From assembly GCA_016795105.1 (NCBI GenBank), contig JAEUIH010000032.1, positions 1-64,000 on the forward strand: DNA of 64,000 bases, written 5' to 3'. This document shows positions 1 through 64,000 of this stretch, one piece after another. Numbering within the stretch: the stretch's first letter is position 1; every line of letters starts with the position of its first letter. This stretch comes from Planctomyces sp. (GTDB taxonomy: Bacteria; Planctomycetota; Planctomycetia; Planctomycetales; Planctomycetaceae). A program made the position numbers and the translations under genes. Under the pieces are notes generated by a model. That model did not search any database and had not been told where the DNA came from. It was given only the letters and a program-made list of their open reading frames with translations.

Positions 1-576
1 GTTGAGGATGATGACCTTCACCTTGGCCCAACGAGCAGACCGCGATGGGCATATGGGTGTTCCAAGGCGATTGACGAGTTTCTAGCGCTCGCATATCACA
101 GGAAATATGGTATCGGCGTAACGGTAGGTCGCTTTTTTAACGTGGTGGGCCCAAGGCAGGTTGGCAACTACGGCATGGTTGTTCCTCGATTTGTTGAGTC
201 TGCTCTGAACGGTGGACCAGTTGTCGTATATGACGACGGATCGCAGATTCGCTGTTTCGCGCATGTTCGTGAAATCACGCAGTGCATTGCTCGTCTCATG
301 GAAACCGCGGACGCCGAAGGGCGAGTGTTCAACATCGGCAGTGACCAGCCAATTTCGATTCTGCAGTTGGCTAAGCGAGTGATCGAGAAGACCAACCCGG
401 GAGTTCAGATTGAATTCCTGCCTTACAATAAGGCATACAGCGACGACTTTGAGGACGTGCAGCGCAGAGTTCCGAACGTGGACCGCCTGTTCCGGACGAT
501 CGGCATCAAACCGGTCACGACGCTCGATCAGATTCTTGATGACATCATTGCATGGAAACGTGGGCTCATTCGATGA
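1..576 (+). CDS. NAD-dependent epimerase/dehydratase family protein (SDR-type sugar-nucleotide epimerase), C-terminal part; 5' end lies outside the window
   Basis: The reading frame is open from base 1. Translation gives ...[15 protein letters not shown]...[10 protein letters not shown]..., which carries the catalytic YxxxK motif and the C-terminal fold of extended SDR epimerases/dehydratases. Confidence 0.8.
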
Positions 577-773
577 TCTCGGATTGAGTTATTTTCCACG
601 ACTTCTGATTGACCTGTGCTTCTCCCGAACCAGGTTCAGAGGATGCGTGTCAATTGATGGTCAGTTCGTGCTGCAGGTCCAGCGGTGAATGTGTTGTCCG
701 GTGAAGCCTTCCTGCTTCTTTGGTTTCAGTACATTTATTCCGAACATGGTTTCTGACCGACGCATGAACGGCA

Positions 774-843
774 CAAGGGTTAGCTCAGAGGCAGAGCACC
801 AGATTTCATCTGGAAGTCACAGGTTCGACTCCTGTACCACCGC
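774..843 (+). tRNA. tRNA-like element with anticodon loop aTTTCat (UUC, Glu); acceptor stem only 4/7 paired, so possibly a pseudo-tRNA or remnant
   Basis: D arm GCTC-AGAGGCA-GAGC, anticodon arm CCAG-ATTTCAT-CTGG with U33 and R37, 5-nt variable loop, and T arm ACAGG-TTCGACT-CCTGT are all canonical. The 5' segment CAAGGGT pairs poorly with the 3' segment ACCACCG. Confidence 0.4.
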
Positions 844-1206
844 CGGGCCTCAAGCCTGGCTCACGGCAGCAATGCCAAAGACGCTTGAAACGTCTTGAAC
901 CGCCTGAAGAAGGCAGACAACTACGAGATCAGTCTGACGATGACCGGGCAACATGCGCTTTCTCTTCGGCAGCGAAGTGGGAATCGGAAGGCTCTGTCTT
1001 CAGTCCGGCATCACGTCGCCTTGCCCTGCAGTGACCAGATTCCGCAGTCATTCGCATTGAACGAACTTCCCGTTCGATTGCTGTGACGGCTTAAGTGAAC
1101 TCCGCACGAGCGTCGTGAGATCAGTGAGTTGCCTGCCTTCGGAGGCAACTCAACAGAACGATGAAGAACCGCAGCGTCAATGCTGCAGGAAGACAGAGGG
1201 TGAGAG

Positions 1207-2313
1207 ATGTTGTTATTGAATCGTTATCGAATTCTGAGTTACGAGATTGGGCTTCTGTTCCGTGAAGGTGAGTTTCGCGGTTTGCTCAGCCCGGGAACTC
1301 ACTGGATCGCCGGACTGCCAGGTCGCACTCAGGTTGAAATCGTCTCGAAGCGAACACCCTGGCTCGTCCATGAAAAACTGGACCTGATTGTGAAGTCCGG
1401 TGCACTGAATGGACACGCGGTCGTACTCGACCTCAAGGACCACGAACGCGCGCTTGTCTGGATTGACGGGCGCTTCAGCACCGTTCTTGCGTCGGGCATG
1501 TATGTGTACTGGACCGGCCAGAAAAATGTGCGATGCGAAATCGCAGATGCGAGTCAGGTTCAGTTTGAACACGCTGAACTGAAGGTCATTGCAAAGTCAC
1601 CTTTAGCACAGCGAGTACTCGACGTCTGTTCGATTGATCGAGACCATACTGGTGTCCTGTATATCGATGGACGATTTGTTCAGACACTTGGTCCGGGGCT
1701 TTATGCCTTCTGGAAAGGGCAGTCTGATGCTCGAGTTATCTCTGTTGATCTGAGGGAAACGATGGTCGATGTGGCAGGTCAGGAACTCATGACTGCAGAT
1801 AAAGTCACGTTGAGGCTCAACGCTGTTGTCACGTACCGAATCGCTGACTCACTCAAGGCAGTCAGTCGCACGGAAGATGTGCGGCAGGCCATCTACCGAG
1901 AAGCTCAGCTGGCCCTCCGAGGTGTGATCGGTACGAAGGAACTCGACCTGTTTCTGACTGAACGAGATTCCGTCTCGAAGGAGATGGAGGACCTGCTCGG
2001 CCGTCGCGCTCTCGAACTCGGAGTTGAAGTTGTGAGCGTTGGGATTCGAGATGTGATTTTGCCGGGCGAAATGAAGGATCTGCTGAACCGAGTCATCGAA
2101 GCTCGCAAGGCCGCCGAAGCGAATTTGATCTCTCGACGTGAAGAAACGGCCGCAATGCGGTCTCAGGCAAACACTGCAAAGCTGTTGGCTGACAACCCTG
2201 TGCTGATGAAGCTTCGTGAACTTGAGGTGCTCGAATCCATCGCCTCTGCGGGAAAACTGAACGTGATTCTTGGTGACCGAGGACTTGCGGAGAAAGTTGT
2301 GAACCTCCTGTAA
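1207..2313 (+). CDS. SPFH/band-7 (stomatin/prohibitin/flotillin-like) domain protein with an N-terminal duplicated beta-rich domain
   Basis: The C-terminal half (...VTLRLNAVVTYRIAD...RDVILPGEMKDLLNRVIEARKAAEANLI...) matches SPFH domain signatures. ATG at 1207 is preceded by GAGGG. Confidence 0.75.
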   Translation: MLLLNRYRILSYEIGLLFREGEFRGLLSPGTHWIAGLPGRTQVEIVSKRTPWLVHEKLDLIVKSGALNGHAVVLDLKDHERALVWIDGRFSTVLASGMYVYWTGQKNVRCEIADASQVQFEHAELKVIAKSPLAQRVLDVCSIDRDHTGVLYIDGRFVQTLGPGLYAFWKGQSDARVISVDLRETMVDVAGQELMTADKVTLRLNAVVTYRIADSLKAVSRTEDVRQAIYREAQLALRGVIGTKELDLFLTERDSVSKEMEDLLGRRALELGVEVVSVGIRDVILPGEMKDLLNRVIEARKAAEANLISRREETAAMRSQANTAKLLADNPVLMKLRELEVLESIASAGKLNVILGDRGLAEKVVNLL

Positions 2314-2450
2314 GCCCTCCCCTCGGCACAATACTCAAAGACCCCCAATTCGTGAATGCGGATTGGGGGTCTTTTCATGTTCCTTCAGCCGTCCATGTGA
2401 TATCCTCTTCGAAGTCTCTCCCCCCTCAGGGCCACAAGGAATTCGGACTT

Positions 2451-3038
2451 ATGCATCCAGTTCTCAATCGAAACCTGTTCCTGGTGAAAGAACATGTTGG
2501 GTTCTTTAAGGCCGCGAACAATTACGACGTTTTCGATCCTCAGAGTGGAGAACTCATCATCGAATGCCGTGAAGAAAAACTAGGGATCTTCACGCGGTTG
2601 CTTCGATTCACGGACTACAAACGGATGACTCCGTTTATGATCGAACTGCACTCCCCTGACGGACGGCCAATATTGACCGTAAAGCGCGGAGTCTCGATTT
2701 TCCTCTCAAAAGTCGACGTTCTGGATGAAAATGGAACTCGAATCGGTGGATTTAAGCAACGCTTTTGGTCACTCGGCGGTGCATTCGCCGTGCTCGGCCC
2801 AAACGATGAAGAACTCTGCGTCCTGAAGGGTACCTGGACCGGGTGGGAATTTAGTTTTCGATACGGTGACCAGGAATTTGCGAAGGTCTCTAAGAAATGG
2901 ACCGGACTCGGAAAAGAATTCTTCACTTCCGCCGACAACTATGTCTTACAAATACTGCCAACGGTTCCCGCCAACAACCCGATTCGGCAACTGATCATGG
3001 CAGCCGTCATGTGTATTGACATGGTACTGAAGGAGTGA
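2451..3038 (+). CDS. Scramblase / LURP-one-related (tubby C-terminal-like fold) family protein
   Basis: The sequence pattern (FLVKEHVGFFKAANNYDVFD...ELIIECREEK...FTDYKRMTPFMIELHSPDG...WEFSF) resembles the PLSCR/LOR family. The internal ATG at 2451 has an AAGGA Shine-Dalgarno 10 nt upstream, and the longer ORF begins at 2352. Confidence 0.5.
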   Translation: MHPVLNRNLFLVKEHVGFFKAANNYDVFDPQSGELIIECREEKLGIFTRLLRFTDYKRMTPFMIELHSPDGRPILTVKRGVSIFLSKVDVLDENGTRIGGFKQRFWSLGGAFAVLGPNDEELCVLKGTWTGWEFSFRYGDQEFAKVSKKWTGLGKEFFTSADNYVLQILPTVPANNPIRQLIMAAVMCIDMVLKE

Positions 3039-3316
3039 TTCTCCGATCACTTGACTTTTCCGGCTTCCTTCGTGACTGTTCTCTTGTGCAGTACCCTTCG
3101 GTCCGGATGGGCAGGTTTTTGGTTTAAGGGTGTACGATTCTTTCAAAAGAGCTGAGAATTTTGTAAAGATCGGTAATTCATCCGGTTATTGTAGGCAACG
3201 GATTTGAGTGTGAACGGAGGGCCGCCTTTCCGCCGATTGGGGAGGTGCAGGAGGAAGGACAGCAGGAGCGATTGTCCGTTCCGTCGATTCTTCACTAAAC
3301 AGAGTAAGTAAGCGAC

Positions 3317-5116
3317 ATGTCGACAGATTTTCGCACCTGCCCCGGATGCAAGACAATGATTCTTTCGGACACCTATGAGTGTCCGCATTGTGGGCATGTC
3401 TTTGACGCAAGGAAATCGCGACAGTCGACTTCCGGAGCCCCGGCAAATCGCAGTGACCTGAAGTCTGCGAACCTGCACGAAGAATGTCGAACCTGCGGCG
3501 TGATGGTGAGAGTGGGTTTGGTCCGTTGCTGGAACTGCAACACATTCATGCGTGACGATATTGCTCGTCGTTATGAGATGATGACCACAACCCCTCAAAA
3601 GATCATTTACAGCGACATTCCGGAAGAGCACCGTACGGACTACCTGCCAGCGCGTGCAGCGGTTCCCGGCTCAAGTATGATGGATGACCAGGCGACAGAC
3701 TCAGAGGATGGTTTTACTCTGGGATCTGACGTGACGTCTTCAGCTGCGGAAGAATCTGAGTTCGAGCTGGACAACAGTGTCTCCGGCAATAGCCGGGCGG
3801 TCTCGGAACAACGGGCGGTCCCCGAACAACGGGTTGCAGCTCCTGTGGAAGGGCCCGACAAACCTCAATCCACAACACCGGGCGGAAAACCTAAGAGTGA
3901 AGGAACAGCAGAAACCGACGGAGACACGGAAGGAACGAATAAACTCAACGATGATGCATTAGCGGGAGCCGCAGGCAAGTTTGCTGCTGCAGCTGCCAGA
4001 GGCCCCGGGAAGTCTGTTGCCGATGTTGACTCGGACGATCTGCATTCGATTGCGATGCAGGAACAGAAAGAGTTTCGCCGTCGTCGAGTTGAGAAGCTTG
4101 CTGAAGCACGTCGTAAACGGATTATGATTCCGTGTCCGTCCTGTGGATCCTGGATCCGAGTTCAGGAAGAGCAGGCAGGCAGAGTGGTTCGATGCCCGCA
4201 GTGTAAGGGTGCCGTTGCAATTCCGGAGATTCGAAAGAAGGCTGAAAAGAAGTCTGAGAAAGCGACTTCAGACGCTCCGGTTGCAGACCTGCCATGGATT
4301 GACGATGCTCGCCTGCATTTACTGAATCCGACAGCTTTGATACTCAAGCCCGGAAGTCTTGCTGATCAGCATATGCTGGTCGACATTGCGATTACTCCGT
4401 CAGGACTTGCGGTCGTCAACCTGAACAAGGACGGCGTTAAGAAGAAGAGCTTTCTCGGCAAGTCCAGCGGCCCAACTCCCGCAGAACTTCAGGAGCGTCG
4501 AAAGCAGGTCAAAAACCTGATTGCAAAGAGTGCTGACACCAGTGTCGTCCCTCAGGTGGAAGTTCGTCCGATCACAACCGACCTGATTTCTCAGCTCAGA
4601 ATTGTACAACCTGTCGCGAAGGTACATGAGTCAATGTTTGCCGGCGTCCCGGTTTTTGGTGACGGTCGGATCGCAATTTACTTGCCAATCGACGGTGGCA
4701 ATGGGCAGCAAGTATTTTGCTCGCTGACTCTCAGTCAAATTCGAACGCTGGCAGAAAAGCTAAAATCGCAATTTCAGTTGAGTCTGCCGCTTGAAGAGAA
4801 TGGAATCCCGGAGACAGAAAAGTCGGACACGCTGCTGTGCTTTTACACGCAGTCAAAAATCGACTCGATCCGCAACCTTTCTTACTACCAGCAGGACCCT
4901 GCATTTACGCTGGAACTTTCCGGCCATCGGTGTGCAGCCTGTGGGATCACAGTCAGTGAAGAAGGTCGTTTGAAAAACAAGCTGGGCGGGGCAAACGGAA
5001 AAGGTATTGCGAAGGCCAAGTGTCCGAAGTGTGCCGGAAAATTCGGCAGTCTGCCTCTGTATCGGATTGCGAAGTCAGCTGCTGCTGCGGAAGCGGACCC
5101 CGCTGTACAAAGCTGA
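3317..5116 (+). CDS. Hypothetical acidic protein with four CxxC...CxxC zinc-ribbon pairs
   Basis: A 599-aa ORF with the motifs CPGC..CPHC, CRTCG..CWNC, CPSCGS..CPQC and CAACG..CPKC, separated by acidic, low-complexity and Lys-rich segments. Confidence 0.6.
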   Translation: MSTDFRTCPGCKTMILSDTYECPHCGHVFDARKSRQSTSGAPANRSDLKSANLHEECRTCGVMVRVGLVRCWNCNTFMRDDIARRYEMMTTTPQKIIYSDIPEEHRTDYLPARAAVPGSSMMDDQATDSEDGFTLGSDVTSSAAEESEFELDNSVSGNSRAVSEQRAVPEQRVAAPVEGPDKPQSTTPGGKPKSEGTAETDGDTEGTNKLNDDALAGAAGKFAAAAARGPGKSVADVDSDDLHSIAMQEQKEFRRRRVEKLAEARRKRIMIPCPSCGSWIRVQEEQAGRVVRCPQCKGAVAIPEIRKKAEKKSEKATSDAPVADLPWIDDARLHLLNPTALILKPGSLADQHMLVDIAITPSGLAVVNLNKDGVKKKSFLGKSSGPTPAELQERRKQVKNLIAKSADTSVVPQVEVRPITTDLISQLRIVQPVAKVHESMFAGVPVFGDGRIAIYLPIDGGNGQQVFCSLTLSQIRTLAEKLKSQFQLSLPLEENGIPETEKSDTLLCFYTQSKIDSIRNLSYYQQDPAFTLELSGHRCAACGITVSEEGRLKNKLGGANGKGIAKAKCPKCAGKFGSLPLYRIAKSAAAAEADPAVQS

Positions 5117-5136
5117 TCATTCGTATGAGTTTGATC

Positions 5137-6666
5137 TTAGTTGCCTGAAGACACTGACAGGACCTTTGCGCCTTTTCCGGTATCTGATTTCGGCCGCTGC
5201 AGTTCCACAACCATTCGACTGGAACCCTGCGTTTCGTAAATCCAGAGTTCACGTATGGAGCGAGATGCAATCAATCGAGCAACCCTCTGAGGCTGTCCGA
5301 GGATACCGATGACCTGATCCTGCGACATTCCTCGAACAACTCGACCTTCACGAACGGCCAGTTGAATATCATCCTGCGGAAGAGATTCGATCTGATTCCT
5401 GGTCATCCACTGATCCTTCAAACGTTCCCATCCGAATCCTTTGAGTCGTTCTTCGATCTGCGATGCGGCTTCAGGGGACAATTTGACAGCGGCAAACCAG
5501 GCCTCTTTCAGCAGATCAATACCCCGCTGACGATCCTGTGTTCGGCTCCAGCGATCCCCCACAAACAGATATTCGTCGGCAGTACGAACCAGACCGGACA
5601 CGCCGGTATCACGAAATTTGAGACTCTGAGCTTCCAGCCATTTCGAAAGCAGGGGACTCAATTCTGAATCTCGTTTGAAGCGGATCAACAGATCGGAGAG
5701 TTGCTGTATTTCCAATCGGCTCAACTCTCTAACTCTCGCGACTCGGAAATCGACCTCTTTTTTCTCGAGAGAATCTGCGAGTTCTGACTCTTCAGGGAGC
5801 TGGTCGCGAATCAGGGACGCAATCGCGATTCCGTTTTCGCCGCTGGGTTTCAGATCGGGGAGAATTTGTGATCGCCGAACCTGACGAAAGATCCAGCGAT
5901 GAATTTGCATACGAGTCGCATCATCTGCGGCGGCGTACTTCGCGGCTGCATTTTCAGGAGTCACACTGGCAGTTGCATTTTGAGTATCTGCCTGATCCCA
6001 TCCCGGCCAGTTACTTTCAATCTGCTTGCGGAGTTCATCGAGGCCAACGGAGCCTGATTTCCAGCCCGCGATCGCCGCTTCAAATTCCACAGCCGTAAGA
6101 ACTCGCTTTTCAATCCCAACCTCTCGGCCAGTGGAAACGACCTCCAGCAGTTTCTTATAGTCTCCGGCGGCTTCGATGCGAAGTCGTTCAAAGGCCGTCT
6201 GCCTCACTACAGCAATCTCAGCCTTCAGCGAACTGTCTTCGTAGAATTCTGACATTGGAACGAACTCTTCTGCGAGTTCCAGCAGTCGCTCCGGCTGACT
6301 CGGATCAATCCGTGATGCCCTCGATTTGATCAAATCGACATCAGTATCTCCCAGTACGACCCTGGTCACGGAGAATACAATGCGACCTGGTTCACTGCGG
6401 ATTGTACCGGTCAACTCCATACGTACTTCTGCACGAAGACTATCGGGCAATGCTGCAGAGCGAGGAGCTTCAAAAGAGAAGGGCAGTTTCTTTAGTCGGA
6501 ATAAAGAACCAGCTCGGCCTGCGTACCGTCCCTGAATGACCAGCACTTTCCTGTCATTGATCCATGTCTGCCACTGATCCTGAAGGCTCAGAATTTCAGG
6601 AACAGTCTGGGTTCGATCCTGAGTGAAGAGCATGATCAGCAGCAGAATCTGAGACAACAGGGTCAT
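5137..6666 (-). CDS. Hypothetical secreted protein (N-terminal signal peptide)
   Basis: A 509-aa ORF with a hydrophobic N-terminus (MTLLSQILLLIMLF). Its ATG overlaps the stop of the upstream gene in an ATGA arrangement, which suggests translational coupling. Confidence 0.6.
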   Translation of the reverse strand: MTLLSQILLLIMLFTQDRTQTVPEILSLQDQWQTWINDRKVLVIQGRYAGRAGSLFRLKKLPFSFEAPRSAALPDSLRAEVRMELTGTIRSEPGRIVFSVTRVVLGDTDVDLIKSRASRIDPSQPERLLELAEEFVPMSEFYEDSSLKAEIAVVRQTAFERLRIEAAGDYKKLLEVVSTGREVGIEKRVLTAVEFEAAIAGWKSGSVGLDELRKQIESNWPGWDQADTQNATASVTPENAAAKYAAADDATRMQIHRWIFRQVRRSQILPDLKPSGENGIAIASLIRDQLPEESELADSLEKKEVDFRVARVRELSRLEIQQLSDLLIRFKRDSELSPLLSKWLEAQSLKFRDTGVSGLVRTADEYLFVGDRWSRTQDRQRGIDLLKEAWFAAVKLSPEAASQIEERLKGFGWERLKDQWMTRNQIESLPQDDIQLAVREGRVVRGMSQDQVIGILGQPQRVARLIASRSIRELWIYETQGSSRMVVELQRPKSDTGKGAKVLSVSSGN

Positions 6667-8075
6667 GGCTTTGCCTCTCGTTTCCCGGCGCGAGCGCGTT
6701 CGAGCTGTCGGTCTTTTTCGATCAGGTCTTCGATATTGGTCGATTCAACAAACTGTTTCTGATACTCAAGCAGCGTCGTCAGATCAGGATCTACGGCATC
6801 TGACAGCCCAAACTGCTCTGCATGCTCTCGAGTTGTCAGCAGGGCACACGAGTCTGAACGCAGACGGATCACCCACTGCTGAGTCGCGCTGTCTGGCCCT
6901 CGGCATGATTCGATCGACGCAGCAAAAATCAGTGTTGAATTCGGAGCGGCGGAAAAGGCACTGTTGAGTAAAGAAGAGTCTGCCAGGATTCGCACTTTAT
7001 GCGAGTGTACTCGCATCGGATAATCAAGCTCCAGCATTCCGGCAATACCAAACTCTGACTCAGGGACTGCGGATAGCCGACATTCAAAGACGTGCCAGCC
7101 GGTACAAACATCTCTGCAAAGTCCGTCCACTCGCCCCGAGTCCAGTCGCCCATCAGGCGAGTAGGCGGTTGAAAGTTCGGAATAGAGGTCATCAGAGTTG
7201 AGTCCGTTGATCGCGGTTGTTTGTCGCAACAAATTTCGGACGGCGCCAACTTCGAGATCCATTCGTCCAAGAACTCTGGCGGCCTGATCGGCCTTGATCA
7301 GGATTTGCTCGAGCTGTCCAAAGTTCCGATCGCCGAGCACAACTTCAGTTTCATCCATCGCTGATCGCCATGCAATCCTTGCCTGTTCGAGTTGACGTCT
7401 GTGGTACATCCAACCGGCAGTCGTTGCGATCACTACGGTCACTGCCAGCATTAACAGGCGAAACGGAGTCACCTGTCGTCGTATTCGACGCATCAGTGGC
7501 TGTCGGACACGTTCCGAAAGTTCAGGAACATCTGCTTCGCCTCGGGCGTTTGGCAGAGCTTCGCCTCTGGCGTTTGGCAGGACTTCGCCCTTCTTTCGCT
7601 CTCTCTCCGGTCTTTTCTCCTCAGCGGCCCACGCTGCTGTCCCAGTGCCCTGAGGAAGCCGTTCGCGAGTTTCCAGTGCAGCCGTTCTTCCGCCTTCTGA
7701 CTGCTGTTGCGAGCCGGCACGTCTCGAGTCCTGAGTTGAGCGGTCAGGAACTCTGGATGATGGACGCCCTGATGGTGCTGAAGCGGGCGACAGAAACGGC
7801 AGCAGGTCCTTTACAACTGATATCAGTCGCTGGTGAAACCTGCCTCCGAGTACTTCGCTGGGAACACGACGAGTCGTCGGATATACATTCACCGGCAGTA
7901 CAAACAGTTGAGCACTGCATTGAGAACATGTAACGATCTGTGAACTTGTCTGCCGAATTCCTCCGACACGATGACCACAATCACAGTTCAGCTGAAACGG
8001 AACCCTGACGTCCCTGGCGGTTGTGCCAAACAGCCTCGCTCGAGCGCGTCGGATTTTTTCGCTGAGGTCAGACAT
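6663..8075 (-). CDS. Membrane protein with an N-terminal cytoplasmic zinc-ribbon, one TM helix and a large extracytoplasmic domain; candidate anti-sigma-like sensor
   Basis: N-terminal CDCGH...CSQCSAQ motif and TM segment FRLLMLAVTVVIATTAGWMY near residue 205. The gene overlaps both neighbours, giving an operon structure. It contains a short direct repeat encoding GEVLPNARGEALPNARGEA. Confidence 0.6.
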   Translation of the reverse strand: MSDLSEKIRRARARLFGTTARDVRVPFQLNCDCGHRVGGIRQTSSQIVTCSQCSAQLFVLPVNVYPTTRRVPSEVLGGRFHQRLISVVKDLLPFLSPASAPSGRPSSRVPDRSTQDSRRAGSQQQSEGGRTAALETRERLPQGTGTAAWAAEEKRPERERKKGEVLPNARGEALPNARGEADVPELSERVRQPLMRRIRRQVTPFRLLMLAVTVVIATTAGWMYHRRQLEQARIAWRSAMDETEVVLGDRNFGQLEQILIKADQAARVLGRMDLEVGAVRNLLRQTTAINGLNSDDLYSELSTAYSPDGRLDSGRVDGLCRDVCTGWHVFECRLSAVPESEFGIAGMLELDYPMRVHSHKVRILADSSLLNSAFSAAPNSTLIFAASIESCRGPDSATQQWVIRLRSDSCALLTTREHAEQFGLSDAVDPDLTTLLEYQKQFVESTNIEDLIEKDRQLERARAGKREAKP

Positions 8076-8607
8076 GGTGATTCAGTGCAAAGCGTCGAAT
8101 GCGATCCAAAGGCATATGCTGAGTGATGTTGGAGGAATACCACGTATCAACGATCTGGTGTTCGGAATTCAGCAGGAAATCGGCCGGCAAAGTGGTTGTA
8201 TCCGCATCAATCTTCCCAGGCATGAATCCGCTAAAGAATGCCTTCATTGCCCGTGGATGAACAAATGATGCCAGCATACCGGGAATAGAAGATTCCACAC
8301 CATATGGTCCGTACGCTTTGCGATCGGGATCAGCCAGAATCGGAAAGGGCACTTCTCGCGATTCATACTGATCCGCCACACGTTGCGGTCCGGACATGAA
8401 AATCGCCACGATTTCCAGACCATGACTCTTCAGCTCGGTCGAAGCCTGACTAAGTTCATGAATGTGCAGATTGCACAAAGGGCAGGCTGCGTAACGATGA
8501 AAGGAGATCAGCAACCGTCTGCCCGCGAAATCGCTCAGCCTGACCAGATTCCCGTGGAGATCCGGAAGTTCAAAGGCTGGGGCAATATCACCGAGCTTCA
8601 GACGCAT
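8068..8607 (-). CDS. Thioredoxin-fold redoxin / peroxiredoxin-like (AhpC/TSA family) protein
   Basis: A 179-aa protein with APAFELPDLHGNLVRLSDFAGRRLLISF...ACPLCN, the typical redoxin N-terminal motif with CxxC-like active-site cysteines. Confidence 0.7.
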   Translation of the reverse strand: MRLKLGDIAPAFELPDLHGNLVRLSDFAGRRLLISFHRYAACPLCNLHIHELSQASTELKSHGLEIVAIFMSGPQRVADQYESREVPFPILADPDRKAYGPYGVESSIPGMLASFVHPRAMKAFFSGFMPGKIDADTTTLPADFLLNSEHQIVDTWYSSNITQHMPLDRIRRFALNHHV

Positions 8608-8636
8608 AGGTTGGACAGTCTGCGAGAGGAATTCTA

Positions 8637-9191
8637 TCAGGTTGATTCGCCCAGTTCTTTTCGGAGTGCATCCAAAGCAGCGTCAATTTCTTCAGACTTT
8701 TGTCGGGCAGCTGCATCATTGTCACTCATACGAGAATCTGACCTGGCCGCTTCGGGAGGGGGATTTTCTCCTTTAAGTTCCGCGAGCCTTCTCGCTGCAT
8801 CCGATTGACGCGCCTCGAGGGCTCTTTGAATCCGCAGCATGTGCTGAAACGTCGAATATGCAGCATCCATTTCGGGCTTCAGACCGTCAATCAGTCCTTC
8901 AAGTTCCACTTTTCGTGTCAGAGCAGACCGAGCTGCTGCCTCATTCCCCCCGGCCAGCGACTGGCGCGCCTGCTGAATCCAGTCGGCGACCTGGTCGGTA
9001 TGAGCGTTGATTTCCCTGGACAGCCGTTCGTAGTTGCCGCTTGACGTTGCAACGCTGCGACGACACGCAGACAGCCCCTCATCCATTTCCTGGATGATCT
9101 CCTGCAGTGTTTTTGCCGGATCCGGCGACATCTGCAGTATTTCCGTGAGATTACAGGTCACAATATCTGTGAGTCGGCTGAAGTGTGGCAT
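8637..9191 (-). CDS. pspA: PspA/IM30 (phage-shock protein A / Vipp1) family protein
   Basis: The N-terminus MPHFSRLTDIVTCNLTEIL...DPAKTLQEIIQEMDEGL aligns with the PspA N-terminus (FSRFADIV...LIQEMEDTL). The remainder is coiled-coil rich. Confidence 0.8.
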   Translation of the reverse strand: MPHFSRLTDIVTCNLTEILQMSPDPAKTLQEIIQEMDEGLSACRRSVATSSGNYERLSREINAHTDQVADWIQQARQSLAGGNEAAARSALTRKVELEGLIDGLKPEMDAAYSTFQHMLRIQRALEARQSDAARRLAELKGENPPPEAARSDSRMSDNDAAARQKSEEIDAALDALRKELGEST

Positions 9192-9263
9192 TGGCGTTGT
9201 GACTTCATTTGGAACGGTTGTTTGAACGAATATCGCGCAGAACGAGGCTGGTCCGGTAATGGA

Positions 9264-9983
9264 TTAATTGTTTTCAAAACTTGTTTCCTCTGACAAGCCG
9301 CGGCAGGCAAGTAAGTACCGGAGCTTATCTTTGGCAAGTCTGAGTCGACTTTTTGCTGTGGGAAGGGTGGTCGACATAGCGTCTGCCACCTCCGACAAAC
9401 TCAACGATTCAAAGTGATGCAGCAGAAACGTCTGACGCTGCTCCTCAGGTAACTCTGTCAAAATCGCTCCGATAACTTCAACGATCTCTTTTTCCGATGC
9501 TTTTGCGGACGGTGAAACGAATTCAGCCGCAATATTCTGGAGAGGATCCAACCATTCGCCATCACGTCCCATGGAGGGCCGGATCCGGTGCACAAGGACA
9601 TCGTTCTTCGCCCGACGCGACTGGTCGATGAGCAGGTTGTGAGCAATTCGAAACAGCCAACCGCGAAACAAGCCGGTCGGAAGGTAGTCCCAGGCCTTTC
9701 GATAGAGCCGAATCAGGGTTTCCTGAACCAAATCTTCTGACAGTTGTTCATCGCGAGTATTCCGGAGAAAAAATCGGAAAAGCGGAGTCTGCCACTCTGC
9801 TACGATTTCATCAAAGGCACGCGCATCTCCCTCCTGGAGGCGAATCATTCTCTGATCGTCTTCGGAGTAAGCACTTGCCATCGGAATCGCACCTGACTGT
9901 CGAATTCTGTCACTTCCGGACTCAGTTGCGGAACTATAGGAGAACGGAGTTGTGCTGATAAGTGTAAGGACGGATGGCCACAT
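9264..9983 (-). CDS. RNA polymerase ECF-type sigma-70 factor
   Basis: Sigma-70 region 2 (LVQETLIRLYRKAWDY...FRGWLFRIAHNLLIDQSRR) and region 4 (LPEEQRQTFLLHHFESLSLSEVADAMSTTLPTAKSRL) are present. An alternative start near 9881 (MASAYSE) is possible. Confidence 0.8.
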   Translation of the reverse strand: MWPSVLTLISTTPFSYSSATESGSDRIRQSGAIPMASAYSEDDQRMIRLQEGDARAFDEIVAEWQTPLFRFFLRNTRDEQLSEDLVQETLIRLYRKAWDYLPTGLFRGWLFRIAHNLLIDQSRRAKNDVLVHRIRPSMGRDGEWLDPLQNIAAEFVSPSAKASEKEIVEVIGAILTELPEEQRQTFLLHHFESLSLSEVADAMSTTLPTAKSRLRLAKDKLRYLLACRGLSEETSFENN

Positions 9984-10173
9984 CCATGGAATAGAACTCC
10001 TCCGTTATGATACCGTCGGGAAACCCTCCGACTTGGAAAGTGGACAGGACTATGCAATGATGTCCACCCTGCCTGCAAGCAATTCTGATTTGGTTTTCCG
10101 GACTTACCCCGACCATTGACGTCGCGTCTCCTCTTCACACAGATCATCTCTTATCTTCACTCAGGATGTTTCC

Positions 10174-13100
10174 ATGCCATCTCACCTGAGCTTTGCTCGT
10201 ACCGTATTCCTGAGTCTCTCGCTGGCTGCGGGTTTGACCAGTTCCCAGTTCGCTCATGCCGCTGATAAGACTCTTGACGTCTTTGAACGCCAGATGCTGA
10301 CTGATGTGTATTTTTCCGAGGGTGCAGGAGCCGGCGACATCAACGGGGATGGTAACCCGGATGTGGTCTATGGGCCTCACTGGTACGCAGGTCCGGACTT
10401 CACAAAGAAGAATGAAATCTTCCCCGCCGTACCACAGCCTCGGGAGCGATATGCTGACCACTTCTTTAGCTGGGTTCATGACTTCGATGGAGACGGTCAC
10501 CGAGACGTTCTGACTGCCGGATTTCCTGGAACACCAGGATTCGTATATCGCAACCCCGGCCCGGATCAATTGGATACTCTCTGGGAAAAGATCGAGGTCG
10601 CAGATCAGGTCAGCAATGAAGCTCCGCAGTTCGCTGACATCACCGCGGACGGAGTTCCGGAACTCATTTGTACTCGAAACGGAAACTACGGCTACTATCT
10701 TCCGACAGCCGAGGGACCGCTGAAGCCATGGACGTTTATTTCGATTTCTGAGCCAACGGCTCCGACGCCATTCGGTCACGGTCTTGGAGTGGGCGATGTC
10801 AATGGAGATGGGCGCCCCGACATGCTGGCTCGTGAAGGCTGGTTTGAACAGCCCGAAGTAGTGAAGTCTGGTGAGAACTGGAAGTTCCATGCGTTTGAAT
10901 TCGCTCGCGCATCAGCCGATATGTTTGCATACGACGTAGACGGCGACGGCGATCAGGACATCATCACGAGCCTGAGTGCCCATGACTTCGGGCTTGCCTG
11001 GTTCGAAAACACAGGGAAGAACGATGCGGGCGAAATCGAGTTCACTCGCCACCTGTTGATGGGTGACAAAGTTGAAGACAGCCCATATGGACTGCTGTTT
11101 ACAGAGCTGCACGCGGTTCAGCTTGCAGATGTGAATGGCGACGGTCTTCTGGACATCATCACCGGAAAGACTTACTGGTCTCATCACACTCAAAGCCCAA
11201 TGTGGGATGCCGGCGCCGTGGTTTACTGGTTTGAACTTCGTCGAACGATCACGGACGAAGGAGATTCGAAGTCCGTCGAAGTGGACTTTGTTCCGCATCT
11301 CGCAGATGGTGAAGCGGGAATTGGTCGCGGACTTGCCGTGGCGGACATCAACAACGATGGACTGGTTGACATCATCACCGGCGGAATGAAGGGCGGACAC
11401 GTCCTCACGCATGTTCGCAAAACTGTCAGCGACGCGGAGTGGGAAGAAGCTCAGCCTCGCAAGCAGGTAGCGATGGCCGAAGGACTGGAACCCGTCGCAG
11501 CTGCGGCCAACATGACAGTTCCTCCGGGATTCAAAGTTCAGCTTGCTGCTGGTGAACCAATGGTCCATCAGCCTGTCGCCATGTGTTTTGACCACAAGGG
11601 TCGACTTTGGGTTGCAGAGGCTCATACTTACCCTTTGCGAGCTGTCGAGGGAGAGGGTAAAGACAAGATCGTGATCTTTGAAGATCAGGATCATGACGGC
11701 ACCTTCGATCATTCGAAGGTGTTTATCGAGGGATTGAATCTCGTCAGCGGACTCGAAGTCGGATTTGGTGGCGTCTATGTCGGAGCAGCCCCTTATCTGA
11801 TGTTCATCCCGGATCGAGATGGCGATGATAAACCAGATGCGCCGGTCCCGGGTTCTGCAAAAACAACAGCGATCGGACTGCAGTTTCCCGGAGATGTTCC
11901 TCCAGGTGCCGTTGTCCTTCGTGATGGTTTCGGATGGCAGGACACCCATGAAACGCTCAACGCATTCATCTGGGGACCCGACGGATGGCTTTATGGCTGC
12001 CATGGAGTCTTTACTCACTCCAAAGTTGGAAAGCCTGGTGCCGCGGATGATCAGCGTATTCCCGTGAATGCATCCGTCTGGCGATATCATCCGGTGCGGG
12101 ATGAATTTGAGACCTTTATGAATGGCACCAGCAATCCATGGGGAGTTGACTTTAATGATCGCGGCCAGGCGTTTATTACAGCCTGTGTGATTCCTCATCT
12201 CTGGCACGTCATTCAGGGGGGGCGGTACCATCGACAGGGTGGCCAGCATTTCAATGCCTATACTTATGAAGACATCAAAACGATCGCGGACCATGCTCAC
12301 TATGTCGGCGACATCCGGGACCATGCGTGGTGGGGGCATGAACCGCGAGCAGCCGGAGGAACTTCAGAGGCCGGCGGCGGACATGCTCACTGCGGAGCGA
12401 TGATCTATCTCGGCGACAACTGGCCTGACCAGTATCGCAATCAAATCTTCTTCAACAACGTCCACGGAAATCGTGTTAACTGCGACATTCTTGAGCCTGT
12501 TGAAGGAACGTCGGCATTTGTTGGTCATCACGGGAAAGACCTGCTGATGGCGAACGATCACTATTTCCGCGGGATCAATCTGCGATATGGGCCTGACGGG
12601 ACCGTGTATCTGATTGACTGGTATGACAAAAACGCCTGCCACCGTACGAACCCGGAAATCTGGGATCGAACCAGTGGCCGAATTTATCGAATCTCTTACG
12701 GAGATGTGAAAACAACATCTGTCGATCTTTCAACATGGACCGATGCACAACTGGTCGCAGCACACGACCACAGGAACGAATGGTACGTCCGAACGGCTCG
12801 ACGAATTCTGATGGATCGAGGAACATCGCCCGAACTTCTGAAGTCGCTGGCCGATGCTGTCACAGATCATTCGCGGCCCGTTGAACTACGACTCCGTTAC
12901 CTCTGGACGCTGCACGCTGTCGGGGGGCTTACGGATTCGATGTCTGAGAAGCTGTTGAGTGACGACCAGGAATACATTCGCGCGTGGACTGTTCAGCTGA
13001 CAACGGAAGACTCCCATGTATCACCATCAATGTTGTCGCAGTTCGTGAAGCGAGCAGCCGCTGACTCTTCTGCGGTCGTTCGCCTGTATCTCACTTCAGC

Positions 13101-14928
13101 CATTCAGCGTCTGCCCCTGTCACAGCGATGGGCGCTCGTGGAAGCACTGGCTGCTCGTGCAGAAGATGCAGAAGATCACAACATCCCGCTGATCCTTTGG
13201 TACGGCGCGGAACCGCTGGTTCCTGCCGACACAGCACGCGCAATGAAGCTTGCAGAATCAACAAAAATCCCGAGCCTCAGAAGATTCCTGATCCGTCGAG
13301 CTGCTGCCGGAAACGAGACCATCGCTCCCGTGATTGAATTGCTCGGACAGGTTCAGGGGGCAGAGAATCAGGAACTCATCCTCGATGAGATGCTGAGATC
13401 CTTCGAAGGTCGCGTTGGAATCCCAATGCCTGCTGCATGGAAATCCACTTACGAAACACTCATGAAGAGTGAGTCTCAGGCAATCCGTGACAAATCGGAC
13501 CAAATTGCCATTCTGCTGGGTGATCAGCGAGTCTTTCCACGAATGAGGGCATTGCTTGCAGATGCTTCACAAAAGCCGGAACGACGACGCCAGGCACTGG
13601 ACGTTCTTGTGCGAGGACAGGACAAGGGCGCCGTGAGCGCACTCCTGTCACCTGGAGTGCTCACAGATGCTCAGCTGCAGGCACCGGCGATTCGAGCACT
13701 CGTGACACTGGGCGATGATTCGGTACCAGCCGCGCTGATGGCGCAGTACGCCCAGATAGCACCTGAGTCAAAACAGGATGTTGTCAGTACGCTCGTTTCT
13801 CGTCCCGCATGGACGCGAATCCTGCTGAATGAAATCGGGGCAGGTAAAGTCCCATCGGCCGACCTTCACGCTTACCACGTTCGACAGATCGTCTCTTTCA
13901 ACAATACCGAGCTCAATGAACTCCTGAAGAAGCACTGGGGTGAAGTTCGTGAATCCAGTCAGGATCGACAGTCGCAGATCAAAGACTGGAAAAACATTCT
14001 GAAGCCCAAAGTTGTTGCTGCCGGACACGCCGGAAATGGCCGACGAGTCTTCTCGAAGACCTGCCAAAATTGTCACCGGTTGTTTGGTACGGGTGGCGAG
14101 ATTGGGCCGGATATTACCGGTTCAAACCGAGCAAACCTTGACTATATCCTTGAGAACATACTCGACCCGAGCGCAGTTGTGGGGCGTGACTATCAGATGA
14201 CAGTTCTCGCTTTGACGGATGGTCGTGTTGTGAACGGACTCCTGAAACAGGAAACCGACAGTGCCATCACGATTCAGACGATCAATGACCGACTCGTCAT
14301 TGCCAAATCCGACATTGAAGAACGTGCACTCTCCAATGTTTCCATGATGCCTGAACGACAGCTCGACTCGCTTTCAAAAGACGACGTTCGGGACCTCGTC
14401 GCTTATCTCAGCAGCCCCACTCAGGTTGCTATGGCTGGACCACCATCACCAATTGACGCCTCAGGCAAAGTCCCCGACGCTCTTGAAGGCGAGACTCTGA
14501 AGATCGTCGAAAAGACGGGGGGAACAGCCGCAAGCCAGCAGATGGGCGGCTTCCCGAAAGACCGCTGGAGCGGAAACGATCATCTATGGTGGACTGGTGC
14601 CAAACCGGGTGATCGTCTGGGACTGGAGATTCCTGTTCCGGCCGACGGACGATACACAGTAGAACTGGTCCTTACGAAAGCTCGTGACTACGGTCAGCTC
14701 AAAGTCTCCATCGGAGAACAAATCCTGGAGACTTCTGTGGACTGTTTCAATAACCCGGACGTTGTCACGACCGGTGTACTGTCGTATTCCGGCGTCAGCC
14801 TGAAACAGGGAGAAACTCCACTTACTCTCGAGATTACCGGCGCTCACCCGGAAGCTGTCAAGGCATATATGGTGGGTGTTGACTTTGTGCGGCTTGTTCC
14901 GGAAGCAGCTGAGGCATCCGTGAAATAG
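10174..14928 (+). CDS. Giant multidomain secreted protein: FG-GAP/VCBS-like repeats, membrane-bound dehydrogenase-like beta-propeller domain, HEAT repeats and a C-terminal cytochrome c (CxxCH) domain (PVC-type heme-binding protein)
   Basis: Signal peptide followed by repeated DINGDGNPD/DVNGDGRPD/DVNGDGLLD/DINNDGLVD FG-GAP-like motifs. The segment PVAMCFDHKGRLWVAEAHTYP is typical of the planctomycete 'membrane-bound dehydrogenase' domain. The middle of the protein is HEAT-like alpha-helical, and the C-terminal part carries CQNCHRLFGTGGEIGPDITG, a CxxCH heme-binding motif. Confidence 0.8.
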   Translation: MPSHLSFARTVFLSLSLAAGLTSSQFAHAADKTLDVFERQMLTDVYFSEGAGAGDINGDGNPDVVYGPHWYAGPDFTKKNEIFPAVPQPRERYADHFFSWVHDFDGDGHRDVLTAGFPGTPGFVYRNPGPDQLDTLWEKIEVADQVSNEAPQFADITADGVPELICTRNGNYGYYLPTAEGPLKPWTFISISEPTAPTPFGHGLGVGDVNGDGRPDMLAREGWFEQPEVVKSGENWKFHAFEFARASADMFAYDVDGDGDQDIITSLSAHDFGLAWFENTGKNDAGEIEFTRHLLMGDKVEDSPYGLLFTELHAVQLADVNGDGLLDIITGKTYWSHHTQSPMWDAGAVVYWFELRRTITDEGDSKSVEVDFVPHLADGEAGIGRGLAVADINNDGLVDIITGGMKGGHVLTHVRKTVSDAEWEEAQPRKQVAMAEGLEPVAAAANMTVPPGFKVQLAAGEPMVHQPVAMCFDHKGRLWVAEAHTYPLRAVEGEGKDKIVIFEDQDHDGTFDHSKVFIEGLNLVSGLEVGFGGVYVGAAPYLMFIPDRDGDDKPDAPVPGSAKTTAIGLQFPGDVPPGAVVLRDGFGWQDTHETLNAFIWGPDGWLYGCHGVFTHSKVGKPGAADDQRIPVNASVWRYHPVRDEFETFMNGTSNPWGVDFNDRGQAFITACVIPHLWHVIQGGRYHRQGGQHFNAYTYEDIKTIADHAHYVGDIRDHAWWGHEPRAAGGTSEAGGGHAHCGAMIYLGDNWPDQYRNQIFFNNVHGNRVNCDILEPVEGTSAFVGHHGKDLLMANDHYFRGINLRYGPDGTVYLIDWYDKNACHRTNPEIWDRTSGRIYRISYGDVKTTSVDLSTWTDAQLVAAHDHRNEWYVRTARRILMDRGTSPELLKSLADAVTDHSRPVELRLRYLWTLHAVGGLTDSMSEKLLSDDQEYIRAWTVQLTTEDSHVSPSMLSQFVKRAAADSSAVVRLYLTSAIQRLPLSQRWALVEALAARAEDAEDHNIPLILWYGAEPLVPADTARAMKLAESTKIPSLRRFLIRRAAAGNETIAPVIELLGQVQGAENQELILDEMLRSFEGRVGIPMPAAWKSTYETLMKSESQAIRDKSDQIAILLGDQRVFPRMRALLADASQKPERRRQALDVLVRGQDKGAVSALLSPGVLTDAQLQAPAIRALVTLGDDSVPAALMAQYAQIAPESKQDVVSTLVSRPAWTRILLNEIGAGKVPSADLHAYHVRQIVSFNNTELNELLKKHWGEVRESSQDRQSQIKDWKNILKPKVVAAGHAGNGRRVFSKTCQNCHRLFGTGGEIGPDITGSNRANLDYILENILDPSAVVGRDYQMTVLALTDGRVVNGLLKQETDSAITIQTINDRLVIAKSDIEERALSNVSMMPERQLDSLSKDDVRDLVAYLSSPTQVAMAGPPSPIDASGKVPDALEGETLKIVEKTGGTAASQQMGGFPKDRWSGNDHLWWTGAKPGDRLGLEIPVPADGRYTVELVLTKARDYGQLKVSIGEQILETSVDCFNNPDVVTTGVLSYSGVSLKQGETPLTLEITGAHPEAVKAYMVGVDFVRLVPEAAEASVK

Positions 14929-14944
14929 ATTTTCGGAGACTTCC

Positions 14945-16033
14945 ATGAAGTATTCGAGCGTGTTTTCGTTTTTGGTCGCTGCGCACATGTTTGCTGCACT
15001 CATGTTCGTTCCAGCGAGCATGAGTGGCTGTGCTTCTGTTTACGCCGAGGAACCAGCTGTCCGAGTCAGCAATATTCGGCGAGTCTTTCATAATGGTGAG
15101 CACAACGCTTTTACGGATCTGATCACTTTCCGTGGACAATACTATCTCACGTTCCGAAGCTGCCCCGACGGACACATGGTGCACCCCACGGCATCTGTAA
15201 TCGTATTGTCGAGTAGTGACCTGCAAACGTGGGAGCAGGTATTTCGCTTTCAGGTACCTCTTCGCGATACCCGCGACCCTCACTTCCTGGTATTTCGTGA
15301 TCGGTTGTTTGTATATACAGGCACGTGGTTCAGTGGTAAGACCACGATTCCCGTAGCCGAATACGACATGAACAAACATCTGGGGTTTGGAGTCTGGACG
15401 GATGATGGTTCCGAGTGGCACGGCCCGCTCATGCTTGAAGGCACCTTCGGGCACTACATCTGGCGTGCAGCCAGTTTTGGTGACAAGGCATACCTCTGTG
15501 GACGTCGCAAAATCCACTTTGAAGAAGGCCTTCGAGGTGAACCTCTTGAAGTGGAATCTGTCATGCTCGAAAGTGATGACGGATTGATCTGGAAGAAGAA
15601 ATCAGTCTTTCAGGAAATCGATGGCGATGAAACCGCTTTCCTCTTCGAACCCGATGGAAGCGTGCTGGCAATCGGAAGACGTGGACGTGGCACTGCCCAA
15701 TTGCTGCGGTCAAGCTCCCCATGGAACGAATGGAACCGCATCAATCTGGATCGCAGTGTTGGAGGCCCCCTGGTCATCCACTGGGGAGACAGAATCGTTG
15801 TCGGCGGACGCAAAACAACAGAAGCGACTGGCCCTAAGACAACACTTTCCTGGCTCAGCGGCGATTCCCTCAAAGAGTTCGCTGAACTCCCGAGCGGCGG
15901 CGATAACTCGTATCCGGGCTTCATTCCGCTGTCCGACACGAAGGCAGTCGTTTCCTGGTATTCAAGCCACGAAACTGACGATGCCGGAAAACCAGTCACG
16001 GCCATCTACATGGCAGATCTGGAAAAGCAGTAG
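14945..16033 (+). CDS. Secreted BNR/sialidase-like beta-propeller protein (exo-alpha-sialidase / glycosyl hydrolase-like)
   Basis: Signal peptide, then repeated S-x-D-G-x-x-W-like motifs (SSSDLQTWE, TDDGSEWH, SDDGLIWK) typical of BNR repeats. GGAGA Shine-Dalgarno sits 5 nt upstream of the ATG. Confidence 0.6.
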   Translation: MKYSSVFSFLVAAHMFAALMFVPASMSGCASVYAEEPAVRVSNIRRVFHNGEHNAFTDLITFRGQYYLTFRSCPDGHMVHPTASVIVLSSSDLQTWEQVFRFQVPLRDTRDPHFLVFRDRLFVYTGTWFSGKTTIPVAEYDMNKHLGFGVWTDDGSEWHGPLMLEGTFGHYIWRAASFGDKAYLCGRRKIHFEEGLRGEPLEVESVMLESDDGLIWKKKSVFQEIDGDETAFLFEPDGSVLAIGRRGRGTAQLLRSSSPWNEWNRINLDRSVGGPLVIHWGDRIVVGGRKTTEATGPKTTLSWLSGDSLKEFAELPSGGDNSYPGFIPLSDTKAVVSWYSSHETDDAGKPVTAIYMADLEKQ

Positions 16034-16074
16034 ACGTCTGGAAGGTCTCACGGATTTGTGCCCGCCCGGAAACA

Positions 16075-17697
16075 TCAGAAATCAATCTGAGCTCGCAAGC
16101 CAAACATATCCGTGTGGCTCTCTGGAAACGCCGGGGTATCGGAAACGGCATGCACGTAGTTGAAGACCATCTTTGTGTACGGATTCCAGTACCAGTTCAG
16201 TCCGGCTGTGTAGTCTGTAATCGTACCGCCGGCAACAACGCTGTCATTCAGATCAAGCCACGACCAACGCGCCGCGACTTCCCATGCACCAAATCCCGGA
16301 TTGCAGTTCGTCCCGCCAAAGCACAGATTCGTCTTCGGCATGACTCGGTCAATGGCTCCCGTCTTTCGATCGTATGGCCGATGTTCGCCCGTCAGGAAGT
16401 AACCAGCCTGCGCGTAAGCACCTGGTAAAACTGCAGTATCAGCGCCGCTCACATTGACAAAGTTTACCATTGCCTCCGACTGAAGACTGAAAGGTCCATT
16501 CACCCATAACAGTTCGGAGCCAAGCACATTGTACGCCGGAACAGTCAGATTTCCTGTTGAAACGAAAAACGGAGTTCCGTTTGATCCTCCGGGCACAGCC
16601 TGTCCGCTCGTTCCAACAGCACCAGGTCCATTGGCCCCAATGAAGAATTCGGGAATGGTTCGGAAGTTGATCGTGTCCGAGGGCGGAGAATTGAAAAAGT
16701 GACCAGCCCCCAGATGCAGATACTCTGTTCCATTACACTCCCAAAGTGGCAGAAACGTCAATCGCTCCGAAGTTCCCCATCCGCCATCTGTGCTGAGCGA
16801 CCCCCCAAACTGATCTTGTCCCGTCCGAAACACGGACGCAGCCCAGGTCATATCGAGCGACTCCGAAGCATCGTAGAATCCTGCACCGATGTGACGAAAC
16901 GGAGTGAATGGCTGGAACAGAAGAGAACGCTCCATAAATGTCGTGTAACGAAAGCTGCTGACGACCTCCAGACTAAAGGGCTGTTTCCATTGTCCAATCC
17001 TCACATTCCCCAGCAGTGGAACCTGAGTTTGTTCCAGCCAGACATCTGTGAATGTCGGACGACCAAAGAACCCAAAATCCATCTGGAAAAAGTAGTTCGT
17101 TGTCTCTGTCACGCTTCCCTTTGCGGAAAGTCGAGCGCGTCTGAAGTCAGCACCATCCTGTATGTTACCGTATTCCGCTTTGCTGATGTCATCCTGGGTA
17201 ATCCAGCCGGCATCCGCCTGAAACACACCATTCACGGTCAACGTCGGATACGTTTTTTTACTGGCCTTTTCCGTAAGAGATTTCACAGTCTTATCGAGTT
17301 CCGCGATTCTCTGATCCTGCAGGCTGTCTGTTTCTGAGAGATCGTCCGCGAACGCTTTGCCGCCCGTTGACTCAGCATCAACTGTCGCGGGATGAGGTTC
17401 GTCGGCGATACGAAGTGAACGAGGTTCTTCGAGTAGGGACGCGGAACCAACAGGCGGAAAGACCTCAGACTCGGAAGCTCCTGAGGGCTCCCTTCCTTCG
17501 AGATCTTCGACTCTGTTCTTTAACTGCTTGTTATCCTGTTCGAGCTGCTCAATTCTCTGGAGCAGCGTCCTGAACACTTCATCCTTGTCTTCCGCTCTGA
17601 CATCGCGGTGATACGGAACAAACAGTGTTAACAGGATCAGAGTTACAAAACACCGAGAACCAGCAATATGCGTGTGTGTTTTTCGTCGTGACAACAT
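16075..17697 (-). CDS. Outer-membrane beta-barrel porin-like protein (OprO/P-like) with an N-terminal coiled-coil
   Basis: Signal peptide (MLSRRKTHTHIAGSRCFVTLILLTLFV), then a coiled-coil (LLQRIEQLEQDNKQLKNRVEDLEG), then alternating amphipathic beta-strands ending ...FGLRAQIDF (C-terminal Phe). The longer ORF extends to 17907. Confidence 0.6.
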   Translation of the reverse strand: MLSRRKTHTHIAGSRCFVTLILLTLFVPYHRDVRAEDKDEVFRTLLQRIEQLEQDNKQLKNRVEDLEGREPSGASESEVFPPVGSASLLEEPRSLRIADEPHPATVDAESTGGKAFADDLSETDSLQDQRIAELDKTVKSLTEKASKKTYPTLTVNGVFQADAGWITQDDISKAEYGNIQDGADFRRARLSAKGSVTETTNYFFQMDFGFFGRPTFTDVWLEQTQVPLLGNVRIGQWKQPFSLEVVSSFRYTTFMERSLLFQPFTPFRHIGAGFYDASESLDMTWAASVFRTGQDQFGGSLSTDGGWGTSERLTFLPLWECNGTEYLHLGAGHFFNSPPSDTINFRTIPEFFIGANGPGAVGTSGQAVPGGSNGTPFFVSTGNLTVPAYNVLGSELLWVNGPFSLQSEAMVNFVNVSGADTAVLPGAYAQAGYFLTGEHRPYDRKTGAIDRVMPKTNLCFGGTNCNPGFGAWEVAARWSWLDLNDSVVAGGTITDYTAGLNWYWNPYTKMVFNYVHAVSDTPAFPESHTDMFGLRAQIDF

Positions 17698-18015
17698 AGC
17701 GTGTGCTCTCAGCAAGTCAGCGCGGCCTTCTGCCGCACCCATTATTTCGGCACACCTTTTCGCACGAACACAACGGAAGAACGGGAATCTCAACTGACTG
17801 CGAACCCGGTAGGACTCACCCATCCTGACATTCTGTTGGGAAACCGATTCCCGTCTCTGAACTCCGGCGAGATTTGCTGAAGTACACAAACATTGTCTAA
17901 ACGGCACCCGTTCAGGAGACTCGAAAAACGGTTACAGCAGACTAAGATCCTGGTGTCGTCCGAAATGCTCATTCCGCTCAAAGGATGACTCCGGAAAACC
18001 CATGGGAGAAACTGT

Positions 18016-18576
18016 GTGTCACAGCGAAACGAAGCTAAGTGGAGGTCTACAACCGTTCTGGCGGTTCGGCATGGTGGTCGCGTCGCCGTTGGCGCGGACG
18101 GGCAGGTGACATATGGCACGACAATCATGAAATCGGATACTCGAAAATTACGACGAATGCTTGATGGTCGCGTCATCGTCGGATTTGCGGGCTCTACGGC
18201 TGACGCCTTTGCATTGCTGGAGCGGTTTGAACAAAAAGCAAAGGATTACCCCGGAAACATTGCTCGGGCTGCGACTGAACTTGCACGGGACTGGAGACTT
18301 GACCGAGCCCTCAGACGACTTGAGGCGATGATGATTGTTGCTGACGCAGACATTACATTGTTGCTGAGCGGAACCGGAGATGTTGTTCAACCCTCAGATG
18401 GAATTGTGGGAATTGGCTCAGGTGGTCCTTACGCGATCGCCGCCGCCCGAGGGCTCATCAAACACTCGCAACTGACAGCCACAGAAATCGTCAAAGAATC
18501 GCTGAGCATCGCTGCCGACATCGATATTTATACGAATCACAACATTGTGCTTGAGGAAATCACGTGTCCGATCTAA
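18016..18576 (+). CDS. hslV: ATP-dependent protease subunit HslV
   Basis: STTVLAVRHGGRVAVGADGQVTYGTTIMKSDTRKLRR...GFAGSTADAFALLERFE aligns with HslV across its length. The start codon is GTG, with a GGGAGA Shine-Dalgarno 6 nt upstream. Confidence 0.9.
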   Translation: MSQRNEAKWRSTTVLAVRHGGRVAVGADGQVTYGTTIMKSDTRKLRRMLDGRVIVGFAGSTADAFALLERFEQKAKDYPGNIARAATELARDWRLDRALRRLEAMMIVADADITLLLSGTGDVVQPSDGIVGIGSGGPYAIAAARGLIKHSQLTATEIVKESLSIAADIDIYTNHNIVLEEITCPI

Positions 18577-19919
18577 CCCCTGGGCAGGTTGTTGAACAAC
18601 TGGATCAGCACATCATCGGTCAAAATGCGGCCAAGCGAGCCGTCGCAATTGCACTTCGAAACCGCTGGCGATGGCAGAATTTGTCGGAGGAAATGCGAAA
18701 AGAGGTAACTCCTCGCAATATCCTGATGATCGGTCCAACCGGCGTTGGCAAGACAGAGATTACTCGGCGACTCGCCACACTGACTGGTGCCCCGTTTATC
18801 AAAGTTGAGGCGACGAAGTACACCGAAGTTGGTTACTACGGTCGCGATGTGGAAAGCATGATTCGCGATCTCGTGGAAGCCGCCATTGGCATGGTGAAAG
18901 CTCGCAGACGTAAAGAGATTGAAGAGCAGGCGCGTTCTCGGACAGAAGATCGGCTTGTGAGAATGCTGGTTCCTCTGGAAGAGAGAGAAGGAACCACTGC
19001 GGACGCTGACGAAAGTACTGAGAATCGAAAGAGCAGACACGAAAGGACTCTCGCAAAATTCAGGGATATGCTTCGCGAAGGAAAGCTCGAAGACAAACTC
19101 GTCGAACTCTCTGTCGAGCAACGACGAAAGCCCGTGCAGGTCTTCACGAACATGGGGCTCGAGCAGATGGACATGGACCTTCAGGGAATGATTGAAAAGA
19201 TGGTCCCAAGGCCTTCAAGTCCGAAACGCGTTCCAGTCAAAGAAGCACGGAAGCTGATGCTTGAAGAAGAGCTCGAAAACATGCTCGACAAAGACAGCAT
19301 TCACGAAGAGGCCGTGCATCTGAGTGAAACACGGGGCATCATTTTCATTGATGAAATCGACAAGATCTGCAGCGCTGCAGAAGGTGCTAAATCGGCTGAC
19401 GTTTCTCGTCAGGGAGTGCAGCGGGATCTGCTTCCAATCGTCGAAGGCACAACGGTCAATACTCGCTACGGTCAGGTCTCCACCGAAAAGATCATGTTTA
19501 TCGCTGCGGGTGCTTTTCACCGCTCAAGACCTTCAGACCTGATGCCTGAACTTCAGGGCCGATTTCCTATTCGTGTCGAGCTGCAGGACCTTGTTCGAGA
19601 CGACTTTGTTCGCATTCTCACGGAACCCGCCGGCTCACTGACTCGCCAATATACAGAGCTGCTTGCTGTCGATGGCATCACGCTCGACTTTCGAGAAGAT
19701 GGCATTCAGTCACTTGCCGATGTAGCGTTCCACGTTAACCAAACAACTCAGAACATCGGGGCACGCCGACTTCAGACAATCATGGAACGGCTGCTTGAAG
19801 AACTCAGCTTCGAAGCGCCGGACTGCGGTCCTCGACATGTCATCATCGACGCAGCTTTCGTCCATCAAAGACTCGATGGAATTCGACAGAATGAGGACCT
19901 CAGCCGATTTGTGCTGTAA
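18564..19919 (+). CDS. hslU: ATP-dependent protease ATPase subunit HslU
   Basis: The N-terminus MSDLTPGQVVEQLDQHIIGQNAAKRAVAIALRNRWR and the Walker A motif GPTGVGKTEI match HslU. The GTG start overlaps hslV by 13 nt. Confidence 0.9.
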   Translation: MSDLTPGQVVEQLDQHIIGQNAAKRAVAIALRNRWRWQNLSEEMRKEVTPRNILMIGPTGVGKTEITRRLATLTGAPFIKVEATKYTEVGYYGRDVESMIRDLVEAAIGMVKARRRKEIEEQARSRTEDRLVRMLVPLEEREGTTADADESTENRKSRHERTLAKFRDMLREGKLEDKLVELSVEQRRKPVQVFTNMGLEQMDMDLQGMIEKMVPRPSSPKRVPVKEARKLMLEEELENMLDKDSIHEEAVHLSETRGIIFIDEIDKICSAAEGAKSADVSRQGVQRDLLPIVEGTTVNTRYGQVSTEKIMFIAAGAFHRSRPSDLMPELQGRFPIRVELQDLVRDDFVRILTEPAGSLTRQYTELLAVDGITLDFREDGIQSLADVAFHVNQTTQNIGARRLQTIMERLLEELSFEAPDCGPRHVIIDAAFVHQRLDGIRQNEDLSRFVL

Positions 19920-19994
19920 TCAGCTCAACTTATCAAGGCCCCCTGACGAATCACTTTACCAACTCAGGTTCTGCATGCCCTACAAACGCAACAG

Positions 19995-20025
19995 GCACAT
20001 CTTCTGATCACCAAAAGATGTGCCT
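19995..20025. terminator. Bidirectional intrinsic terminator hairpin between the convergent hslU and Gfo/Idh/MocA genes
   Basis: A perfect 10-bp inverted repeat, GGCACATCTT...AAGATGTGCC, encloses a 10-11 nt loop and is followed by TTGTT. Confidence 0.5.
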
Positions 20026-20056
20026 TGTTGAACGCTTCAGGCTGGTTTTGTCAGCA

Positions 20057-21454
20057 TCATGCGTATTCGCGATTCTTGACAAGACCTGGCAGTGGAATCG
20101 GGTACTTACCGTCTGCCTTCGGCATCAGCGGTGAATCAGATTCCATGGTCAGCTGATCAATGTTCGGTCCGAATTCGTGATCGGAGTTCATGATCTGATC
20201 GAGTGTGATCAGCTGGCCGGTGTGAGCCGCCATTCGACCCATCGAAGTTACGATACTTGCCATACAACCTCGTTCCACTTCGTTGTACGGTTTGTTCTCG
20301 CGAATTGCTGCGATGAGGTGATTCCACTCGAGCTGGTATGGATTTGGTTCCGGCTGAGGAAATGCCCAAAGCAGATTTGCTTCGTCTTCTTTGTGGCCCT
20401 TGTAGATTCGGCACTTGGCAGGCGAATGTGACGCCGAGGAAATGATGCCGAGCCCCTTAGTTCCATGCGCGTAACTTGCGAATTCCTGGTGACATCCAGG
20501 TATCGTACGACCATCAACAAACAGCTTGGTACCGTCTTTGAAGGTATACTCCATGGAGTAGCTGTCAAAGTTCTGGTCAACACTGTCGCCTCGATAGTGA
20601 CGACCACCGCAGGCAATTGCTTCAACCGGCCAGTCATCCTTCATCCAGCAGGATTCGTCGATATTGTGAATCAGGAAGTCACTGACAGCGCCACCGCTGA
20701 GCCACAGAAAACCGTGGAACTTGCTGATCTGATACATCAAATCGCTCATGCCTTCCGGCTTTGGGCCAGCTGCCGCAGAACCCGTTGGGCCAGCCATACG
20801 GTATGCTCGCAGCATCGTGATGTCGCCGATCTCTCCATTTCGGATGCGATCATAGAGTTCTTTTCGGGCATCGCAGTGGCGACACATCAGACCAACCGCG
20901 ACCTTGAGGTCTTTTGCTTTGGCCTGTTCATTGAGTGCCAGCATTCGGCGAGTGGCGGGGCCGTCTACAGTGACCGGCTTCTCCATGAAAACGTTGAGGC
21001 CTTTTTCGATCGCGTAGGTGAAGTGAACCCAGCGAAACGCTGGCGGCGTTGTCAGGATCACAACATCGCCGGGCTTCAATACATCCATCGCCTTCTTATA
21101 GGCATCGAATCCAATGAATCGACGATCTTCCGGAACATCCATCCGGCCGTTTTCTGAGAATGACTTTTCGAGATTCTTGAAGCTGTATTCGAGATTCTTT
21201 GGGAACACGTCTGCCATAGCGACCAGCTTGATCGGTCCGTTTTCAACAGAAAGTGCATTCGTTGCAGCTCCGGTACCTCGTCCACCACAGCCAATCAACG
21301 CAACCTGAATGGTTGAATCCTGGCTGGCGAAGAGGCCGGGAGTTGCTGCAAAGGCACTGGGAGTCATCTGGCTGAGAACCGTACCGGCTGCCGCGACGGC
21401 TCCGCTGGCTCTCAGAAACTCCCGTCGGGAACTACTTGTTTCAGATGATGACAT
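20057..21454 (-). CDS. Gfo/Idh/MocA family NAD(P)-dependent oxidoreductase with Tat signal peptide
   Basis: RREFLRASGAVAAAG is a twin-arginine motif, and IGCGGRGTGAATNA is a Rossmann GxGxxG motif. The ATG at 21454 has a GGAG Shine-Dalgarno, and the longer ORF (GTG) runs to 21484. Confidence 0.85.
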   Translation of the reverse strand: MSSSETSSSRREFLRASGAVAAAGTVLSQMTPSAFAATPGLFASQDSTIQVALIGCGGRGTGAATNALSVENGPIKLVAMADVFPKNLEYSFKNLEKSFSENGRMDVPEDRRFIGFDAYKKAMDVLKPGDVVILTTPPAFRWVHFTYAIEKGLNVFMEKPVTVDGPATRRMLALNEQAKAKDLKVAVGLMCRHCDARKELYDRIRNGEIGDITMLRAYRMAGPTGSAAAGPKPEGMSDLMYQISKFHGFLWLSGGAVSDFLIHNIDESCWMKDDWPVEAIACGGRHYRGDSVDQNFDSYSMEYTFKDGTKLFVDGRTIPGCHQEFASYAHGTKGLGIISSASHSPAKCRIYKGHKEDEANLLWAFPQPEPNPYQLEWNHLIAAIRENKPYNEVERGCMASIVTSMGRMAAHTGQLITLDQIMNSDHEFGPNIDQLTMESDSPLMPKADGKYPIPLPGLVKNREYA

Positions 21455-21490
21455 ATCGCACGCTCCTGAAAAAATAAGAATCACGCCTGT

Positions 21491-22675
21491 CTATTCAAAC
21501 TCAACCGGATCCAACTGAATGGGCTCAGATTTATCCCATCTCACAGCCTTCTCTTCTTCACCTGGTTCAGTCAGTGGCCGAACAACTCGGAAACCAACAC
21601 CAAGCGCGTCCGTAAAATACCAGATGCTCTGAGGCACCTGAGGATCCTGTTCTTTCCACTGAAGCGATGAACCTTCACGAGCAGCACTGCGAAGCATGCG
21701 AGGCGCATCGTCCCAGCCGCCGCCTCGAACAATTCGAGGATATTCCGTCAGAGGAATGACCAGAGGATTCACCACTTCACCGCCGGCCCGAAGCCGATAT
21801 GTATCCGACGAATACTGATCAAGTACCCATTCTGCAACATTGCCATGCATATCATGCAGGCCCCATGGATTCGGTTTTTTCTGACCGACTCGCTGATACT
21901 TACCATCACTGTTTTCTTCAAACCAGGCGTATTCTCCCAGCACTGAAGCATCATCACCAAATGAATATGCGGTCGTTGTACCTGCCCGGCATGCATACTC
22001 CCACTCGGCCTCGGTCGGCAGTCGGTAATAGCGTCCTGTCTTTGCCGAAAGCCACTGACAATACATGCGAGCAGCATGCTGAGTCATACAGATGGCGGGA
22101 TGAGTTTCCTTGCCCATCGAAAAGCTCATGTCGGTATAGGGAGGAGTGGGTCGAGTCACGGCGTCTGCAACGGCATCTCGGGGAGTTGCCGATGTACCAA
22201 ATGCCGCGCGACGATAGTAATCCATCTTCTCGCACCAGACATCGTACTGATCCCAGGTGATTTCAAACTTTGCAATCCAGAATGGACCAACCTGAACTTC
22301 GTGCAGTGGTCCTTCGTCGTCGCCACGTTCTGCTTCGCCGTCCGGACTTCCCATCATGAATTTTCCACCCTTGATCGGAATCATTTCAATCACAGGATCG
22401 GTGTGCTCGATGATTTCCGAATATGGCTTCATCTCTGCTTCGGTTGAGGCCACAGCATCCGGAATGATGATGGGTTCCGTCTTCGGATACACAGGAAGCT
22501 TGTCGTCCTCTGCCCCTTCCGAGGACGTCGCCACTGCGGGAGTTGACGGAGCCTCTTCACTGTGGGCTGTTTTCCAGCCCCAACCACTGAAAACAATCAC
22601 CGCGAACACAAAGATGACACCGGACACCAGGACGTGATGTGATCCGGACGCGAGAGATTTCGCGCGGAACAACAT
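21491..22675 (-). CDS. Formylglycine-generating enzyme (FGE/SUMF1) family protein, membrane-anchored
   Basis: The FGE-sulfatase domain is marked by GGKFMMGSP...[12 protein letters not shown]...[25 protein letters not shown]...[14 protein letters not shown]...RIVRGGGW, with an N-terminal TM helix. The start at 22675 is ATG. Confidence 0.8.
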
Positions 22676-22858
22676 GAGAGGCAACCTTTCAGAAGGTGGG
22701 ATCGGCGGGTAGGATGGCGAAAAACACGCCAACATGCAGGACCTGATCCTAACGTCCCGAGAGGCCAAAGTCTCGCGAAAGTACGAAAAAACAGCCACTG
22801 TACACAAGGTCCGGCGAATCTCCCGGAATCCCCCAACTCAAGCTGCAAAGTTTAACGG

Positions 22859-22954
22859 CTAGCCGCAGGCGGCAGCGCGCAACTAGCCGCAGGCGGCAGT
22901 GTGCAGCTAGCCGCAGGCGGCAGTGTGCAGCTAGCCGCAGGAAGCTGCGAGCAG
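22859..22954. repeat. Intergenic tandem repeat, four copies of a 24-bp unit (CTAGCCGCAGGCGGCAGTGTGCAG)
   Basis: Direct reading shows two identical central copies and degenerate outer copies. Both ORFs overlapping this region (LRLAAHCR-type) are artefacts of the repeat. Confidence 0.7.
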
Positions 22955-22964
22955 CAGCCAACTC

Positions 22965-24404
22965 CTAGAGTTCAGGTTCCGCATTCACAACTTCGGTCTT
23001 TCCTGCGTCTCCAGTCTCAGGATCTCCGGACTCAACATCGTCCGATTCGAGTTGCTGACCGGGGATCGGTTCACTGTCGCTGCCAGCCAGAGGCGGTTCC
23101 GGAACGACATATGTTCTGGTGACTCTGCTTGCCCCCGAAACACCTGTGATTTCAATTCCACCGATCGTCTGACCTGCCGAAATCAGCGGTATGTTGCCTG
23201 AACGCCCTGGCATCGGTGCCTTGTACCGCAACTTCTGGCCACCACCGGACACTTCGATGTATTCGAACTGTTCCTCGCATCGAATTGTGATCCTCGGTCC
23301 TTTCCCTGGCGTTCGATCAAGTCCAAGAATTTGCAGAGGATCAGACGCTGGTTCACTTAGCGGTTCACCCAAAGAAATGTCCCGCACAGCTTCCAGTTCG
23401 TCGGCACTACGATTTGAAGATTCTGCCTGAACACTCTCAAACTTGCTTCCGGAAGCGCTGCGATCTCTGCGGCCTGCCAGCTGTTCGGCTTTTTCTTTCG
23501 GTTCATCGGCTTCCTCAGACGTATCATCTTTTGACCTTCGTGGACTCTGACTCCGACGCTGACGTGGCTCTGAAAACTGGTCTTGAGTATCCAGCCCTGA
23601 GAACCCACGCAGACTGTCAGCGATCGGACTCGAGTATTGTCCTCCGGCACTTTGCCCCCCTGAACCACCGGAAGGAAATCCGTTCGACGGAAACCCCGAG
23701 CCCGAATTGAAGCCGGATCCCTGGGATTGTGGCCCAAAGGCGGATGGTGACCCAAACGCCGGAATTCCGCCCGATAACATACTCATAGGGTTCATCCCCG
23801 CGCCCAGCCCTGTAGGCAACCCCTGGCCTTCTGCTACTTCCGAACCTTCCGGCTGCAACACGGTTTCGGGATCACCGGAGCCCTGGGATTTCTTTTTGGC
23901 TTTACGTTTCTTCGCAGCTTTGGATGTCTTTGGTTCTGCTTCAGGATCATTTGGGTCCGGTTCCGGATCACCGCCCGCTACTGGTTCAGGTTCCGTACCG
24001 GTCACAGGTTCCTTTGTTGGGTCCGGACCGTTCACCGGAACCGGCTCCTGAGGCCCTCCGGTGCCAGGCTCCTGCGGTGCAGGATCAATGGGCTTCGAAC
24101 CTTCCACACTGTCAGCAGCCGCATGAAAACCAGAGTCCTGAGACTTATCTCCGTAGGGCTGCATCCCCGCTGGCGAAGTAGAAAATGGAACTGAACTCGT
24201 CGTACCCACAGAATTGCCGGACGCAGAGGCCAGTAATTCTGCGAACTTCTGCTGGCTCTGCTCCTGCATTAAGCGGCCGACGTTCAGCAATCCCACCAGG
24301 ATCACCGCTGCGACAGCAACAATGAGGGTGGACTGCAACGGGGCATTCCCAGGATTCGAATCGTGAAATCGCCGTATCTTCGCCTTTAGCCGACCGCCGA
24401 TCAT
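22965..24404 (-). CDS. Hypothetical membrane-anchored low-complexity (Pro/Gly/Ser/Glu-rich) protein, downstream of and co-directional with the Ser/Thr kinase
   Basis: A 479-aa ORF with N-terminal TM helix (LIVAVAAVILVGLL), a long disordered PEP/GSG-rich region and a C-terminal ~100 aa ordered segment. Confidence 0.5.
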   Translation of the reverse strand: MIGGRLKAKIRRFHDSNPGNAPLQSTLIVAVAAVILVGLLNVGRLMQEQSQQKFAELLASASGNSVGTTSSVPFSTSPAGMQPYGDKSQDSGFHAAADSVEGSKPIDPAPQEPGTGGPQEPVPVNGPDPTKEPVTGTEPEPVAGGDPEPDPNDPEAEPKTSKAAKKRKAKKKSQGSGDPETVLQPEGSEVAEGQGLPTGLGAGMNPMSMLSGGIPAFGSPSAFGPQSQGSGFNSGSGFPSNGFPSGGSGGQSAGGQYSSPIADSLRGFSGLDTQDQFSEPRQRRSQSPRRSKDDTSEEADEPKEKAEQLAGRRDRSASGSKFESVQAESSNRSADELEAVRDISLGEPLSEPASDPLQILGLDRTPGKGPRITIRCEEQFEYIEVSGGGQKLRYKAPMPGRSGNIPLISAGQTIGGIEITGVSGASRVTRTYVVPEPPLAGSDSEPIPGQQLESDDVESGDPETGDAGKTEVVNAEPEL

Positions 24405-24491
24405 GGCAGGCTCCTGTTCTGAAAGTATTCCGGAATGGACTTGCTTTCAAAACAGATCAACATCTCGTGGCAGATCAGGACATCAATTCTT

Positions 24492-27400
24492 CTATGGTGT
24501 ACTCGGGACAGCTTTCGGAACCGGAACTTCGGCCGCAGGTTCAGAAGTGACTTCGTCGGAACGGTCCTCGACAGCGATCAGCCGATGAACTGCGTCGATT
24601 GCCCGCTTCCGCCAGAATTCGGTTTGAACCACTCGTTCGGCAGATACTTCTGGCTGCTTCAGTATCTGATCTGCAAAATTGACTGCCTCGGTTTCGCGTC
24701 CGGCAACTGTGAGAGCCTTCAGTCGGAGATCATCCCAGGTTTGCTGTGCTTCCGGATACATCTGACTGGCTCGCTGAATCGCTATCAGGCTCGTCTCAAA
24801 CTCTCCACCTGCCAGAAGATTGTTTACCAGAAACGGAACTCGACCTCCATGGAAGTCTGACGCCACTGCCACCCATCGTTTTGCCGCGTCGGAAGACGCA
24901 CGAAGGTCAGACGGATCATCCGTCTGAGAATATTTGCCCGCATAACACATCGACAGACAGTAAAGGACCTCGGGCTTGACCTGTGAATAGATGGACGGCG
25001 CTCGCTCTGCTTCTTCCAACTCCGGAATGGCCTCCGCGAACTCTCCCTTCGGCAATCTTGTTACGGCTTTCAGAAAGGGGAATATCGCATCATTTTCAAA
25101 TGGTGACGCATCGGCCATTTCATCAAGCATGGTTCGAAACGGCCCACTTTGTCCAATCAGTAACATTGCTGACACAGCTGCAAATCGTCCGCCGAAGTAC
25201 ACAAGTTTTCCCGAAGTTGATGACTCAGAAACCACTCCCTGCATCCCAAGTCCGCGTCCAAGTTCTGACAGACCTTCATCGAGGAGTGAGTCGTCCTCAG
25301 AAAACGATTCCAGAATCCCACCAATTTCCCATGCAACCTTCAGGAATTCCATAGGTGCCAACGCACCTGTATCCCATTGCGTCAGTAGCATTGAAGTTCT
25401 GCTCATTAAATCGAACGTTGAGTTCAACCTGTTGATATCTCCCTCTGCCAGCATCCCTCGCAAACGTTCAAGCTGTGGCGCGATCTCATCTCTGCGACCC
25501 TCCAGAGTAAGAGACAGCGCCACCGCGACTTCAGTCTCCGGTTCCTGATCAACCAGCACCCGAACGAGTGCTGCCTGTTCCCGAACCTCAGCATGTCGTC
25601 CGTCAAACAATAAACAGGCCATCAACAGCTTCCTGGCCGAAACGGATCGTGGATATTTATCGAGCAGTTCTTCGAGAGCCGGGATTGCCTCGGCGCGTGA
25701 CGTCATCGTGAGTACCTTTGTCAGCAATCGGTACTCATCCGGCAAATGGTCGGCAAGTTCACTGCTCAACAACTCACTGGCGGATGCTCGTTCATCGATC
25801 AGTCCTGGACTCATTCTCACGAGCCAGAACTTCTCCAGAGCACGATGCTCCAGTGAGCGCGGCTTTACTGTCTTTAGCAATTCACGAGTCTCTGCAAACC
25901 GCTGCATTGAATATAGGGTCTCGATCCGGGCGAACTGGAGTGCACAACGACTGTCGTCATCCATCACATCCTGCTGCAACGCCTCATTCAGCGAATTGAG
26001 TTTCGCCTCAGTGGCATCTCTTCCCGTGTTCGACTTCCCAACAAGTTCCGACATGATTCGGTCGCGCTTCGCAGATTTCAGTTCGGCCTCAGTCGCTCGA
26101 TTCTTTTCTGCATCAATATCAGCCTTAAGCTGAAACTCCTTCTTTTCTGCGGCGTTTGCGGCCATCGCCAGATCTGAATTTGCCTTGACGATTCCGGCGA
26201 TCAGCAATCCGATGACTGCTGTAGTCACACCCATCACAGCGGTCACAAGCAGCTTGTTGCGAACTGTAAATCGGCTTGCAATGTACCAGGCGGATGGCTT
26301 GCGAGCGAGAATCGGAAGATGAACAAGATGCCTCCGGAGGTCCTCAGCAAACTCACCAACCGATTGATATCGCTGACCCACATCCTTCATCAGGCCTTTT
26401 GCCAGAATGAGATCCAGGTCTCCAGTCAATTCGCGGATGTATCCGGAAAGCTGATCCTGGGTCAGGCTGATTTTGGCGAGTGAATCAGGTTCCGGTTCCC
26501 GCAGTCGCGCACTCATCAGCGGCACGGATTCGTTCTGAATCACCCTGACCACTTCCGGAAGAGAAGCACCCCTAAGCTTCGAAAGGTCGAGTGTCGGCAT
26601 GCCGGTCAGCAACTCATACAGCACGGCAGCAAGTGAATAAACATCCGTTCGAGTATCCACCTGACCTGCGTTACCGCCAGCCTGTTCGGGACTCATATAA
26701 CGAATCGTTCCCAGAATCTGACCGGCTCCTGTTTCGTGAAATCGAGTCTGGTCATTCTCATCAATCAGCTTGGCCAGTCCAAAGTCGATCACTTTAACGG
26801 TGGGTCGTGTTCCTTCAGGACCCGGACTGACCAGAATATTCCCAGGCTTGATGTCGCGATGTAGAATGCCTCTCTGATGTGCATGCTGAATCGCATCGCA
26901 GATGGCGAGCACCAGGTTGATTCGATCGCGGAGTGTGCTTCGGAATTCCTGACAGTACTGCGTCACCGGCATTCCCTCGACGTACTCCATCACAAAGTAG
27001 GGATGTCCGTCCGGAGTCTGGCCGGCTTCCAGCAGGTGAGCGATGCACGGATGATTCATTTTCGCCAGTGACTGACGCTCCAGCTTAAACCGCTGAAGTG
27101 CTTCATCAGTGATCCTGGCCACCTGAATCATCTTGATGGCGACCTTACGACGAACCGGCTCCTTCTGCTCCGCGAGATAAACGGTTCCCATCCCGCCTTC
27201 GCCAATCTTGTTCTTCAGCTCGAACGGCCCAAGCCTGGCTCCTGATAAGCGAACGATGTCGATCCATGGAGACTCGGCGTCAAAGTCCTGTGCGATTGCT
27301 TCCCCAGTGGAAATGGTTCTTGTTCGACCTGACGAAGCGCCATCGGGCATCTGAGTTCGCTCAGTGGGAATCTCGTCCACTGGATCCGTGTCCTGATTGC

Positions 27401-27698
27401 AGTCCGAAGAATCCCGGATCGCAGGTGTCGCATAGCGGTTGATGCCAACAGGTAGAGTCGCCGGAACTACTTCATCACTCAGCCATTTCACGCACTGCCG
27501 GATAAACAGCGCCTGATCTTCTCGCTCCAGACTCCCAGCGAAATCCCGGAGCTGTTCGATCACTTTATCTCTGCCATTCACTCGACTTCCCCCCCACATG
27601 CACAAGCGTTGCGTTGACTCATAAAAAGGGGCCACTTCCTGCAGCATCCTTCGGTGACGAATTCTCTGCAGACTGACCACCAATGCACGCAAAAACAC
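24492..27698 (-). CDS. Serine/threonine protein kinase with a TM segment and a large C-terminal TPR-like repeat region
   Basis: Hanks kinase motifs: glycine loop GEGGMGTVYLA, VAIK, HRDIKPGNIL, DFGLA and SPEQ. A TM helix (LLVTAVMGVTTAVIGLLIAGIV) is followed by ~550 aa of helical repeats. The precise start is uncertain (GTG at 27698, or ATG at 27647 or 27599). Confidence 0.85.
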   Translation of the reverse strand: MFLRALVVSLQRIRHRRMLQEVAPFYESTQRLCMWGGSRVNGRDKVIEQLRDFAGSLEREDQALFIRQCVKWLSDEVVPATLPVGINRYATPAIRDSSDCNQDTDPVDEIPTERTQMPDGASSGRTRTISTGEAIAQDFDAESPWIDIVRLSGARLGPFELKNKIGEGGMGTVYLAEQKEPVRRKVAIKMIQVARITDEALQRFKLERQSLAKMNHPCIAHLLEAGQTPDGHPYFVMEYVEGMPVTQYCQEFRSTLRDRINLVLAICDAIQHAHQRGILHRDIKPGNILVSPGPEGTRPTVKVIDFGLAKLIDENDQTRFHETGAGQILGTIRYMSPEQAGGNAGQVDTRTDVYSLAAVLYELLTGMPTLDLSKLRGASLPEVVRVIQNESVPLMSARLREPEPDSLAKISLTQDQLSGYIRELTGDLDLILAKGLMKDVGQRYQSVGEFAEDLRRHLVHLPILARKPSAWYIASRFTVRNKLLVTAVMGVTTAVIGLLIAGIVKANSDLAMAANAAEKKEFQLKADIDAEKNRATEAELKSAKRDRIMSELVGKSNTGRDATEAKLNSLNEALQQDVMDDDSRCALQFARIETLYSMQRFAETRELLKTVKPRSLEHRALEKFWLVRMSPGLIDERASASELLSSELADHLPDEYRLLTKVLTMTSRAEAIPALEELLDKYPRSVSARKLLMACLLFDGRHAEVREQAALVRVLVDQEPETEVAVALSLTLEGRRDEIAPQLERLRGMLAEGDINRLNSTFDLMSRTSMLLTQWDTGALAPMEFLKVAWEIGGILESFSEDDSLLDEGLSELGRGLGMQGVVSESSTSGKLVYFGGRFAAVSAMLLIGQSGPFRTMLDEMADASPFENDAIFPFLKAVTRLPKGEFAEAIPELEEAERAPSIYSQVKPEVLYCLSMCYAGKYSQTDDPSDLRASSDAAKRWVAVASDFHGGRVPFLVNNLLAGGEFETSLIAIQRASQMYPEAQQTWDDLRLKALTVAGRETEAVNFADQILKQPEVSAERVVQTEFWRKRAIDAVHRLIAVEDRSDEVTSEPAAEVPVPKAVPSTP

Positions 27699-27876
27699 TG
27701 CAGAATTCGGTGCCAGGATCGAGATCGGGAGGCCTGAACGATTGAGAACAATCGTTCTGCTTTGGTGGGATTCAGCCGAATTCCCTGTCCGATTCGTGAG
27801 CCCCGCGTTGATCTTCCAGAAGGTGCCGCTGCGCGCGGCGTTTTTCGTTTTGAGACCTTCTGCAAAGGGGCAACCA

Positions 27877-29064
27877 ATGCATGTAAAACAAGCCCGAATT
27901 CGTCACCTCATTCGAGATCACCATGGTATGGAATCACTCCAGTCCGTGCTGATCCTCGCCGTCGCCGCGATGGTCCTCCTCGGACTGAAACTGTTGTGGA
28001 ATCCAGGATCGTCCGGGGGCGAGGGAATGATGGCTGGAGTCACTGAACTCTTTGAAACTATCTTCAATGGTGGCACTCCAACCGAAAACAACGGCGGCAC
28101 AGAAACCGGTGGGAACGGCAGCAATGGGGGTGGGGAGAACAATGGAACCGGAGGGGCTGGCGGCGGTGGAGAAAACAGCGGACCTGGCGGCCCCGGCGGG
28201 CCGGAGGGCCCCGGCGGTGAAGGTGGTCAAGGCGGTAACGAAGGAACTGGTAACGAAGGAACTGGGGGTGAAGGCAACGGAAGTGGTGACGGAACAGGGA
28301 CCGGAGAAGAAGGTGGACCAGACGGAGGCGACAAACCGGGTGATGACAAAAAGCCTGAAGATGATAAGAAACGCGATGACGGCAGAGTCGATCCTCTCGA
28401 CGCCGACTTTGCGAAGGCACTTGCCAAAGCCGTCGCCGAAAACGCAAAGGAAAAGCGACTCTCTGCCGTAGCCGGTCTGGTGACATCGGCAGAACAAAAT
28501 CTGGCGAAGTCCTCTGAAATCTATCGCGTAACAGAACTGGCAACAGAAGCGGCTCGCAACACGCCCGACCTTCCGTTGGCGGACAAAATCGCTATGGAAA
28601 ATCAGCTTTCAAAAACCCGCATTGATATGTTAAACGCTCGGATCGCCGTGGACGACGCGAAAGCCGGACTTGATTTTGTGAAGACTCAAACAGAACGATT
28701 CTCGCGGGCTGTTGGTGTCATGGGCGCGGTCGACACACTGATGGAAGCAGATCGAAAACGACAGGAACTCGTCGCAAACGGACAATATGCGGAAGCCTGG
28801 CGAGTGACTGTCGGCGGAACGACTCGCTACATCACGGAAGTTGCGACGTCATTCACAGATAAACTCCCTGGCGTCAAGGGGTCGCTCGCATCAGAAGTCT
28901 TTGCCGCCACAGCGGAAGTCGCTGGTCGGCAATTAGCCGACGATACGTTTCCCGCAATGGTGGATATCTCACACTGGCTCTACGAGAAGCCGTGGTGGCC
29001 AAAGAACCGCAGACCTCGATTCCCGCGAGGATACGATCCGGCGAATGATCCAACGCAGAAATGA
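27877..29064 (+). CDS. Flp-prepilin-like N-terminus fused to a long Gly/Glu-rich linker and a ~230-aa alpha-helical C-terminal domain (giant Flp-like pilin or minor pilin)
   Basis: The N-terminus ...IRDHHGMESLQSVLILAVAAMVLLGL parallels the small Flp pilin downstream (FHGEESGNEALQTVAVLATGAIVLVGLL). The ATG at 27877 has an AAGGGG Shine-Dalgarno. A low-complexity GGxGxE region spans roughly residues 95-190. Confidence 0.55.
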   Translation: MHVKQARIRHLIRDHHGMESLQSVLILAVAAMVLLGLKLLWNPGSSGGEGMMAGVTELFETIFNGGTPTENNGGTETGGNGSNGGGENNGTGGAGGGGENSGPGGPGGPEGPGGEGGQGGNEGTGNEGTGGEGNGSGDGTGTGEEGGPDGGDKPGDDKKPEDDKKRDDGRVDPLDADFAKALAKAVAENAKEKRLSAVAGLVTSAEQNLAKSSEIYRVTELATEAARNTPDLPLADKIAMENQLSKTRIDMLNARIAVDDAKAGLDFVKTQTERFSRAVGVMGAVDTLMEADRKRQELVANGQYAEAWRVTVGGTTRYITEVATSFTDKLPGVKGSLASEVFAATAEVAGRQLADDTFPAMVDISHWLYEKPWWPKNRRPRFPRGYDPANDPTQK

Positions 29065-29237
29065 TTGTGCGCGTATGGCGGACGGTACATGAAATGTGCC
29101 TGCTACTTTTTTTAAAAAACAATGTCTGGTTCTGAGCTCAAACGAACATCTGTTTAATGAAGGGGATGAGTCAAACATCCCGGAACAAAAGATCGAAAAT
29201 TGGTTTCCCTCAACTCAGTTCTTTGAAAGGAACTCAC

Positions 29238-29423
29238 ATGTCACGATTCGTACGATCTCTGGTCCGTTTCCATGGTGAAGAGTCCGGTAACGAAGCTCTG
29301 CAGACTGTTGCAGTACTCGCCACCGGAGCCATCGTTCTTGTCGGTCTGCTTGGTGTCTGGAACTCCGATGTTAAGACTGGCGTCGGATCACTCATCAAAG
29401 ATCTGTTCGGCACGAAAGGTTAG
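29238..29423 (+). CDS. flp: Flp/Fap family type IVb prepilin (61 aa)
   Basis: MSRFVRSLVRFHGEESGNEALQTVAVLATGAIVLVGLLGVW fits the Flp pattern F-x-x-D/E-E-S-G-x-x-A-I/L-E/Q-Y/T followed by a hydrophobic helix. AAGGA sits 8 nt upstream of the ATG, and the gene lies immediately upstream of the prepilin peptidase. Confidence 0.6.
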   Translation: MSRFVRSLVRFHGEESGNEALQTVAVLATGAIVLVGLLGVWNSDVKTGVGSLIKDLFGTKG

Positions 29424-29464
29424 CCCACCCGGGCCACCGATCGCTGATCTGGTCAATTCAGGAA

Positions 29465-29497
29465 CGCCCCGGCATCTCCCAATGCCGGGGCGGTTTT
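29465..29497 (+). terminator. Intrinsic terminator/attenuator hairpin after the flp pilin gene
   Basis: An 11-bp stem, CGCCCCGGCAT...ATGCCGGGGCG, encloses a 6-nt loop and is followed by GTTTTCGT. Confidence 0.55.
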
Positions 29498-29515
29498 CGT
29501 AGTGGAGTTCCTTAA

Positions 29516-39202: not shown

Positions 39203-40060
39203 ATGTCTGCTCATCAGCTCACTTCAGTCATTACTTCTTCGTGTCTCTTCTTTCTGGCTGGATTTATCGGCTGCAGTCAATTGCTGCGATTGTGGGACGA
39301 GTTTCTCACACAGAGCTTCAGTGGACCAGTCGCCCGATATCGGCAGCTGAGAATGGATGAACAACGCCTGGCGCACGGACTGAGGTTATGGTCTGTGTTA
39401 CTTGTTGCAGGAACAGCAGGCCTGATCCTGATTCAATCGTGGCCAATTGCTTTTCTTTATCCCTGTCTGATGGCCGTCGCTCCTCCATACGCCATTGAGT
39501 ACTTCATTCGACGCCGTGAACAGCTCCTGGAATCCCAGTTGATCGGTTCTTCGACAGGACTTGCTAATACGGTCAAAGCGGGACTCTCCATTCCCCAGGG
39601 GCTGAAGTCGGTCGCTGATGAGGCACCATTCCCACTGCGAACCGAACTCGATCAGATTGTTTACCAGTTTGATCATGGACGACCTCTGCAGGAGTCGCTG
39701 GCCGATGCGAGAAAGCGGCTGCAGCTGGAGTCATTCACTCTGTTCTGCCTCGCGCTTGAGGTCGCAGTGGAACGAGGTGGCCGGGTCAACATTACACTGG
39801 AACGTCTCAGTACGACATTGCAGGAGTGGTTCCGACTCCGCCGAAAACTCGATTCCGACACATCGGCCGGAAGATATGCAATTCTGATCATGGGATTCTG
39901 TCCCGCGGCATTTGTCCTGCTGTTTCTGGCGACCGGCATGAATGCAATTCTCTCACTTTTTACAGATTTGCGGGGACAGCTTGTCCTGTGTGCGATCATT
40001 CTGCTGATCTGTTTCGGTGTCCGCTGGGCCTGCCGAATCATGAACATCAAGCTCACCTGA
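39203..40060 (+). CDS. tadB: TadB-like type II secretion system F-family membrane protein
   Basis: Polytopic membrane protein with a T2SSF-like core (LPDALELLAxxxxAG-type motif: LFCLALEVAVERGGRVNITLERL). Its position after cpaF matches canonical Tad loci. Confidence 0.7.
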   Translation: MSAHQLTSVITSSCLFFLAGFIGCSQLLRLWDEFLTQSFSGPVARYRQLRMDEQRLAHGLRLWSVLLVAGTAGLILIQSWPIAFLYPCLMAVAPPYAIEYFIRRREQLLESQLIGSSTGLANTVKAGLSIPQGLKSVADEAPFPLRTELDQIVYQFDHGRPLQESLADARKRLQLESFTLFCLALEVAVERGGRVNITLERLSTTLQEWFRLRRKLDSDTSAGRYAILIMGFCPAAFVLLFLATGMNAILSLFTDLRGQLVLCAIILLICFGVRWACRIMNIKLT

Positions 40061-40078
40061 AACTGAGGACTCGAGGAA

Positions 40079-41044
40079 ATGTTTTCGTACTCGAATATGC
40101 TCATCACAAACCTGAGCTTCTCAGCGATCCCGCTGCACGAACTTCAGCAGGACTTTTCCCTGGGCGCGTCATTCCTGCTGGGAATATCTGTGTTCCTGCT
40201 GACCAGCCGCCTCGTTCTGATTGTTGACCGGCATGTCCGGACATTTGCTGAAGAATGGGAATTCGAACAGTCACGCCGTATTTCTCTTCGCAAAGGCAAC
40301 TCTGTTTACAGACTAACAGAACCTCTCATTGACGAACTCTGTGAGACTCGATTTGTCCAGCGGCTCGAAACACCGATCATCGAGCTTTCTCTGAGTCGAG
40401 GTGGAGACCCGCTTCCATGGAAACCACGAGAATTTGTGGCGGTGTCTCTGATGGAAGCACTCATACTCTGTCTTGCACTCATACTTATCAGCAGTGGTCT
40501 GTTGCCAATCACACACAGTCTTCTGATTGGAATGACTCTGGCAGTCATCTATTTCCGGGCGGCGATCAAGGCGATTCGGCGTAAGGCCGAGGAGCGAGTT
40601 CAACAGATCGAGCGGCGATTACCGTTTGGTATCGACCTCGTTGCCCTGATGATGCGAGCAGGGGCAGGATTCCGAGACGCACTTCAGACCGTGATTTCCG
40701 AGAGCCAGCCTCACCCGTTTGCTGTCGAATTACAAAGAGTACTCGATGATGTAAACCGAGGTAAAACACTCAGGACGTCTCTCGAAGAATTCAGCAACCG
40801 CCTGCGTTCTGACGATCTGCGGGAGATGGTGTTTGCGATTCAGAAATCAGAAGAACTTGGAACCCCTCTGGCTGACATATTTACCAACCTTGCTGATCAA
40901 ATGCGGTTGAGAAAATCTCAATGGGCAGAAGCAACAGCCGGGAAAGCGCAGATCCGCATGCAGGGGCCTCAATTCGTAATGATGGCTGCCTGCATGATCA
41001 CGATTCTAACCCCGTTTTTGTTCGAGATGATTACGAACTGGTGA
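40079..41044 (+). CDS. tadC: TadC-like type II secretion system F-family membrane protein
   Basis: The T2SSF domain is indicated by LPFGIDLVALMMRAGAGFRDALQTV...MVFAIQKSEELGTPLADIF, and this is the second F-family gene after tadB. Confidence 0.7.
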   Translation: MFSYSNMLITNLSFSAIPLHELQQDFSLGASFLLGISVFLLTSRLVLIVDRHVRTFAEEWEFEQSRRISLRKGNSVYRLTEPLIDELCETRFVQRLETPIIELSLSRGGDPLPWKPREFVAVSLMEALILCLALILISSGLLPITHSLLIGMTLAVIYFRAAIKAIRRKAEERVQQIERRLPFGIDLVALMMRAGAGFRDALQTVISESQPHPFAVELQRVLDDVNRGKTLRTSLEEFSNRLRSDDLREMVFAIQKSEELGTPLADIFTNLADQMRLRKSQWAEATAGKAQIRMQGPQFVMMAACMITILTPFLFEMITNW

Positions 41045-41052
41045 ATCACTCT

Positions 41053-41955
41053 ATGAAAGGCGCAGCTATGCAGTACATCCTCTCTATCGAAGCTCGGGGA
41101 AGTTCACCTGTGACCTGTCCACTGAGTCAGGACGTGTATCGAATCGGCTCGGGCTCTGCCTGCCAGATTCGAATTGCCACAAAATCTGATCACGCATTAA
41201 CACTCTTCCGTCGGGGACCAGCGTTCTTTGCGCTGAATCGAACGTCTGAGACTTTAAGAATTGGCAACGATCAGTTCGCTCCGAACAGCACTATGCCCTG
41301 GGCTCCTGGCCGTCGTCTTCAGCTTGAAGGAACGACGCTGAGGCTTGAAGCCGCAATTCCCGAACAAGTGGCCACTCGAATGGTCTACTCTCGCGCAATC
41401 GAACCCGACACATCCGAAAAACGCCTCAACTCTCAGGCGACTGTCCCCGCAACAACTGCAAATGTGTCGGGTTCAAAACCCGCAAATATGTCGGGTTCAA
41501 AACCCGCAAATATGTCGGGTTCGAAACTCGCAAATATGTCAGGTTCGAAACCCGCAAATATGCCAGGTTCGAAAACCACTGCCAAAAAGCGGCGGTCGAT
41601 GTTGACGACAATTGTGATGTGCGTAGTCACGGTCGTAACAATGCACTTCATTGCGGGAGTTGCCGCAGAACTTCAGACACGGAGAAAGGCAGAACTGCAG
41701 TCAATCGCTTGTGAAATCCAGCAAATCGTCCGAACAGAGGAACCGAAATCAGCCGTGCAACTCCGAAATCTGGCGTTGCTGAGCCTCGTCTCACGCCTGC
41801 AGTTCGCGGACGCTCTCGATGAAACCGCGAACAGAGACTCTGCAAAGTTCGAGATTCGAATCTTCTGCGAAAGTCTGCAGAATAGTTCTCACAGCACTCC
41901 AGCCGAACTAAAAATTGCGGATGAACTCATTCGCTGGATCAATCCCTCGGAGTAA
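41053..41955 (+). CDS. FHA-like domain membrane protein with a 5x SGSKPANM tandem repeat
   Basis: The N-terminal VYRIGSGSACQIRIATKSDHALTLFRRGPAFFALN resembles an FHA beta-sandwich. A TM helix (MLTTIVMCVVTVVTMHFIAGV) lies in the middle, and a 24-bp DNA repeat occurs 5 times in the coding sequence. Confidence 0.55.
   Translation: MKGAAMQYILSIEARGSSPVTCPLSQDVYRIGSGSACQIRIATKSDHALTLFRRGPAFFALNRTSETLRIGNDQFAPNSTMPWAPGRRLQLEGTTLRLEAAIPEQVATRMVYSRAIEPDTSEKRLNSQATVPATTANVSGSKPANMSGSKPANMSGSKLANMSGSKPANMPGSKTTAKKRRSMLTTIVMCVVTVVTMHFIAGVAAELQTRRKAELQSIACEIQQIVRTEEPKSAVQLRNLALLSLVSRLQFADALDETANRDSAKFEIRIFCESLQNSSHSTPAELKIADELIRWINPSE
41464..41577 (+). repeat. Coding tandem repeat, ~4.7 copies of a 24-bp unit (ATGTCGGGTTCAAAACCCGCAAAT) encoding MSGSKPAN
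   Basis: Direct reading of the sequence shows copies differing by 1-3 nt. Confidence 0.8.
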
Positions 41956-41971
41956 GCTGCTGAGGCCGTCC

Positions 41972-42727
41972 ATGCTGATGTCGAACTTCAACCTGTTCAA
42001 CGAGAGTCATGTGAACCTGAACGATTTGTGCGAGGATTTTGAAGACGCGTGGAATTCCAGCCATGTTCCGGATGTCTTTGAATTCCTGAAAAGAGCCTCG
42101 ACTGAGGACCTCGAGCAGGCTGCGCTGGAACTGATTCCAATCGATATGGAGCGGCGGTGGAAAAAACAACAGATTCCGCTGGAGCTCTCCTCTTACCTGA
42201 CCGCTTTCTCACAGGCTCTCGCGCCTGATGCACTGATTGAACTCATCTGTTCCGAGTTCTGCATTCGCAACACATACGGCGACTGCATTTCACGCACGAC
42301 CATCCTGCAGCAATATGGACATCTTGGGAAACGTCTTCATGATGAACTCGAGAAGGCTTCCGCCAATCTAAGCTTCCCCTTCGTGAGCATTATGCTGAAC
42401 GGGGTCGTCGCATCATCAGTAAAACTGGATCGAGTTGTGACCGCCGGACGTCAAAATCATTTGAGCCAGAAGCCCTGGTCAAGTTCGTCTGCACCGGATC
42501 GCCATCGACTCATCCTGTGCGAAGCTTCAGATCCGAGTCTCAGCAGAAATCAACTGGAAGTGATCCGTGTTTCACCAGATACGATACGTGTCAAAAACAC
42601 GAGTTCAAATCGAGCGCTTGCAGTTCGTGGCTGCCCTCCACTCGATGCTGGCCAGTCAGATCTCTATCGTCTCCCTGTCTTCATTCACCTGGGTGCGTCC
42701 AGATATCTCCGCGTCAGCCAGAACTAA
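41972..42727 (+). CDS. Hypothetical protein at the end of the Tad locus
   Basis: The ORF track gives 41915..42727 with a TTG start, and the first plausible non-overlapping ATG is at 41972. No domain was recognised. Confidence 0.45.
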   Translation: MLMSNFNLFNESHVNLNDLCEDFEDAWNSSHVPDVFEFLKRASTEDLEQAALELIPIDMERRWKKQQIPLELSSYLTAFSQALAPDALIELICSEFCIRNTYGDCISRTTILQQYGHLGKRLHDELEKASANLSFPFVSIMLNGVVASSVKLDRVVTAGRQNHLSQKPWSSSSAPDRHRLILCEASDPSLSRNQLEVIRVSPDTIRVKNTSSNRALAVRGCPPLDAGQSDLYRLPVFIHLGASRYLRVSQN

Positions 42728-42754
42728 GCGTGAGCCAGAACTAAGTCATCGACA

Positions 42755-43888
42755 TCATGGATGTTCGCGAAGGAAACCGCTGGCCTGATTTCGGACGTCT
42801 GCTGCGAAGTGCTCCGATTCGATCTTCTGCACGGCTGCTCTTAGCTCGGTCTTCTGCTCTGAAGAGAGTCTGTCCCAAAGTCCACCGACTGCCCGCAGAC
42901 AGTTTCGAGTCGCAGCCGACTGCTCGACCTGAAATGCTGCATATGCCTGTCGTTCAGCTTCAGGCGATTCGTAACTCGCCGCCTTCACAAATGGACGGGT
43001 CGCTTCCTTGATCAATTCCGTGAGAACGGGGACACCATCGAGACTTCCGTTTCTTGCGAGCCCTACAGCAGCATTCGCTCTGGCGAAAGTGTCGCCGTCA
43101 GACAACATCGACTTCAGAAGCTCCACCGACTCTGAACCGCTGACACTTGCGCTCGCATACGCTGCAAGATGACGAACCACCGGATCCGGATCCTGCGATG
43201 CCAGCTGAATCTGTTGAAGGACGTCCGTGTTTGTTATGGTGGGTTCTGAAAGCGGCTCTTTCAGCGCTACGGGCACCATATCCTGAGTTGTCGCATTGCT
43301 TTCAAAACCTGTTGCTTTCTCGAAATGACGCCCCGCAATCGCCGCAACGGCCATCAGGGCACTCTTACGAACATCCGGGTTTCGCTCGGCTGTCATCGCA
43401 GTCGCAAGCACCGGAAGAACAGTGTCGTCATCCTCCATCATGCTGAGAGTTCGAGTCAGGAACTTCTGATGTTCGAGATCTTCATCGGAAGGCGTTGTTG
43501 AGGCCAGAGATTTCTTCAGAACATCCGTCAATCCCTGAACGATGACTGGTTCACGTGTCAGGGGAATTCGATCTTCGGCTGGCGGAAGATTTCTTTCATT
43601 CCCAAGCATTTGAGCAAGACCATGGGCTGCCCGCCATCGGCGATGCTCATTGCTGCTGCCAAGCTCCTCCACCATTTGTTGCCAGTTAGTGTCCGATTCC
43701 GCCAGCTTCCCAAACAAGGCCCAGACAGTTATGACTGCCGCAACAATCATAGCAGGAATCAGGAACAACTGGATGATATAGCCCGCAGATGGAGCAACCA
43801 CCAGTGGCAAGTCTTCCGGTCGCAATCCCGGAAGACCTGCAGGTGAAGGCTTGGGGCCTGAATCGGTGGGAGGGGGATCAGTTGGCAT
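42755..43888 (-). CDS. HEAT/PBS-lyase-like repeat protein, membrane-anchored
   Basis: N-terminal TM helix (YIIQLFLIPAMIVAAVITVWALFG) followed by repeated ~30-aa helical units with the pattern xxVRxxAxxALxxxG typical of HEAT_2/PBS lyase repeats. Confidence 0.6.
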   Translation of the reverse strand: MPTDPPPTDSGPKPSPAGLPGLRPEDLPLVVAPSAGYIIQLFLIPAMIVAAVITVWALFGKLAESDTNWQQMVEELGSSNEHRRWRAAHGLAQMLGNERNLPPAEDRIPLTREPVIVQGLTDVLKKSLASTTPSDEDLEHQKFLTRTLSMMEDDDTVLPVLATAMTAERNPDVRKSALMAVAAIAGRHFEKATGFESNATTQDMVPVALKEPLSEPTITNTDVLQQIQLASQDPDPVVRHLAAYASASVSGSESVELLKSMLSDGDTFARANAAVGLARNGSLDGVPVLTELIKEATRPFVKAASYESPEAERQAYAAFQVEQSAATRNCLRAVGGLWDRLSSEQKTELRAAVQKIESEHFAADVRNQASGFLREHP

Positions 43889-43994
43889 CGTCTCATCTCA
43901 ACAAAAAACGGGTCGAGTGCAGCCAACTCAGGATCGGCGGCCCTCGAATCACACTTTTGCGATCAATCCTATAGCTTTTCCGCGGACATGAACA

Positions 43995-45932
43995 TCATTC
44001 GGTCAGGCCCCAGTTTCCATCCCAGCGGACAAAACCTTCGATAGCTTCATACTCCGCAAGACCGAGCTTGTCATAACGGCGAGCGGTGTCTGCATTTCTT
44101 GCTTCTGCTCGCTGCCAGAATTCTCGCATGTCCGGACCGGGAAACAGAGCACGGTCTTTTTGCGACTCGTGCTTGAAAATCGCGTTTCGCTTCTGCTTTA
44201 CTTCCTGAGGACTGAGAGGTACCGCGATCTCAACCTGGTGAACAGGCCACTCCTGCCAGGCTCCTCGATACAGAAGGACTTCGCTGGTCTTGTACCATTC
44301 ATCATGGCGACACTGATCACATGCCTGAAAGATGGCTTTCAGACAGGTGCGATGAGTTCCATGCGGGTCAGAAAGATCGCCAGCCGCATAGATCTGATGC
44401 GGCTGAATCTTTCGCAGGAGATCCACGATGATCTGGATGTCATCCTGACCAAGTGGTTTCTTTTTGATACGGCCGGTCGCATAGAACGGCATGTCCAGAA
44501 AATGCAGTCGCTCGCCTGGGACACCGCAGCAACGAGCACCGGCCCGAGCTTCACCCACTCGAATGAGCGCTTTGATCTGCTGAACTTCGGGGCTGTCGAC
44601 CTGCCCCGCCTGCTTGTTCTTGAGGAATTCCTCAACATGCTGTTCGAGTTCAGTAATGCGATCGGACAACAGTCCGAACTTTGCACAGTAGTCAGAAACG
44701 AATTCCGCAAACCGAATCGCATCATCATCAAAGACCGCAATGTTGCCGGACGTCTGGTAAGCAATATGCACTTCATGTCCCTGATCCGCCAATCGAATCA
44801 GCGTACCACCCATAGAAATGACGTCGTCGTCAGGGTGAGGCGAGAACACGATCACGCGTTTGGGGAAGATATGATCGAATGGTTGAGGGCGGTCGCCCGG
44901 CTTCTTGGCATGTGCAGGCTTTCCGGCAGGCCAGCCCACAATCGTTGCCTGCAGATAACGAAACACCTGCAGGTTGATTTCATAGGCAGAACCATATTCT
45001 GCAAGCAAGTCCTGAAGCCCTTCTTCGTTGTAGTCCGAATCCGTCAGCTTCAGAATCGCCTTATTCATCTTCTCTGAGAGCCAGATTACGGCACGTCGAA
45101 TCGTTGCGGGCTCCCATGGCACGGAACCGACGAGCCAGGGGGTCTTCATCCGAGTCAGTGCAGCAGAGGCTGCCTGATCAAGAAGTACTTCCACATTTCG
45201 ATGGTTCTGCAGATAAGTCGCAGGAACCGATGGCGTCATTTCGCCTTCCACAGTTTTCGCGACAATGCTGCTCTTACCTTCGCCGAACGCGAGGATGAAA
45301 ATTCGGCGAGCACCGAGAATCGTTCCGACACCCATTGTGATGGCTCGACGAGGCACATTTTCTGCGCCAAAGAAGTCACTGGCCGCATCAATTCGAGTCA
45401 CGGAATCGAGAGTGATCAATCGTGTACGAGTGGTCGCATCAGATCCTGGTTCGTTGAACCCAATATGGCCAGTTCGACCAATCCCCAGAATCTGAATATC
45501 GATCCCGCCGTACTGAGCGATCTTTGCTTCATAGTCACGGCAATAGTCGGCAACTTTTTCTACAGGAATCGTTCCGTCCGGCACATTGAAGTTGCCCGGC
45601 TTGATGTCAATATGGTCAAACAGATGCTCTCGCATGAACCGACAGTAACTCTGCAGGTCATCCGGATGCATCGGGAAGTATTCGTCGAGATTAAACGTGA
45701 TCACATTGGCGAAAGAGAGATTCTCTTCGCGGTGCATTCTCACCAGTTCCGCGTAAATTCCAGTGGGTGTGGAGCCAGTCGCCAGTCCAAGAACACAGTG
45801 TTTGCCTTCTGCTGCTCGTGAACGAATCAACGAAGCAATTTCATTGGCAACTTTGCGAGCAGCTTCCCGGGAACTGGAAAAAAGCTGGCAGCGAAGCTTT
45901 TCAAGCTTGGTAATATCCTGGTGAACAGTCAT
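43995..45932 (-). CDS. nagB: Glucosamine-6-phosphate deaminase, long form (NagB-II) with a C-terminal LmbE/PIG-L-like deacetylase domain
   Basis: The N-terminal half has GLATGSTP...FNLDEY...GIGRTGHIGFNEPGS, which are NagB motifs. The C-terminal half has VIVFSPHPDDDVISMGGTL, the PIG-L/LmbE signature. The ATG is at 45932, and the longer ORF runs to 46208. Confidence 0.85.
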   Translation of the reverse strand: MTVHQDITKLEKLRCQLFSSSREAARKVANEIASLIRSRAAEGKHCVLGLATGSTPTGIYAELVRMHREENLSFANVITFNLDEYFPMHPDDLQSYCRFMREHLFDHIDIKPGNFNVPDGTIPVEKVADYCRDYEAKIAQYGGIDIQILGIGRTGHIGFNEPGSDATTRTRLITLDSVTRIDAASDFFGAENVPRRAITMGVGTILGARRIFILAFGEGKSSIVAKTVEGEMTPSVPATYLQNHRNVEVLLDQAASAALTRMKTPWLVGSVPWEPATIRRAVIWLSEKMNKAILKLTDSDYNEEGLQDLLAEYGSAYEINLQVFRYLQATIVGWPAGKPAHAKKPGDRPQPFDHIFPKRVIVFSPHPDDDVISMGGTLIRLADQGHEVHIAYQTSGNIAVFDDDAIRFAEFVSDYCAKFGLLSDRITELEQHVEEFLKNKQAGQVDSPEVQQIKALIRVGEARAGARCCGVPGERLHFLDMPFYATGRIKKKPLGQDDIQIIVDLLRKIQPHQIYAAGDLSDPHGTHRTCLKAIFQACDQCRHDEWYKTSEVLLYRGAWQEWPVHQVEIAVPLSPQEVKQKRNAIFKHESQKDRALFPGPDMREFWQRAEARNADTARRYDKLGLAEYEAIEGFVRWDGNWGLTE

Positions 45933-46329
45933 AGAAAATGGCCGCAAAACAATGTGATTGTTGGCAAAACAGCAATCCCTGCAGGGAAGGAGCAAAAGTG
46001 TAACGCCGGTTACCGACAATTCATGTGAGCAACCCGACTTTCGCGCCGAATGCCATTTTCCGGATTTTTCTGCATTAAAACTGCCCCTTTTCTGGCGTTC
46101 TTTCGGCGAAAAATCCAGGATTCCGGCAATCCTGTCGAATCTGGGGCAACGATTCTTTCGTTCTTTCAGAACTTCTCGTCCCGATGATTTCGACAAACAG
46201 CCAAACACTGGTATCGCCAGGAGACAATCACTGGTGCGACCCGCGGGGGGAACTTTTAGACCAAAGGCTGCCGTCCTCGAATCATCTCTTCTACAACATC
46301 GTGTCTCACTCTTGCAAGGATCTCCCTAC

Positions 46330-48231
46330 ATGCGTTTGTTCAGCTGGAAACGAATCGTTCTGAATCTGTCAGCAGTGGCAGTCGGAGTCACCTCCGTCAT
46401 GAACCCGGTTTGTGCCGGTGACCTTCGAGATGCTGCTCCGCCGTCCGTGTTTCTCGCGGTCTATGCAAAGCAGAACCCCGAGCGAGACTATCAGAAGAAA
46501 TATTACGAAGACATTCTGAAGACTGTTCGCAGTACGAAGATCATGGATCGTGCACTTCAGATGGTTCAGCGCCGTATGGGCGAAACAGATGTTGAGCAAC
46601 TGAATTCAGTCCGTGATGCTGTCACGAATGCGTTTGCCAATGTCGAATGGGCTAAGGTTACAAATTCATCAGAAACACTTTACGTTCAGCGGATGGAAGC
46701 TCCAACATCCCATCATGTGATTCTCTGCTCAATGGAAGAAGGCGGAGCGTCTTCTCTGGCAACCGGAATCTCCAACCTGTTTGATCTGGCTGTTAACGCA
46801 TCCGGTGGAAATCTGACGAAGACTACCGAAACAGCGGGTGGTGTAGAGTTTACTGTTCTTCAGCTGCCACCTGGTGCCCCGATGGCGCCAGCCGTGGGTG
46901 TTGACGGAAACGTATTCGTCTTCACAACGTCCCTCGCTTTTGCCGGTGAGAGCCTCGACTACTATCACAACCCGGACAAAGAATCAAAGTTTGAAGATGC
47001 TCGCGTTGTCGAAGCAATGAAACATCTTCCGGCGGCTGAAGACTCCATCGTATTTTACGACGGAGCTGCGATGTCCGATCAGCTGAACAGCATGATTGAA
47101 TTCGTCAGGAACGTCGCAGGTGGAAATCCGGATGCTGCTCGAGGTATTGACCTCATGACCCGCATCTTTACAGAAGTCTCTGCTCACGACTTCGAACTGA
47201 CCGTTGAATATACCGAAGGTTTCCAGAATCGCTCGGCATCCTATGGCCGCATGAAGTCCGGTACCGAAGAAGGACTCATGGCGAAGATGATGAGCCATCA
47301 GCAGGCATTTGAAAACTGGCAGACATGGGTTCCGGAAAATGCTTCCGCCTACTCGCTGTCCAGTGGTGTTAACCTCCACCCGGCATACGAATGGATGATG
47401 GAAGTCATTCCTTCTGTGTTCCCTGAAGCACAACAGGGACTCGATCAGTTTGCTCAGATTCAGGATCAGATCGACCTGCATCTCGATGCCGACATTCTTC
47501 AGTCGTTCCCGGGAGAAACAGTCTCCCTGTCGTTCCCAGGAAAGACTCCGTCTCCATTTGGAGGTAAGTCGTCTGAATCCGCGATGTTCATGCGATGCAC
47601 CAACCCGGATCGAATCCAGGCTCTCCTGGCTCGCGCAATGGAGATGATCAAGCAGAATCAACAGGCCAAAGAACAGGGTATCGATATGGTGCCCATCGAA
47701 GGCATGGAAGGATTCAGTGAAATCAAGGCCAATTCATTTGGGATGGTTGGAATTAAGCCAGTCATTGGTTTCAAAGATGGCTGGATGGTCATGGGAAGTC
47801 ACCTTGAAGCCGTCAAAGCCGCTCTTGAAACTCGCAGTGGAAGCGGCTCTACGATTGTTGACTCGGACAGTTTCAAGAACTTTAATCTGGAAGTGAAGGG
47901 CCCGGTTCAGTCCATCAGCTATAAGAACAACGCCGAAGCGACTCGTCAGGCTGCTGACCTTATGCAGCAACTTGGCATCATGGGACCAGCCCTGATCAGC
48001 ATGGCTCCCAAGAACGCCAATGGTCCTGACCTTCAGCCACTGATTGAAGCTGCTCAGCTGCTGCCACTGGTCAGCCAGATCGTCCGCAAGTTTGACTTCA
48101 TCGAATCGACAATGTCAGTGACACAGGACGGACCAGAGTCCGGCTCTTATGTCCGACAGAGTGTCACTCTGATTCGCCCGCCAGCACCAGAAAAGAAGCC
48201 AGCTGCTTCAAGTGCAGCCCCGGCGAAATAG
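46330..48231 (+). CDS. Hypothetical secreted protein
   Basis: Signal peptide MRLFSWKRIVLNLSAVAVGVTSVMNPVCAG. The 634-aa ORF shows no recognised domain and ends in a Pro/Ala/Lys-rich tail. Confidence 0.55.
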   Translation: MRLFSWKRIVLNLSAVAVGVTSVMNPVCAGDLRDAAPPSVFLAVYAKQNPERDYQKKYYEDILKTVRSTKIMDRALQMVQRRMGETDVEQLNSVRDAVTNAFANVEWAKVTNSSETLYVQRMEAPTSHHVILCSMEEGGASSLATGISNLFDLAVNASGGNLTKTTETAGGVEFTVLQLPPGAPMAPAVGVDGNVFVFTTSLAFAGESLDYYHNPDKESKFEDARVVEAMKHLPAAEDSIVFYDGAAMSDQLNSMIEFVRNVAGGNPDAARGIDLMTRIFTEVSAHDFELTVEYTEGFQNRSASYGRMKSGTEEGLMAKMMSHQQAFENWQTWVPENASAYSLSSGVNLHPAYEWMMEVIPSVFPEAQQGLDQFAQIQDQIDLHLDADILQSFPGETVSLSFPGKTPSPFGGKSSESAMFMRCTNPDRIQALLARAMEMIKQNQQAKEQGIDMVPIEGMEGFSEIKANSFGMVGIKPVIGFKDGWMVMGSHLEAVKAALETRSGSGSTIVDSDSFKNFNLEVKGPVQSISYKNNAEATRQAADLMQQLGIMGPALISMAPKNANGPDLQPLIEAAQLLPLVSQIVRKFDFIESTMSVTQDGPESGSYVRQSVTLIRPPAPEKKPAASSAAPAK

Positions 48232-48284
48232 TCTGACCACAGGTCAAATCAGCATCAGGTAACTGATCCTTGAAGAAAGCTTGT

Positions 48285-48316
48285 CCCGCCAGGACACTCC
48301 TGGCGGGATTTTTTTT
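48285..48316 (+). terminator. Rho-independent terminator
   Basis: The hairpin CCCGCCAGG-ACACT-CCTGGCGGG is followed by a run of 8 T residues. Confidence 0.7.
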
Positions 48317-48365
48317 CTACCGATTGCATTGCGACCAACACGGTTCGATCCTAAGGGAACAATCC

Positions 48366-49994
48366 ATGGCCTCATCACTGCCCTTGATGCTCTCTCTGGG
48401 AATTGTTCTCTCAGCCAGCTCGGCTGTCGACTTAGCCAACCGGACTGACGAAGACTCTCGATCGGGCGGTGGCGCGTTTGAAATCCGCGTGATTGATCGA
48501 GAAACAAAGAGGGGCATTCCACTTGCAGAAGTGGTGACGGTGGACGACGAATTGTATGTGACCGACAGTGCAGGAAGGGTTGCGATCGAGGAACCTCTGC
48601 TAACCGGCGAAACAGTGTTCTTCTACGTGCGATCTCCGGGATATCGGATTCGCAAGGACGGATTCGGGATCGACGGCGTTCGAATATCGCTGGTCGCCGG
48701 CGGCAGCCACACGATTGAACTGGATCGCATCGTTCCGGCGGAACGACTGTACCGCATTACGGGCCGCAATCTCTACCGTGATTCGATTCGACTTGGAAAG
48801 ACTCTGCCTGAGGGTTATTCCCCGGAAACGGACGCTGTCGGAAACGGTCGTGTGGTCGGACAGGATTCGGTGCAGGTGGCCTCTTATCGAGGTTCGCTGC
48901 GATGGTTCTGGGGAGATACAAATCGCTTGTCGTATCCACTCGGGCTGTTTCGTACCGCTGGAGCCGTCACTCCTTCTGCAGAAGTTGCGGGAGTATCCAT
49001 CGAGAGCGGCCTCCCGCTGAAGTACTTCACCGACAGTCAGGGGTTCGCGCGGGCAATGGCCGACCACCCGAACAGAGAAGGAGTGATGTGGATCGACGGA
49101 GTCTGTACTGTGATGGATGGCGATCAGGAAGTTCTCATCGCACATTACTCACGACGCAAAGGACTCGCCGAAGAACTGGAACATGGCCTGCTGCGATACG
49201 ATGACAGCCGCGAGACCTTTCAAATCCTGAAGGTTCTGGACCTCACCGAACGTTGGCGGTTCGTGAGAGATCATCCGATTCATGTTCGGCACGACGACGT
49301 TTCTTACCTGATGTTTGGAAATCCGTTTCCGACAACACGAGTTCCCGCAACGCTGAGTGCAATCACAGATTCTGCAAAGTATGAATCATACACCTGCGAA
49401 CAGCAAGGAGGCTCCCAGTCTGCGGAGTCCGTCACAGACATCGCCTCGATACGACTGCCTCATCGTGACTCTGACGGTAAGCTTGTTTGGCAATGGCAAG
49501 CCTCGCCACCGATGACTCAGCAGCTCGAACAGAAATGGCTCGCCGCCAAACTCATCAGCGATCAGGAAGTTCGGTTTCTGCCGCAGGAGTTCCGAATTGA
49601 ACAGACGGAACTCAAGACAGGGCAACGACTGGAGATGCATGGCGGAACTGTATACTTCAATGCATGGCGGAAACGCTGGGTGATGATCGCCATCCTGAAC
49701 GGGATGAGCTCAAAGGCGGATTCGTTCCTCGGAGAAGTCTATTACTCGGAGTCCGAAAGTCCACAGGGACCATTCGAGCGAGCATTTAAGATTGCGACGC
49801 ATCCCAAACAGTCGTTTTACAATCCATGCCATCACCCGTTTTTTGATGCAGAGGGTGGGCGAGTTGTGTACTTTGAGGGAACGTATACAAACTCCTTCAC
49901 GACGTCGCCGGCAACTCCGGGGTACAACTACAATCAGCTGATGTACCGTCTGGACCTGAGACACCCCGACGTGGCCCGCGTTTTCGATCCGTGA
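48366..49994 (+). CDS. Hypothetical secreted protein
   Basis: Signal peptide MASSLPLMLSLGIVLSASSAVDLA. The ORF is 542 aa and has no recognised domain. Confidence 0.55.
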   Translation: MASSLPLMLSLGIVLSASSAVDLANRTDEDSRSGGGAFEIRVIDRETKRGIPLAEVVTVDDELYVTDSAGRVAIEEPLLTGETVFFYVRSPGYRIRKDGFGIDGVRISLVAGGSHTIELDRIVPAERLYRITGRNLYRDSIRLGKTLPEGYSPETDAVGNGRVVGQDSVQVASYRGSLRWFWGDTNRLSYPLGLFRTAGAVTPSAEVAGVSIESGLPLKYFTDSQGFARAMADHPNREGVMWIDGVCTVMDGDQEVLIAHYSRRKGLAEELEHGLLRYDDSRETFQILKVLDLTERWRFVRDHPIHVRHDDVSYLMFGNPFPTTRVPATLSAITDSAKYESYTCEQQGGSQSAESVTDIASIRLPHRDSDGKLVWQWQASPPMTQQLEQKWLAAKLISDQEVRFLPQEFRIEQTELKTGQRLEMHGGTVYFNAWRKRWVMIAILNGMSSKADSFLGEVYYSESESPQGPFERAFKIATHPKQSFYNPCHHPFFDAEGGRVVYFEGTYTNSFTTSPATPGYNYNQLMYRLDLRHPDVARVFDP

Positions 49995-50115
49995 CTCAGC
50001 TTCGATACAATCGATACAGACCGTCCGTCGGAATCGCTTTGAAACTGCGACCTCGCGGGTCTTCTCAGACTAGGTTTGATCCATTTGGGTCTTCCTATTC
50101 TGAGGAAATGCAGTT

Positions 50116-50769
50116 ATGAGTGGTTTTGTCGCAGAAGCCAGGACACACGCGGTCAATTGTCCATCGTGTGGCGGTGTTGTTGAAAACGTCGATGGACGTG
50201 GTTATCACCAGTGCAGCTACTGTCAAAGCCTCGTCTTCAGCAACGAAAATCCGCTCTCGGTCGATCGAATCACGACTTTGGGAAAGGAAATGCCGGCTCC
50301 CTGCCCGTGTTGTCAACTGCCGCTTCAGCAGGGAGAACTGGACAATCGGCCGGTTCTCTACTGCGGAAATTGTTACGGAGTGATGATCCGCACCGAGCAC
50401 TTTGGGGCTGCACTCCGTGAACGCCGGTCACGTCGAAGCTCCGCAGATGCCGAAGACCCAAAGCCAATCGATCTCAAACAGTATGAACGAATTCTGAAAT
50501 GCCCGAACTGCAGTCGAAATATGGACGTCCATCCATATTATGGCCCGGGTAATGTTGTGATCGACTCCTGTGGACACTGCTCACTGATCTGGCTGGACCA
50601 CGGGGAACTCACACGACTTGAACGTGCTTCCGGTGGACGCGAACCTGCGACGATCTTTCATGGCTACGGCGATTCCGTCACCGCGATCCCTTCTTCCGGC
50701 TCGTACGATGAACCTGAAGTCTCCACAGTCTCAGCGTTGCATGTGATCGCGAACCTGTTTCTTCGCTGA
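50116..50769 (+). CDS. Triple zinc-ribbon protein (zf-TFIIB-like CPxC...CxxCxGxWLD modules)
   Basis: Three modules: CPSCGG...CSYCQSL, CPCCQLP...CGNCYGVMI and CPNCSRNM...CGHCSLIWLDHGEL. The last fits the bacterial zf-TFIIB-like motif. GAGGA Shine-Dalgarno. Confidence 0.55.
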   Translation: MSGFVAEARTHAVNCPSCGGVVENVDGRGYHQCSYCQSLVFSNENPLSVDRITTLGKEMPAPCPCCQLPLQQGELDNRPVLYCGNCYGVMIRTEHFGAALRERRSRRSSADAEDPKPIDLKQYERILKCPNCSRNMDVHPYYGPGNVVIDSCGHCSLIWLDHGELTRLERASGGREPATIFHGYGDSVTAIPSSGSYDEPEVSTVSALHVIANLFLR

Positions 50770-50887
50770 TTGAGCTTCTTTCCGCAGGGATTGCCGGAAA
50801 GTCTTTTTGCTGCCAGGATTCGCCGAGATCACAAAGCGAATCCAGCGGTCTTTTTTTGGCCGCATCTTTCTTGAATGAGCAGCTGGA

Positions 50888-52297
50888 ATGGTACGAGACT
50901 TTACAACGGAAAGCCTTTCTCACGACCCAATTCATGGCTATATCCCATTCATTTCCCGAATGGGACTCCCGGAAGGTGAAGCAGCCGAACAGGACCTGAT
51001 CGACCATCCATGGGTTCAAAGACTCAGACAGATCCACCAGCTTCAAACCGCATGGTGGGTCTTCCCATCAGCAGAGCACATGAGATTTCAGCATGTTCTG
51101 GGAGTTATGCATCTGGGTTCGGTAACCATCAATGCATGGTACGATTCGCTGGCAGATGTCTGCCGCAACCTTCCTTCCAAAGCGTTTGTGGAGAGTCTCG
51201 TCAGGATCGCGGGCCTGCTGCATGACGTAGGGCACGGCCCGTTCGGTCACTTCTTTGATGACCACTATCTTGAGCAGTTCGGGCTGACCCATGAAGATAT
51301 CGGTGCTCATATTATTGAGCATGAACTTGGTGATATCATCCGCAGAATTCGCCGCAACCCGTCCGGAAAACTCGCACCACTGGAAGAACTCGACGCAAAG
51401 CAGGTTGCATGGCTGATTCGTCGGCCATCGGGTCGTTCAGAAGATGAAACCGGACACCCGGACTGGCTGAAAAAGCTCCGAGCACTCTTCAGTGGAATCT
51501 ACACCGTCGACAATATGGACTTTGTACTGCGGGATGCATACATGTCCGGATACAACACCAAAGCATTCGATATTTCACGACTCGTTCATTACTCATTCTT
51601 CACCGAACAGGGCCTGACGATTCATTCGCGTGGCCTGTCGACGCTGATCAACTTCATTGAAACACGTGCAAACCTGTTTCGCTCGATCTACTTTCATCGA
51701 ACCGTCCGAGGAATCGACATTGCACTCGAAGATCACTTCGAAGCAACCATGAATCATCTCTTCCCCGGAAACCCTCTGCAATACCTGAGCGCATACCAGG
51801 GACTTACGGAGACCTCATTCCTCGTCGATGTGACTCGCTGGTCTCACAGTGACAACCCGGAACTGCAGGAACTTGGAAGACACTGGCGAGCCATTATCAA
51901 TCGGGATGAAATGTGGCGGATGGCGTGCGAGAGGACGATGCATTTTCACAGCGGCCAGGCAGAAAGTACGACCATCTTCTCCGAACCTGGACTGGTTGAG
52001 CGTCGAGTCCGGGAGCACCTGCCAAGAGAGATTCGCGACATTCCGCTTCGTGTCGATGTCGCTCGTCACTATCACCGACCCAGTGCCCGAAGACCGGCCG
52101 GAAAACAGAATTACTGGTTTGACCCCGCCAGCGGCTTGTCTTTCGAACTCGACGATGATGAACTATTCCGCAGTCTGCCAACCAGCTTCATCATATTCCG
52201 AATCTACAGTCGAAGCCATGGCTATGATCGTGAGCTGAACGCAGCACTTCAAAAAGTCGCCGGGGGTACTGGCGGCGACACGAAGACAAACATGTAA
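50888..52297 (+). CDS. HD-domain phosphohydrolase, dGTPase/dNTP triphosphohydrolase-like
   Basis: The HD motif H...HDVGHGPFGH is present (MHLGSVTINAW...LLHDVGHGPFGHFFDDHY), and a downstream DNMDFVLRDAYMSGY resembles the dGTPase family. Confidence 0.65.
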   Translation: MVRDFTTESLSHDPIHGYIPFISRMGLPEGEAAEQDLIDHPWVQRLRQIHQLQTAWWVFPSAEHMRFQHVLGVMHLGSVTINAWYDSLADVCRNLPSKAFVESLVRIAGLLHDVGHGPFGHFFDDHYLEQFGLTHEDIGAHIIEHELGDIIRRIRRNPSGKLAPLEELDAKQVAWLIRRPSGRSEDETGHPDWLKKLRALFSGIYTVDNMDFVLRDAYMSGYNTKAFDISRLVHYSFFTEQGLTIHSRGLSTLINFIETRANLFRSIYFHRTVRGIDIALEDHFEATMNHLFPGNPLQYLSAYQGLTETSFLVDVTRWSHSDNPELQELGRHWRAIINRDEMWRMACERTMHFHSGQAESTTIFSEPGLVERRVREHLPREIRDIPLRVDVARHYHRPSARRPAGKQNYWFDPASGLSFELDDDELFRSLPTSFIIFRIYSRSHGYDRELNAALQKVAGGTGGDTKTNM

Positions 52298-52328
52298 GCC
52301 CTCCGAAACTTCTGTTGCAGGTATTCTC

Positions 52329-53237
52329 ATGTCTCTCTCTCAATCCTCATGCCGATTCCTGCCCGTATTCTTCCTCGGCACGCTGGTTCTATTAGGCGGG
52401 TTAGCTTCTGTCTGTGCCGCAGATGAAGGCTCCGCAACAACTCAGCGAGCAGGTTCAAACTTCGATCGCGACCAGCTTGTTGCATGGTGCATTGTCCCGT
52501 TTGATGCAAAGAATCGGGGTCCCGCGGAACGGGCCGAAATGGTCGCTGGTCTGGGCCTCAAACGTGTTGCTTATGACTGGAGAGACCAGCATATCCCGAC
52601 TTTTGAAGAAGAGATCCTGCAGTATAAAAAGCATGGAATCGAATACTTTGCGTTCTGGAGCTGGCACGATTCGATGGAGCCATTGATCCGCAAGCACAAC
52701 ATTCATCCTCAAATCTGGATGATGTTCGGAGAACCCGCTGGAACGCAGGAAGAAAAGGTCGCAGCAGCTGCAGCCAGTCTTCTGCCGATGGTTGAAAAAA
52801 CGAAATCACTCGGGTTGAAACTGGGACTCTACAACCATGGCGGATGGAGCGGAGAGCCTGCAAACATGGTTGCTGTCTGCCAATACCTGAAAGACCATCA
52901 TGGCGCAGAGAATGTTGGCATTGTCTATAACCTGCACCATGGGCACGATCACATCCCGGACTTTCGCCAACAGCTGGAACTTCTGAAACCATGGCTGATC
53001 TGCCTCAATCTGAATGGAATGAATGATCGAGCGGAACCAAAGATTCTGCCCATCGGTTCAGGCAAACATGAACAATCGCTGATCAGGATCATTCATGAAC
53101 TGAACTACACCGGACCTGTCGGTATCATTGATCACCGAGAAGAACTGGACGCAGAAGAAAGTCTTCGACAGAATCTCAGCGGGCTGCCCGGCATTCTAAA
53201 GGAAGTCGGCAATCCAAAATCAGCCGAAACCTATTGA
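52329..53237 (+). CDS. Secreted sugar-phosphate isomerase/epimerase (xylose-isomerase-like TIM barrel) family protein
   Basis: Signal peptide, then LGLYNHGGW...NLHHGHDH, a metal-binding pattern typical of AP endonuclease 2 / xylose isomerase-like TIM barrels. Confidence 0.6.
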   Translation: MSLSQSSCRFLPVFFLGTLVLLGGLASVCAADEGSATTQRAGSNFDRDQLVAWCIVPFDAKNRGPAERAEMVAGLGLKRVAYDWRDQHIPTFEEEILQYKKHGIEYFAFWSWHDSMEPLIRKHNIHPQIWMMFGEPAGTQEEKVAAAAASLLPMVEKTKSLGLKLGLYNHGGWSGEPANMVAVCQYLKDHHGAENVGIVYNLHHGHDHIPDFRQQLELLKPWLICLNLNGMNDRAEPKILPIGSGKHEQSLIRIIHELNYTGPVGIIDHREELDAEESLRQNLSGLPGILKEVGNPKSAETY

Positions 53238-53289
53238 TCAGTCCATCGATTGATCAACCTTTCGAAGCCCACCACCATCTCTGAAGTCC

Positions 53290-54735
53290 TCAGGAAAGAA
53301 CCCCGGGGATCACAGACCAACTCTCGGCGACTCCCGTCAGGCGTTCCTGGCGACCGTTCGTTTCAAAGTAAAGTTCATCTGGTCGCACACCCAGAGCTGT
53401 GAGAATCGTGGCATGAAGATCCTTGACTGGGTGAGGATCTTCAACGGCACGAAGTCCAAATTCATCGGTCGCCCCGACAGCATTCCCGCCTCGAACTCCC
53501 GCCCCTGCCATCCAAACGGTGAATCCATATGGATTGTGGTTGCGCCCGAAATCCCCCTGCATCATGGGGGTTCTGCCAAACTCACCAGCCCAGATCACGA
53601 GTGTTGAATCCAGCAACCCTCGCTGCTCGAGGTCTGCAAGCAGGGCTGCAGTAGGCTGATCTGTCTGGGCTGCATTTCGACGATGATAGTCTTCGTTTTG
53701 TGAATGGCCATCCCAGCCCAGTTTATCCACGGCCGTATACAGCTGCACAAATCGAACACCTTTCTCTACCAGACGCCGTGACAGCAGACACATGCGACCA
53801 AACATCGCCTTGTCACCATTCGAATCATGGATGCCATAGAGCTGTTGAGTTGCTTCCGTTTCGGTCCCCAGATCACCGATATCCATCGCCGCCGACTGCA
53901 TACGGTATGCAAGTTCATAAGACGCGATACGGCCTTCAAGATCCTCGAACCCACTCCGCTGCGCCGCATGATGGCGATTCAACGTCTGCATCAGATCCAG
54001 GGTTGATCGCTGAGCACCCCGATACTGCTCCGGAGGCTGGAGGTACAAAACAGGATCACCTTCATGTCGAAACTGTGTTCCCTGAAACGCAGCCGGAAGA
54101 AATGCGTTACTCCAGTTCGCCGATCCGCCAAGCCCCCCCACCTTGTAGAGCATGACGTAGCCAGGAAGATTCTGATTCAGTGATCCCAGTCCATAAGTGA
54201 CCCACGATCCAAGACTCGGTTTGCCGCCGAGAATCGCGCCCGTATTCATCAGATAAGTTGCCGGCGCGTGATTGGAACTCTCACTGTACATGGACCGTAT
54301 TTGACAAACTTTGTCCATATGCTGAGCAGTCTCCGGCATCAGATCCGAGACCCACTGTCCCGATTCACCGTACTGTCGCCAGCGCCATGGTCCGGCCATA
54401 AGCTCATCTTTGCAGTGCCGAAACACGCCGCCAACTTTATCCTGTTGCTCTTTCAGCGACGCCGGAATCGGCTGCCCATGGTGTTTGACCAGCTCGGGCT
54501 TGTAGTCAAACAAATCAAACGTTGAAGGACCGCCATATTGAAACAGAAAGATAATCTGCTTCGCGGCCGGAACGACGGCAGAAAGCCTCTCTCGCAGCGG
54601 GCTGAGTGGATCAATACGATCTTCAGCAGCAGTAACAGTTCGATCCGACGACGCCATCATTGCGGCCAGCGCAACCGCAGGGAATCCTGCACCCGCCGTC
54701 CTGAGAAATTGTCTGCGACTGGAAATAGAAGCCAT
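53290..54735 (-). CDS. DUF1501 (sulfatase-like) family protein with Tat signal
   Basis: MASISSRRQFLRTAGAGFPAVALAA is a Tat motif, and the body matches the DUF1501 family. It forms the usual pair with the upstream DUF1549/DUF1553 gene. Confidence 0.8.
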   Translation of the reverse strand: MASISSRRQFLRTAGAGFPAVALAAMMASSDRTVTAAEDRIDPLSPLRERLSAVVPAAKQIIFLFQYGGPSTFDLFDYKPELVKHHGQPIPASLKEQQDKVGGVFRHCKDELMAGPWRWRQYGESGQWVSDLMPETAQHMDKVCQIRSMYSESSNHAPATYLMNTGAILGGKPSLGSWVTYGLGSLNQNLPGYVMLYKVGGLGGSANWSNAFLPAAFQGTQFRHEGDPVLYLQPPEQYRGAQRSTLDLMQTLNRHHAAQRSGFEDLEGRIASYELAYRMQSAAMDIGDLGTETEATQQLYGIHDSNGDKAMFGRMCLLSRRLVEKGVRFVQLYTAVDKLGWDGHSQNEDYHRRNAAQTDQPTAALLADLEQRGLLDSTLVIWAGEFGRTPMMQGDFGRNHNPYGFTVWMAGAGVRGGNAVGATDEFGLRAVEDPHPVKDLHATILTALGVRPDELYFETNGRQERLTGVAESWSVIPGVLS

Positions 54736-54740
54736 CCGGA

Positions 54741-56810
54741 TTAGTCCATGTAACAAAATTCATTAGAGTTCAGAATGGCTCGGCAGAAATCAATGAAGGC
54801 CCTTCCGTCAGGATCGCCATTTAGGTTTTCCGTATTCTCGCCGCCCTCAGCTGTTTGGTTGCTGATGTACTGCTGACGTTGCTGGCCCAGAAATTCCCGA
54901 ACTGCAGCCAGTTCTACACCGTCTGGCTGCCTCGAGAGCACTTGCTCAAAACATCTGGTGATCAACGCAGCAACGCGTTGATCATCCGGCAGATTCTGAT
55001 CAACCTCCTGCCTGATCAACACAGACAGCGATTCGGCAACCCGTACTGATTCGGGGCTGTTCAGCAGAGCCAATGCCTGCGGTGCCACGATGGTTGTATC
55101 CCGTCGAGCACAGGATGTCGTCGAATCCGGAAGGTCAAACACCTGAAGAAAGGGTATCGGCAAACATCGTTTACGAACAAGGTAGATGCTGCGAACGTCG
55201 GTGTCGTCAACCGGATCCGTGTACCACCCCTGCATTCGACCCCCGTCGTCTTCTTTGATTGCTTCGAGGATTGCGGGCTGAGCATGAGTCAGCTCATCAG
55301 GCACAGCCGGCCATCGAGGCTTGCCGCCATCAACTGGTTTCAATAGTCCGGAAACGCTTAAAAGTGAATCACGCAGCGTCTCAGCATCGAGTCGCCTTGA
55401 GTTTTGTCGCCACAGCAACGTGTTCTCCGAACCAGGTGACTGCAGCGAAGATCGCTGTGATGACTGCCGATATGTGTCGGAATGCACGATGATCCGATGC
55501 AGATGTCGAATATCCCAGCCACTTTCAACGAACTCCACTGCCAGCCAGTCGAGTAACTCGGGATGCGTTGGTGGAGAACCGCTGTATCCAAAGTCATTGG
55601 GTGTCGCCACGATCCCTACGCCAAAATGAAGCTGCCAGAGACGATTCACGAAAACACGAGATGTCCATGGATTCGCCGGATCAACAATCCAGCGAGCCAG
55701 TGCAAGTCGCCGGCCACTTGAAGCGTCTGACTTTGACTCGATGTCAGCCGGGGTTGGTGACAGAACGGAGACAAACCCCGGAGCAACTTCTTCCAGAGGG
55801 CTTTGGAAATCGCCCTGTGCCAGAATATGCACGGCGGGAATCTCTGTCGAGCTGTCCGTCACTCCCATAAAGTCTTCATCGATCGGCTGCAACGACGCAA
55901 AGAACGCCCGAAATCGATAATGATCTTCCTGTGACAGAGGGTCGTACTTGTGATCGTGACATTGACAACAAGACATCGTCAGTCCCAGAAACGCTGATGC
56001 CGTTGTATTGGTCAGGTCCGCCAGCTGCTCGGCTCGATGCCTGTCTTTCTCGTCAAAGATCTCCGCTGTGCTGTCCCACTGCCCAAGTCGCAGATATCCG
56101 GTGGCGATCCGAGCATCGGTATTGTTCACCGCACCGAGTTCATCTCCGGCTATTTGTTCCAGTACAAACTGATCGTACGGCTTGTTTTCATTAAATGCAC
56201 GCACGACATAGTCGCGATACTTCCAGATGAGCGGACGAAATTCATCGCGTTCATAGCCATGAGTGTCTGCGTATCGAACAACATCGAGCCACCAGCGTGC
56301 CTGCCGCTCACCATAGTGTGGTGAAGACAGGAATCGCTCTACCACTTTTGAATATGCATCGGAACTCTGATCAGCGACAAAGGCTTCTGTCTCTTCAAAC
56401 GTCGGCGGCAGGCCCGTCAGATCAAAACTCAGGCGTCGAATCAGAGTTCGACGATCTGCTTCCGGTGAGGGTTCAAGGCCGACGGATTGAAGTCGTTCGC
56501 GAATCAGCTGATCAATGACCTGAGAATCTCCTGAAGCAACTTTCATCGGCCGAGCGGGGCGTTTCAGGGACCACAGATCAAGACGTTCGCCCCCGAACAG
56601 TCTGCGAATTGGGTTCTCCGGGTTTGTGACAGCGTCGATCTCACAAGTACTCTCGGGCAGACTCTCGGACGAAGTCCTGCTCGCACGATCTTCGGCCAGC
56701 GTCGAATCTTCGGCCAGCGTCGAATCTTCGGCCAGCGTCGAATCTTCGGTCGCATAGATCGAGAAAGAAAAGAGGACAATAATCGTGAGGAATTTTGCTC
56801 GCAGGTGCAT
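54741..56810 (-). CDS. DUF1549/DUF1553 (PSCyt2/PSD1, 'planctomycete cytochrome C'-like) protein
   Basis: CCQCHDHKYDPLSQEDHYRFRAFFAS is the PSD1/DUF1553 signature. A signal peptide is present, and the N-terminus has an EDSTLA x3 repeat from an 18-bp DNA tandem repeat. Confidence 0.8.
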   Translation of the reverse strand: MHLRAKFLTIIVLFSFSIYATEDSTLAEDSTLAEDSTLAEDRASRTSSESLPESTCEIDAVTNPENPIRRLFGGERLDLWSLKRPARPMKVASGDSQVIDQLIRERLQSVGLEPSPEADRRTLIRRLSFDLTGLPPTFEETEAFVADQSSDAYSKVVERFLSSPHYGERQARWWLDVVRYADTHGYERDEFRPLIWKYRDYVVRAFNENKPYDQFVLEQIAGDELGAVNNTDARIATGYLRLGQWDSTAEIFDEKDRHRAEQLADLTNTTASAFLGLTMSCCQCHDHKYDPLSQEDHYRFRAFFASLQPIDEDFMGVTDSSTEIPAVHILAQGDFQSPLEEVAPGFVSVLSPTPADIESKSDASSGRRLALARWIVDPANPWTSRVFVNRLWQLHFGVGIVATPNDFGYSGSPPTHPELLDWLAVEFVESGWDIRHLHRIIVHSDTYRQSSQRSSLQSPGSENTLLWRQNSRRLDAETLRDSLLSVSGLLKPVDGGKPRWPAVPDELTHAQPAILEAIKEDDGGRMQGWYTDPVDDTDVRSIYLVRKRCLPIPFLQVFDLPDSTTSCARRDTTIVAPQALALLNSPESVRVAESLSVLIRQEVDQNLPDDQRVAALITRCFEQVLSRQPDGVELAAVREFLGQQRQQYISNQTAEGGENTENLNGDPDGRAFIDFCRAILNSNEFCYMD

Positions 56811-56989
56811 GATTGGCTCTCCGAGGCGGAAGCACTCATTTTAAGGAGATGCAGCTTCAAAAGGAAACACGCATTTCAAGTGAGAACCCGAATCCTCAGG
56901 ATAGTGTATCAATTGCGATGGCTTGCCAGAGATCTACACTTACCGATTCAGGCCATTTCTGACCACAAGAACATTTCAGATTGCCAAAT

Positions 56990-59965
56990 ATGCTCAGTCC
57001 CGCAGAAAAGCTGGGGTTGTCTGGCGCGACACTGGACAACTCTGTCCGCCGCGCGGTCAACCATGTCTCGGATCCAACCCTAAAACGAGTTTCCGAAAGA
57101 CTTCGTTCGAATGCTGAGGCAAACGGGGTTGTTTATGAACGCGATGGAGTGGCTGAAGCAGTTCGAATCATGCTGCGACCTCTTCTGGCCATGCCTGAAC
57201 AGATCAACTACGTCGACCATGTGTGCCTTAAACTCGCCGAAGCGCTGAAGCAACTGCCGGCACTGTATCTGGAAGATGCGGATGTACGACGAATACTGGC
57301 GATTACCGAAGACGAAGAAGCCTGGATCCGTGAAACCTGGACTCCGTTTCATCAAAAGCTGAACCCTGTCTATGGCAGGCTTGATGCCGTCTGCGACTTC
57401 ACGGCTGCAGGCTGGCAGGAGTCTTTGCAGTTCATGGAACCAAACCTGTCCGGTGTTGGCGGAATTCACTTCGCCCCTCTGGCAGAACAGCTTGTTATGC
57501 GTGATGTGATTCCTACTCTTCAGGCTCACGACCCGGAGCTTGAAGTTTCGCTGCCTCGTGACCAGCGAGATCTGTTCGTGCAGGTCCTGATCGACCATGC
57601 CAGGGCATTGGGCAGAGACTCCTGTCAACTTTGCTTTGTGGATCCCAAATACATCCATGAAGGCCCTGATGAACAGGAAGTTTTATGTCAGTTTCTTGCT
57701 GAGCGACATGGGCTCAATATACGACATGCAGACCCCACGGAACTCGAAGTTCGGGGCGATGAAATCTACTTTGGCGATCTTCGTGTTGATGTGGTCTACC
57801 GCGACTACGACATCAGAGATCTTGTTGACCGGGAACGTGAACTGGGACACCGTCTTGAAGCAATGCGGCTGGCATTTCGGCAGAACCGAGTCGTGTCTTC
57901 CATCGTTGGAGACTTTGATCACAAGAGTTGCTGGGAACTGTTGACCGATGAGAAGCTTGCTGAGCGATTCTTCTCTGATGAAGAACGTCGTTTGTTCCGA
58001 AGACACGTCCTGTGGACTCGAGTTGTCTGCGACCGTCGTACTTCGCTTCCCCATGGAAAGTCCGGAGACCTCCTGGAATTCGCCCGAGTCTATCGCGAAC
58101 AGCTGGTCCTCAAGCCAAATCGCGGATACGGCGGTGCCGGAGTCACCATAGGTGCCGCAGCAACAGAATCTGAATGGGATCATCTGCTGCAGCTGGCGGT
58201 AAAGAACGCGAACGATCCGCTGACTTCATGGGTTGTCCAGGCTGCGACTCGACTGCCGGTTCACGCATTCCCCGTCATCGCAGGCAACGGCCAGGTGTTC
58301 GAAGAACCATTTCATGCTGTCATGGGATTTGCTCCGACGGAAAACGGGCTGGGAATGCTATGCCGAGTCTCTCAGAAGCAGGTTGTGAACGTTGCTCAGC
58401 ATGGGGGACTTGCCGCAATGCTGGTTGCTCATCCTCCGAGTGAACTGCGTTTACGAAAGCGAACGCTGGTGGCATCCGATGGAATCGAGCAGACGCTGCG
58501 CAGCCAGATTGTTGAGATTCGTCATCTGGATCAGACCATCGGACTGCTTGGGTGGGACGAGGAGACAATGTTGCCAGTTGCCGGTCGGCCACAGCGAGGT
58601 GAGCAACTGGCGACACTTGAGGGGCTGAGACATTCTTTACTGGTCTCTGATCGACTCGGAGACCTGATCGAAGAAGTGGCCCAGCAGCGGGAAGATGATG
58701 AGCGATGGATGCGGGAGATTACCATTCTGAGAAGACTCCGGCGATCCTCACAGGCTTTGCCTGATGACCTGGTTCGCGCATTTGCCAAGGCCAGATCGCG
58801 AGCACTTGGAGCATGGGAAGACGCGAGAGTGCGATCCGACTTCTCTGTGTTCGAACGACCGTTTGAGAGAGTTGTCGAACTCGCGCGTGAGCGGGCCGAT
58901 GCTCTCGCTCGCGGCTCTGAACCCTTTGATGCACTGCTTGATGAACATGAACCCGGCATGACACGTTCAAGACTCGATCCGGTTCTCAACGAACTCCGGG
59001 ATCAACTGATACCATTGGTCCGCACACTGAGTGAATCGACACGACAGTGGGCAACAACGCTCCAGGGACGCCGCTTTTCTGAACGAGGACAGTGGGAACT
59101 TGCCCGAAGAATGCTTACGGCGATCGGATTTGACTTCTCTCGCGGAAGGCTGGATCGTTCAACACACCCCTTCACACTCGGGGCAGGGGCCCATGATGTG
59201 AGACTGACCATTTCCGTGCGCGAAGACGACTTTCTCCGAACAATTCTGGCAACCATGCATGAAGGTGGCCATGGTCTTTATGATCAGGGATTCCTGACAA
59301 CAGATCGAGACTGGATGCTGGGTGATGCTCCGGGAATGGGACTTCACGAATCTCAGTCAAGACTTTGGGAGAACCACATCGGCCGAAGCCGAGCGTTCTG
59401 GCAATTCTGGTTCCCGGCTCTTTCAGAATTGTTCGCAACTACCGTGGGCGATCTGAACGCTGAGACCCTGTATCGAGCACTCAATGTTGTTCAGCCGTGC
59501 TGCAATCGAGTCGCTGCAGATGAAGTCTCTTATCATTTGCACATTCTGCTGCGATATGAACTCGAACAGGCACTGCTGTCCGGAGATCTGGCGGTTGCCG
59601 ACCTGCCCCAGTTGTGGAACGAGCGAACGACCGCTCTGCTGGGAGTGACCCCCGCGAATGATGTGGAAGGTGTTCTTCAGGATGTACACTGGTCTCTTGG
59701 AATGTTTGGGTATTTTCCGACCTACACACTTGGTACCCTCTATGCAGCACAAATCGTTGAACGCTATAAAGAGGAGAACCCGCTTGAAGATGAAGTTCGA
59801 CGAGGTGAATTCCGTCCGCTGCTGAACTGGCTCAGAAAAATGGTCCACCAGCCAGGATACCGAATGAATGCCGAAGAACTTGTAACTCAGGTGACGGGTC
59901 GTGGACTGGATTCTTCTGCGTTTCTTCGACATCTTCAACGCAGGTTCACTTCGCCACAGGGTTAA
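56990..59965 (+). CDS. Fusion protein: N-terminal circularly-permuted ATP-grasp (glutathionylspermidine-synthase-like) ligase domain + C-terminal M32 carboxypeptidase (Taq-type) domain
   Basis: The N-terminal ~480 aa have the CP-ATP-grasp-2 style organisation (...VDPKYIHEGPDEQEVLCQF...LKPNRGYGGAGVTIG...). The C-terminal ~500 aa carry M32 motifs: HPFT, DVRLT, the zinc site HEGGHGLYDQG (HExxH), HESQSRLWEN, IRxxADEVSYHLHILLRYE and GxxQDVHWS. The longer ORF starts with TTG at 56981. Confidence 0.7.
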   Translation: MLSPAEKLGLSGATLDNSVRRAVNHVSDPTLKRVSERLRSNAEANGVVYERDGVAEAVRIMLRPLLAMPEQINYVDHVCLKLAEALKQLPALYLEDADVRRILAITEDEEAWIRETWTPFHQKLNPVYGRLDAVCDFTAAGWQESLQFMEPNLSGVGGIHFAPLAEQLVMRDVIPTLQAHDPELEVSLPRDQRDLFVQVLIDHARALGRDSCQLCFVDPKYIHEGPDEQEVLCQFLAERHGLNIRHADPTELEVRGDEIYFGDLRVDVVYRDYDIRDLVDRERELGHRLEAMRLAFRQNRVVSSIVGDFDHKSCWELLTDEKLAERFFSDEERRLFRRHVLWTRVVCDRRTSLPHGKSGDLLEFARVYREQLVLKPNRGYGGAGVTIGAAATESEWDHLLQLAVKNANDPLTSWVVQAATRLPVHAFPVIAGNGQVFEEPFHAVMGFAPTENGLGMLCRVSQKQVVNVAQHGGLAAMLVAHPPSELRLRKRTLVASDGIEQTLRSQIVEIRHLDQTIGLLGWDEETMLPVAGRPQRGEQLATLEGLRHSLLVSDRLGDLIEEVAQQREDDERWMREITILRRLRRSSQALPDDLVRAFAKARSRALGAWEDARVRSDFSVFERPFERVVELARERADALARGSEPFDALLDEHEPGMTRSRLDPVLNELRDQLIPLVRTLSESTRQWATTLQGRRFSERGQWELARRMLTAIGFDFSRGRLDRSTHPFTLGAGAHDVRLTISVREDDFLRTILATMHEGGHGLYDQGFLTTDRDWMLGDAPGMGLHESQSRLWENHIGRSRAFWQFWFPALSELFATTVGDLNAETLYRALNVVQPCCNRVAADEVSYHLHILLRYELEQALLSGDLAVADLPQLWNERTTALLGVTPANDVEGVLQDVHWSLGMFGYFPTYTLGTLYAAQIVERYKEENPLEDEVRRGEFRPLLNWLRKMVHQPGYRMNAEELVTQVTGRGLDSSAFLRHLQRRFTSPQG

Positions 59966-59996
59966 TCATCGAACTGAATTGTCTCAGGAAATTATC

Positions 59997-60917
59997 ATGC
60001 TCAATGCTCACCTGCTTTTTGGCATCGTTCTCCTGCTGCACTGTGCGGTCAATTCGGCGTGTCACGGATCACAGGAAGACGAGTTGTTCTCCGGACCTCA
60101 GCAGGGCGAACCTCTGCCAGCTTTAACAATGAACGGGGTCTATGATGAAAGTGCAGGAAAGCCTATTGATGTCTCGAATAAGATCGGCGAAGGCCCGGGA
60201 CTGATTATCTTCGTTCATGAACGGACTCGCCCAACGTTCGGCCTGATGAATGCACTTCTCCGCTTTTCGGAGACTCGACGCGACAAAGGCCTGACAACCG
60301 CTGCATGCCTGCTTTCCGCTGACCCGACAGAAACGGAAAACTGGCTGAAGCAGATTCGTCAGTATCTTCCCAGGGAACGAGAACTCCTGATTGGAATCTC
60401 GCCGGATGGGCAGGAAGGCCCTGGGACCTTTGGCCTGAACCGAAATGTGGCAATGACAATTCTGGTCGTCGAGGATCAGAAAGTGACTGCCAACTTTACT
60501 CTTGTGCAACCCGGGATTGACGTTGATGGGCCAAAGATTCTGAAGGCCGTTGTTGATGTGACCGGAGGTGGCGAAGTCCCGGAAATTGCAACGTTCGCAA
60601 ATGCCGGACGAATGAACCGAGACGGAAGTCGGCCCGAACGATCCGCCGCTGAACAGGATCCCCGACTTCGTCCGCTTCTGTCAAAGCTCATTCGAAAGGA
60701 CGCAACCGCGGAAGATGTCGACGCAGCCGCAGAGGCAATCAAGATGTTTGTTAAAGAGAATCCTCAAACCGGACCCCAGATTGCTGCGATTGCAAATCGC
60801 ATTATCGATGCCGGTAAACTGGAAGACTATGGCACTCCTCACGCTCAAAGGTACCTGAAGGACTGGTCTAAATCATTTGCTGTCACGGACGACAAAAAAC
60901 CTAAAGACTCGAATTGA
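59997..60917 (+). CDS. Hypothetical secreted protein
   Basis: Signal peptide MLNAHLLFGIVLLLHCAVNSA. AGGAA sits 7 nt upstream of the ATG, and the ORF is 306 aa. Confidence 0.55.
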   Translation: MLNAHLLFGIVLLLHCAVNSACHGSQEDELFSGPQQGEPLPALTMNGVYDESAGKPIDVSNKIGEGPGLIIFVHERTRPTFGLMNALLRFSETRRDKGLTTAACLLSADPTETENWLKQIRQYLPRERELLIGISPDGQEGPGTFGLNRNVAMTILVVEDQKVTANFTLVQPGIDVDGPKILKAVVDVTGGGEVPEIATFANAGRMNRDGSRPERSAAEQDPRLRPLLSKLIRKDATAEDVDAAAEAIKMFVKENPQTGPQIAAIANRIIDAGKLEDYGTPHAQRYLKDWSKSFAVTDDKKPKDSN

Positions 60918-60959
60918 GATGTTGTCCGATTGAAGTGTCGGGCGTTTGCAGGTTTGATC

Positions 60960-63101
60960 ATGCTGAAGCTGTTCTTCATCGCGGGACTGCTGATTTCACC
61001 AGGCCAGGCCGAGGTGAATGATCGTCTTGTTGATTTTGAAACAGAAATCATCCCGATTCTGACTCGCTATGGCTGCAACTCAGGAGCATGCCACGGCGCA
61101 GCAGTTGGACGAGGCAATTTTCATCTGTCACTCTTCGGCAGCCGCCCACACGATGACTACACAGCCATTGTCGAACAGTTTGAAGCTCGCAGAACGAATC
61201 TCGCTGATCCTCGCCAAAGCCTGCTGCTGCTGAAACCTCAGGGACTGGTTGATCACGGTGGAGGAGTTCGTTTGTCTGAGCACGACACGGCGACAGATTC
61301 CCTTCTCCGGTGGATTCAGCAGGGTGCCCGCAGAAAACAGCACAGGGCTCTTGACGAACTCCGAATCACGATCACGCCACATGCACCTGCTCCTGTCGAC
61401 ACACTCCGCAGAATCACCTGCCTTGCCGACTTTAGACGTCATGATTCAGGCCTGCAGAGGAATTGCGACGTTACACACCTCACAACATTCTCCGCAGAAG
61501 ACCCCACGGCCGTCAGTATTTCTAAAGACGGCGAGGTCCGTATCAAGCGGCCAGGTCGTCATGTTGTAATTGTGAGGTATCTCGACAGGGTTATACCCGT
61601 TGAAATCCTTGTTCCGTTTGAATCCGGGGATGTGACGCCAGGCCAGCCGAGCAAACCACCAGGCCACCCGATTGATATCGTCGTCGAACACAAAGCCGCC
61701 GAGCTTCGAGTACCAATTGCAGATCCATTAGGTGACGAACAGATTGTCCGTAGACTTTCTCTGGATCTCGCCGGCAGAGTCCCACTGGCGATGCCAGAGC
61801 ATCTGAAGTTGTCTGCACGACCCCTGGACCGCAAACCTCTGATTGACGAACTCCTTAACTCGGAAGAGTTCGTCGACTTCTGGACGTTTCAGATGATGCA
61901 AATGCTGATGCTGAATTCAGTCGGAGACACAAACGTCGCGACGAACTGCCAAACATGGATGAAGTCCATGGTGGCCCAGGATGCTTCAATGGCCGAAGTC
62001 GTCAAAGATCTCCTGGCCGCCGAAGGCCCGGTTGCCAACAATGGGCCAGCAGCGTTCTATCTGGTTCGAACCGATGCCAGAAGTCAGGCTGAATATCTGA
62101 CCGAGTCATTCGCAGGTATTCGACTTCGGTGCGCCAACTGCCATGATCATCCCCTCGATCGCTGGACTCAGGATGACTATCATGGACTCTCAGCCATCTT
62201 TGCGAGTGTATCACGCGGAACGGAAATTCGCAGGAACGGCAGAGGTACCGTGATACATCCCGGAACAGGACTTCCTGCGATTCCAAAGATCCCCGGCCGG
62301 GATCTGAATCAAGATGTGCAACTCTCTTCTGAGCACGTCGCTGACTGGTTGCTCGACACCGAGAATCCACTATTTGCCAGACACTTTGTAAACCGCGTCT
62401 GGTCGCTGTTGACCGGTCGAGGACTTGTCCATCCGGTTGATGATCTGCGTCCGACCAATCTCTCGCCTCTTGAACCTGTACTCACACGCCTGACCAGCGA
62501 CTTTGTCGAATCCGGGTATCGACTGAAGCCATTGCTGAGAACAATCTGTTCAACAGACGTATACGCGCGTTCGTCACATCCAGATCGGACCTACACTGAT
62601 CTTCCAGGACTCTTCGCTTGCTCACAAAATACACCACTGTCGGCTGAGGTGCTGCTGGACGCCATTTGTGATGTGACTGGCGTCGCGGAGTCGTTCGATG
62701 GATATCCATTGGGAACAAGAGCAATACAGCTTCCGTCATCGAAACTTCTTCCTGAATCGCTGAATCTGCCTGGACGATGTCCTGAGCCAGTCGGATGTGC
62801 CTCAGGAAATGAGAATCCACAACCCGACGTCTCGACCTTTCTCGGACTTCTGAATGGTCCACTTATCAACCATCGACTGCAGCACGAGTCCTGTTTTCTG
62901 AATCAGGCCCCGTTTAAGAACCGACCAGTCAGCGACCAGATACGTGAAATCTATCTACGGGCTCTCAACCGCCAGCCAACTCAGGCAGAAGCCGATCTCT
63001 GGTCTCGACATATTTCCATGACGAACTCGTCGACTGAGAAACAGGAGGTTCTGGAAGACCTGTTGTGGAGCATAATTGTGAGCAGGGAATTCAGCCAGTA
63101 A
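60960..63101 (+). CDS. DUF1549/DUF1553 (PSCyt/PSD1) family protein
   Basis: The N-terminal YGCNSGACHG is a PSCyt-type CxxCH-like motif, and the later CANCHDHPLDRWTQDDYHGLSAIFAS is the DUF1553 signature. Signal peptide MLKLFFIAGLLISPGQA. The track ORF starts with TTG at 60930. Confidence 0.75.
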   Translation: MLKLFFIAGLLISPGQAEVNDRLVDFETEIIPILTRYGCNSGACHGAAVGRGNFHLSLFGSRPHDDYTAIVEQFEARRTNLADPRQSLLLLKPQGLVDHGGGVRLSEHDTATDSLLRWIQQGARRKQHRALDELRITITPHAPAPVDTLRRITCLADFRRHDSGLQRNCDVTHLTTFSAEDPTAVSISKDGEVRIKRPGRHVVIVRYLDRVIPVEILVPFESGDVTPGQPSKPPGHPIDIVVEHKAAELRVPIADPLGDEQIVRRLSLDLAGRVPLAMPEHLKLSARPLDRKPLIDELLNSEEFVDFWTFQMMQMLMLNSVGDTNVATNCQTWMKSMVAQDASMAEVVKDLLAAEGPVANNGPAAFYLVRTDARSQAEYLTESFAGIRLRCANCHDHPLDRWTQDDYHGLSAIFASVSRGTEIRRNGRGTVIHPGTGLPAIPKIPGRDLNQDVQLSSEHVADWLLDTENPLFARHFVNRVWSLLTGRGLVHPVDDLRPTNLSPLEPVLTRLTSDFVESGYRLKPLLRTICSTDVYARSSHPDRTYTDLPGLFACSQNTPLSAEVLLDAICDVTGVAESFDGYPLGTRAIQLPSSKLLPESLNLPGRCPEPVGCASGNENPQPDVSTFLGLLNGPLINHRLQHESCFLNQAPFKNRPVSDQIREIYLRALNRQPTQAEADLWSRHISMTNSSTEKQEVLEDLLWSIIVSREFSQ

Positions 63102-63189
63102 CAAATGCGTGCTCATGTTACTTGAGAGAAATCGTTTCAATTTCGTAGAGTAACTAAGTCTCACGCGATCCGCTTTCAGGAAACACGGA

Positions 63190-63672
63190 ATGTCTGATTC
63201 AACTCCAGCAACACCCACTCCACCTTCGCCGGATTTGCAGGCGACAAATTCGCCAGCGCCAGGTCCGGAACATGAAAAACTCAAACCACTCGTTGACCGC
63301 GCTCAGAAGCTCATGGCACATGCCTGGATGATTCGAACCTTTGTCAAACACTGTGATGAGGTTGACGACTTTCCTGAGCTCAATGAGATGGCTCGCACGA
63401 TCTTCGACACGTTTCGAGCACTGGAAACGCAGGTAGATGACCCTGTCAGTTATTTCAAAATTGTACGGAAGAAAATCGGGGCTCTAAAATCAGCAGCCAT
63501 GCAGTTTCAGAAAGACGCATGGCATGCCTCAACCCACACGAATTTTCAGCAGGCAGCTATTGCCGCACTCGCTCTGGGTGAACAGCTTCAGGAGCTACTC
63601 GAACAGGCCGAAACCATCCTTCCGAAACGCCCCGCACCACCAAAGATCACTCTCCCTCCAAAAACAACCTGA
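63190..63672 (+). CDS. Hypothetical protein (Pro-rich N-terminus, helical body)
   Basis: A 160-aa ORF with an ATG start. It has no competing ORF and no recognised domain. Confidence 0.45.
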   Translation: MSDSTPATPTPPSPDLQATNSPAPGPEHEKLKPLVDRAQKLMAHAWMIRTFVKHCDEVDDFPELNEMARTIFDTFRALETQVDDPVSYFKIVRKKIGALKSAAMQFQKDAWHASTHTNFQQAAIAALALGEQLQELLEQAETILPKRPAPPKITLPPKTT

Positions 63673-64000
63673 TTTTCAGCCATCCCAAAGTACTCATCAC
63701 GCTCCACCGTGATGACGAAGCTACTTTGGACAATGCAAAATTTGACTTCGGAGGTCAACTCCGCAGAGATCAGACCACGCGTTTACCAAATGATTGAAGA
63801 CCGGACCCGGGCGACCTGTGCCAACCGGACTTCCGTCGATTGAGGATACGGGCAGAAGACAAACGGGGGTCGACGAAAGAAAACATTCCTCCGCATCATC
63901 GAGAATGGAACGTGCGATTGTGGTTCTTCGAAACGGAATTTGCAGGGACTGGCAAAGCTCTTCCACAATTCTGCGGCTCATACTGTTGAGGACGCCGGAA

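Follow-up and report, generated by a model that had tools for sequence, protein, structure and literature searches.

The canonical Tad/Flp systems of Aggregatibacter actinomycetemcomitans and Caulobacter crescentus are built from flp, tadV/cpaA, rcpC/cpaB, rcpA/cpaC, tadZ/cpaE, tadA/cpaF, tadB, tadC, tadD and tadE/F/G. CpaF proteins of 'class III', with the layout FHA-IDR-3HB-NTD-CAD, have been described mostly from Betaproteobacteria (PMC12019362), and KilF of Myxococcus is a fusion of an FHA domain with the motor that is accompanied by several FHA proteins, in an account that mentions no kinase (PMC8460266). Type VI secretion (T6SS) is controlled by the PpkA post-translational pathway with FHA proteins and, in X. 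citri, by PknS-EcfK (ECF43) (PMC13147305; PMC8460266).

In the window, by which we mean the whole 64-kb stretch of DNA analysed, a Tad (type IVc) gene set with regulators occupies positions 22965 to 42727. Because FHA-CpaF fusions and the control of secretion machines by kinases and FHA proteins are already published (PMC12019362, PMC8460266), we regard the locus as a conserved and previously undescribed subtype of a machine already known, rather than as a machine of a new type. Taken as a whole, it is probably best explained as a pilus subtype specific to Planctomycetota, for which we propose control by kinase, FHA and ECF components. Pfam and other evidence placed all gene classes named in a first-pass annotation of this DNA, among them the kinase, flp with a hairpin behind it, TadV, CpaF, TadB and TadC, at or near where it had put them. 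The features are as follows.

22965-24404, minus strand: 479-aa protein with a Flp-like leader (NPG/NAPLQSTLIVAVAAVILVGLL), found by a leader-motif scan outside the region covered by the first-pass annotation
24492-27698, minus: bitopic Hanks-type Ser/Thr kinase (Pfam Pkinase, 1.2e-41)
27877-29064, plus (ORF from 27742): 395-aa protein with a Flp-like leader (HHG/MESLQSVLILAVAAMVLLGL)
29238-29423, plus: 61-aa Flp-type prepilin, presumed major pilin (leader ...EESG/NEALQTVAVLATGAIVLVGLL)
29465-29492, plus: G+C-rich hairpin followed by a T-run, 3' of flp (11-bp stem, 9 G-C pairs)
29516-30172, plus: TadV/CpaA-type prepilin peptidase (Pfam Peptidase_A24, 3.6e-13)
30169-30375, plus: 68-aa mini-pilin (RSG/FAAKE..., E at +5, conserved C-terminal GSPW/Y)
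30387-31136, plus: 249-aa TadE-like pseudopilin (N-terminal hydrophobic helix; Pfam TadE 0.005, sub-threshold)
31143-32960, plus: 605-aa TadG-like large pseudopilin, assigned via orthologues
32993-33829, plus: 278-aa TadF-like pseudopilin with a C-terminal coiled coil (TadE/F-type N-terminus RRG/TVQMELALFLPL; syntenic orthologues)
33834-34553, minus: ECF sigma factor, PF07638 (Pfam 8.7e-9; likely start 34430)
34519-35283, minus: paralogous ECF sigma factor (Sigma70_ECF 7.3e-7 and Sigma70_r4_2; likely start 35151)
35719-36639, plus: conserved bitopic protein of 297-306 aa (periplasmic domain behind a single N-terminal TM helix)
36663-37286, plus: divergent CpaB/RcpC, 207 aa (TM helix, SAF-like domain, RcpC-like domain)
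37301-39175, plus: FHA-CpaF/TadA motor ATPase, 624 aa (T2SSE 3.2e-57; FHA 27.1 bits, residues 23-82)
39200-40060, plus: TadB platform protein (Pfam T2SSF, 2e-17)
40079-41044, plus: TadC platform protein (Pfam T2SSF, 3.2e-17)
41053-41955, plus: bitopic FHA-like (FHA-TM) protein (cytoplasmic FHA-like domain, linker, TM 187-205, periplasmic tail)
41915-42727, plus: soluble two-domain FHA protein, last gene (likely start 41972 or 41978)

The core gene order is kept across Planctomycetia and Phycisphaerae: it is shared with Symmachiella, Planctomycetales 10988, Gemmataceae, Pirellulaceae and five metagenomic contigs, and its cpaB-to-kinase half is also kept in Phycisphaeraceae. As had been claimed for the DNA at hand, neither a secretin nor CpaE/TadZ is encoded in cis. 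Profiles built from Tad loci found none in the whole window, which makes up almost the entire 68.8-kb contig, or in the sequence retrieved in cis for 13 orthologous planctomycete loci, although the same profiles matched canonical planctomycete Tad loci at E ~1e-100 and their secretins at 1e-105 to 1e-148. CpaE/TadZ accompanies 0/16 FHA-CpaF loci, compared with 63/79 non-FHA CpaF ORFs. The first-pass description of the locus as atypical stands in this respect; in two others the locus is less unusual than described, since FHA-CpaF is an already published class and the ECF pair is not part of the core. It is plausible that the locus does not specify a classical Flp pilus.

The leader of the Flp family normally reads G/xxxxEY. 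The 61-aa prepilin carries E at +2 and Q at +5 in place of the usual E, and no Pfam Flp model matched it in the Pfam search; it is 68% identical to its counterpart in L002, the same leader motif lies 5' of tadV in L001, L084 and L086, and the L001 orthologue gives a weak Pfam Flp1_like match (E 0.0013). The hairpin behind flp, the best terminator-like site of the region in a hairpin scan, is likely to act as an attenuator or terminator that sets the ratio of pilin to machinery. tadV is syntenic in every related locus compared, and its stop is overlapped by the start of the mini-pilin gene, which the first-pass annotation had overlooked and whose position is taken by a 55-64-aa gene in L001, L002, L086, L094 and L095. 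Together with the TadE-, TadG- and coiled-coil TadF-like proteins, the mini-pilin makes up a set of four proteins that are minor-pilin-like in sequence. Of the two assignments made earlier here, that of TadG was upheld by orthologues in L086, L001 and L094 that carry PF13400 Tad (tblastn E 3e-47 to the L086 copy), the window copy itself having no Pfam match; that of TadE is weakly supported at 17.3 bits, below the cut-off of 22.9, with orthologues found by tblastn in six loci.

The protein previously called giant Flp-like is present as the 395-aa product, and its likeness to Flp consists only of the leader motif G/xExLQ and a hydrophobic stretch. A G/N/E-rich region and a helical C-terminus make up the rest; Pfam and NCBIfam gave no match and tblastn no homologue in related loci. 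The 479-aa protein, encoded 87 bp 3' of the kinase on the same strand, has a low-complexity middle rich in P/E/G/S between one N-terminal hydrophobic segment and a small C-terminal domain, and was without a match in Pfam. TadV might process both large proteins, which would then be displayed on the filament or built into it and serve there as adhesive or functional subunits particular to the lineage.

CpaB homology was found in the 207-aa protein, which aligns with 59 canonical CpaB sequences over 182 columns (hhalign, 95.7%, E 8.7e-9) and whose positional orthologues match the CpaB profile directly at 2e-34 to 1e-8. A CpaB-like protein is thus present as first proposed, and its coordinates are corrected to 36663-37286. 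The 306-aa ORF at 35719-36639 was rejected as CpaB; it is a separate conserved protein, encoded directly 5' of the CpaB-like gene in all loci compared, without a match in Pfam and NCBIfam searches and with an AF2 model (pLDDT 38.8) unusable for the fold. By sequence comparison, this protein and FHA-TM are both lineage-conserved.

The FHA domain proposed at the N-terminus of CpaF exceeds the Pfam gathering cut-off of 20.7 bits. Its pThr-binding residues G26, R27 and S37 are present in 18/18 homologues and N62 in 16/18. More than 100 full-length homologues share 50-77% identity with this motor, the named ones coming from Planctomycetota, and planctomycete FHA-CpaFs form an exclusive clade (13/13) apart from canonical planctomycete CpaFs in a rough NJ tree. 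The FHA-TM domain is related to that of CpaF (hhalign, 96.1%, E 2.9e-9); the Arg of its GR motif is missing, with GS or GN in 5/5 Planctomycetia members, its linker repeats ANMSGSKP five times, as the 24-nt x5 tandem repeat noticed earlier (41458-41577) dictates, and its periplasmic tail is short and helical. FHA-TM had been taken to close the operon; a further gene follows at 41915-42727. This last gene, not described in the first-pass annotation, encodes a helical N-domain of a kind that Hanks kinases carry at their N-termini and an FHA domain with intact GR, SR and NxS, of which GR is invariant and the others near-invariant; it is confined to some lineages.

The kinase domain (about residues 159-371) is followed by one TM helix (483-501) and then by some 565 aa of extracytoplasmic sequence, helical and weakly TPR-like. 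The protein matches an NCBI record of 1029 aa at 100%, with a start 39 codons later at 27581. The two ECF sigma factors are 58% identical to each other, have a DxxQS motif and retain part of the acidic sigma-2.2 motif. They lie inside the locus on the opposite strand, as had been pointed out, and are no core feature: only some lineages have ECF sigmas of PF07638, and at differing positions (the window, L002, L085 and L095).

We suggest that the FHA domain of CpaF takes the docking or licensing role that TadZ/CpaE has in canonical systems. The membrane kinase, with its large extracytoplasmic sensor domain, would phosphorylate Thr, either its own or that of a platform component, and the FHA domain would bind this pThr, whereby the motor would be recruited or activated and pilus extension and retraction made signal-dependent. 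We infer from sequence that the ATPase activity of CpaF may be under phospho-Thr control. As a second layer in the lineage of the window, the kinase, one or both PF07638 ECF sigmas and the soluble FHA protein might form a signalling cassette that switches flp/tad transcription by a kinase-to-sigma route, judging by likeness to kinase-associated ECF groups; because the acidic sigma-2.2 motif is partly kept, phospho-regulation of the sigma factors is only a guess. To cross the outer membrane, the filament would depend on a secretin from another locus or on some other conduit. Secretins of canonical Tad loci, which planctomycetes have as well, could act in trans.

The regulators might be irrelevant to an ordinary Tad locus, the kinase, ECFs and last FHA gene being chance neighbours or a mobile cassette controlling something else, and the FHA domain of CpaF serving for phosphorylation-independent docking. 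Kinases and ECF sigmas are numerous in planctomycete genomes, so that some chance adjacency is expected, and a compact ECF<->STK->FHA three-gene cassette, whose ECF in L089 is 47% identical to that at 33834-34553, stands on L089/L090 with no tad genes within 9 kb. The closest relative genome carries its best homologue of the window kinase on another contig, by DUF7133/cytochrome c genes. Several related loci have no kinase within the retrieved sequence, and kinases beside different loci share 26-41% identity in the kinase domain, differ in their C-terminal domains and are not clearly orthologous. Nevertheless, a Hanks kinase, as claimed for this locus, recurs in or beside 7/14 planctomycete loci (window included) in four different arrangements, one of them tadC-FHA(TM)-STK with a 4-nt overlap, against 1 kinase in 223 kb of canonical planctomycete Tad loci. 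In related loci the tad operon repeatedly ends with the closely spaced gene for the soluble FHA protein, and the pThr-binding residues of CpaF are conserved across the clade. We regard an ordinary locus with incidental neighbours as unlikely.

Quite unlikely, in our estimate, is a machine with no surface pilus, namely a periplasmic or trans-periplasmic pseudopilus ('endopilus'), or a piston for secretion or uptake, in the enlarged planctomycete periplasm; such a device would need no secretin. CpaF-type motors are reported to be bifunctional in extension and retraction (PMC6920026); the lack of secretin, TadZ and recognisable pilotin in cis in 14/14 loci and an unusually rich pilin-like set, large ones included, fit such a device. 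Yet CpaB/RcpC, an alignment protein in canonical systems, is kept, long filaments typically have an abundant small Flp whose gene is followed by an attenuator, and a secretin may be encoded elsewhere in the genome. A Kil-like apparatus for contact-dependent killing or predation, as in Myxococcus, appears very improbable, and most Planctomycetia are not known as predators. An FHA-fused motor, several FHA proteins and many uncharacterised accessory genes are found in Kil (PMC8460266), large minor pilins might form a variable tip (PMC12075869), and a second short ATPase of planctomycete relatives groups with an extra ATPase of a Myxococcota locus in a rough tree. However, Kil encodes its secretin KilC in cis, the Myxococcota FHA-CpaF locus L010 has a secretin and CpaB, the planctomycete FHA-CpaF clade lies apart from Myxococcota and betaproteobacterial ones, and the tip genes are reported as Myxococcota-restricted (PMC12075869). 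A planctomycete Tad subtype with proposed kinase/FHA/ECF control is the reading we prefer.

Compared with known systems, the locus resembles class III CpaF loci in the N-terminal FHA domain on a CpaF core, and L035, L054, L010 and L061 likewise have no TadZ/CpaE; in the betaproteobacterial and Myxococcota loci, genes for CpaB and a secretin are retained immediately 5' of it, whereas the planctomycete FHA-CpaF loci are without the secretin and their motors form a separate clade. With Kil of Myxococcus xanthus it has in common the FHA-fused motor (KilF), over-representation of FHA proteins, large minor pilins, many uncharacterised accessory genes and the lack of TadD/TadG/RcpB-type parts (PMC8460266, PMC12075869). 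Kil differs in its short secretin KilC, two clusters and a needle-less T3SS partner, where the planctomycete locus has kinase and ECF genes and no secretin. Likeness to T6SS control by PpkA and PknS-EcfK concerns the working mode only, not membership: a membrane Hanks kinase lies beside an envelope machine, an FHA protein would read phosphorylation, and an ECF without an obvious anti-sigma factor sits beside the kinase. Here the machine is Tad, the window ECFs are PF07638 with DxxQS, in contrast to QTTA in ECF43, and the locus showed no phosphatase. YscD/PrgH of T3SS also join an FHA-like cytoplasmic domain, a TM helix and a periplasmic domain, but FHA-TM ends in a tail without ring-building domains and its homology is demonstrated only to the CpaF FHA domain. 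Unlike canonical Tad, the planctomycete locus lacks a cis-encoded secretin and TadZ/CpaE as well as a recognisable TadD, and its Flp leader has the form G/xExLQ (Q5); its CpaF has an FHA domain, kinase, ECF and FHA regulators are attached, and extra conserved genes encode the 306-aa bitopic protein, FHA-TM, a 55-68-aa mini-pilin and the coiled-coil pseudopilin. With canonical Tad it shares a small Flp prepilin, an A24 peptidase, CpaB/RcpC, a single CpaF-type ATPase, the TadB/TadC pair and TadE/TadG-like pilins.

The window makes up nearly all of a 68.8-kb contig from a MAG labelled Planctomyces sp. Genes typical of planctomycetes surround the locus (DUF1501, PSCyt2/PSD1, DUF7133). The G+C content is even (0.51-0.56), so that nothing hints at a foreign island. 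The results showed that 22965-42727 has the gene set of a Tad-type filament machine, with an FHA-bearing motor, two further FHA proteins and kinases that recur in or beside related loci. The locus is real and conserved, and its description in the first-pass annotation was largely correct: Pfam supports the claimed Tad genes through an A24 peptidase, a T2SSE ATPase and two T2SSF proteins, and the ATPase groups with CpaF proteins of many phyla.

Genes and sites of the locus, with the strand given where it is minus
22965-24404, minus strand: 479-aa Flp-leader protein, behind the kinase (leader-motif scan)
24492-27698, minus strand: Hanks kinase (Pfam E 1.2e-41)
27877-29064: 395-aa Flp-leader protein (leader-motif scan)
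29238-29423: 61-aa Flp-like protein, leader and hydrophobic helix, processing motif G/NEALQ
29465-29492: hairpin 3' of the 61-aa flp gene, strongest terminator-like site in 19.5 kb
29516-30172: TadV/CpaA A24 prepilin peptidase (Pfam Peptidase_A24 E 3.6e-13)
30169-30375: 68-aa mini-pilin, TadE-type prepilin motif with E at +5
33834-34553 and 34519-35283, minus strand: PF07638 ECF sigma factors (Pfam)
35719-36639: 306-aa protein
36663-37286: 207-aa CpaB-like protein
37301-39175: CpaF/TadA ATPase (Pfam T2SSE E 3.2e-57)
39200-40060: TadB (Pfam T2SSF 2e-17)
40079-41044: TadC, adjoining the TadB gene (Pfam T2SSF 3.2e-17)
41053-41955: FHA-TM protein, FHA-like domain, linker, TM helix and short periplasmic tail
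41915-42727: predicted soluble FHA adaptor, last FHA gene

The CpaF, kinase and 306-aa proteins are each 100% identical to NCBI records of the window's contig. In public annotation the motor appears as 'conjugal transfer protein' or 'pertussis toxin liberation protein H', and the 306-aa gene, the one accessory gene whose annotation was seen, as 'hypothetical protein'. Even at relaxed thresholds, the two FHA-like accessory proteins, the two large proteins with Flp-type leaders, the CpaB-like protein, the mini-pilin and the 306-aa protein had no match in Pfam or NCBIfam.

The small Flp gene and the hairpin behind it were found as annotated. The 61-aa protein itself matches no Pfam Flp model, and its orthologue in the related locus L001 gave only a weak Flp1_like match (E 0.0013). 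This protein and the 395-aa and 479-aa proteins have in common a leader of the form G / x-E/A-x-L-Q with a hydrophobic stretch of about 20 residues behind it, and a six-frame motif scan of the window yielded no other Flp-type leaders. Leaders of the Flp family normally carry E5-Y6; the Flp-type leaders examined here (window 29286, 27925 and 24350 on the minus strand; L001 3418; L084 2665; L086 3455) mostly have Q at +5 and E at +2 (G/xExLQ), with the two reversed (Q2/E5) in one relative, L084. Orthologous loci have one small leader-bearing gene just upstream of tadV, with 41-58 mature residues. Four further proteins start with a TadE-type prepilin motif and have a single hydrophobic helix; these N-terminal motifs are visible in the window sequences, as in TadE/TadF/TadG minor pilins. 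They comprise the mini-pilin, a 249-aa TadE-like protein (Pfam TadE E 0.005, 17.3 bits and so below the cut-off of 22.9), a 605-aa protein whose orthologues carry PF13400 'Tad' and a 278-aa pilin-like protein with a C-terminal coiled coil. The TadE/F/G and KilLMN 'tip' complexes (PMC12075869) offer an analogy, from which we infer that these four proteins are candidate priming or tip pilins. The gene list of the first-pass annotation was incomplete in this part of the locus, since it lacked the mini-pilin and the second large Flp-leader protein, that of 479 aa.

A CpaB-like gene is present as claimed, but it is the 207-aa ORF, and the 306-aa ORF that precedes it encodes another protein. The Pfam SAF and RcpC models did not match the 207-aa protein of the window. 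The family of this protein scored 95.7% in hhalign (E 8.7e-9, 182 columns) when compared with 59 aligned canonical CpaB/RcpC sequences, and in Phycisphaeraceae, Pirellulaceae and Gemmataceae the orthologues that occupy this position match the CpaB profile directly (2e-34 to 1e-8). In the 306-aa protein a single TM helix at the N-terminus is combined with a periplasmic domain, and every full locus encodes a protein of this type at the corresponding position. The 306-aa protein matched no family, and a word-indexed protein search gave only three homologues; a structure model built from three sequences was unusable (pLDDT 38.8).

The FHA domain claimed at the CpaF N-terminus was confirmed at residues 23-82, where the Pfam score of 27.1 bits exceeds the gathering cut-off of 20.7. 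In FHA domains, the equivalents of a G, an R, an S and an N contact phosphothreonine. Among 18 diverse members of the CpaF family, G26, R27 and S37 are invariant and N62 is kept in 16, showing that the residues of the predicted phosphothreonine pocket are intact. The operon holds three FHA or FHA-like proteins in all. The N-terminal domain of the FHA-TM protein and the FHA domain of CpaF are homologous (hhalign 96.1%, E 2.9e-9); all five Planctomycetia members have GS or GN instead of GR, and the Phycisphaeraceae counterpart retains GR and SxxH. The cytoplasmic linker of this protein contains ANMSGSKP five times, encoded by a 24-nt tandem repeat at 41458-41577 (91% matches), and since the repeat is absent from four aligned orthologues it is a recent, window-specific expansion. 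The FHA-TM gene had been taken to close the operon, but a further FHA gene follows it. A 60-sequence alignment together with a structure model assigns the product of this last gene to the FHA domains, with a predicted 11-strand beta-sandwich and a GR / SR / NxS phosphothreonine pocket; hhalign of this domain with the CpaF FHA domain, for which only three sequences were used, was negative. Its helical N-terminal domain occurs at the N-terminus of Hanks kinases in nine of the nine larger relatives tested.

Well over 100 full-length FHA-CpaF homologues of 50-77% identity were found, with named sources in Planctomycetaceae, Symmachiella, Gemmataceae, Pirellulales and Planctomycetales, and the Phycisphaeraceae FHA-CpaF is 39% identical. 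The gene order flp, tadV, mini-pilin, TadE-like, TadG-like, coiled-coil pilin, 306-aa type, CpaB-like, FHA-CpaF, TadB, TadC and FHA-like TM protein is conserved; it recurs in seven related loci (L001, L002, L084, L085, L086, L094, L095) and in part in L091 and L093. The Phycisphaeraceae locus L007 shares the half from cpaB to the FHA(TM) gene; its tadV and short ATPase genes lie on the other strand. When a CpaF alignment was used to scan a genome collection, mainly ordinary CpaF loci of many phyla were recovered, and L004-L007 were the only loci of the FHA type among the matches listed; the ordinary loci were reused as controls and as seeds for the CpaB, secretin and CpaE profiles. A rough neighbour-joining tree of the ATPase core, drawn with no support values, placed the 13 planctomycete FHA-CpaFs in an exclusive clade apart from both the canonical planctomycete CpaFs and other FHA-CpaFs.

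Beside flp, many relatives encode another CpaF-like ATPase, which is short (370-400 aa) and has no FHA domain; it is missing from the window, L002 and L085. These short ATPases form their own clade together with the extra ATPase of a Myxococcota locus, and they could be dedicated extension or retraction partners.

Short ATPases in related loci
L001 1940-3148
L004 2695-3813
L006 2291-3532
L094 1613-2728
L007 1490-2680, minus strand
L086 2094-3263, minus strand
L095 14515-15627, minus strand

As a separate observation, the tad operon of locus L094 is followed immediately downstream (14628-16747, minus strand) by oppositely oriented genes, namely DotU and IcmF-related (TssL/TssM-like) genes and one for a protein of over 4300 aa.

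Canonical planctomycete Tad loci have the order cpaB-secretin-cpaE-cpaF, and the absence of secretin and CpaE/TadZ from the window had been claimed from the sequence alone. For this question, CpaB, secretin and CpaE profiles were built from Pfam-confirmed proteins of ordinary Tad loci (41-61 proteins each) and run against all ORFs of at least 60 aa in six frames. An initial CpaE profile, which drifted onto CpaF through TadZ-TadA fusion proteins, was discarded, and the one used was built from 300-480-aa proteins only. In the window and 10 planctomycete FHA-CpaF loci, neither the secretin nor the CpaE profile gave a match at E<10, and with three further loci added there was none at E<1e-3 in the retrieved regions. 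In the positive controls, the canonical planctomycete loci, the secretin profile scored E 1e-105 to 1e-148 and the two profiles together E 1e-101 to 1e-148, so the claimed absence held. For TadD, the pilotin of canonical systems and a TPR lipoprotein, the Pfam matches for the locus genes showed no stand-alone candidate. FHA-CpaF loci outside the planctomycetes (Myxococcota, Betaproteobacteria) have CpaB and secretin directly upstream, whereas the planctomycete loci do not. CpaE was present in 0 of 16 FHA-CpaF loci, compared with 63 of 79 non-FHA CpaF ORFs that have CpaE in their locus, figures that are indicative only because the sample of 87 CpaF loci (L001-L086 and the window) is biased towards relatives of the query. 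Since FHA-CpaF and CpaE never occurred in the same locus of this sample, the FHA domain is suggested to functionally replace TadZ.

The Hanks kinase, which diverges from the flp side as the first-pass annotation had it, is the sole kinase of the 64-kb window. It has a single TM helix (483-501), and its extracytoplasmic part, of about 565 aa, is helical. A kinase was found in or beside 7 of 14 planctomycete loci, several of the others ending at contig edges, while a control set of 14 canonical or other planctomycete CpaF loci (223 kb in total) held one. Its arrangement differs among the seven:

window and L085: divergent from the flp side
L001 and L094: upstream of the short ATPase, same strand
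L093: between the pilin block and the 306-aa gene
L095: downstream, beside the short ATPase
L007: directly after tadC, overlapping the FHA-TM gene by 4 nt

Two facts weaken the case for a tight kinase link: clear orthology is lacking among the kinases, and the window kinase has its best homologue in the closest relative genome (41%, full length) on another contig, beside DUF7133/cytochrome c genes. A membrane-anchored FGE-sulfatase-domain protein is encoded two genes from the kinase (21491-22807, minus strand). In relatives this domain is fused to kinases (that of L085 and P0163, P0173, P0181 and P0287) or adjoins the tad locus, with sites at L085 1-1339, L084 17808-20108 and L004 1903-2613, which hints at a putative sensory unit of kinase and FGE domain.

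The two ECF genes were likewise recovered where expected, in tandem on the opposite strand and 58% identical. PF07638 ECF sigma factors are present at the window, L002, L085 and L095, in a different position each time. The window has kinase and ECFs in one locus, and the two also occur together around L085 and L095. On two metagenome contigs, L089 (4138-8805) and L090, a stand-alone cassette consists of a divergent ECF-kinase pair with an FHA gene after the kinase, and no tad genes lie within 9 kb of it. Its members are 47% (ECF), 39% (kinase, full length) and 42% (FHA) identical to the window counterparts at 33834-35283, 24492-27698 and 41915-42727. Independent homologues of the last FHA gene are the final gene of the FHA-CpaF tad operons in L091 and L093. 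We conclude that kinase, ECF and FHA adaptor are a regulatory module recruited repeatedly to the Tad machine, and in the window its members are interspersed among the structural genes.

No anti-sigma Pfam domain was found among the ECF neighbours. In an alignment of the ECF family, the sigma-2.2 motif is DxxQS, its first part acidic and an invariant Ser replacing the usual Glu, and the linker between sigma-2 and sigma-4 has an invariant Thr. Phosphorylation in the same two regions activates the sigma factor in ECF43 (PMC13147305), and by analogy with ECF43 EcfK/EcfP the Ser and the linker Thr are candidate phospho-acceptor sites, which is only a lead. Inspection by eye of the few sequences upstream of the ECF, flp and 306-aa genes revealed no convincing shared motif. 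Between the second ECF gene and the 306-aa gene, a gap of 435 bp contains a near-perfect 45-nt inverted repeat (35351-35395; AAGCCCATTTTG.GGAAC...GTTCC.CAAAATGGGCTT) and, on the ECF strand, a 36-aa ORF with a single TM helix (35438-35548, minus strand; MTTSRELCSAFAGILGVAALMAFAVICPFIFLRRCA).

Phospho-control of the Tad machine is plausible. The membrane kinase would sense an extracytoplasmic cue, and phosphothreonine on the kinase or on a platform component would recruit or license CpaF through its FHA domain, in place of TadZ. In the window's lineage the same kinase may also act on flp/tad transcription through one or both ECF sigma factors and the soluble FHA adaptor; the flp hairpin would keep pilin in excess over the machinery, and the large Flp-leader proteins would be lineage-specific cargo or subunits. 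The fibres of planctomycete crateriform structures have been proposed to help the uptake of whole polysaccharides into an enlarged periplasm. That the FHA-CpaF locus, found in several planctomycete lineages with neither secretin nor TadZ, is the genetic basis of these fibres, as a retractile Tad-type filament that passes the outer membrane by a non-secretin route and is fired by a Ser/Thr kinase signal, is an improbable conjecture. If the model of phospho-control holds, it would be a whole-phylum case of TadZ replaced by a phosphothreonine-reading domain on the motor, and a pilus motor would be tied directly to Hanks-kinase signalling, in parallel to T6SS, where kinase/FHA control is established, and to some T7SS variants, where it is proposed (PMC8460266 discussion; PMC11217815). 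The locus is a concrete, conserved candidate gene set for planctomycete surface or periplasmic fibres, and it raises the question of how a Tad filament is built by a diderm cell without a cis-encoded secretin.

The searchable literature yielded no description of the planctomycete subtype, with no secretin or TadZ, its own accessory proteins and a kinase/ECF/FHA cassette. Papers on planctomycetes name Tad genes only generically, and a 2025 review of the phylum mentions the pili of crateriform structures, but the terms Tad, secretin and FHA appear nowhere in it. Each ingredient by itself has been described before in other bacteria. The FHA-CpaF architecture has been published as class III CpaF (PMC12019362) and as KilF (PMC8460266); the window CpaF has the class III layout of an N-terminal FHA domain joined to the CpaF core. 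Kil systems combine the FHA-KilF motor with several FHA accessory proteins, as the window has three FHA or FHA-like proteins in its operon, but Kil has a short secretin, KilC, and the window has none. Kil also has the KilLMN tip genes, reported only in Myxococcota, and the partner T3SS* (PMC12075869). The layout of the FHA-TM protein recalls YscD/PrgH of T3SS. Signalling from kinase to ECF is established for ECF43 (PMC13147305; PMC7826278), and the window locus shares with kinase-associated ECF systems (ECF43, ECF59-62 and similar) the placement of an ECF gene next to a Hanks kinase gene; to these systems the recurring three-gene cassette of ECF sigma factor, kinase and a protein that joins a kinase-type N-terminal domain to FHA adds an FHA adaptor.

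Follow-up and report, generated by a model that had tools for sequence, protein, structure and literature searches.

Organization of the Locus

The window analyzed here is the whole 64,000-nucleotide stretch of Planctomyces sp. DNA, and all of the evidence is computational, with metagenome assemblies as its source. The gene of interest encodes a protein of 395 residues, hereafter the giant protein, which is identical to P0001 ("hypothetical protein JNL58_17115") from a MAG of Planctomyces sp. The gene, its parts and its neighbors are listed below, in which a slash marks the putative cleavage position of a prepilin-like leader.

22965-24404, minus strand: protein of 479 residues, second fusion with an Flp-like module, leader ...DSNPG/NAPLQSTLIVAVAAVILVGLL
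24492-27698, minus strand: Ser/Thr protein kinase of 1068 residues (PF00069, E 1.2e-41), divergent from the giant gene
27864-27870, plus strand: AAAGGGG, Shine-Dalgarno-like, 6 nt 5' of the ATG, read from the sequence
27877-29064, plus strand: open reading frame of the modular Flp-like giant protein, ATG at 27877, stop codon at 29062-29064
27877-27927, plus strand: basic leader of 17 residues, the last of which, Gly17, is the putative prepilin-peptidase cleavage site
27928-28074, plus strand: Flp-like module of 49 residues, a hydrophobic helix and, after it, a short amphipathic one with an NGG end
28075-28407, plus strand: acidic disordered linker of 111 residues, rich in Gly, Glu, Asp, Asn, Pro and Thr
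28408-29061, plus strand: all-helical C-domain of 218 residues, ending in the conserved tail HWLYEKPWWPKNRRPRFPRGYDP
29238-29423, plus strand: Flp-like small pilin of 61 residues, leader ...EESG/NEALQTV, Glu5 and Tyr6 absent
29465-29492, plus strand: strong terminator-like hairpin after the 61-residue gene, stem of 11 bp with 9 GC pairs, then a T run
29516-30172, plus strand: A24 prepilin peptidase of TadV/CpaA type, 218 residues (PF01478, E 3.6e-13)
30169-30375, plus strand: small pilin-like protein of 68 residues with canonical G/FAAKE, from the translation
30387-33829, plus strand: three pilin-like genes, TadE-like (249 residues), TadG-like (605 residues) and TadE-like (278 residues, G/TVQME)
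37301-41044, plus strand: CpaF-type ATPase with an N-terminal FHA domain, then two T2SSF (TadB/TadC) proteins, the motor and platform

It can be observed that the giant gene is followed by the components of a tad locus. The A24 peptidase gene is located 450 bp downstream of it, and both Asp motifs, TD...IPN and GAGDVKL, can be read from the translation of the peptidase. Equivalents of the 68-residue protein carry G/IAAIE, G/SASVE and G/MMSME in the related loci L019, L020 and L021, respectively. The TadE/TadG-like genes display N-terminal motifs in their translations and a weak match to PF07811 (E 0.005), which lies under the gathering score, and their order also occurs in L001, L004, L019 and L021. 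The CpaF-type ATPase was recognized by its T2SSE match (E 3.2e-57) and an FHA match of 27.1 bits (cut-off 20.7), and the two T2SSF proteins by matches with E values of 2e-17 and 3e-17. The open reading frame at 40921-41955, FHA-like by eye, gave no Pfam match.

The preliminary description had envisaged processing by a TadV-type enzyme, and the link to such a peptidase and to tad genes is not confined to the window. Tad genes (A24 prepilin peptidase, small pilins, TadE/TadG-like, CpaF, TadB/C) lie beside the giant gene in 8 of the 10 loci examined, namely the window, L004, L001/L002, L007, L019, L020, L021 and L022; the contigs of the other two were uninformative. In L019 and L020 the giant gene is situated inside the minor-pilin operon.

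Architecture and Start of the Giant Protein

A frame for a protein of 395 residues had been reported at 27877-29064 together with a good Shine-Dalgarno sequence, and both are present, the latter as the AAAGGGG listed above. The layout proposed earlier also stands, with leader, Flp-like module, linker and helical C-domain following one another. The N-terminus reads MHVKQARIRHLIRDHHG/MESLQSVLILAVAAMVLLGLKLLWN across the putative cleavage site. The linker (residues 67-177) consists of Gly (40%), Glu (11%), Asp (11%) and Asn (9%), among others, is encoded by DNA with short tandem repeats, and is unstructured in the AlphaFold model. Net charges of +3, -3 and -17 were calculated for leader, module and linker, respectively, a distribution that fits a predicted N-in/C-out topology. 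A search for homologs with the same fusion was successful: the four-part architecture is kept down to approximately 24% identity, and among close homologs the linker varies from 61 to 119 residues, whereas the module is constant at 49.

An artefact was also considered. Either the true start would lie downstream, leaving the Flp-like segment untranslated, or two separate genes would have been joined by mistake, in assembly or through a frameshift. Gene callers did begin P0004 at an internal Met and P0008 inside the helix, which favors such an explanation. For P0004, an in-frame upstream ATG in L004 gives back the leader, MKAKLRLRQLTSNDRG/METLPSV. The basic leader and Gly are also kept in homologs in which the residue after Gly is not Met, as in P0005 (...RPKG/IAAIQSV) and P0007 (...RRAG/ETAVQSV), and in those that lack an internal Met. 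At least 14 independent representatives, drawn from different samples, have the leader, Gly, helix, linker and C-domain contiguous in a single frame, and neither a stop codon nor a frame change occurs within 27877-29064. The start at ATG 27877 is supported because homologs conserve the leader and Gly; it is located upstream of the Flp-like segment, and not beyond it as the preliminary description had allowed for. The homolog leaders, the upstream ATG of L004 and the contiguous frame led to rejection of the artefact, which is extremely improbable.

Assignment of the N-Terminal Module

The N-terminus of the giant protein had been described as having the leader/helix motif of the adjacent 61-residue Flp, and the comparison shows it to be a copy of that small pilin-like protein. 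In a single BLASTP comparison, 40% identity over 57 residues (E 1e-10) was obtained, with an alignment that runs from the leader through the hydrophobic helix into the second helix, the putative-cleavage Gly included. The neighbor begins ...FHGEESG/NEALQTVAVLATGAIVLVGLLGVWN, and the giant protein displays the corresponding hydrophilic leader with Gly at -1 followed by an alpha1N hydrophobic helix of approximately 20 residues, MHVKQARIRHLIRDHHG/MESLQSVLILAVAAMVLLGL. Across 27 aligned modules, the Gly preceding this helix is the sole invariant column, and hhalign pairs Gly17 with the cleavage Gly of ESG/ATAIEY in real Flp pilins. Identity of the giant module to the small pilin of its own locus averages 0.39, against 0.28 for other loci, a difference with mixed ranks that is confounded by phylogeny.

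A set of five real Flp pilins, consisting of Caulobacter PilA (PDB 8u1k) and four annotated plasmid genes, served as the hhalign reference. The family of the 61-residue protein matched this set with 91.5% probability and a score of 34.4, compared with 8.5 +/- 2.1 for shuffled columns (maximum 16.3) and 10.4 for TatA. The giant modules alone reached a score of 23.7 (49% probability), above the shuffled maximum of 16.3 and identical to their score of 23.7 against TatA. Because the giant module scores equally against Flp and TatA, its assignment to Flp rests on transitivity through the 61-residue neighbor and on gene context. Support for an Flp-type module at the N-terminus is indirect, consisting of the invariant Gly, the profile match of the 61-residue neighbor and the tad gene context.

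Profile searches gave no match to a known family. Neither PF04964 nor NCBIfam matched the giant protein or the 61-residue neighbor at E<=1, PF04964 matched none of the 27 related modules at E<=10, and PF07811 (TadE) and PF13400 (Tad, TadG-like) did not match the giant protein at E<=1; likewise, Pfam and NCBIfam scans of the giant, 61-residue and 479-residue proteins, and a Pfam scan of the 27 modules, returned no Flp, TadE or Tad match. PilA was not among the matches when PDB sequences were searched with the module profile, for which TatA came first at E 0.076. The preliminary description had staked the Flp character of the N-terminus on support from the Flp_Fap HMM; none was obtained, and in that form the claim formally fails. 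The expected cleavage context was found in part. With respect to the G/XXXXEY motif of Flp pilins, Gly is in place, but Gln occupies +5 and Ser +6 rather than Glu and Tyr, and a G/FTLIE-type motif was not seen on inspection of the translation. The 61-residue neighbor has Gln5 and Thr6 at these positions, and Glu5 is confined to a few distant members (P0036, P0048). Tyr6 has been described as conserved across all Tad pili (PMC10710030).

Identity with TatA/E was considered and rejected. The giant module has a 17-residue basic leader ahead of its helix and acidic sequence after it, which predicts N-in, the orientation opposite to that of TatA, and its genes are tad, not tat; the PDB profile match remained at E 0.076. 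TatA/E proteins are N-out, with the transmembrane helix at the very N-terminus, a conserved FG hinge and tat gene context.

C-Terminal Domain and Its Carriers

A helical domain had been expected at the C-terminus, and structure prediction from a 21-sequence alignment returned one: the 218-residue C-domain is modeled as four helices and an extended tail with a pLDDT of 80.6. The aromatic, basic and proline-rich tail, with the consensus HWLYxxxWWPKNRxPRFP, is its best-conserved part. No Pfam family and no specific structural match was found for the C-domain, nor were conserved catalytic-type residues.

An exhaustive HMMER search identified 36 representatives of the C-domain. Approximately 14 of these have the same Gly-plus-helix N-terminus, two of them with canonical G/xxxxE, and three further representatives carry Sec-type signal peptides. 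Another three (P0019, P0038 and P0042) are PAAR or PAAR-like proteins, as indicated by PF13665 (E 6e-24) and PF05488 (E 5e-17 and 8e-8), with the C-domain at the extreme C-terminus. All three PAAR-type genes directly follow VgrG, one with a DUF2169 adaptor in addition. Between the giant C-domain and the C-terminus of P0019, 36% identity over 169 residues (E 8e-32) was measured, the match running to the last residues of P0019. A scan of species-representative genomes for the C-domain gave no matches, and a metagenome scan gave two loci, one of them known already. A word-indexed search that used the broad alignment of the C-domain yielded only 15 proteins, too few for a wide census of architectures. 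An uncharacterised domain is defined, with approximately 36 representative clusters and a distinctive tail.

Occurrence of one cargo domain on several export modules is a hallmark of polymorphic effectors, and C-terminal extensions of PAAR proteins beside VgrG are delivered T6SS cargo, not adhesins. Since PAAR proteins linked to VgrG carry the C-domain at their C-termini as well, it behaves like polymorphic effector cargo. The idea of a pilus-anchored effector, put forward in the preliminary description, thus gains independent support from this recurrence.

Genes that might encode immunity proteins were also sought. No small open reading frame is present in the intergenic regions flanking the giant gene within the window. 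A hydrophobic frame of 68-69 residues comes after the giant gene in L001/L008; no homolog of it was found in the window, where its best tblastn match (E 0.018) falls inside the peptidase gene. Nor is there an immunity-like gene 3' of the three PAAR homologs, which are followed by an M28 peptidase on the opposite strand (L013), a kinase (L015) and a PPDK-like gene (L017), respectively. Absence of an adjacent immunity gene is unusual for antibacterial toxins.

Proposed Mechanism and Alternative Explanations

The best explanation, for which the chances appear about even, is that the giant protein is a modular Flp-type (type IVc, Tad) pilin, in which a long flexible linker connects a complete small-pilin module with a cargo domain. 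The evidence suggests that it serves a Kil-like Tad pilus in the display or delivery of an effector-like module. During export, the leader would remain cytoplasmic and the hydrophobic helix would take up an N-in/C-out orientation in the inner membrane. The A24 peptidase of TadV type encoded next to it would then cut after Gly17, and the machine composed of FHA-CpaF, TadB and TadC would add the 49-residue module into the filament, or onto the filament end, the filament itself probably being made of the 61-residue and 68-residue small pilins. As it is the C-terminal ends of Tad pilins that make up the surface of the filament (PMC10710030), the 111-residue acidic linker could let the 218-residue C-domain swing tens of nanometres off the fibre. 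The C-domain may represent effector-like cargo, because VgrG-associated PAAR spike proteins carry the same domain C-terminally. Its most likely action would be to bind or perturb the envelope of another cell, with catalysis less so.

A further-reaching reading is possible, although doubtful. The Flp module would serve to traffic and to display polymorphic effectors, and the Kil-like Tad pili of planctomycetes would be extendable harpoons. With similarly tentative standing, the FHA-fused ATPase and the Ser/Thr kinases nearby would belong to such a harpoon, the subunits of which would hold on long tethers the same cargo as the T6SS PAAR spikes of other bacteria.

Two other explanations must be weighed against the modular pilin. 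The giant protein might be a bitopic inner-membrane protein of Tad machinery or regulation, and not a filament subunit; its Flp-like segment, cleaved or not, would only act as an anchor, with the linker crossing the periplasm and the C-domain working in the cell's own envelope, for example in contact with wall, outer membrane or secretin. The missing Flp HMM match and missing Glu5/Tyr6 agree with this, as do the equal scores against Flp and against TatA, itself an anchor plus amphipathic helix; in L019 to L022 the giant gene has assembly genes around it, the window yielded no immunity gene, and the aromatic, basic and proline-rich tail resembles a binding motif. A simple anchor leaves unexplained the invariant Gly, the basic leader and the fixed 49-residue module with its pilin second helix, and the charge distribution implies an orientation the reverse of that in TatA. 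Moreover, the VgrG-linked PAAR proteins and the Sec-exported proteins that carry the C-domain are exported and not parts of a Tad machine. This explanation is considered unlikely.

Alternatively, the giant protein might be a modular minor pilin on the model of S. sanguinis PilB, with a C-domain that is purely an adhesin or receptor-binding domain for surfaces or cells, free of toxic or effector action. Modular pilins and Tad pili most commonly serve in adhesion (PMC8179133, PMC10710030), the C-domain displays no catalytic residues, and the search for an immunity gene in the window and beside the three PAAR homologs was negative. The recurrence of the C-domain on three VgrG-adjacent PAAR fusions, where C-terminal extensions are delivered cargo, argues in the other direction. 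A purely adhesive role is likewise considered unlikely, marginally more so than the membrane anchor.

Comparison with Known Systems

Tad pilus functional specialization is currently ascribed to tip complexes of the TadE/F/G type. The modular Flp-type pilin preferred here resembles established Flp/Tad pilins such as Caulobacter crescentus PilA (PF04964) in its basic leader running to Gly, its hydrophobic helix of approximately 20 residues and its short second helix, as well as in the position of its gene beside those for a TadV-type A24 peptidase, CpaF, TadB/C and TadE/G-like proteins. Flp pilins are small (40-80 residues) and by definition have no linker or extra C-terminal domain (PMC10710030, PMC12075869), whereas the giant protein has 395 residues, including a linker of 111 and a domain of 218. 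In addition, Flp pilins have Glu at +5 and Tyr at +6, in contrast to the Gln and Ser of the giant protein, which has no match to PF04964. The protein as a whole thus falls outside the Flp-pilin size class (approximately 40-80 residues, fully helical, no C-terminal domain), and its Flp part is the first 66 residues only.

Modular pilins are an established design (PMC8179133). Like the modular type IV pilins of Streptococcus sanguinis, PilB with its vWA module and PilC with its lectin module (Raynaud et al. 2021, PMC8179133), the giant protein combines an N-terminal pilin module, a linker and a C-terminal graft; as in other modular pilins, its C-domain also occurs on non-pilin N-termini (PAAR, Sec-signal and other). 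Presentation on the filament, probably at the tip, is expected for such pilins (PMC8179133). Differences are also evident. The S. sanguinis-type proteins are T4a-type, with a class III signal peptide (IPR012902) and a globular pilin fold, whereas the giant protein has an Flp-type module, a class for which the survey of modular pilins contains 0 occurrences of "Flp" (PMC8179133). Their linker is a short loop, in contrast to the very long, disordered linker observed here, and the grafted module of the giant protein, unlike those of PilB and PilC, is common to T6SS spike proteins.

Myxococcus kills on contact by means of Tad pili whose tip domains vary (PMC12075869, PMC8460266), and the Kil system has an FHA-fused ATPase and a toxin that is unknown (PMC12075869, PMC8460266). 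The KilN/TadG-type "Tip" minor pilins (Herrou et al. 2025, PMC12075869) are, like the giant protein, Tad pilin-like with variable C-terminal domains, proposed in both cases to meet other cells, and both loci encode a CpaF ATPase fused to FHA (PMC8460266). KilL/M/N belong to the TadE/F/G homologs, have a beta-stranded pilin fold and lack a long linker, in contrast to the Flp module of the giant protein, the C-domain of which, unlike KilL/M/N, is all-helical and recurs on PAAR proteins. Specialized ("evolved") PAAR/PF13665 T6SS effectors share with the giant protein a related C-domain at the extreme C-terminus; the giant protein differs from them in having neither a PAAR domain nor a T6SS context. 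The C-domain is unlike polymorphic toxin systems in that the search for a neighboring immunity gene was negative throughout, and it is not known to have toxic activity.

If the modular-pilin interpretation is true, the modular-pilin principle would reach type IVc pili, with a whole Flp module tethered to a domain of T6SS-spike type, and Tad and T6SS, both contact-dependent machines, would be joined by common cargo. This is relevant to the manner in which Tad-like systems harm or recognize other cells, as in Myxococcus Kil (PMC8460266). The harpoon reading, if true, would add a previously unrecognised route of contact-dependent effector delivery and would supply Tad-based killing systems with a concrete class of toxin candidates.

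Second Fusion Protein in the Window

The 479-residue protein is the third in the window with the same N-terminus and was absent from the preliminary description. After the leader, it comprises a long region rich in Pro, Gly and Ser and a small conserved C-terminal domain. Comparison with the 61-residue protein gave 42% identity over 38 residues (E 4e-10), and homologs of the 479-residue protein adjoin the giant gene in L001 and L007.

Architecture of the Giant Protein and Its Conservation

The giant ORF extends from the ATG at 27877 to the stop codon at 29062-29064 of the window sequence, encoding 395 aa, with AAAGGGG located 6 nt 5' of the ATG. Its product is 100% the same as an unannotated hypothetical protein from a Planctomyces sp. 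metagenome-assembled genome. Four parts follow one another: a basic leader of 17 aa (MHVKQARIRHLIRDHHG), a Flp-like module of 49 aa (MESLQSVLILAVAAMVLLGLKLLWNPGSSGGEGMMAGVTELFETIFNGG), a linker of 111 aa (40% Gly, 11% Glu, 11% Asp, 9% Asn; net charge -17), the coding stretch of which contains short DNA repeats, and a C-domain of 218 aa. In the AlphaFold model the linker is predicted to be unstructured, and the C-domain, modeled from a 21-sequence alignment, would consist of one long hairpin of helices and two shorter helices, with a tail in extended conformation (pLDDT 80.6). Composition and model agree with the low-complexity linker and helical C-terminal domain of the preliminary description. 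The surrounding genes and signals are as follows.

22965-24404 (-): second large Flp-module fusion, 479 aa
24492-27698 (-): Ser/Thr kinase, 1068 aa, upstream of the giant gene and divergent from it
27877-29064 (+): giant gene
29238-29423 (+): 61-aa small pilin, downstream of the giant gene
29465-29492 (+): strong terminator-like hairpin (11-bp stem, 9 GC pairs, then a T run)
29516-30172: A24 peptidase with both Asp motifs (PF01478, E 3.6e-13)
30169-30375: 68-aa small pilin, canonical G/FAAKE
30387-33829: TadE-like, TadG-like and TadE-like genes
33834-35283 (-): pair of ECF sigma factors
37301-39175 (+): CpaF-type ATPase, FHA domain at its N-terminus
39200-41044: two T2SSF platform proteins

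The proposed resemblance of the giant N-terminus to the adjacent 61-aa protein is real: by BLASTP, the latter aligns to residues 1-68 of the giant at 40% identity across 57 aa (E 1e-10). Leader, hydrophobic helix and second helix are all included, so the likeness takes in the entire small protein and is not confined to a transmembrane segment. The same fusion was recovered in eight homologs, down to 37% identity, which keep the architecture with an invariable 49-aa module, a C-domain of 214-218 aa and a linker ranging from 61 to 119 aa. A start downstream from the Flp-like segment, considered earlier, is contradicted. The upstream start is right, since the leader and Gly are kept in homologs lacking an internal Met, and since an in-frame upstream ATG in the related locus L004 restores the leader omitted by the gene caller. 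The 479-aa protein shares the giant-type N-terminus (42% identity, 38 aa, E 4e-10), with the leader ...FHDSNPG/NAPLQSTLIVAVAAVILVGLL (slash, predicted cleavage position), followed by ~300 low-complexity residues rich in Pro, Gly and Ser, and by a C-terminal domain that is small and conserved (...ITIRCEEQFEYIEVSGGGQKLRYKAPMPG...). Its homologs adjoin the giant gene in L001 (506 aa) and L007 (431 aa), and the two fusions therefore constitute a conserved pair.

Proposed Assignment of the Module to Flp Prepilins

The Flp-type N-terminus claimed for the giant lacked family HMM support but was supported indirectly, by alignment through the 61-aa family. No match to PF04964 in Pfam, or to NCBIfam, was obtained at E<=1 for the giant, the 61-aa or the 479-aa protein, and none of 27 aligned modules matched PF04964 at E<=10. 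A profile of the modules failed to pick up Caulobacter PilA among PDB sequences, its best match there being TatA (E 0.076). The reference alignment for hhalign combined Caulobacter PilA, whose sequence was checked with PDB 8u1k, with four plasmid genes that carry the annotation 'Flp family type IVb pilin'. Against it, all modules scored 30.2 (88% probability) and the 61-aa family alone 34.4 (91.5%), compared with 8.5 +/- 2.1 (maximum 16.3) for 100 column-shuffled controls. Gly is the sole invariant column of the 27-sequence module alignment, and every hhalign comparison placed it on the known cleavage Gly of ESG/ATAIEY. The expected cleavage context G/XXXXEY is only half present: the Gly is there, but Gln occupies +5 and Ser or Thr occupies +6.

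The giant modules alone scored no better against Flp than against TatA (23.7 each), while the 61-aa family scored only 10.4 against TatA. As the two scores are equal, the Flp assignment of the giant rests on four other supports, namely the strong direct likeness to the 61-aa protein, the invariant Gly, the genomic context, and a charge distribution implying a predicted N-in/C-out topology, the opposite of TatA. Giant modules shared on average 0.39 identity with the small pilin of their own locus and 0.28 with those of other loci, but the ranks were mixed and phylogeny acts as a confounder. The module (27928-28010, segment GMESLQSVLILAVAAMVLLGLKLLWNPG) shares 39% identity over 28 aa with the N-terminus of E. 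coli TatA (PDB 2lzs). Kinship with TatA was considered, and the likeness was put down to convergence between helix pairs of one kind, a transmembrane and an amphipathic helix, though the module scores equally well against real Flp pilins.

The tad Locus and Related Loci

The locus holds two kinds of small pilin. The 61-aa pilin preceding the peptidase has G/NEALQT, lacks Glu5/Tyr6 and does not match PF04964, whereas the 68-aa pilin following it is canonical (G/FAAKE). Such pairing of E5-less and canonical pilins recurs in L019, L020 and L021; E5-less Flp-like pilins would be unusual among bacteria (PMC10710030). The strong hairpin separates the 61-aa pilin gene from the peptidase gene, and a weaker one (29084-29100) lies 3' of the giant gene. 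Terminator-like hairpins are common after highly expressed major pilin genes. No secretin was recognized by Pfam among the window ORFs scanned. The ECF-type sigma genes, 33834-34553 (-) and 34519-35283 (-), are tandem and paralogous, the listed ORFs overlapping by 35 bp; L001, L008 and L020 likewise have an ECF sigma factor close to the giant gene. At the end of the locus, ORF 40921-41955 (+), with an N-terminal part FHA-like by eye and no Pfam match, carries a 24-bp tandem repeat (41458-41577, 5.0 copies, 91% matches) encoding SGSKPANM units.

Linkage of the giant to tad genes was observed in 8 of 10 loci examined, the other two (L008, on a short contig, and the contig of the homolog P0049) being uninformative. 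The arrangements are as follows.

L004, L021: giant, then small pilin, A24 peptidase, small pilin, TadE-like, TadG-like
L007: order as in L004 and L021, plus, pointing away from the giant, a homolog of the 479-aa protein
L001/L002: 506-aa homolog, then giant; divergent from the pilin-peptidase operon
L019 (Pirellulaceae MAG, 24% identity), L020: giant within a minor-pilin operon
L022: giant adjoining two T2SSF genes

Ser/Thr kinases adjoin the giant or its homologs in most loci (window, L001, L020, L021, L022). Together with the FHA domain on the CpaF ATPase, this suggests that the pilus is under threonine-phosphorylation control, resembling the T6SS PpkA/Fha pathway and the control proposed for Myxococcus Kil, in which an FHA-fused ATPase is likewise present (PMC12075869, PMC8460266).

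Distribution of the C-Domain

The main new result is that the C-domain is shared with PAAR-type proteins. When 1.84 billion representatives were searched exhaustively by HMMER with the C-domain profile, 36 proteins passed E<=0.001, and about 30 of these were inspected. About 14 have the giant-type Gly-plus-helix N-terminus, two of them with canonical G/xxxxE (P0036, RKG/EISVES; P0048, RNG/TVSIEA); three have Sec-type signal peptides, and about nine have no hydrophobic N-terminus. In three T6SS spike-tip proteins the C-domain forms the extreme C-terminus: P0019 (PF13665 Tox-PAAR-like, E 6e-24), P0038 (PF05488 PAAR, E 5e-17) and P0042 (PF05488 PAAR, E 8e-8). A VgrG gene lies directly 5' of all three genes, and that of P0019 also follows a DUF2169 adaptor gene. 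The window C-domain matches the P0019 C-terminus with 36% identity over 169 aa (E 8e-32), running to the last residues of P0019. The pattern of polymorphic effectors is a single C-terminal domain paired with different export or delivery modules, and the C-domain conforms to it. A pilus-anchored effector, previously a guess beside tip adhesin and minor pilin, thereby becomes the best-supported reading.

No Pfam family was assigned to the C-domain in any of 21 diverse members, Foldseek gave no structural relatives at E<=0.001, and neither a transmembrane-grade segment nor conserved catalytic-type residues were found; conservation peaks in the tail HWLYxxxWWPKNRxPRFP. In P0024 (217 aa), the last ~125 aa of the C-domain follow a segment resembling by eye an FtsX/MacB-type permease end (...LCAGLYPAWLITRASPIDALRD); the join may be real or may stem from chimeric assembly.

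Proposed Mechanism

The sequences show the architecture, its conservation, the link to tad genes and the sharing of the C-domain; from these we infer, at about even confidence, that the giant is a modular Flp-type pilin that is cleaved, assembled into or onto the Tad filament, and presents its C-domain on a tether. The protein would be inserted N-in/C-out and cleaved after Gly17 by the adjoining A24 peptidase, whereupon the 49-aa module would assemble it into or onto the filament. The flexible acidic tether would then present the C-domain, a cargo that probably works on the envelope of another cell without catalysis. In published structures the C-terminal end of Tad pilins is at the filament surface and normally carries no C-terminal domain, so such a tether is sterically plausible (PMC10710030).

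A periplasmic part of the Tad machine, anchored in the inner membrane, is an unlikely alternative; the position of the giant beside platform genes in L022 speaks for it, the C-domain at the end of T6SS spike-tip proteins against it. About equally unlikely is a pure adhesin module, a reading to be weighed with the absence of conserved catalytic-type residues on one side and the PAAR-type carriers on the other. An annotation artefact, for an ORF whose architecture is kept in eight homologs, is extremely improbable.

In Myxococcus, Tad pili with variable tips are established, the variable domains being on TadE/F/G-type KilL/M/N, and the Kil toxin is still to be identified (PMC12075869, PMC8460266). 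A literature search of incomplete coverage found no description of a large domain joined to a Flp module, or of a pilin with a domain that also occurs in PAAR effectors.

No immunity-like gene was found adjoining the giant in the window or downstream of the three PAAR homologs, so a classical antibacterial toxin is not established. The genes 3' of the latter encode an M28 peptidase (other strand), a kinase, which directly follows the PAAR homolog in L015, and a PPDK-like protein. The C-domain may have a binding role or act on membranes, or it may target cells unlike the producer. A conserved hydrophobic ORF of 68-69 aa (...GGVAFVAAMMAVVLVFPFAFI...), without counterpart in the window, follows the giant in L001 (11631-11840) and L008 (1611-1817), where the small pilin is not downstream of the giant; it is a possible candidate for a partner or immunity gene.

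Follow-up and report, generated by a model that had tools for sequence, protein, structure and literature searches.

Both M32 carboxypeptidases and ligases of the circularly permuted ATP-grasp kind are widespread. In the standard mechanism of the ATP-grasp superfamily, ATP is used to form an acyl-phosphate on a carboxylate, to which an amine is then coupled. Iyer and coworkers reportedly described in 2009 a COG2308/alpha-E/transglutaminase peptide-modification operon, with adjacent alpha-E and transglutaminase-like genes. The combination of an ATP-grasp ligase with a metallocarboxypeptidase is the logic of LysW-mediated lysine and arginine biosynthesis. The LysX/LysK-LysW system and the PEARL AmmB4 with the TldD/E-like Amm12/13 (PMC12424672 for the PEARL) share ATP-dependent addition at a C-terminus followed by release through a metallopeptidase, and both employ separate proteins of the classical RimK-type ATP-grasp or PEARL kind, a dedicated carrier and intermediate steps. 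The characterised structural relatives of the ligase discussed here, namely glutathione synthetase (GS), homoglutathione synthetase, GspS, TryS, YgiC/YjfC and Cp1B, activate a small-molecule carboxylate, mostly the C-terminal one of a short peptide, and YgiC/YjfC are peptide-spermidine ligases (PMC12568646). The hydrolase part of E. coli Gss is a CHAP cysteine amidase and stands at the N-terminus. Among the motifs of the M32 family are HPF, DXRXT, HESQ, IRXXAD and GXXQDXHW (PMC7918520).

In the 64,000-nucleotide stretch of Planctomyces sp. DNA analysed here (the window), a ligase-like domain and an M32 carboxypeptidase are encoded by a single gene, which is built as follows.

56990..59965, plus strand: the whole gene, a predicted bifunctional ligase-carboxypeptidase (ORF list, translation check, full-length orthologues)
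56990..58429, plus strand: residues 1-480, circularly permuted ATP-grasp ligase domain with a eukaryotic glutathione-synthetase/GspS-like fold (fold search, profiles)
58430..58495, plus strand: residues 481-502, inter-domain linker (low pLDDT in both models)
58496..59962, plus strand: residues 503-991, complete M32 (carboxypeptidase Taq family) domain (Pfam PF02074, match to ChtCP 7a03)

The frame comprises 991 codons and a TAA stop at 59963-59965, and the ORF list and the translation revealed neither an internal stop nor a frameshift. TTG at 56981 and ATG at 56990 are the possible starts; the ATG, whose equivalent is where the orthologues start (MLSPAE...), is the likely one and gives a protein of 991 residues. 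Chance cannot account for an open frame of 2.97 kb that has full-length orthologues in dozens of further genomes. Mis-assembly or an artefact of two genes is ruled out, since the same contiguous match was obtained in most of the best 80 independent assemblies. The preliminary description of this DNA had claimed one polypeptide with a circularly permuted ATP-grasp ligase-like domain and an M32 carboxypeptidase, a claim which a frameshift or stop splitting the gene in two would have undone. None is present in the frame, and by the single uninterrupted ORF, Pfam, profiles and fold search the ligase-M32 fusion gene is confirmed.

The same fusion was sought in other genomes and found in most of the best 80 genome loci, where the match runs unbroken over the full length (residue 1 to ~980-991) with 54-81% identity; 69 of the loci contain an intact ORF called at 983-1063 residues. 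By their labels the loci come from Planctomycetota, Alpha- and Gammaproteobacteria, Polyangiales, Verrucomicrobiota and Victivallales, at least six phyla. In a neighbour-joining tree the fused ligase domains form one clade; the fusion is conserved, in many environmental bacteria, and has a single origin. Averaged over pairs of fusions, identity is 0.65 in the ligase half and 0.57 in the M32 half, in comparison to 0.42 for the linker, in which L486 and R491 are nevertheless invariant. No homologue was found in the PLSDB plasmids. The preliminary description also says that this architecture is not known to have been characterised, and the literature searched yielded no description of an ATP-grasp-M32 fusion.

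The match of the C-terminal half to Peptidase_M32 (PF02074) extends over residues 503-986 and profile positions 2-489 of 489, with E = 2.2e-162 and a score of 541.6 bits against a gathering cut-off of 25.1. Of the solved relatives ChtCP 7a03 is the closest, with E = 9e-113 and an alignment that runs from one end to the other. Like TaqCP, PfuCP, BsuCP and ChtCP, the half is a complete member of the family; the eight solved M32 chains that were matched are single-domain proteins of 489-510 residues, whereas the fusion adds an N-terminal ligase of 500 residues. All six family motifs are there, and they are essentially invariant among 35 fusions.

59165..59209, plus strand: HPF (726-728) and DVRLT (736-740) M32 motifs, read in the sequence; H726, D736 and R738 invariant in the fusions
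59258..59272, plus strand: H757-E-G-G-H761, zinc-binding/catalytic HEXXH; H757 and E758 in 35 of 35 fusions, H761 in 34 of 35
59345..59356, plus strand: H786-E787-S-Q, HESQ motif; E787 in 35 of 35 fusions
59504..59521, plus strand: N-R840-VAA-D844 (839-844), IRXXAD motif with N in place of I; R840 and D844 invariant
59669..59692, plus strand: G-VL-Q897-D898-V-H900-W901 (894-901), GXXQDXHW motif; invariant in the fusions

The HEXXH and the downstream glutamate are intact, and E787 of HESQ would be the third zinc ligand reported for M32 structures. The M32 half is a predicted zinc carboxypeptidase for the release of C-terminal residues.

For residues 1-480 every Pfam model remained below its gathering threshold: CP_ATPgrasp_1, with a cut-off of 23.1 bits, scored 14.4-16.8, and CP_ATPgrasp_2, with one of 32, scored 12.6, which sets the window protein apart from the proteins of these two families (COG2308; 3n6x, Mfla_0391). 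The GSP_synth and GSH synthase models of Pfam gave no match to the protein, nor did NCBIfam when searched with the full protein. Many homologues of the ligase match PF14403 weakly, the best with E = 2.5e-8 and 3e-9. Against PDB sequences, a single-sequence phmmer search with the N-terminal half gave 3n6x at E = 0.07 only and the closer-homologue profile A1 was not significant (E = 0.098); significance was reached only with the more diverse family profile A2, for which HMMER reported 3n6x at E = 2.3e-14 and Cp1B at 9e-10. Structure prediction and a fold search revealed the fold of the circularly permuted clade, distinct from classical ATP-grasp enzymes, and no tubulin-tyrosine-ligase-type ATP-grasp fold or sequence was found in this half. 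On the basis of the predicted structure with fold search and of the PDB profile search, it is established that the N-terminal half is a circularly permuted ATP-grasp ligase-like domain. The relationship that the preliminary description staked its claim on is significant by profiles and by structure, not by a plain Pfam scan. The ligase family is large, with about 1,700 clusters (50% identity) matching at E <= 0.001. The motifs expected of such a ligase are located as follows.

57377..57385, plus strand: R130-L-D132, counterpart of GspS R316/D318, mapped by motif inspection; invariant in 70 diverse family members and 35 fusions
57437..57463, plus strand: E150-P-N152 ... G157-G158, Mg/ATP-binding ExN and glycine pair (conservation, HMMER alignment)
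57911..57937, plus strand: DFDHKSCWE with K312, candidate ATP-phosphate lysine, cf. GspS K498 (motif comparison with GspS and YgiC)
58112..58135, plus strand: K375-PNRGY-G381-G382, ATP-binding lysine and glycine-rich loop, cf. GspS K533 (conservation, HMMER alignment)
58358..58393, plus strand: LCRVSQKQVVNV with R459, cf. GspS R598 and LCRV of 3n6x (aligned to 3n6x)

R130, D132, E150, N152, K312, K375 and R459 are all invariant in the fusions. Across the family, E150, N152, K375, P376 and G381 are invariant, G157 and G382 nearly so; G158 is invariant in the closer sets A1 and A3, and K312 and R459 are nearly invariant in A2. The ExN motif was aligned by HMMER to LEDNL of 3n6x and EVNTGAIGG of GSS22, and the K375 loop to VVKEVQGSGG (3n6x), ILKPIRSGKG (Cp1B) and VLKSNGECGG (GSS22); K375 is comparable to K364 of human GS. 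The order R130/D132, E150/N152, K312, K375, R459 is the R316/D318/E330/N332/K498/K533/R598 pattern of GspS, the numbering of which was checked on the E. coli sequence, and it is the permuted order, with the Mg-binding ExN N-terminal to the ATP-binding lysines. As hhalign gave no significant match of A1 to E. coli Gss or YgiC, each taken as a single sequence, the mapping of residues rests on motifs and on HMMER alignments to 3n6x, Cp1B and GSS22, and not on structural superposition. In the same alignments, the position of the third Mg-ligand glutamate of eukaryotic GS, E368 in the human enzyme, is Gly or Ser in the ligase family and is not Glu in 3n6x or Cp1B either. In this respect the ligase half differs from the eukaryotic-type glutathione and homoglutathione synthetases, to which it has 12-15% identity.

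The ATP-binding residues are intact, with the RxD, ExN, Lys, KP..GG and Arg motifs invariant or nearly so, and a degenerate ligase is rejected as all catalytic motifs are invariant. This bears on the proposal that the M32 domain alone is catalytic, in general peptide catabolism, while the ATP-grasp-like half serves regulation, oligomerisation or nucleotide sensing, or that the halves belong to unrelated pathways. Such a proposal would fit a canonical enzyme of a broad family joined to an N-terminal half too divergent for any Pfam threshold, and a Peptidase_S46 dipeptidyl-peptidase, which is the downstream gene in four Micropepsaceae-like fusion loci, hints at plain peptide catabolism. Nevertheless, the ligase half is the better conserved of the two, the motifs expected for catalysis are all invariant, and two other families of metallopeptidases have independent links to this ligase family (see below), which argues for a catalytic partnership and not an accident. 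We consider a one-sided or accidental fusion unlikely.

The model of the full-length protein has a pTM of 0.54 and a pLDDT below 50 for much of residues 665-991, the alignment A5 being thin over the C-terminal M32 part, and with these values it is too poor to show communication between the active sites.

In the window, the fusion gene has DUF1501, PSCyt2/PSD1, HD, zinc ribbon and proteins of unknown function as neighbours. Around the fusion in 80 loci, no conserved neighbour and no small ORF as candidate substrate was found, only lineage-specific synteny: the most-shared neighbour family occurs in at most 11 of the 80 fused loci, and the commonest neighbours are unrelated (sensor kinase, MurJ, arylesterase, SDR, HtpG, MFS transporter, Peptidase_S46). 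Alpha-E and transglutaminase-like neighbours and a gene for a peptide substrate had been anticipated in the preliminary description. The former, which are the classic partners of CP_ATPgrasp_1/_2 proteins, are absent at the window locus and as conserved partners in the 80 fused loci, and no small ORF is kept nearby that could correspond to the latter. As no neighbouring gene or small ORF is conserved, the fusion looks self-sufficient.

By likeness to tubulin tyrosination/detyrosination or to RimK acting on ribosomal protein S6, the ligase would add one or more residues to the C-terminal tail of a specific cellular protein and M32 would remove them. The absence of a nearby substrate gene is compatible with a housekeeping protein encoded elsewhere, a free C-terminal carboxylate would be recognised by both domains, and the strong conservation across phyla, above all of the ligase half, would fit a conserved macromolecular target. 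There is also a precedent in ammosamide biosynthesis, where an ATP-dependent ligase and a TldD/E-type protease act at a peptide C-terminus (PMC12424672). However, the substrates of all characterised structural relatives are small molecules or short peptides, and the surroundings contain no conserved substrate gene, so that the analogy to protein tagging becomes the weaker version of C-terminal editing and appears very unlikely. Its boldest form, a bacterial counterpart of the tubulin cycle in which one polypeptide writes and erases an ATP-driven tag on a conserved cellular protein or regulatory peptide, is a long shot. If it were true, the whole ligase family, whether partnered by M32, TldD/PmbA or Peptidase_Mx, would represent a class of systems for editing C-termini that has so far escaped recognition.

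The unfused members of the ligase family provided evidence of another kind. TldD/PmbA genes adjoin them in 34 of 84 stand-alone loci, or in 24 of 50 when only those with enough upstream flank are counted, and in ~7 loci the operon of TldD and PmbA also contains a radical SAM enzyme resembling KamA and a ligase resembling Ddl. In another branch of the family, a Peptidase_Mx gene overlaps the start of the ligase gene in L169 and L170, and in P0204 and P0270-P0272 it is joined to the N-terminus of the ligase. In one locus (L082) PmbA/TldD and M42 genes lie downstream. The nearest stand-alone sister clade (Pirellulales-type, ~50% identity) has no M32 or other peptidase neighbour in three distinct loci. 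Metallopeptidases of three different families are linked to the ligase family; the partnership of ligase and peptidase thus recurs and is most likely functional.

The same neighbours lend some appeal to a biosynthesis on a carrier, modelled on LysX/LysK-LysW and the PEARLs: the ligase would load an amino acid on the C-terminus of a carrier, enzymes encoded elsewhere would modify it, and M32 would release the product and regenerate the carrier. The logic of the LysW system is established, PEARL addition is likewise followed by TldD/E-like C-terminal cleavage (PMC12424672), and the stand-alone relatives adjoin TldD/PmbA, in the operons above even with a radical SAM enzyme and a second ligase. 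Yet no conserved carrier gene, small ORF or modifying enzyme stands beside the fusion in the 80 loci, and neither the dedicated carrier nor the intermediate steps of the known pairs are evident in it. Moreover, it would be unusual to join the first and the last enzyme of a pathway while all the middle steps remain unlinked. This route is quite unlikely in our view.

The reading we favour is that the fusion is a bifunctional enzyme, with both halves acting at the C-terminal carboxylate in a short peptide or a metabolite resembling one. As an explanation of the whole it has, by our estimate, a probability of about 0.5. The protein would be cytoplasmic and would meet its substrate at the free carboxylate. 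The N-terminal domain would form an acyl-phosphate with ATP and couple to it an amine, i.e., an amino acid or similar, with the gain of one amide bond, and the M32 domain would act as a zinc carboxypeptidase hydrolysing C-terminal residues of short peptides. The two halves may have stayed joined because both act in one pathway. The more likely arrangement would be one in which the halves oppose each other, one making and the other breaking the same bond, after the manner of glutathionylspermidine synthetase/amidase, and an alternative one would be remodelling of a peptide C-terminus, trimmed first and then extended. We infer that both halves are active, that they share a substrate and that it is a small peptide, and we favour short peptides, or metabolites resembling them, over protein tails. 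An opposing pair on one polypeptide would be a futile ATPase unless regulated, and no regulatory feature was identified in the fusion protein. In sum, building and trimming short peptides at their C-terminus is the probable task of the fusion. A cycle of addition and removal at a C-terminus, as envisaged at the outset, is plausible, with indirect support from the links of the ligase family to three metallopeptidase families.

Among the described systems, the bifunctional Gss and trypanothione synthetase-amidase differ from the fusion in the nature and place of the hydrolase, which is a C-terminal zinc M32 carboxypeptidase here, and Pfam detected neither CHAP nor GSP_synth in the fusion protein. 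The conserved fusion is a Rosetta-stone clue that M32 and the ligase share a substrate, and the ligase family, when fused and unfused members are considered together, appears to work with a metallopeptidase partner. With the substrate identified, a new small-peptide metabolite, or a reaction that edits peptides, might come to light in abundant bacteria of soil, freshwater and the sea, as might a physiological role for TldD/PmbA-type proteases, and the compact ligase/hydrolase pair might then find biocatalytic use on peptide C-termini.

The preliminary description had proposed that a circularly permuted ATP-grasp ligase-like domain and an M32 carboxypeptidase are joined in one polypeptide, and this architecture is supported by domain, profile and fold evidence. 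The gene is a single open reading frame, 56981/56990–59965 on the plus strand, which ends in TAA and, as that description held, is uninterrupted by a stop or frameshift (ORF list and translation check). The protein has 991 residues from the ATG at 56990 or 994 from the TTG at 56981; as orthologues start at the position corresponding to the ATG (MLSPAE.LGLSG), 56990 was taken as the start. The fusion gene and its surroundings are as follows:

53290–54756, minus strand, DUF1501 gene
54741–56810, minus strand, PSCyt2/PSD1 (DUF1549/DUF1553) gene
56990–59965, plus strand, fusion gene
59997–60917, plus strand, 306-residue open reading frame with no Pfam match and a hydrophobic N-terminus
60930–63101, second PSCyt2/PSD1 gene

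The DUF1501 gene and the adjoining PSCyt2/PSD1 gene form the usual planctomycete pair, HD-domain, zinc-ribbon and xylose-isomerase-like genes lie farther upstream, and the surroundings as a whole are typical of planctomycetes. Behind its hydrophobic N-terminus, the PSCyt2/PSD1 protein of 54741–56810 carries the peptide EDSTLA repeated three times without a mismatch. The 306-residue frame begins 32 bp past the fusion stop codon and could be co-transcribed with the fusion; it is not kept beside the fusion in other genomes.

The C-terminal half belongs to family M32. Residues 503–986 match Pfam Peptidase_M32 end to end (E = 2.2e-162), and the closest solved relative, the Chitinophaga enzyme ChtCP (7a03), aligns over the whole domain (E = 9e-113). 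All six motifs listed as characteristic of M32 enzymes (PMC7918520) were found:

residues 726–728, HPF
residues 736–740, DXRXT, as DVRLT
residues 757–761, HEXXH, as HEGGH
residues 786–789, HESQ
residues 839–844, IRXXAD, as NRVAAD
residues 894–901, GXXQDXHW

Across 35 aligned fusions there is no variation at H757, E758, E787, R840, D844, Q897, D898, H900 or W901, and H761 occurs in 34. The full-length match and the complete motif set bear out the M32 domain that had been described, with its HExxH intact, and by its residues this half is an ordinary, apparently active domain.

The N-terminal half belongs to the circularly permuted ATP-grasp superfamily, as a divergent member. In a plain Pfam scan, by which this half was to have been recognized, CP_ATPgrasp_1 and CP_ATPgrasp_2 match residues 370–420 only, under their gathering scores, and the NCBIfam scan of the fusion gave no match; membership in the superfamily was established instead by profile comparison with the PDB and by fold. 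In individual scans, 61 of 82 close homologues (best 2.5e-8) and 41 of 70 distant ones (best 3e-9) match CP_ATPgrasp_2 at E < 0.01. With a profile built from 70 diverse members, the PDB search recovered the circularly permuted ATP-grasp structure 3n6x (E = 2.3e-14) and Cp1B, a fungal ligase (E = 9e-10). The AlphaFold2 model of the ligase half, built from an alignment of 82 sequences (pLDDT 91.9, pTM 0.91), matched eukaryotic-type glutathione synthetases over its full length in Foldseek (1m0w, E = 1.7e-17, TM 0.66), and matched homoglutathione synthetase, Cp1B, YjfC/YgiC, GspS and trypanothione synthetase as well. The half is nearest to CP_ATPgrasp_1/2 (3n6x) by sequence and, in its predicted fold, to eukaryotic-type glutathione synthetase. 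The labels "GSP synthetase" and "glutathione synthetase" were rejected, as it passes no curated family threshold in Pfam or NCBIfam. The family is large, with 1,612 homologue matches in a 90%-clustered database and 1,712 representative clusters at 50% identity (E <= 0.001), and most members are stand-alone proteins of ~465–495 residues.

Invariant or near-invariant positions of the family are R130-x-D132, E150-x-N152 followed by G157-G158, K312, K375-P376 with G381-G382, and R459. In HMMER alignments the ExN and KP..GG motifs pair with their counterparts in 3n6x, Cp1B and a glutathione-synthetase-like protein, and the pattern parallels R316/D318/E330/N332/K498/K533/R598 of E. coli GspS, as matched by motif and not by structural superposition, with the GspS numbering confirmed on sequence. 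The ExN motif precedes the lysines in the sequence, the order expected of the permuted topology. Where eukaryotic glutathione synthetase has its third Mg-ligand glutamate, this family has Gly/Ser, and 3n6x and Cp1B likewise lack Glu there. The ATP-binding motif residues (ExN, K375) and the candidate ATP-phosphate lysine K312, whose integrity was to be checked, are conserved family-wide, as is R459.

The fusion is real and conserved. Relatives were searched in one genome per species, and in most of the best 80 of the 572 loci found, the fusion is one contiguous match (residue 1 to about 980–991) at 54–81% identity, so that the architecture does recur in other genomes; the nearest relative within this genome collection, with 81% of amino acids identical, is in a Fuerstiella sp. 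MAG. An intact frame of 983–1063 residues was called in 69 loci. By record labels, the carriers are:

Planctomycetota: Fuerstiella, Planctomyces, Planctomycetaceae
Alphaproteobacteria: Methyloceanibacter, Micropepsaceae, Dongiaceae, Rhodobiaceae
Gammaproteobacteria
Polyangiales
Verrucomicrobiota: Ca. Udaeobacter
Victivallales
Actinomycetota: one MAG

MAGs labelled Flavobacteriaceae have the gene order of Micropepsaceae-like and other alphaproteobacterial loci (L036, L043, L048, L050, L051), and those labelled Ca. Kuenenia that of Planctomycetaceae loci (L006, L012, L058). These labels are probably wrong, and the phylum count should therefore be read with caution. Many protein-database copies are shortened by frameshifts or contig ends (entries P0002, P0003, P0016, P0017, P0023), so protein searches under-report the full-length architecture and a DNA-level scan is needed; in locus L059 the fusion is broken into frames of 811 and 233 residues.

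Neighbour-joining analysis of 217 ligase domains places all 69 fused domains in one clade, within or beside which only fragments of fusions were found; this indicates a single fusion event. Identities are alike within and between phyla, which suggests later horizontal spread. The sister group comprises ~80 stand-alone proteins of roughly 50% identity from Pirellulales, Isosphaeraceae and related groups. Mean pairwise identity among 35 fusions is 0.65 in the ligase half, 0.57 in the M32 half and 0.42 in the 22-residue linker, of which L486 and R491 are invariant. The two halves are kept joined by strong purifying selection, and, judged from the conserved residues, both retain their catalytic apparatus.

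The genes around the fusion offered less than had been expected. Neither alpha-E, transglutaminase nor a peptide substrate gene was found as a conserved neighbour; conservation does not extend beyond lineage-specific synteny, the widest neighbour family occurring in 11 of 80 loci. The 80 loci also yielded no candidate substrate gene and no small frame within 800 bp common to several lineages. Recurring neighbours are unrelated (sensor kinase, MurJ, arylesterase, SDR, HtpG, TPR protein, MFS transporter, amine oxidase), together with Peptidase_S46 in 4 loci. This dipeptidyl-peptidase 7/11-like gene lies directly downstream of the fusion in Micropepsaceae-like L043, L047, L048 and L052 and is the sole peptide-catabolism neighbour observed.

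Distant stand-alone members of the ligase family were studied in 84 loci, 80 from metagenomes (31–44% identity to a distant family representative) and 4 from exact look-up. A TldD and/or PmbA metallopeptidase gene adjoins the ligase in 34 of the 84, and in 24 of the 50 whose upstream flank reaches 1.5 kb or more. The pair is mostly divergent from the ligase, co-directional twice, and occurs in several otherwise different contexts; in L082 (Anaerolineales) a PmbA/TldD-family gene and an M42 peptidase follow the ligase directly. In another branch a Peptidase_Mx gene (~250 residues, HExxH) overlaps the ligase start (L169:837-2911 and L170:5249-7326), and in four database clusters (P0204, P0270–P0272) it is fused to the ligase N-terminus, a second architecture independent of the M32 fusion. 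L169 also has an M28/M20 peptidase gene nearby. No TldD/PmbA gene lies within 10 kb of any M32 fusion.

Fusion or adjacency has thus brought this family a zinc-metallopeptidase partner on at least three occasions. No other evidence speaks as strongly for a shared pathway behind the M32 fusion and against an accident, although the Pirellulales-type sister clade, with no peptidase neighbour in three distinct loci, is a counter-example. A carrier-based biosynthetic cycle, as in LysX/LysK-LysW or in the PEARL and TldD/E-like pair of ammosamide biosynthesis (PMC12424672), is a rival reading, as are a one-sided or accidental fusion and a tagging cycle on protein tails.

Two further arrangements were observed among stand-alone loci. 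In L106, L112, L117, L124, L125, L130 and L141, one operon that runs divergently from the circularly permuted ATP-grasp gene encodes a Ddl-like ATP-grasp ligase, a KamA-like radical SAM enzyme (KamA being of the lysine 2,3-aminomutase type), PmbA and TldD; this may be a pathway for beta-amino-acid peptides in which two ligases and a pair of peptidases take part. In Pirellulales-type loci the gene directly upstream of the ligase (L081:7521-7892, L088:5661-5942) encodes a small protein that has two transmembrane segments and the conserved motif ALHYLVWGWWLS. It is preceded by a VitK2_biosynth (MqnA-like) gene, and the arrangement may be synteny or a functional link.

Every characterized member of the ligase's structural clade (glutathione and homoglutathione synthetases, GspS, TryS, the peptide-spermidine ligases YgiC/YjfC and Cp1B) joins an amine to a carboxylate that it activates on a small molecule, in most cases the C-terminal one of a short peptide (PMC12568646). 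M32 enzymes cut off C-terminal residues, with an active site set in a deep cleft (PMC7918520). On the simplest reading, the two halves would share a substrate, both acting on the free C-terminal end of one short peptide or peptide-like metabolite. An opposing synthetase/hydrolase pair, in which the M32 half would undo the reaction of the ligase half, is most likely by analogy with glutathionylspermidine synthetase/amidase, where a ligase of the same clade is likewise joined to a hydrolase that reverses the ligation; trimming followed by extension would be the main alternative with a shared peptide. The full-length model (pTM 0.54, much of the M32 C-terminal half at pLDDT < 50) gives no usable inter-domain geometry because the alignment is thin there. 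An add/remove cycle, as first proposed, is a plausible hypothesis, with a peptide substrate favoured over the protein-tail tagging to which it had been likened.

Neighbourhood links between CP_ATPgrasp_2 and peptidases were reportedly noted by Iyer et al. in 2009 and in the Pfam entry; with the GspS/amidase fusion known as well, the kind of association is therefore not new. No member of the fusion or its ligase family is known to have been characterized, and, in keeping with the first impression of an uncharacterized architecture, neither the M32 fusion and its breadth nor the TldD/PmbA and Peptidase_Mx links were found in the searchable literature.
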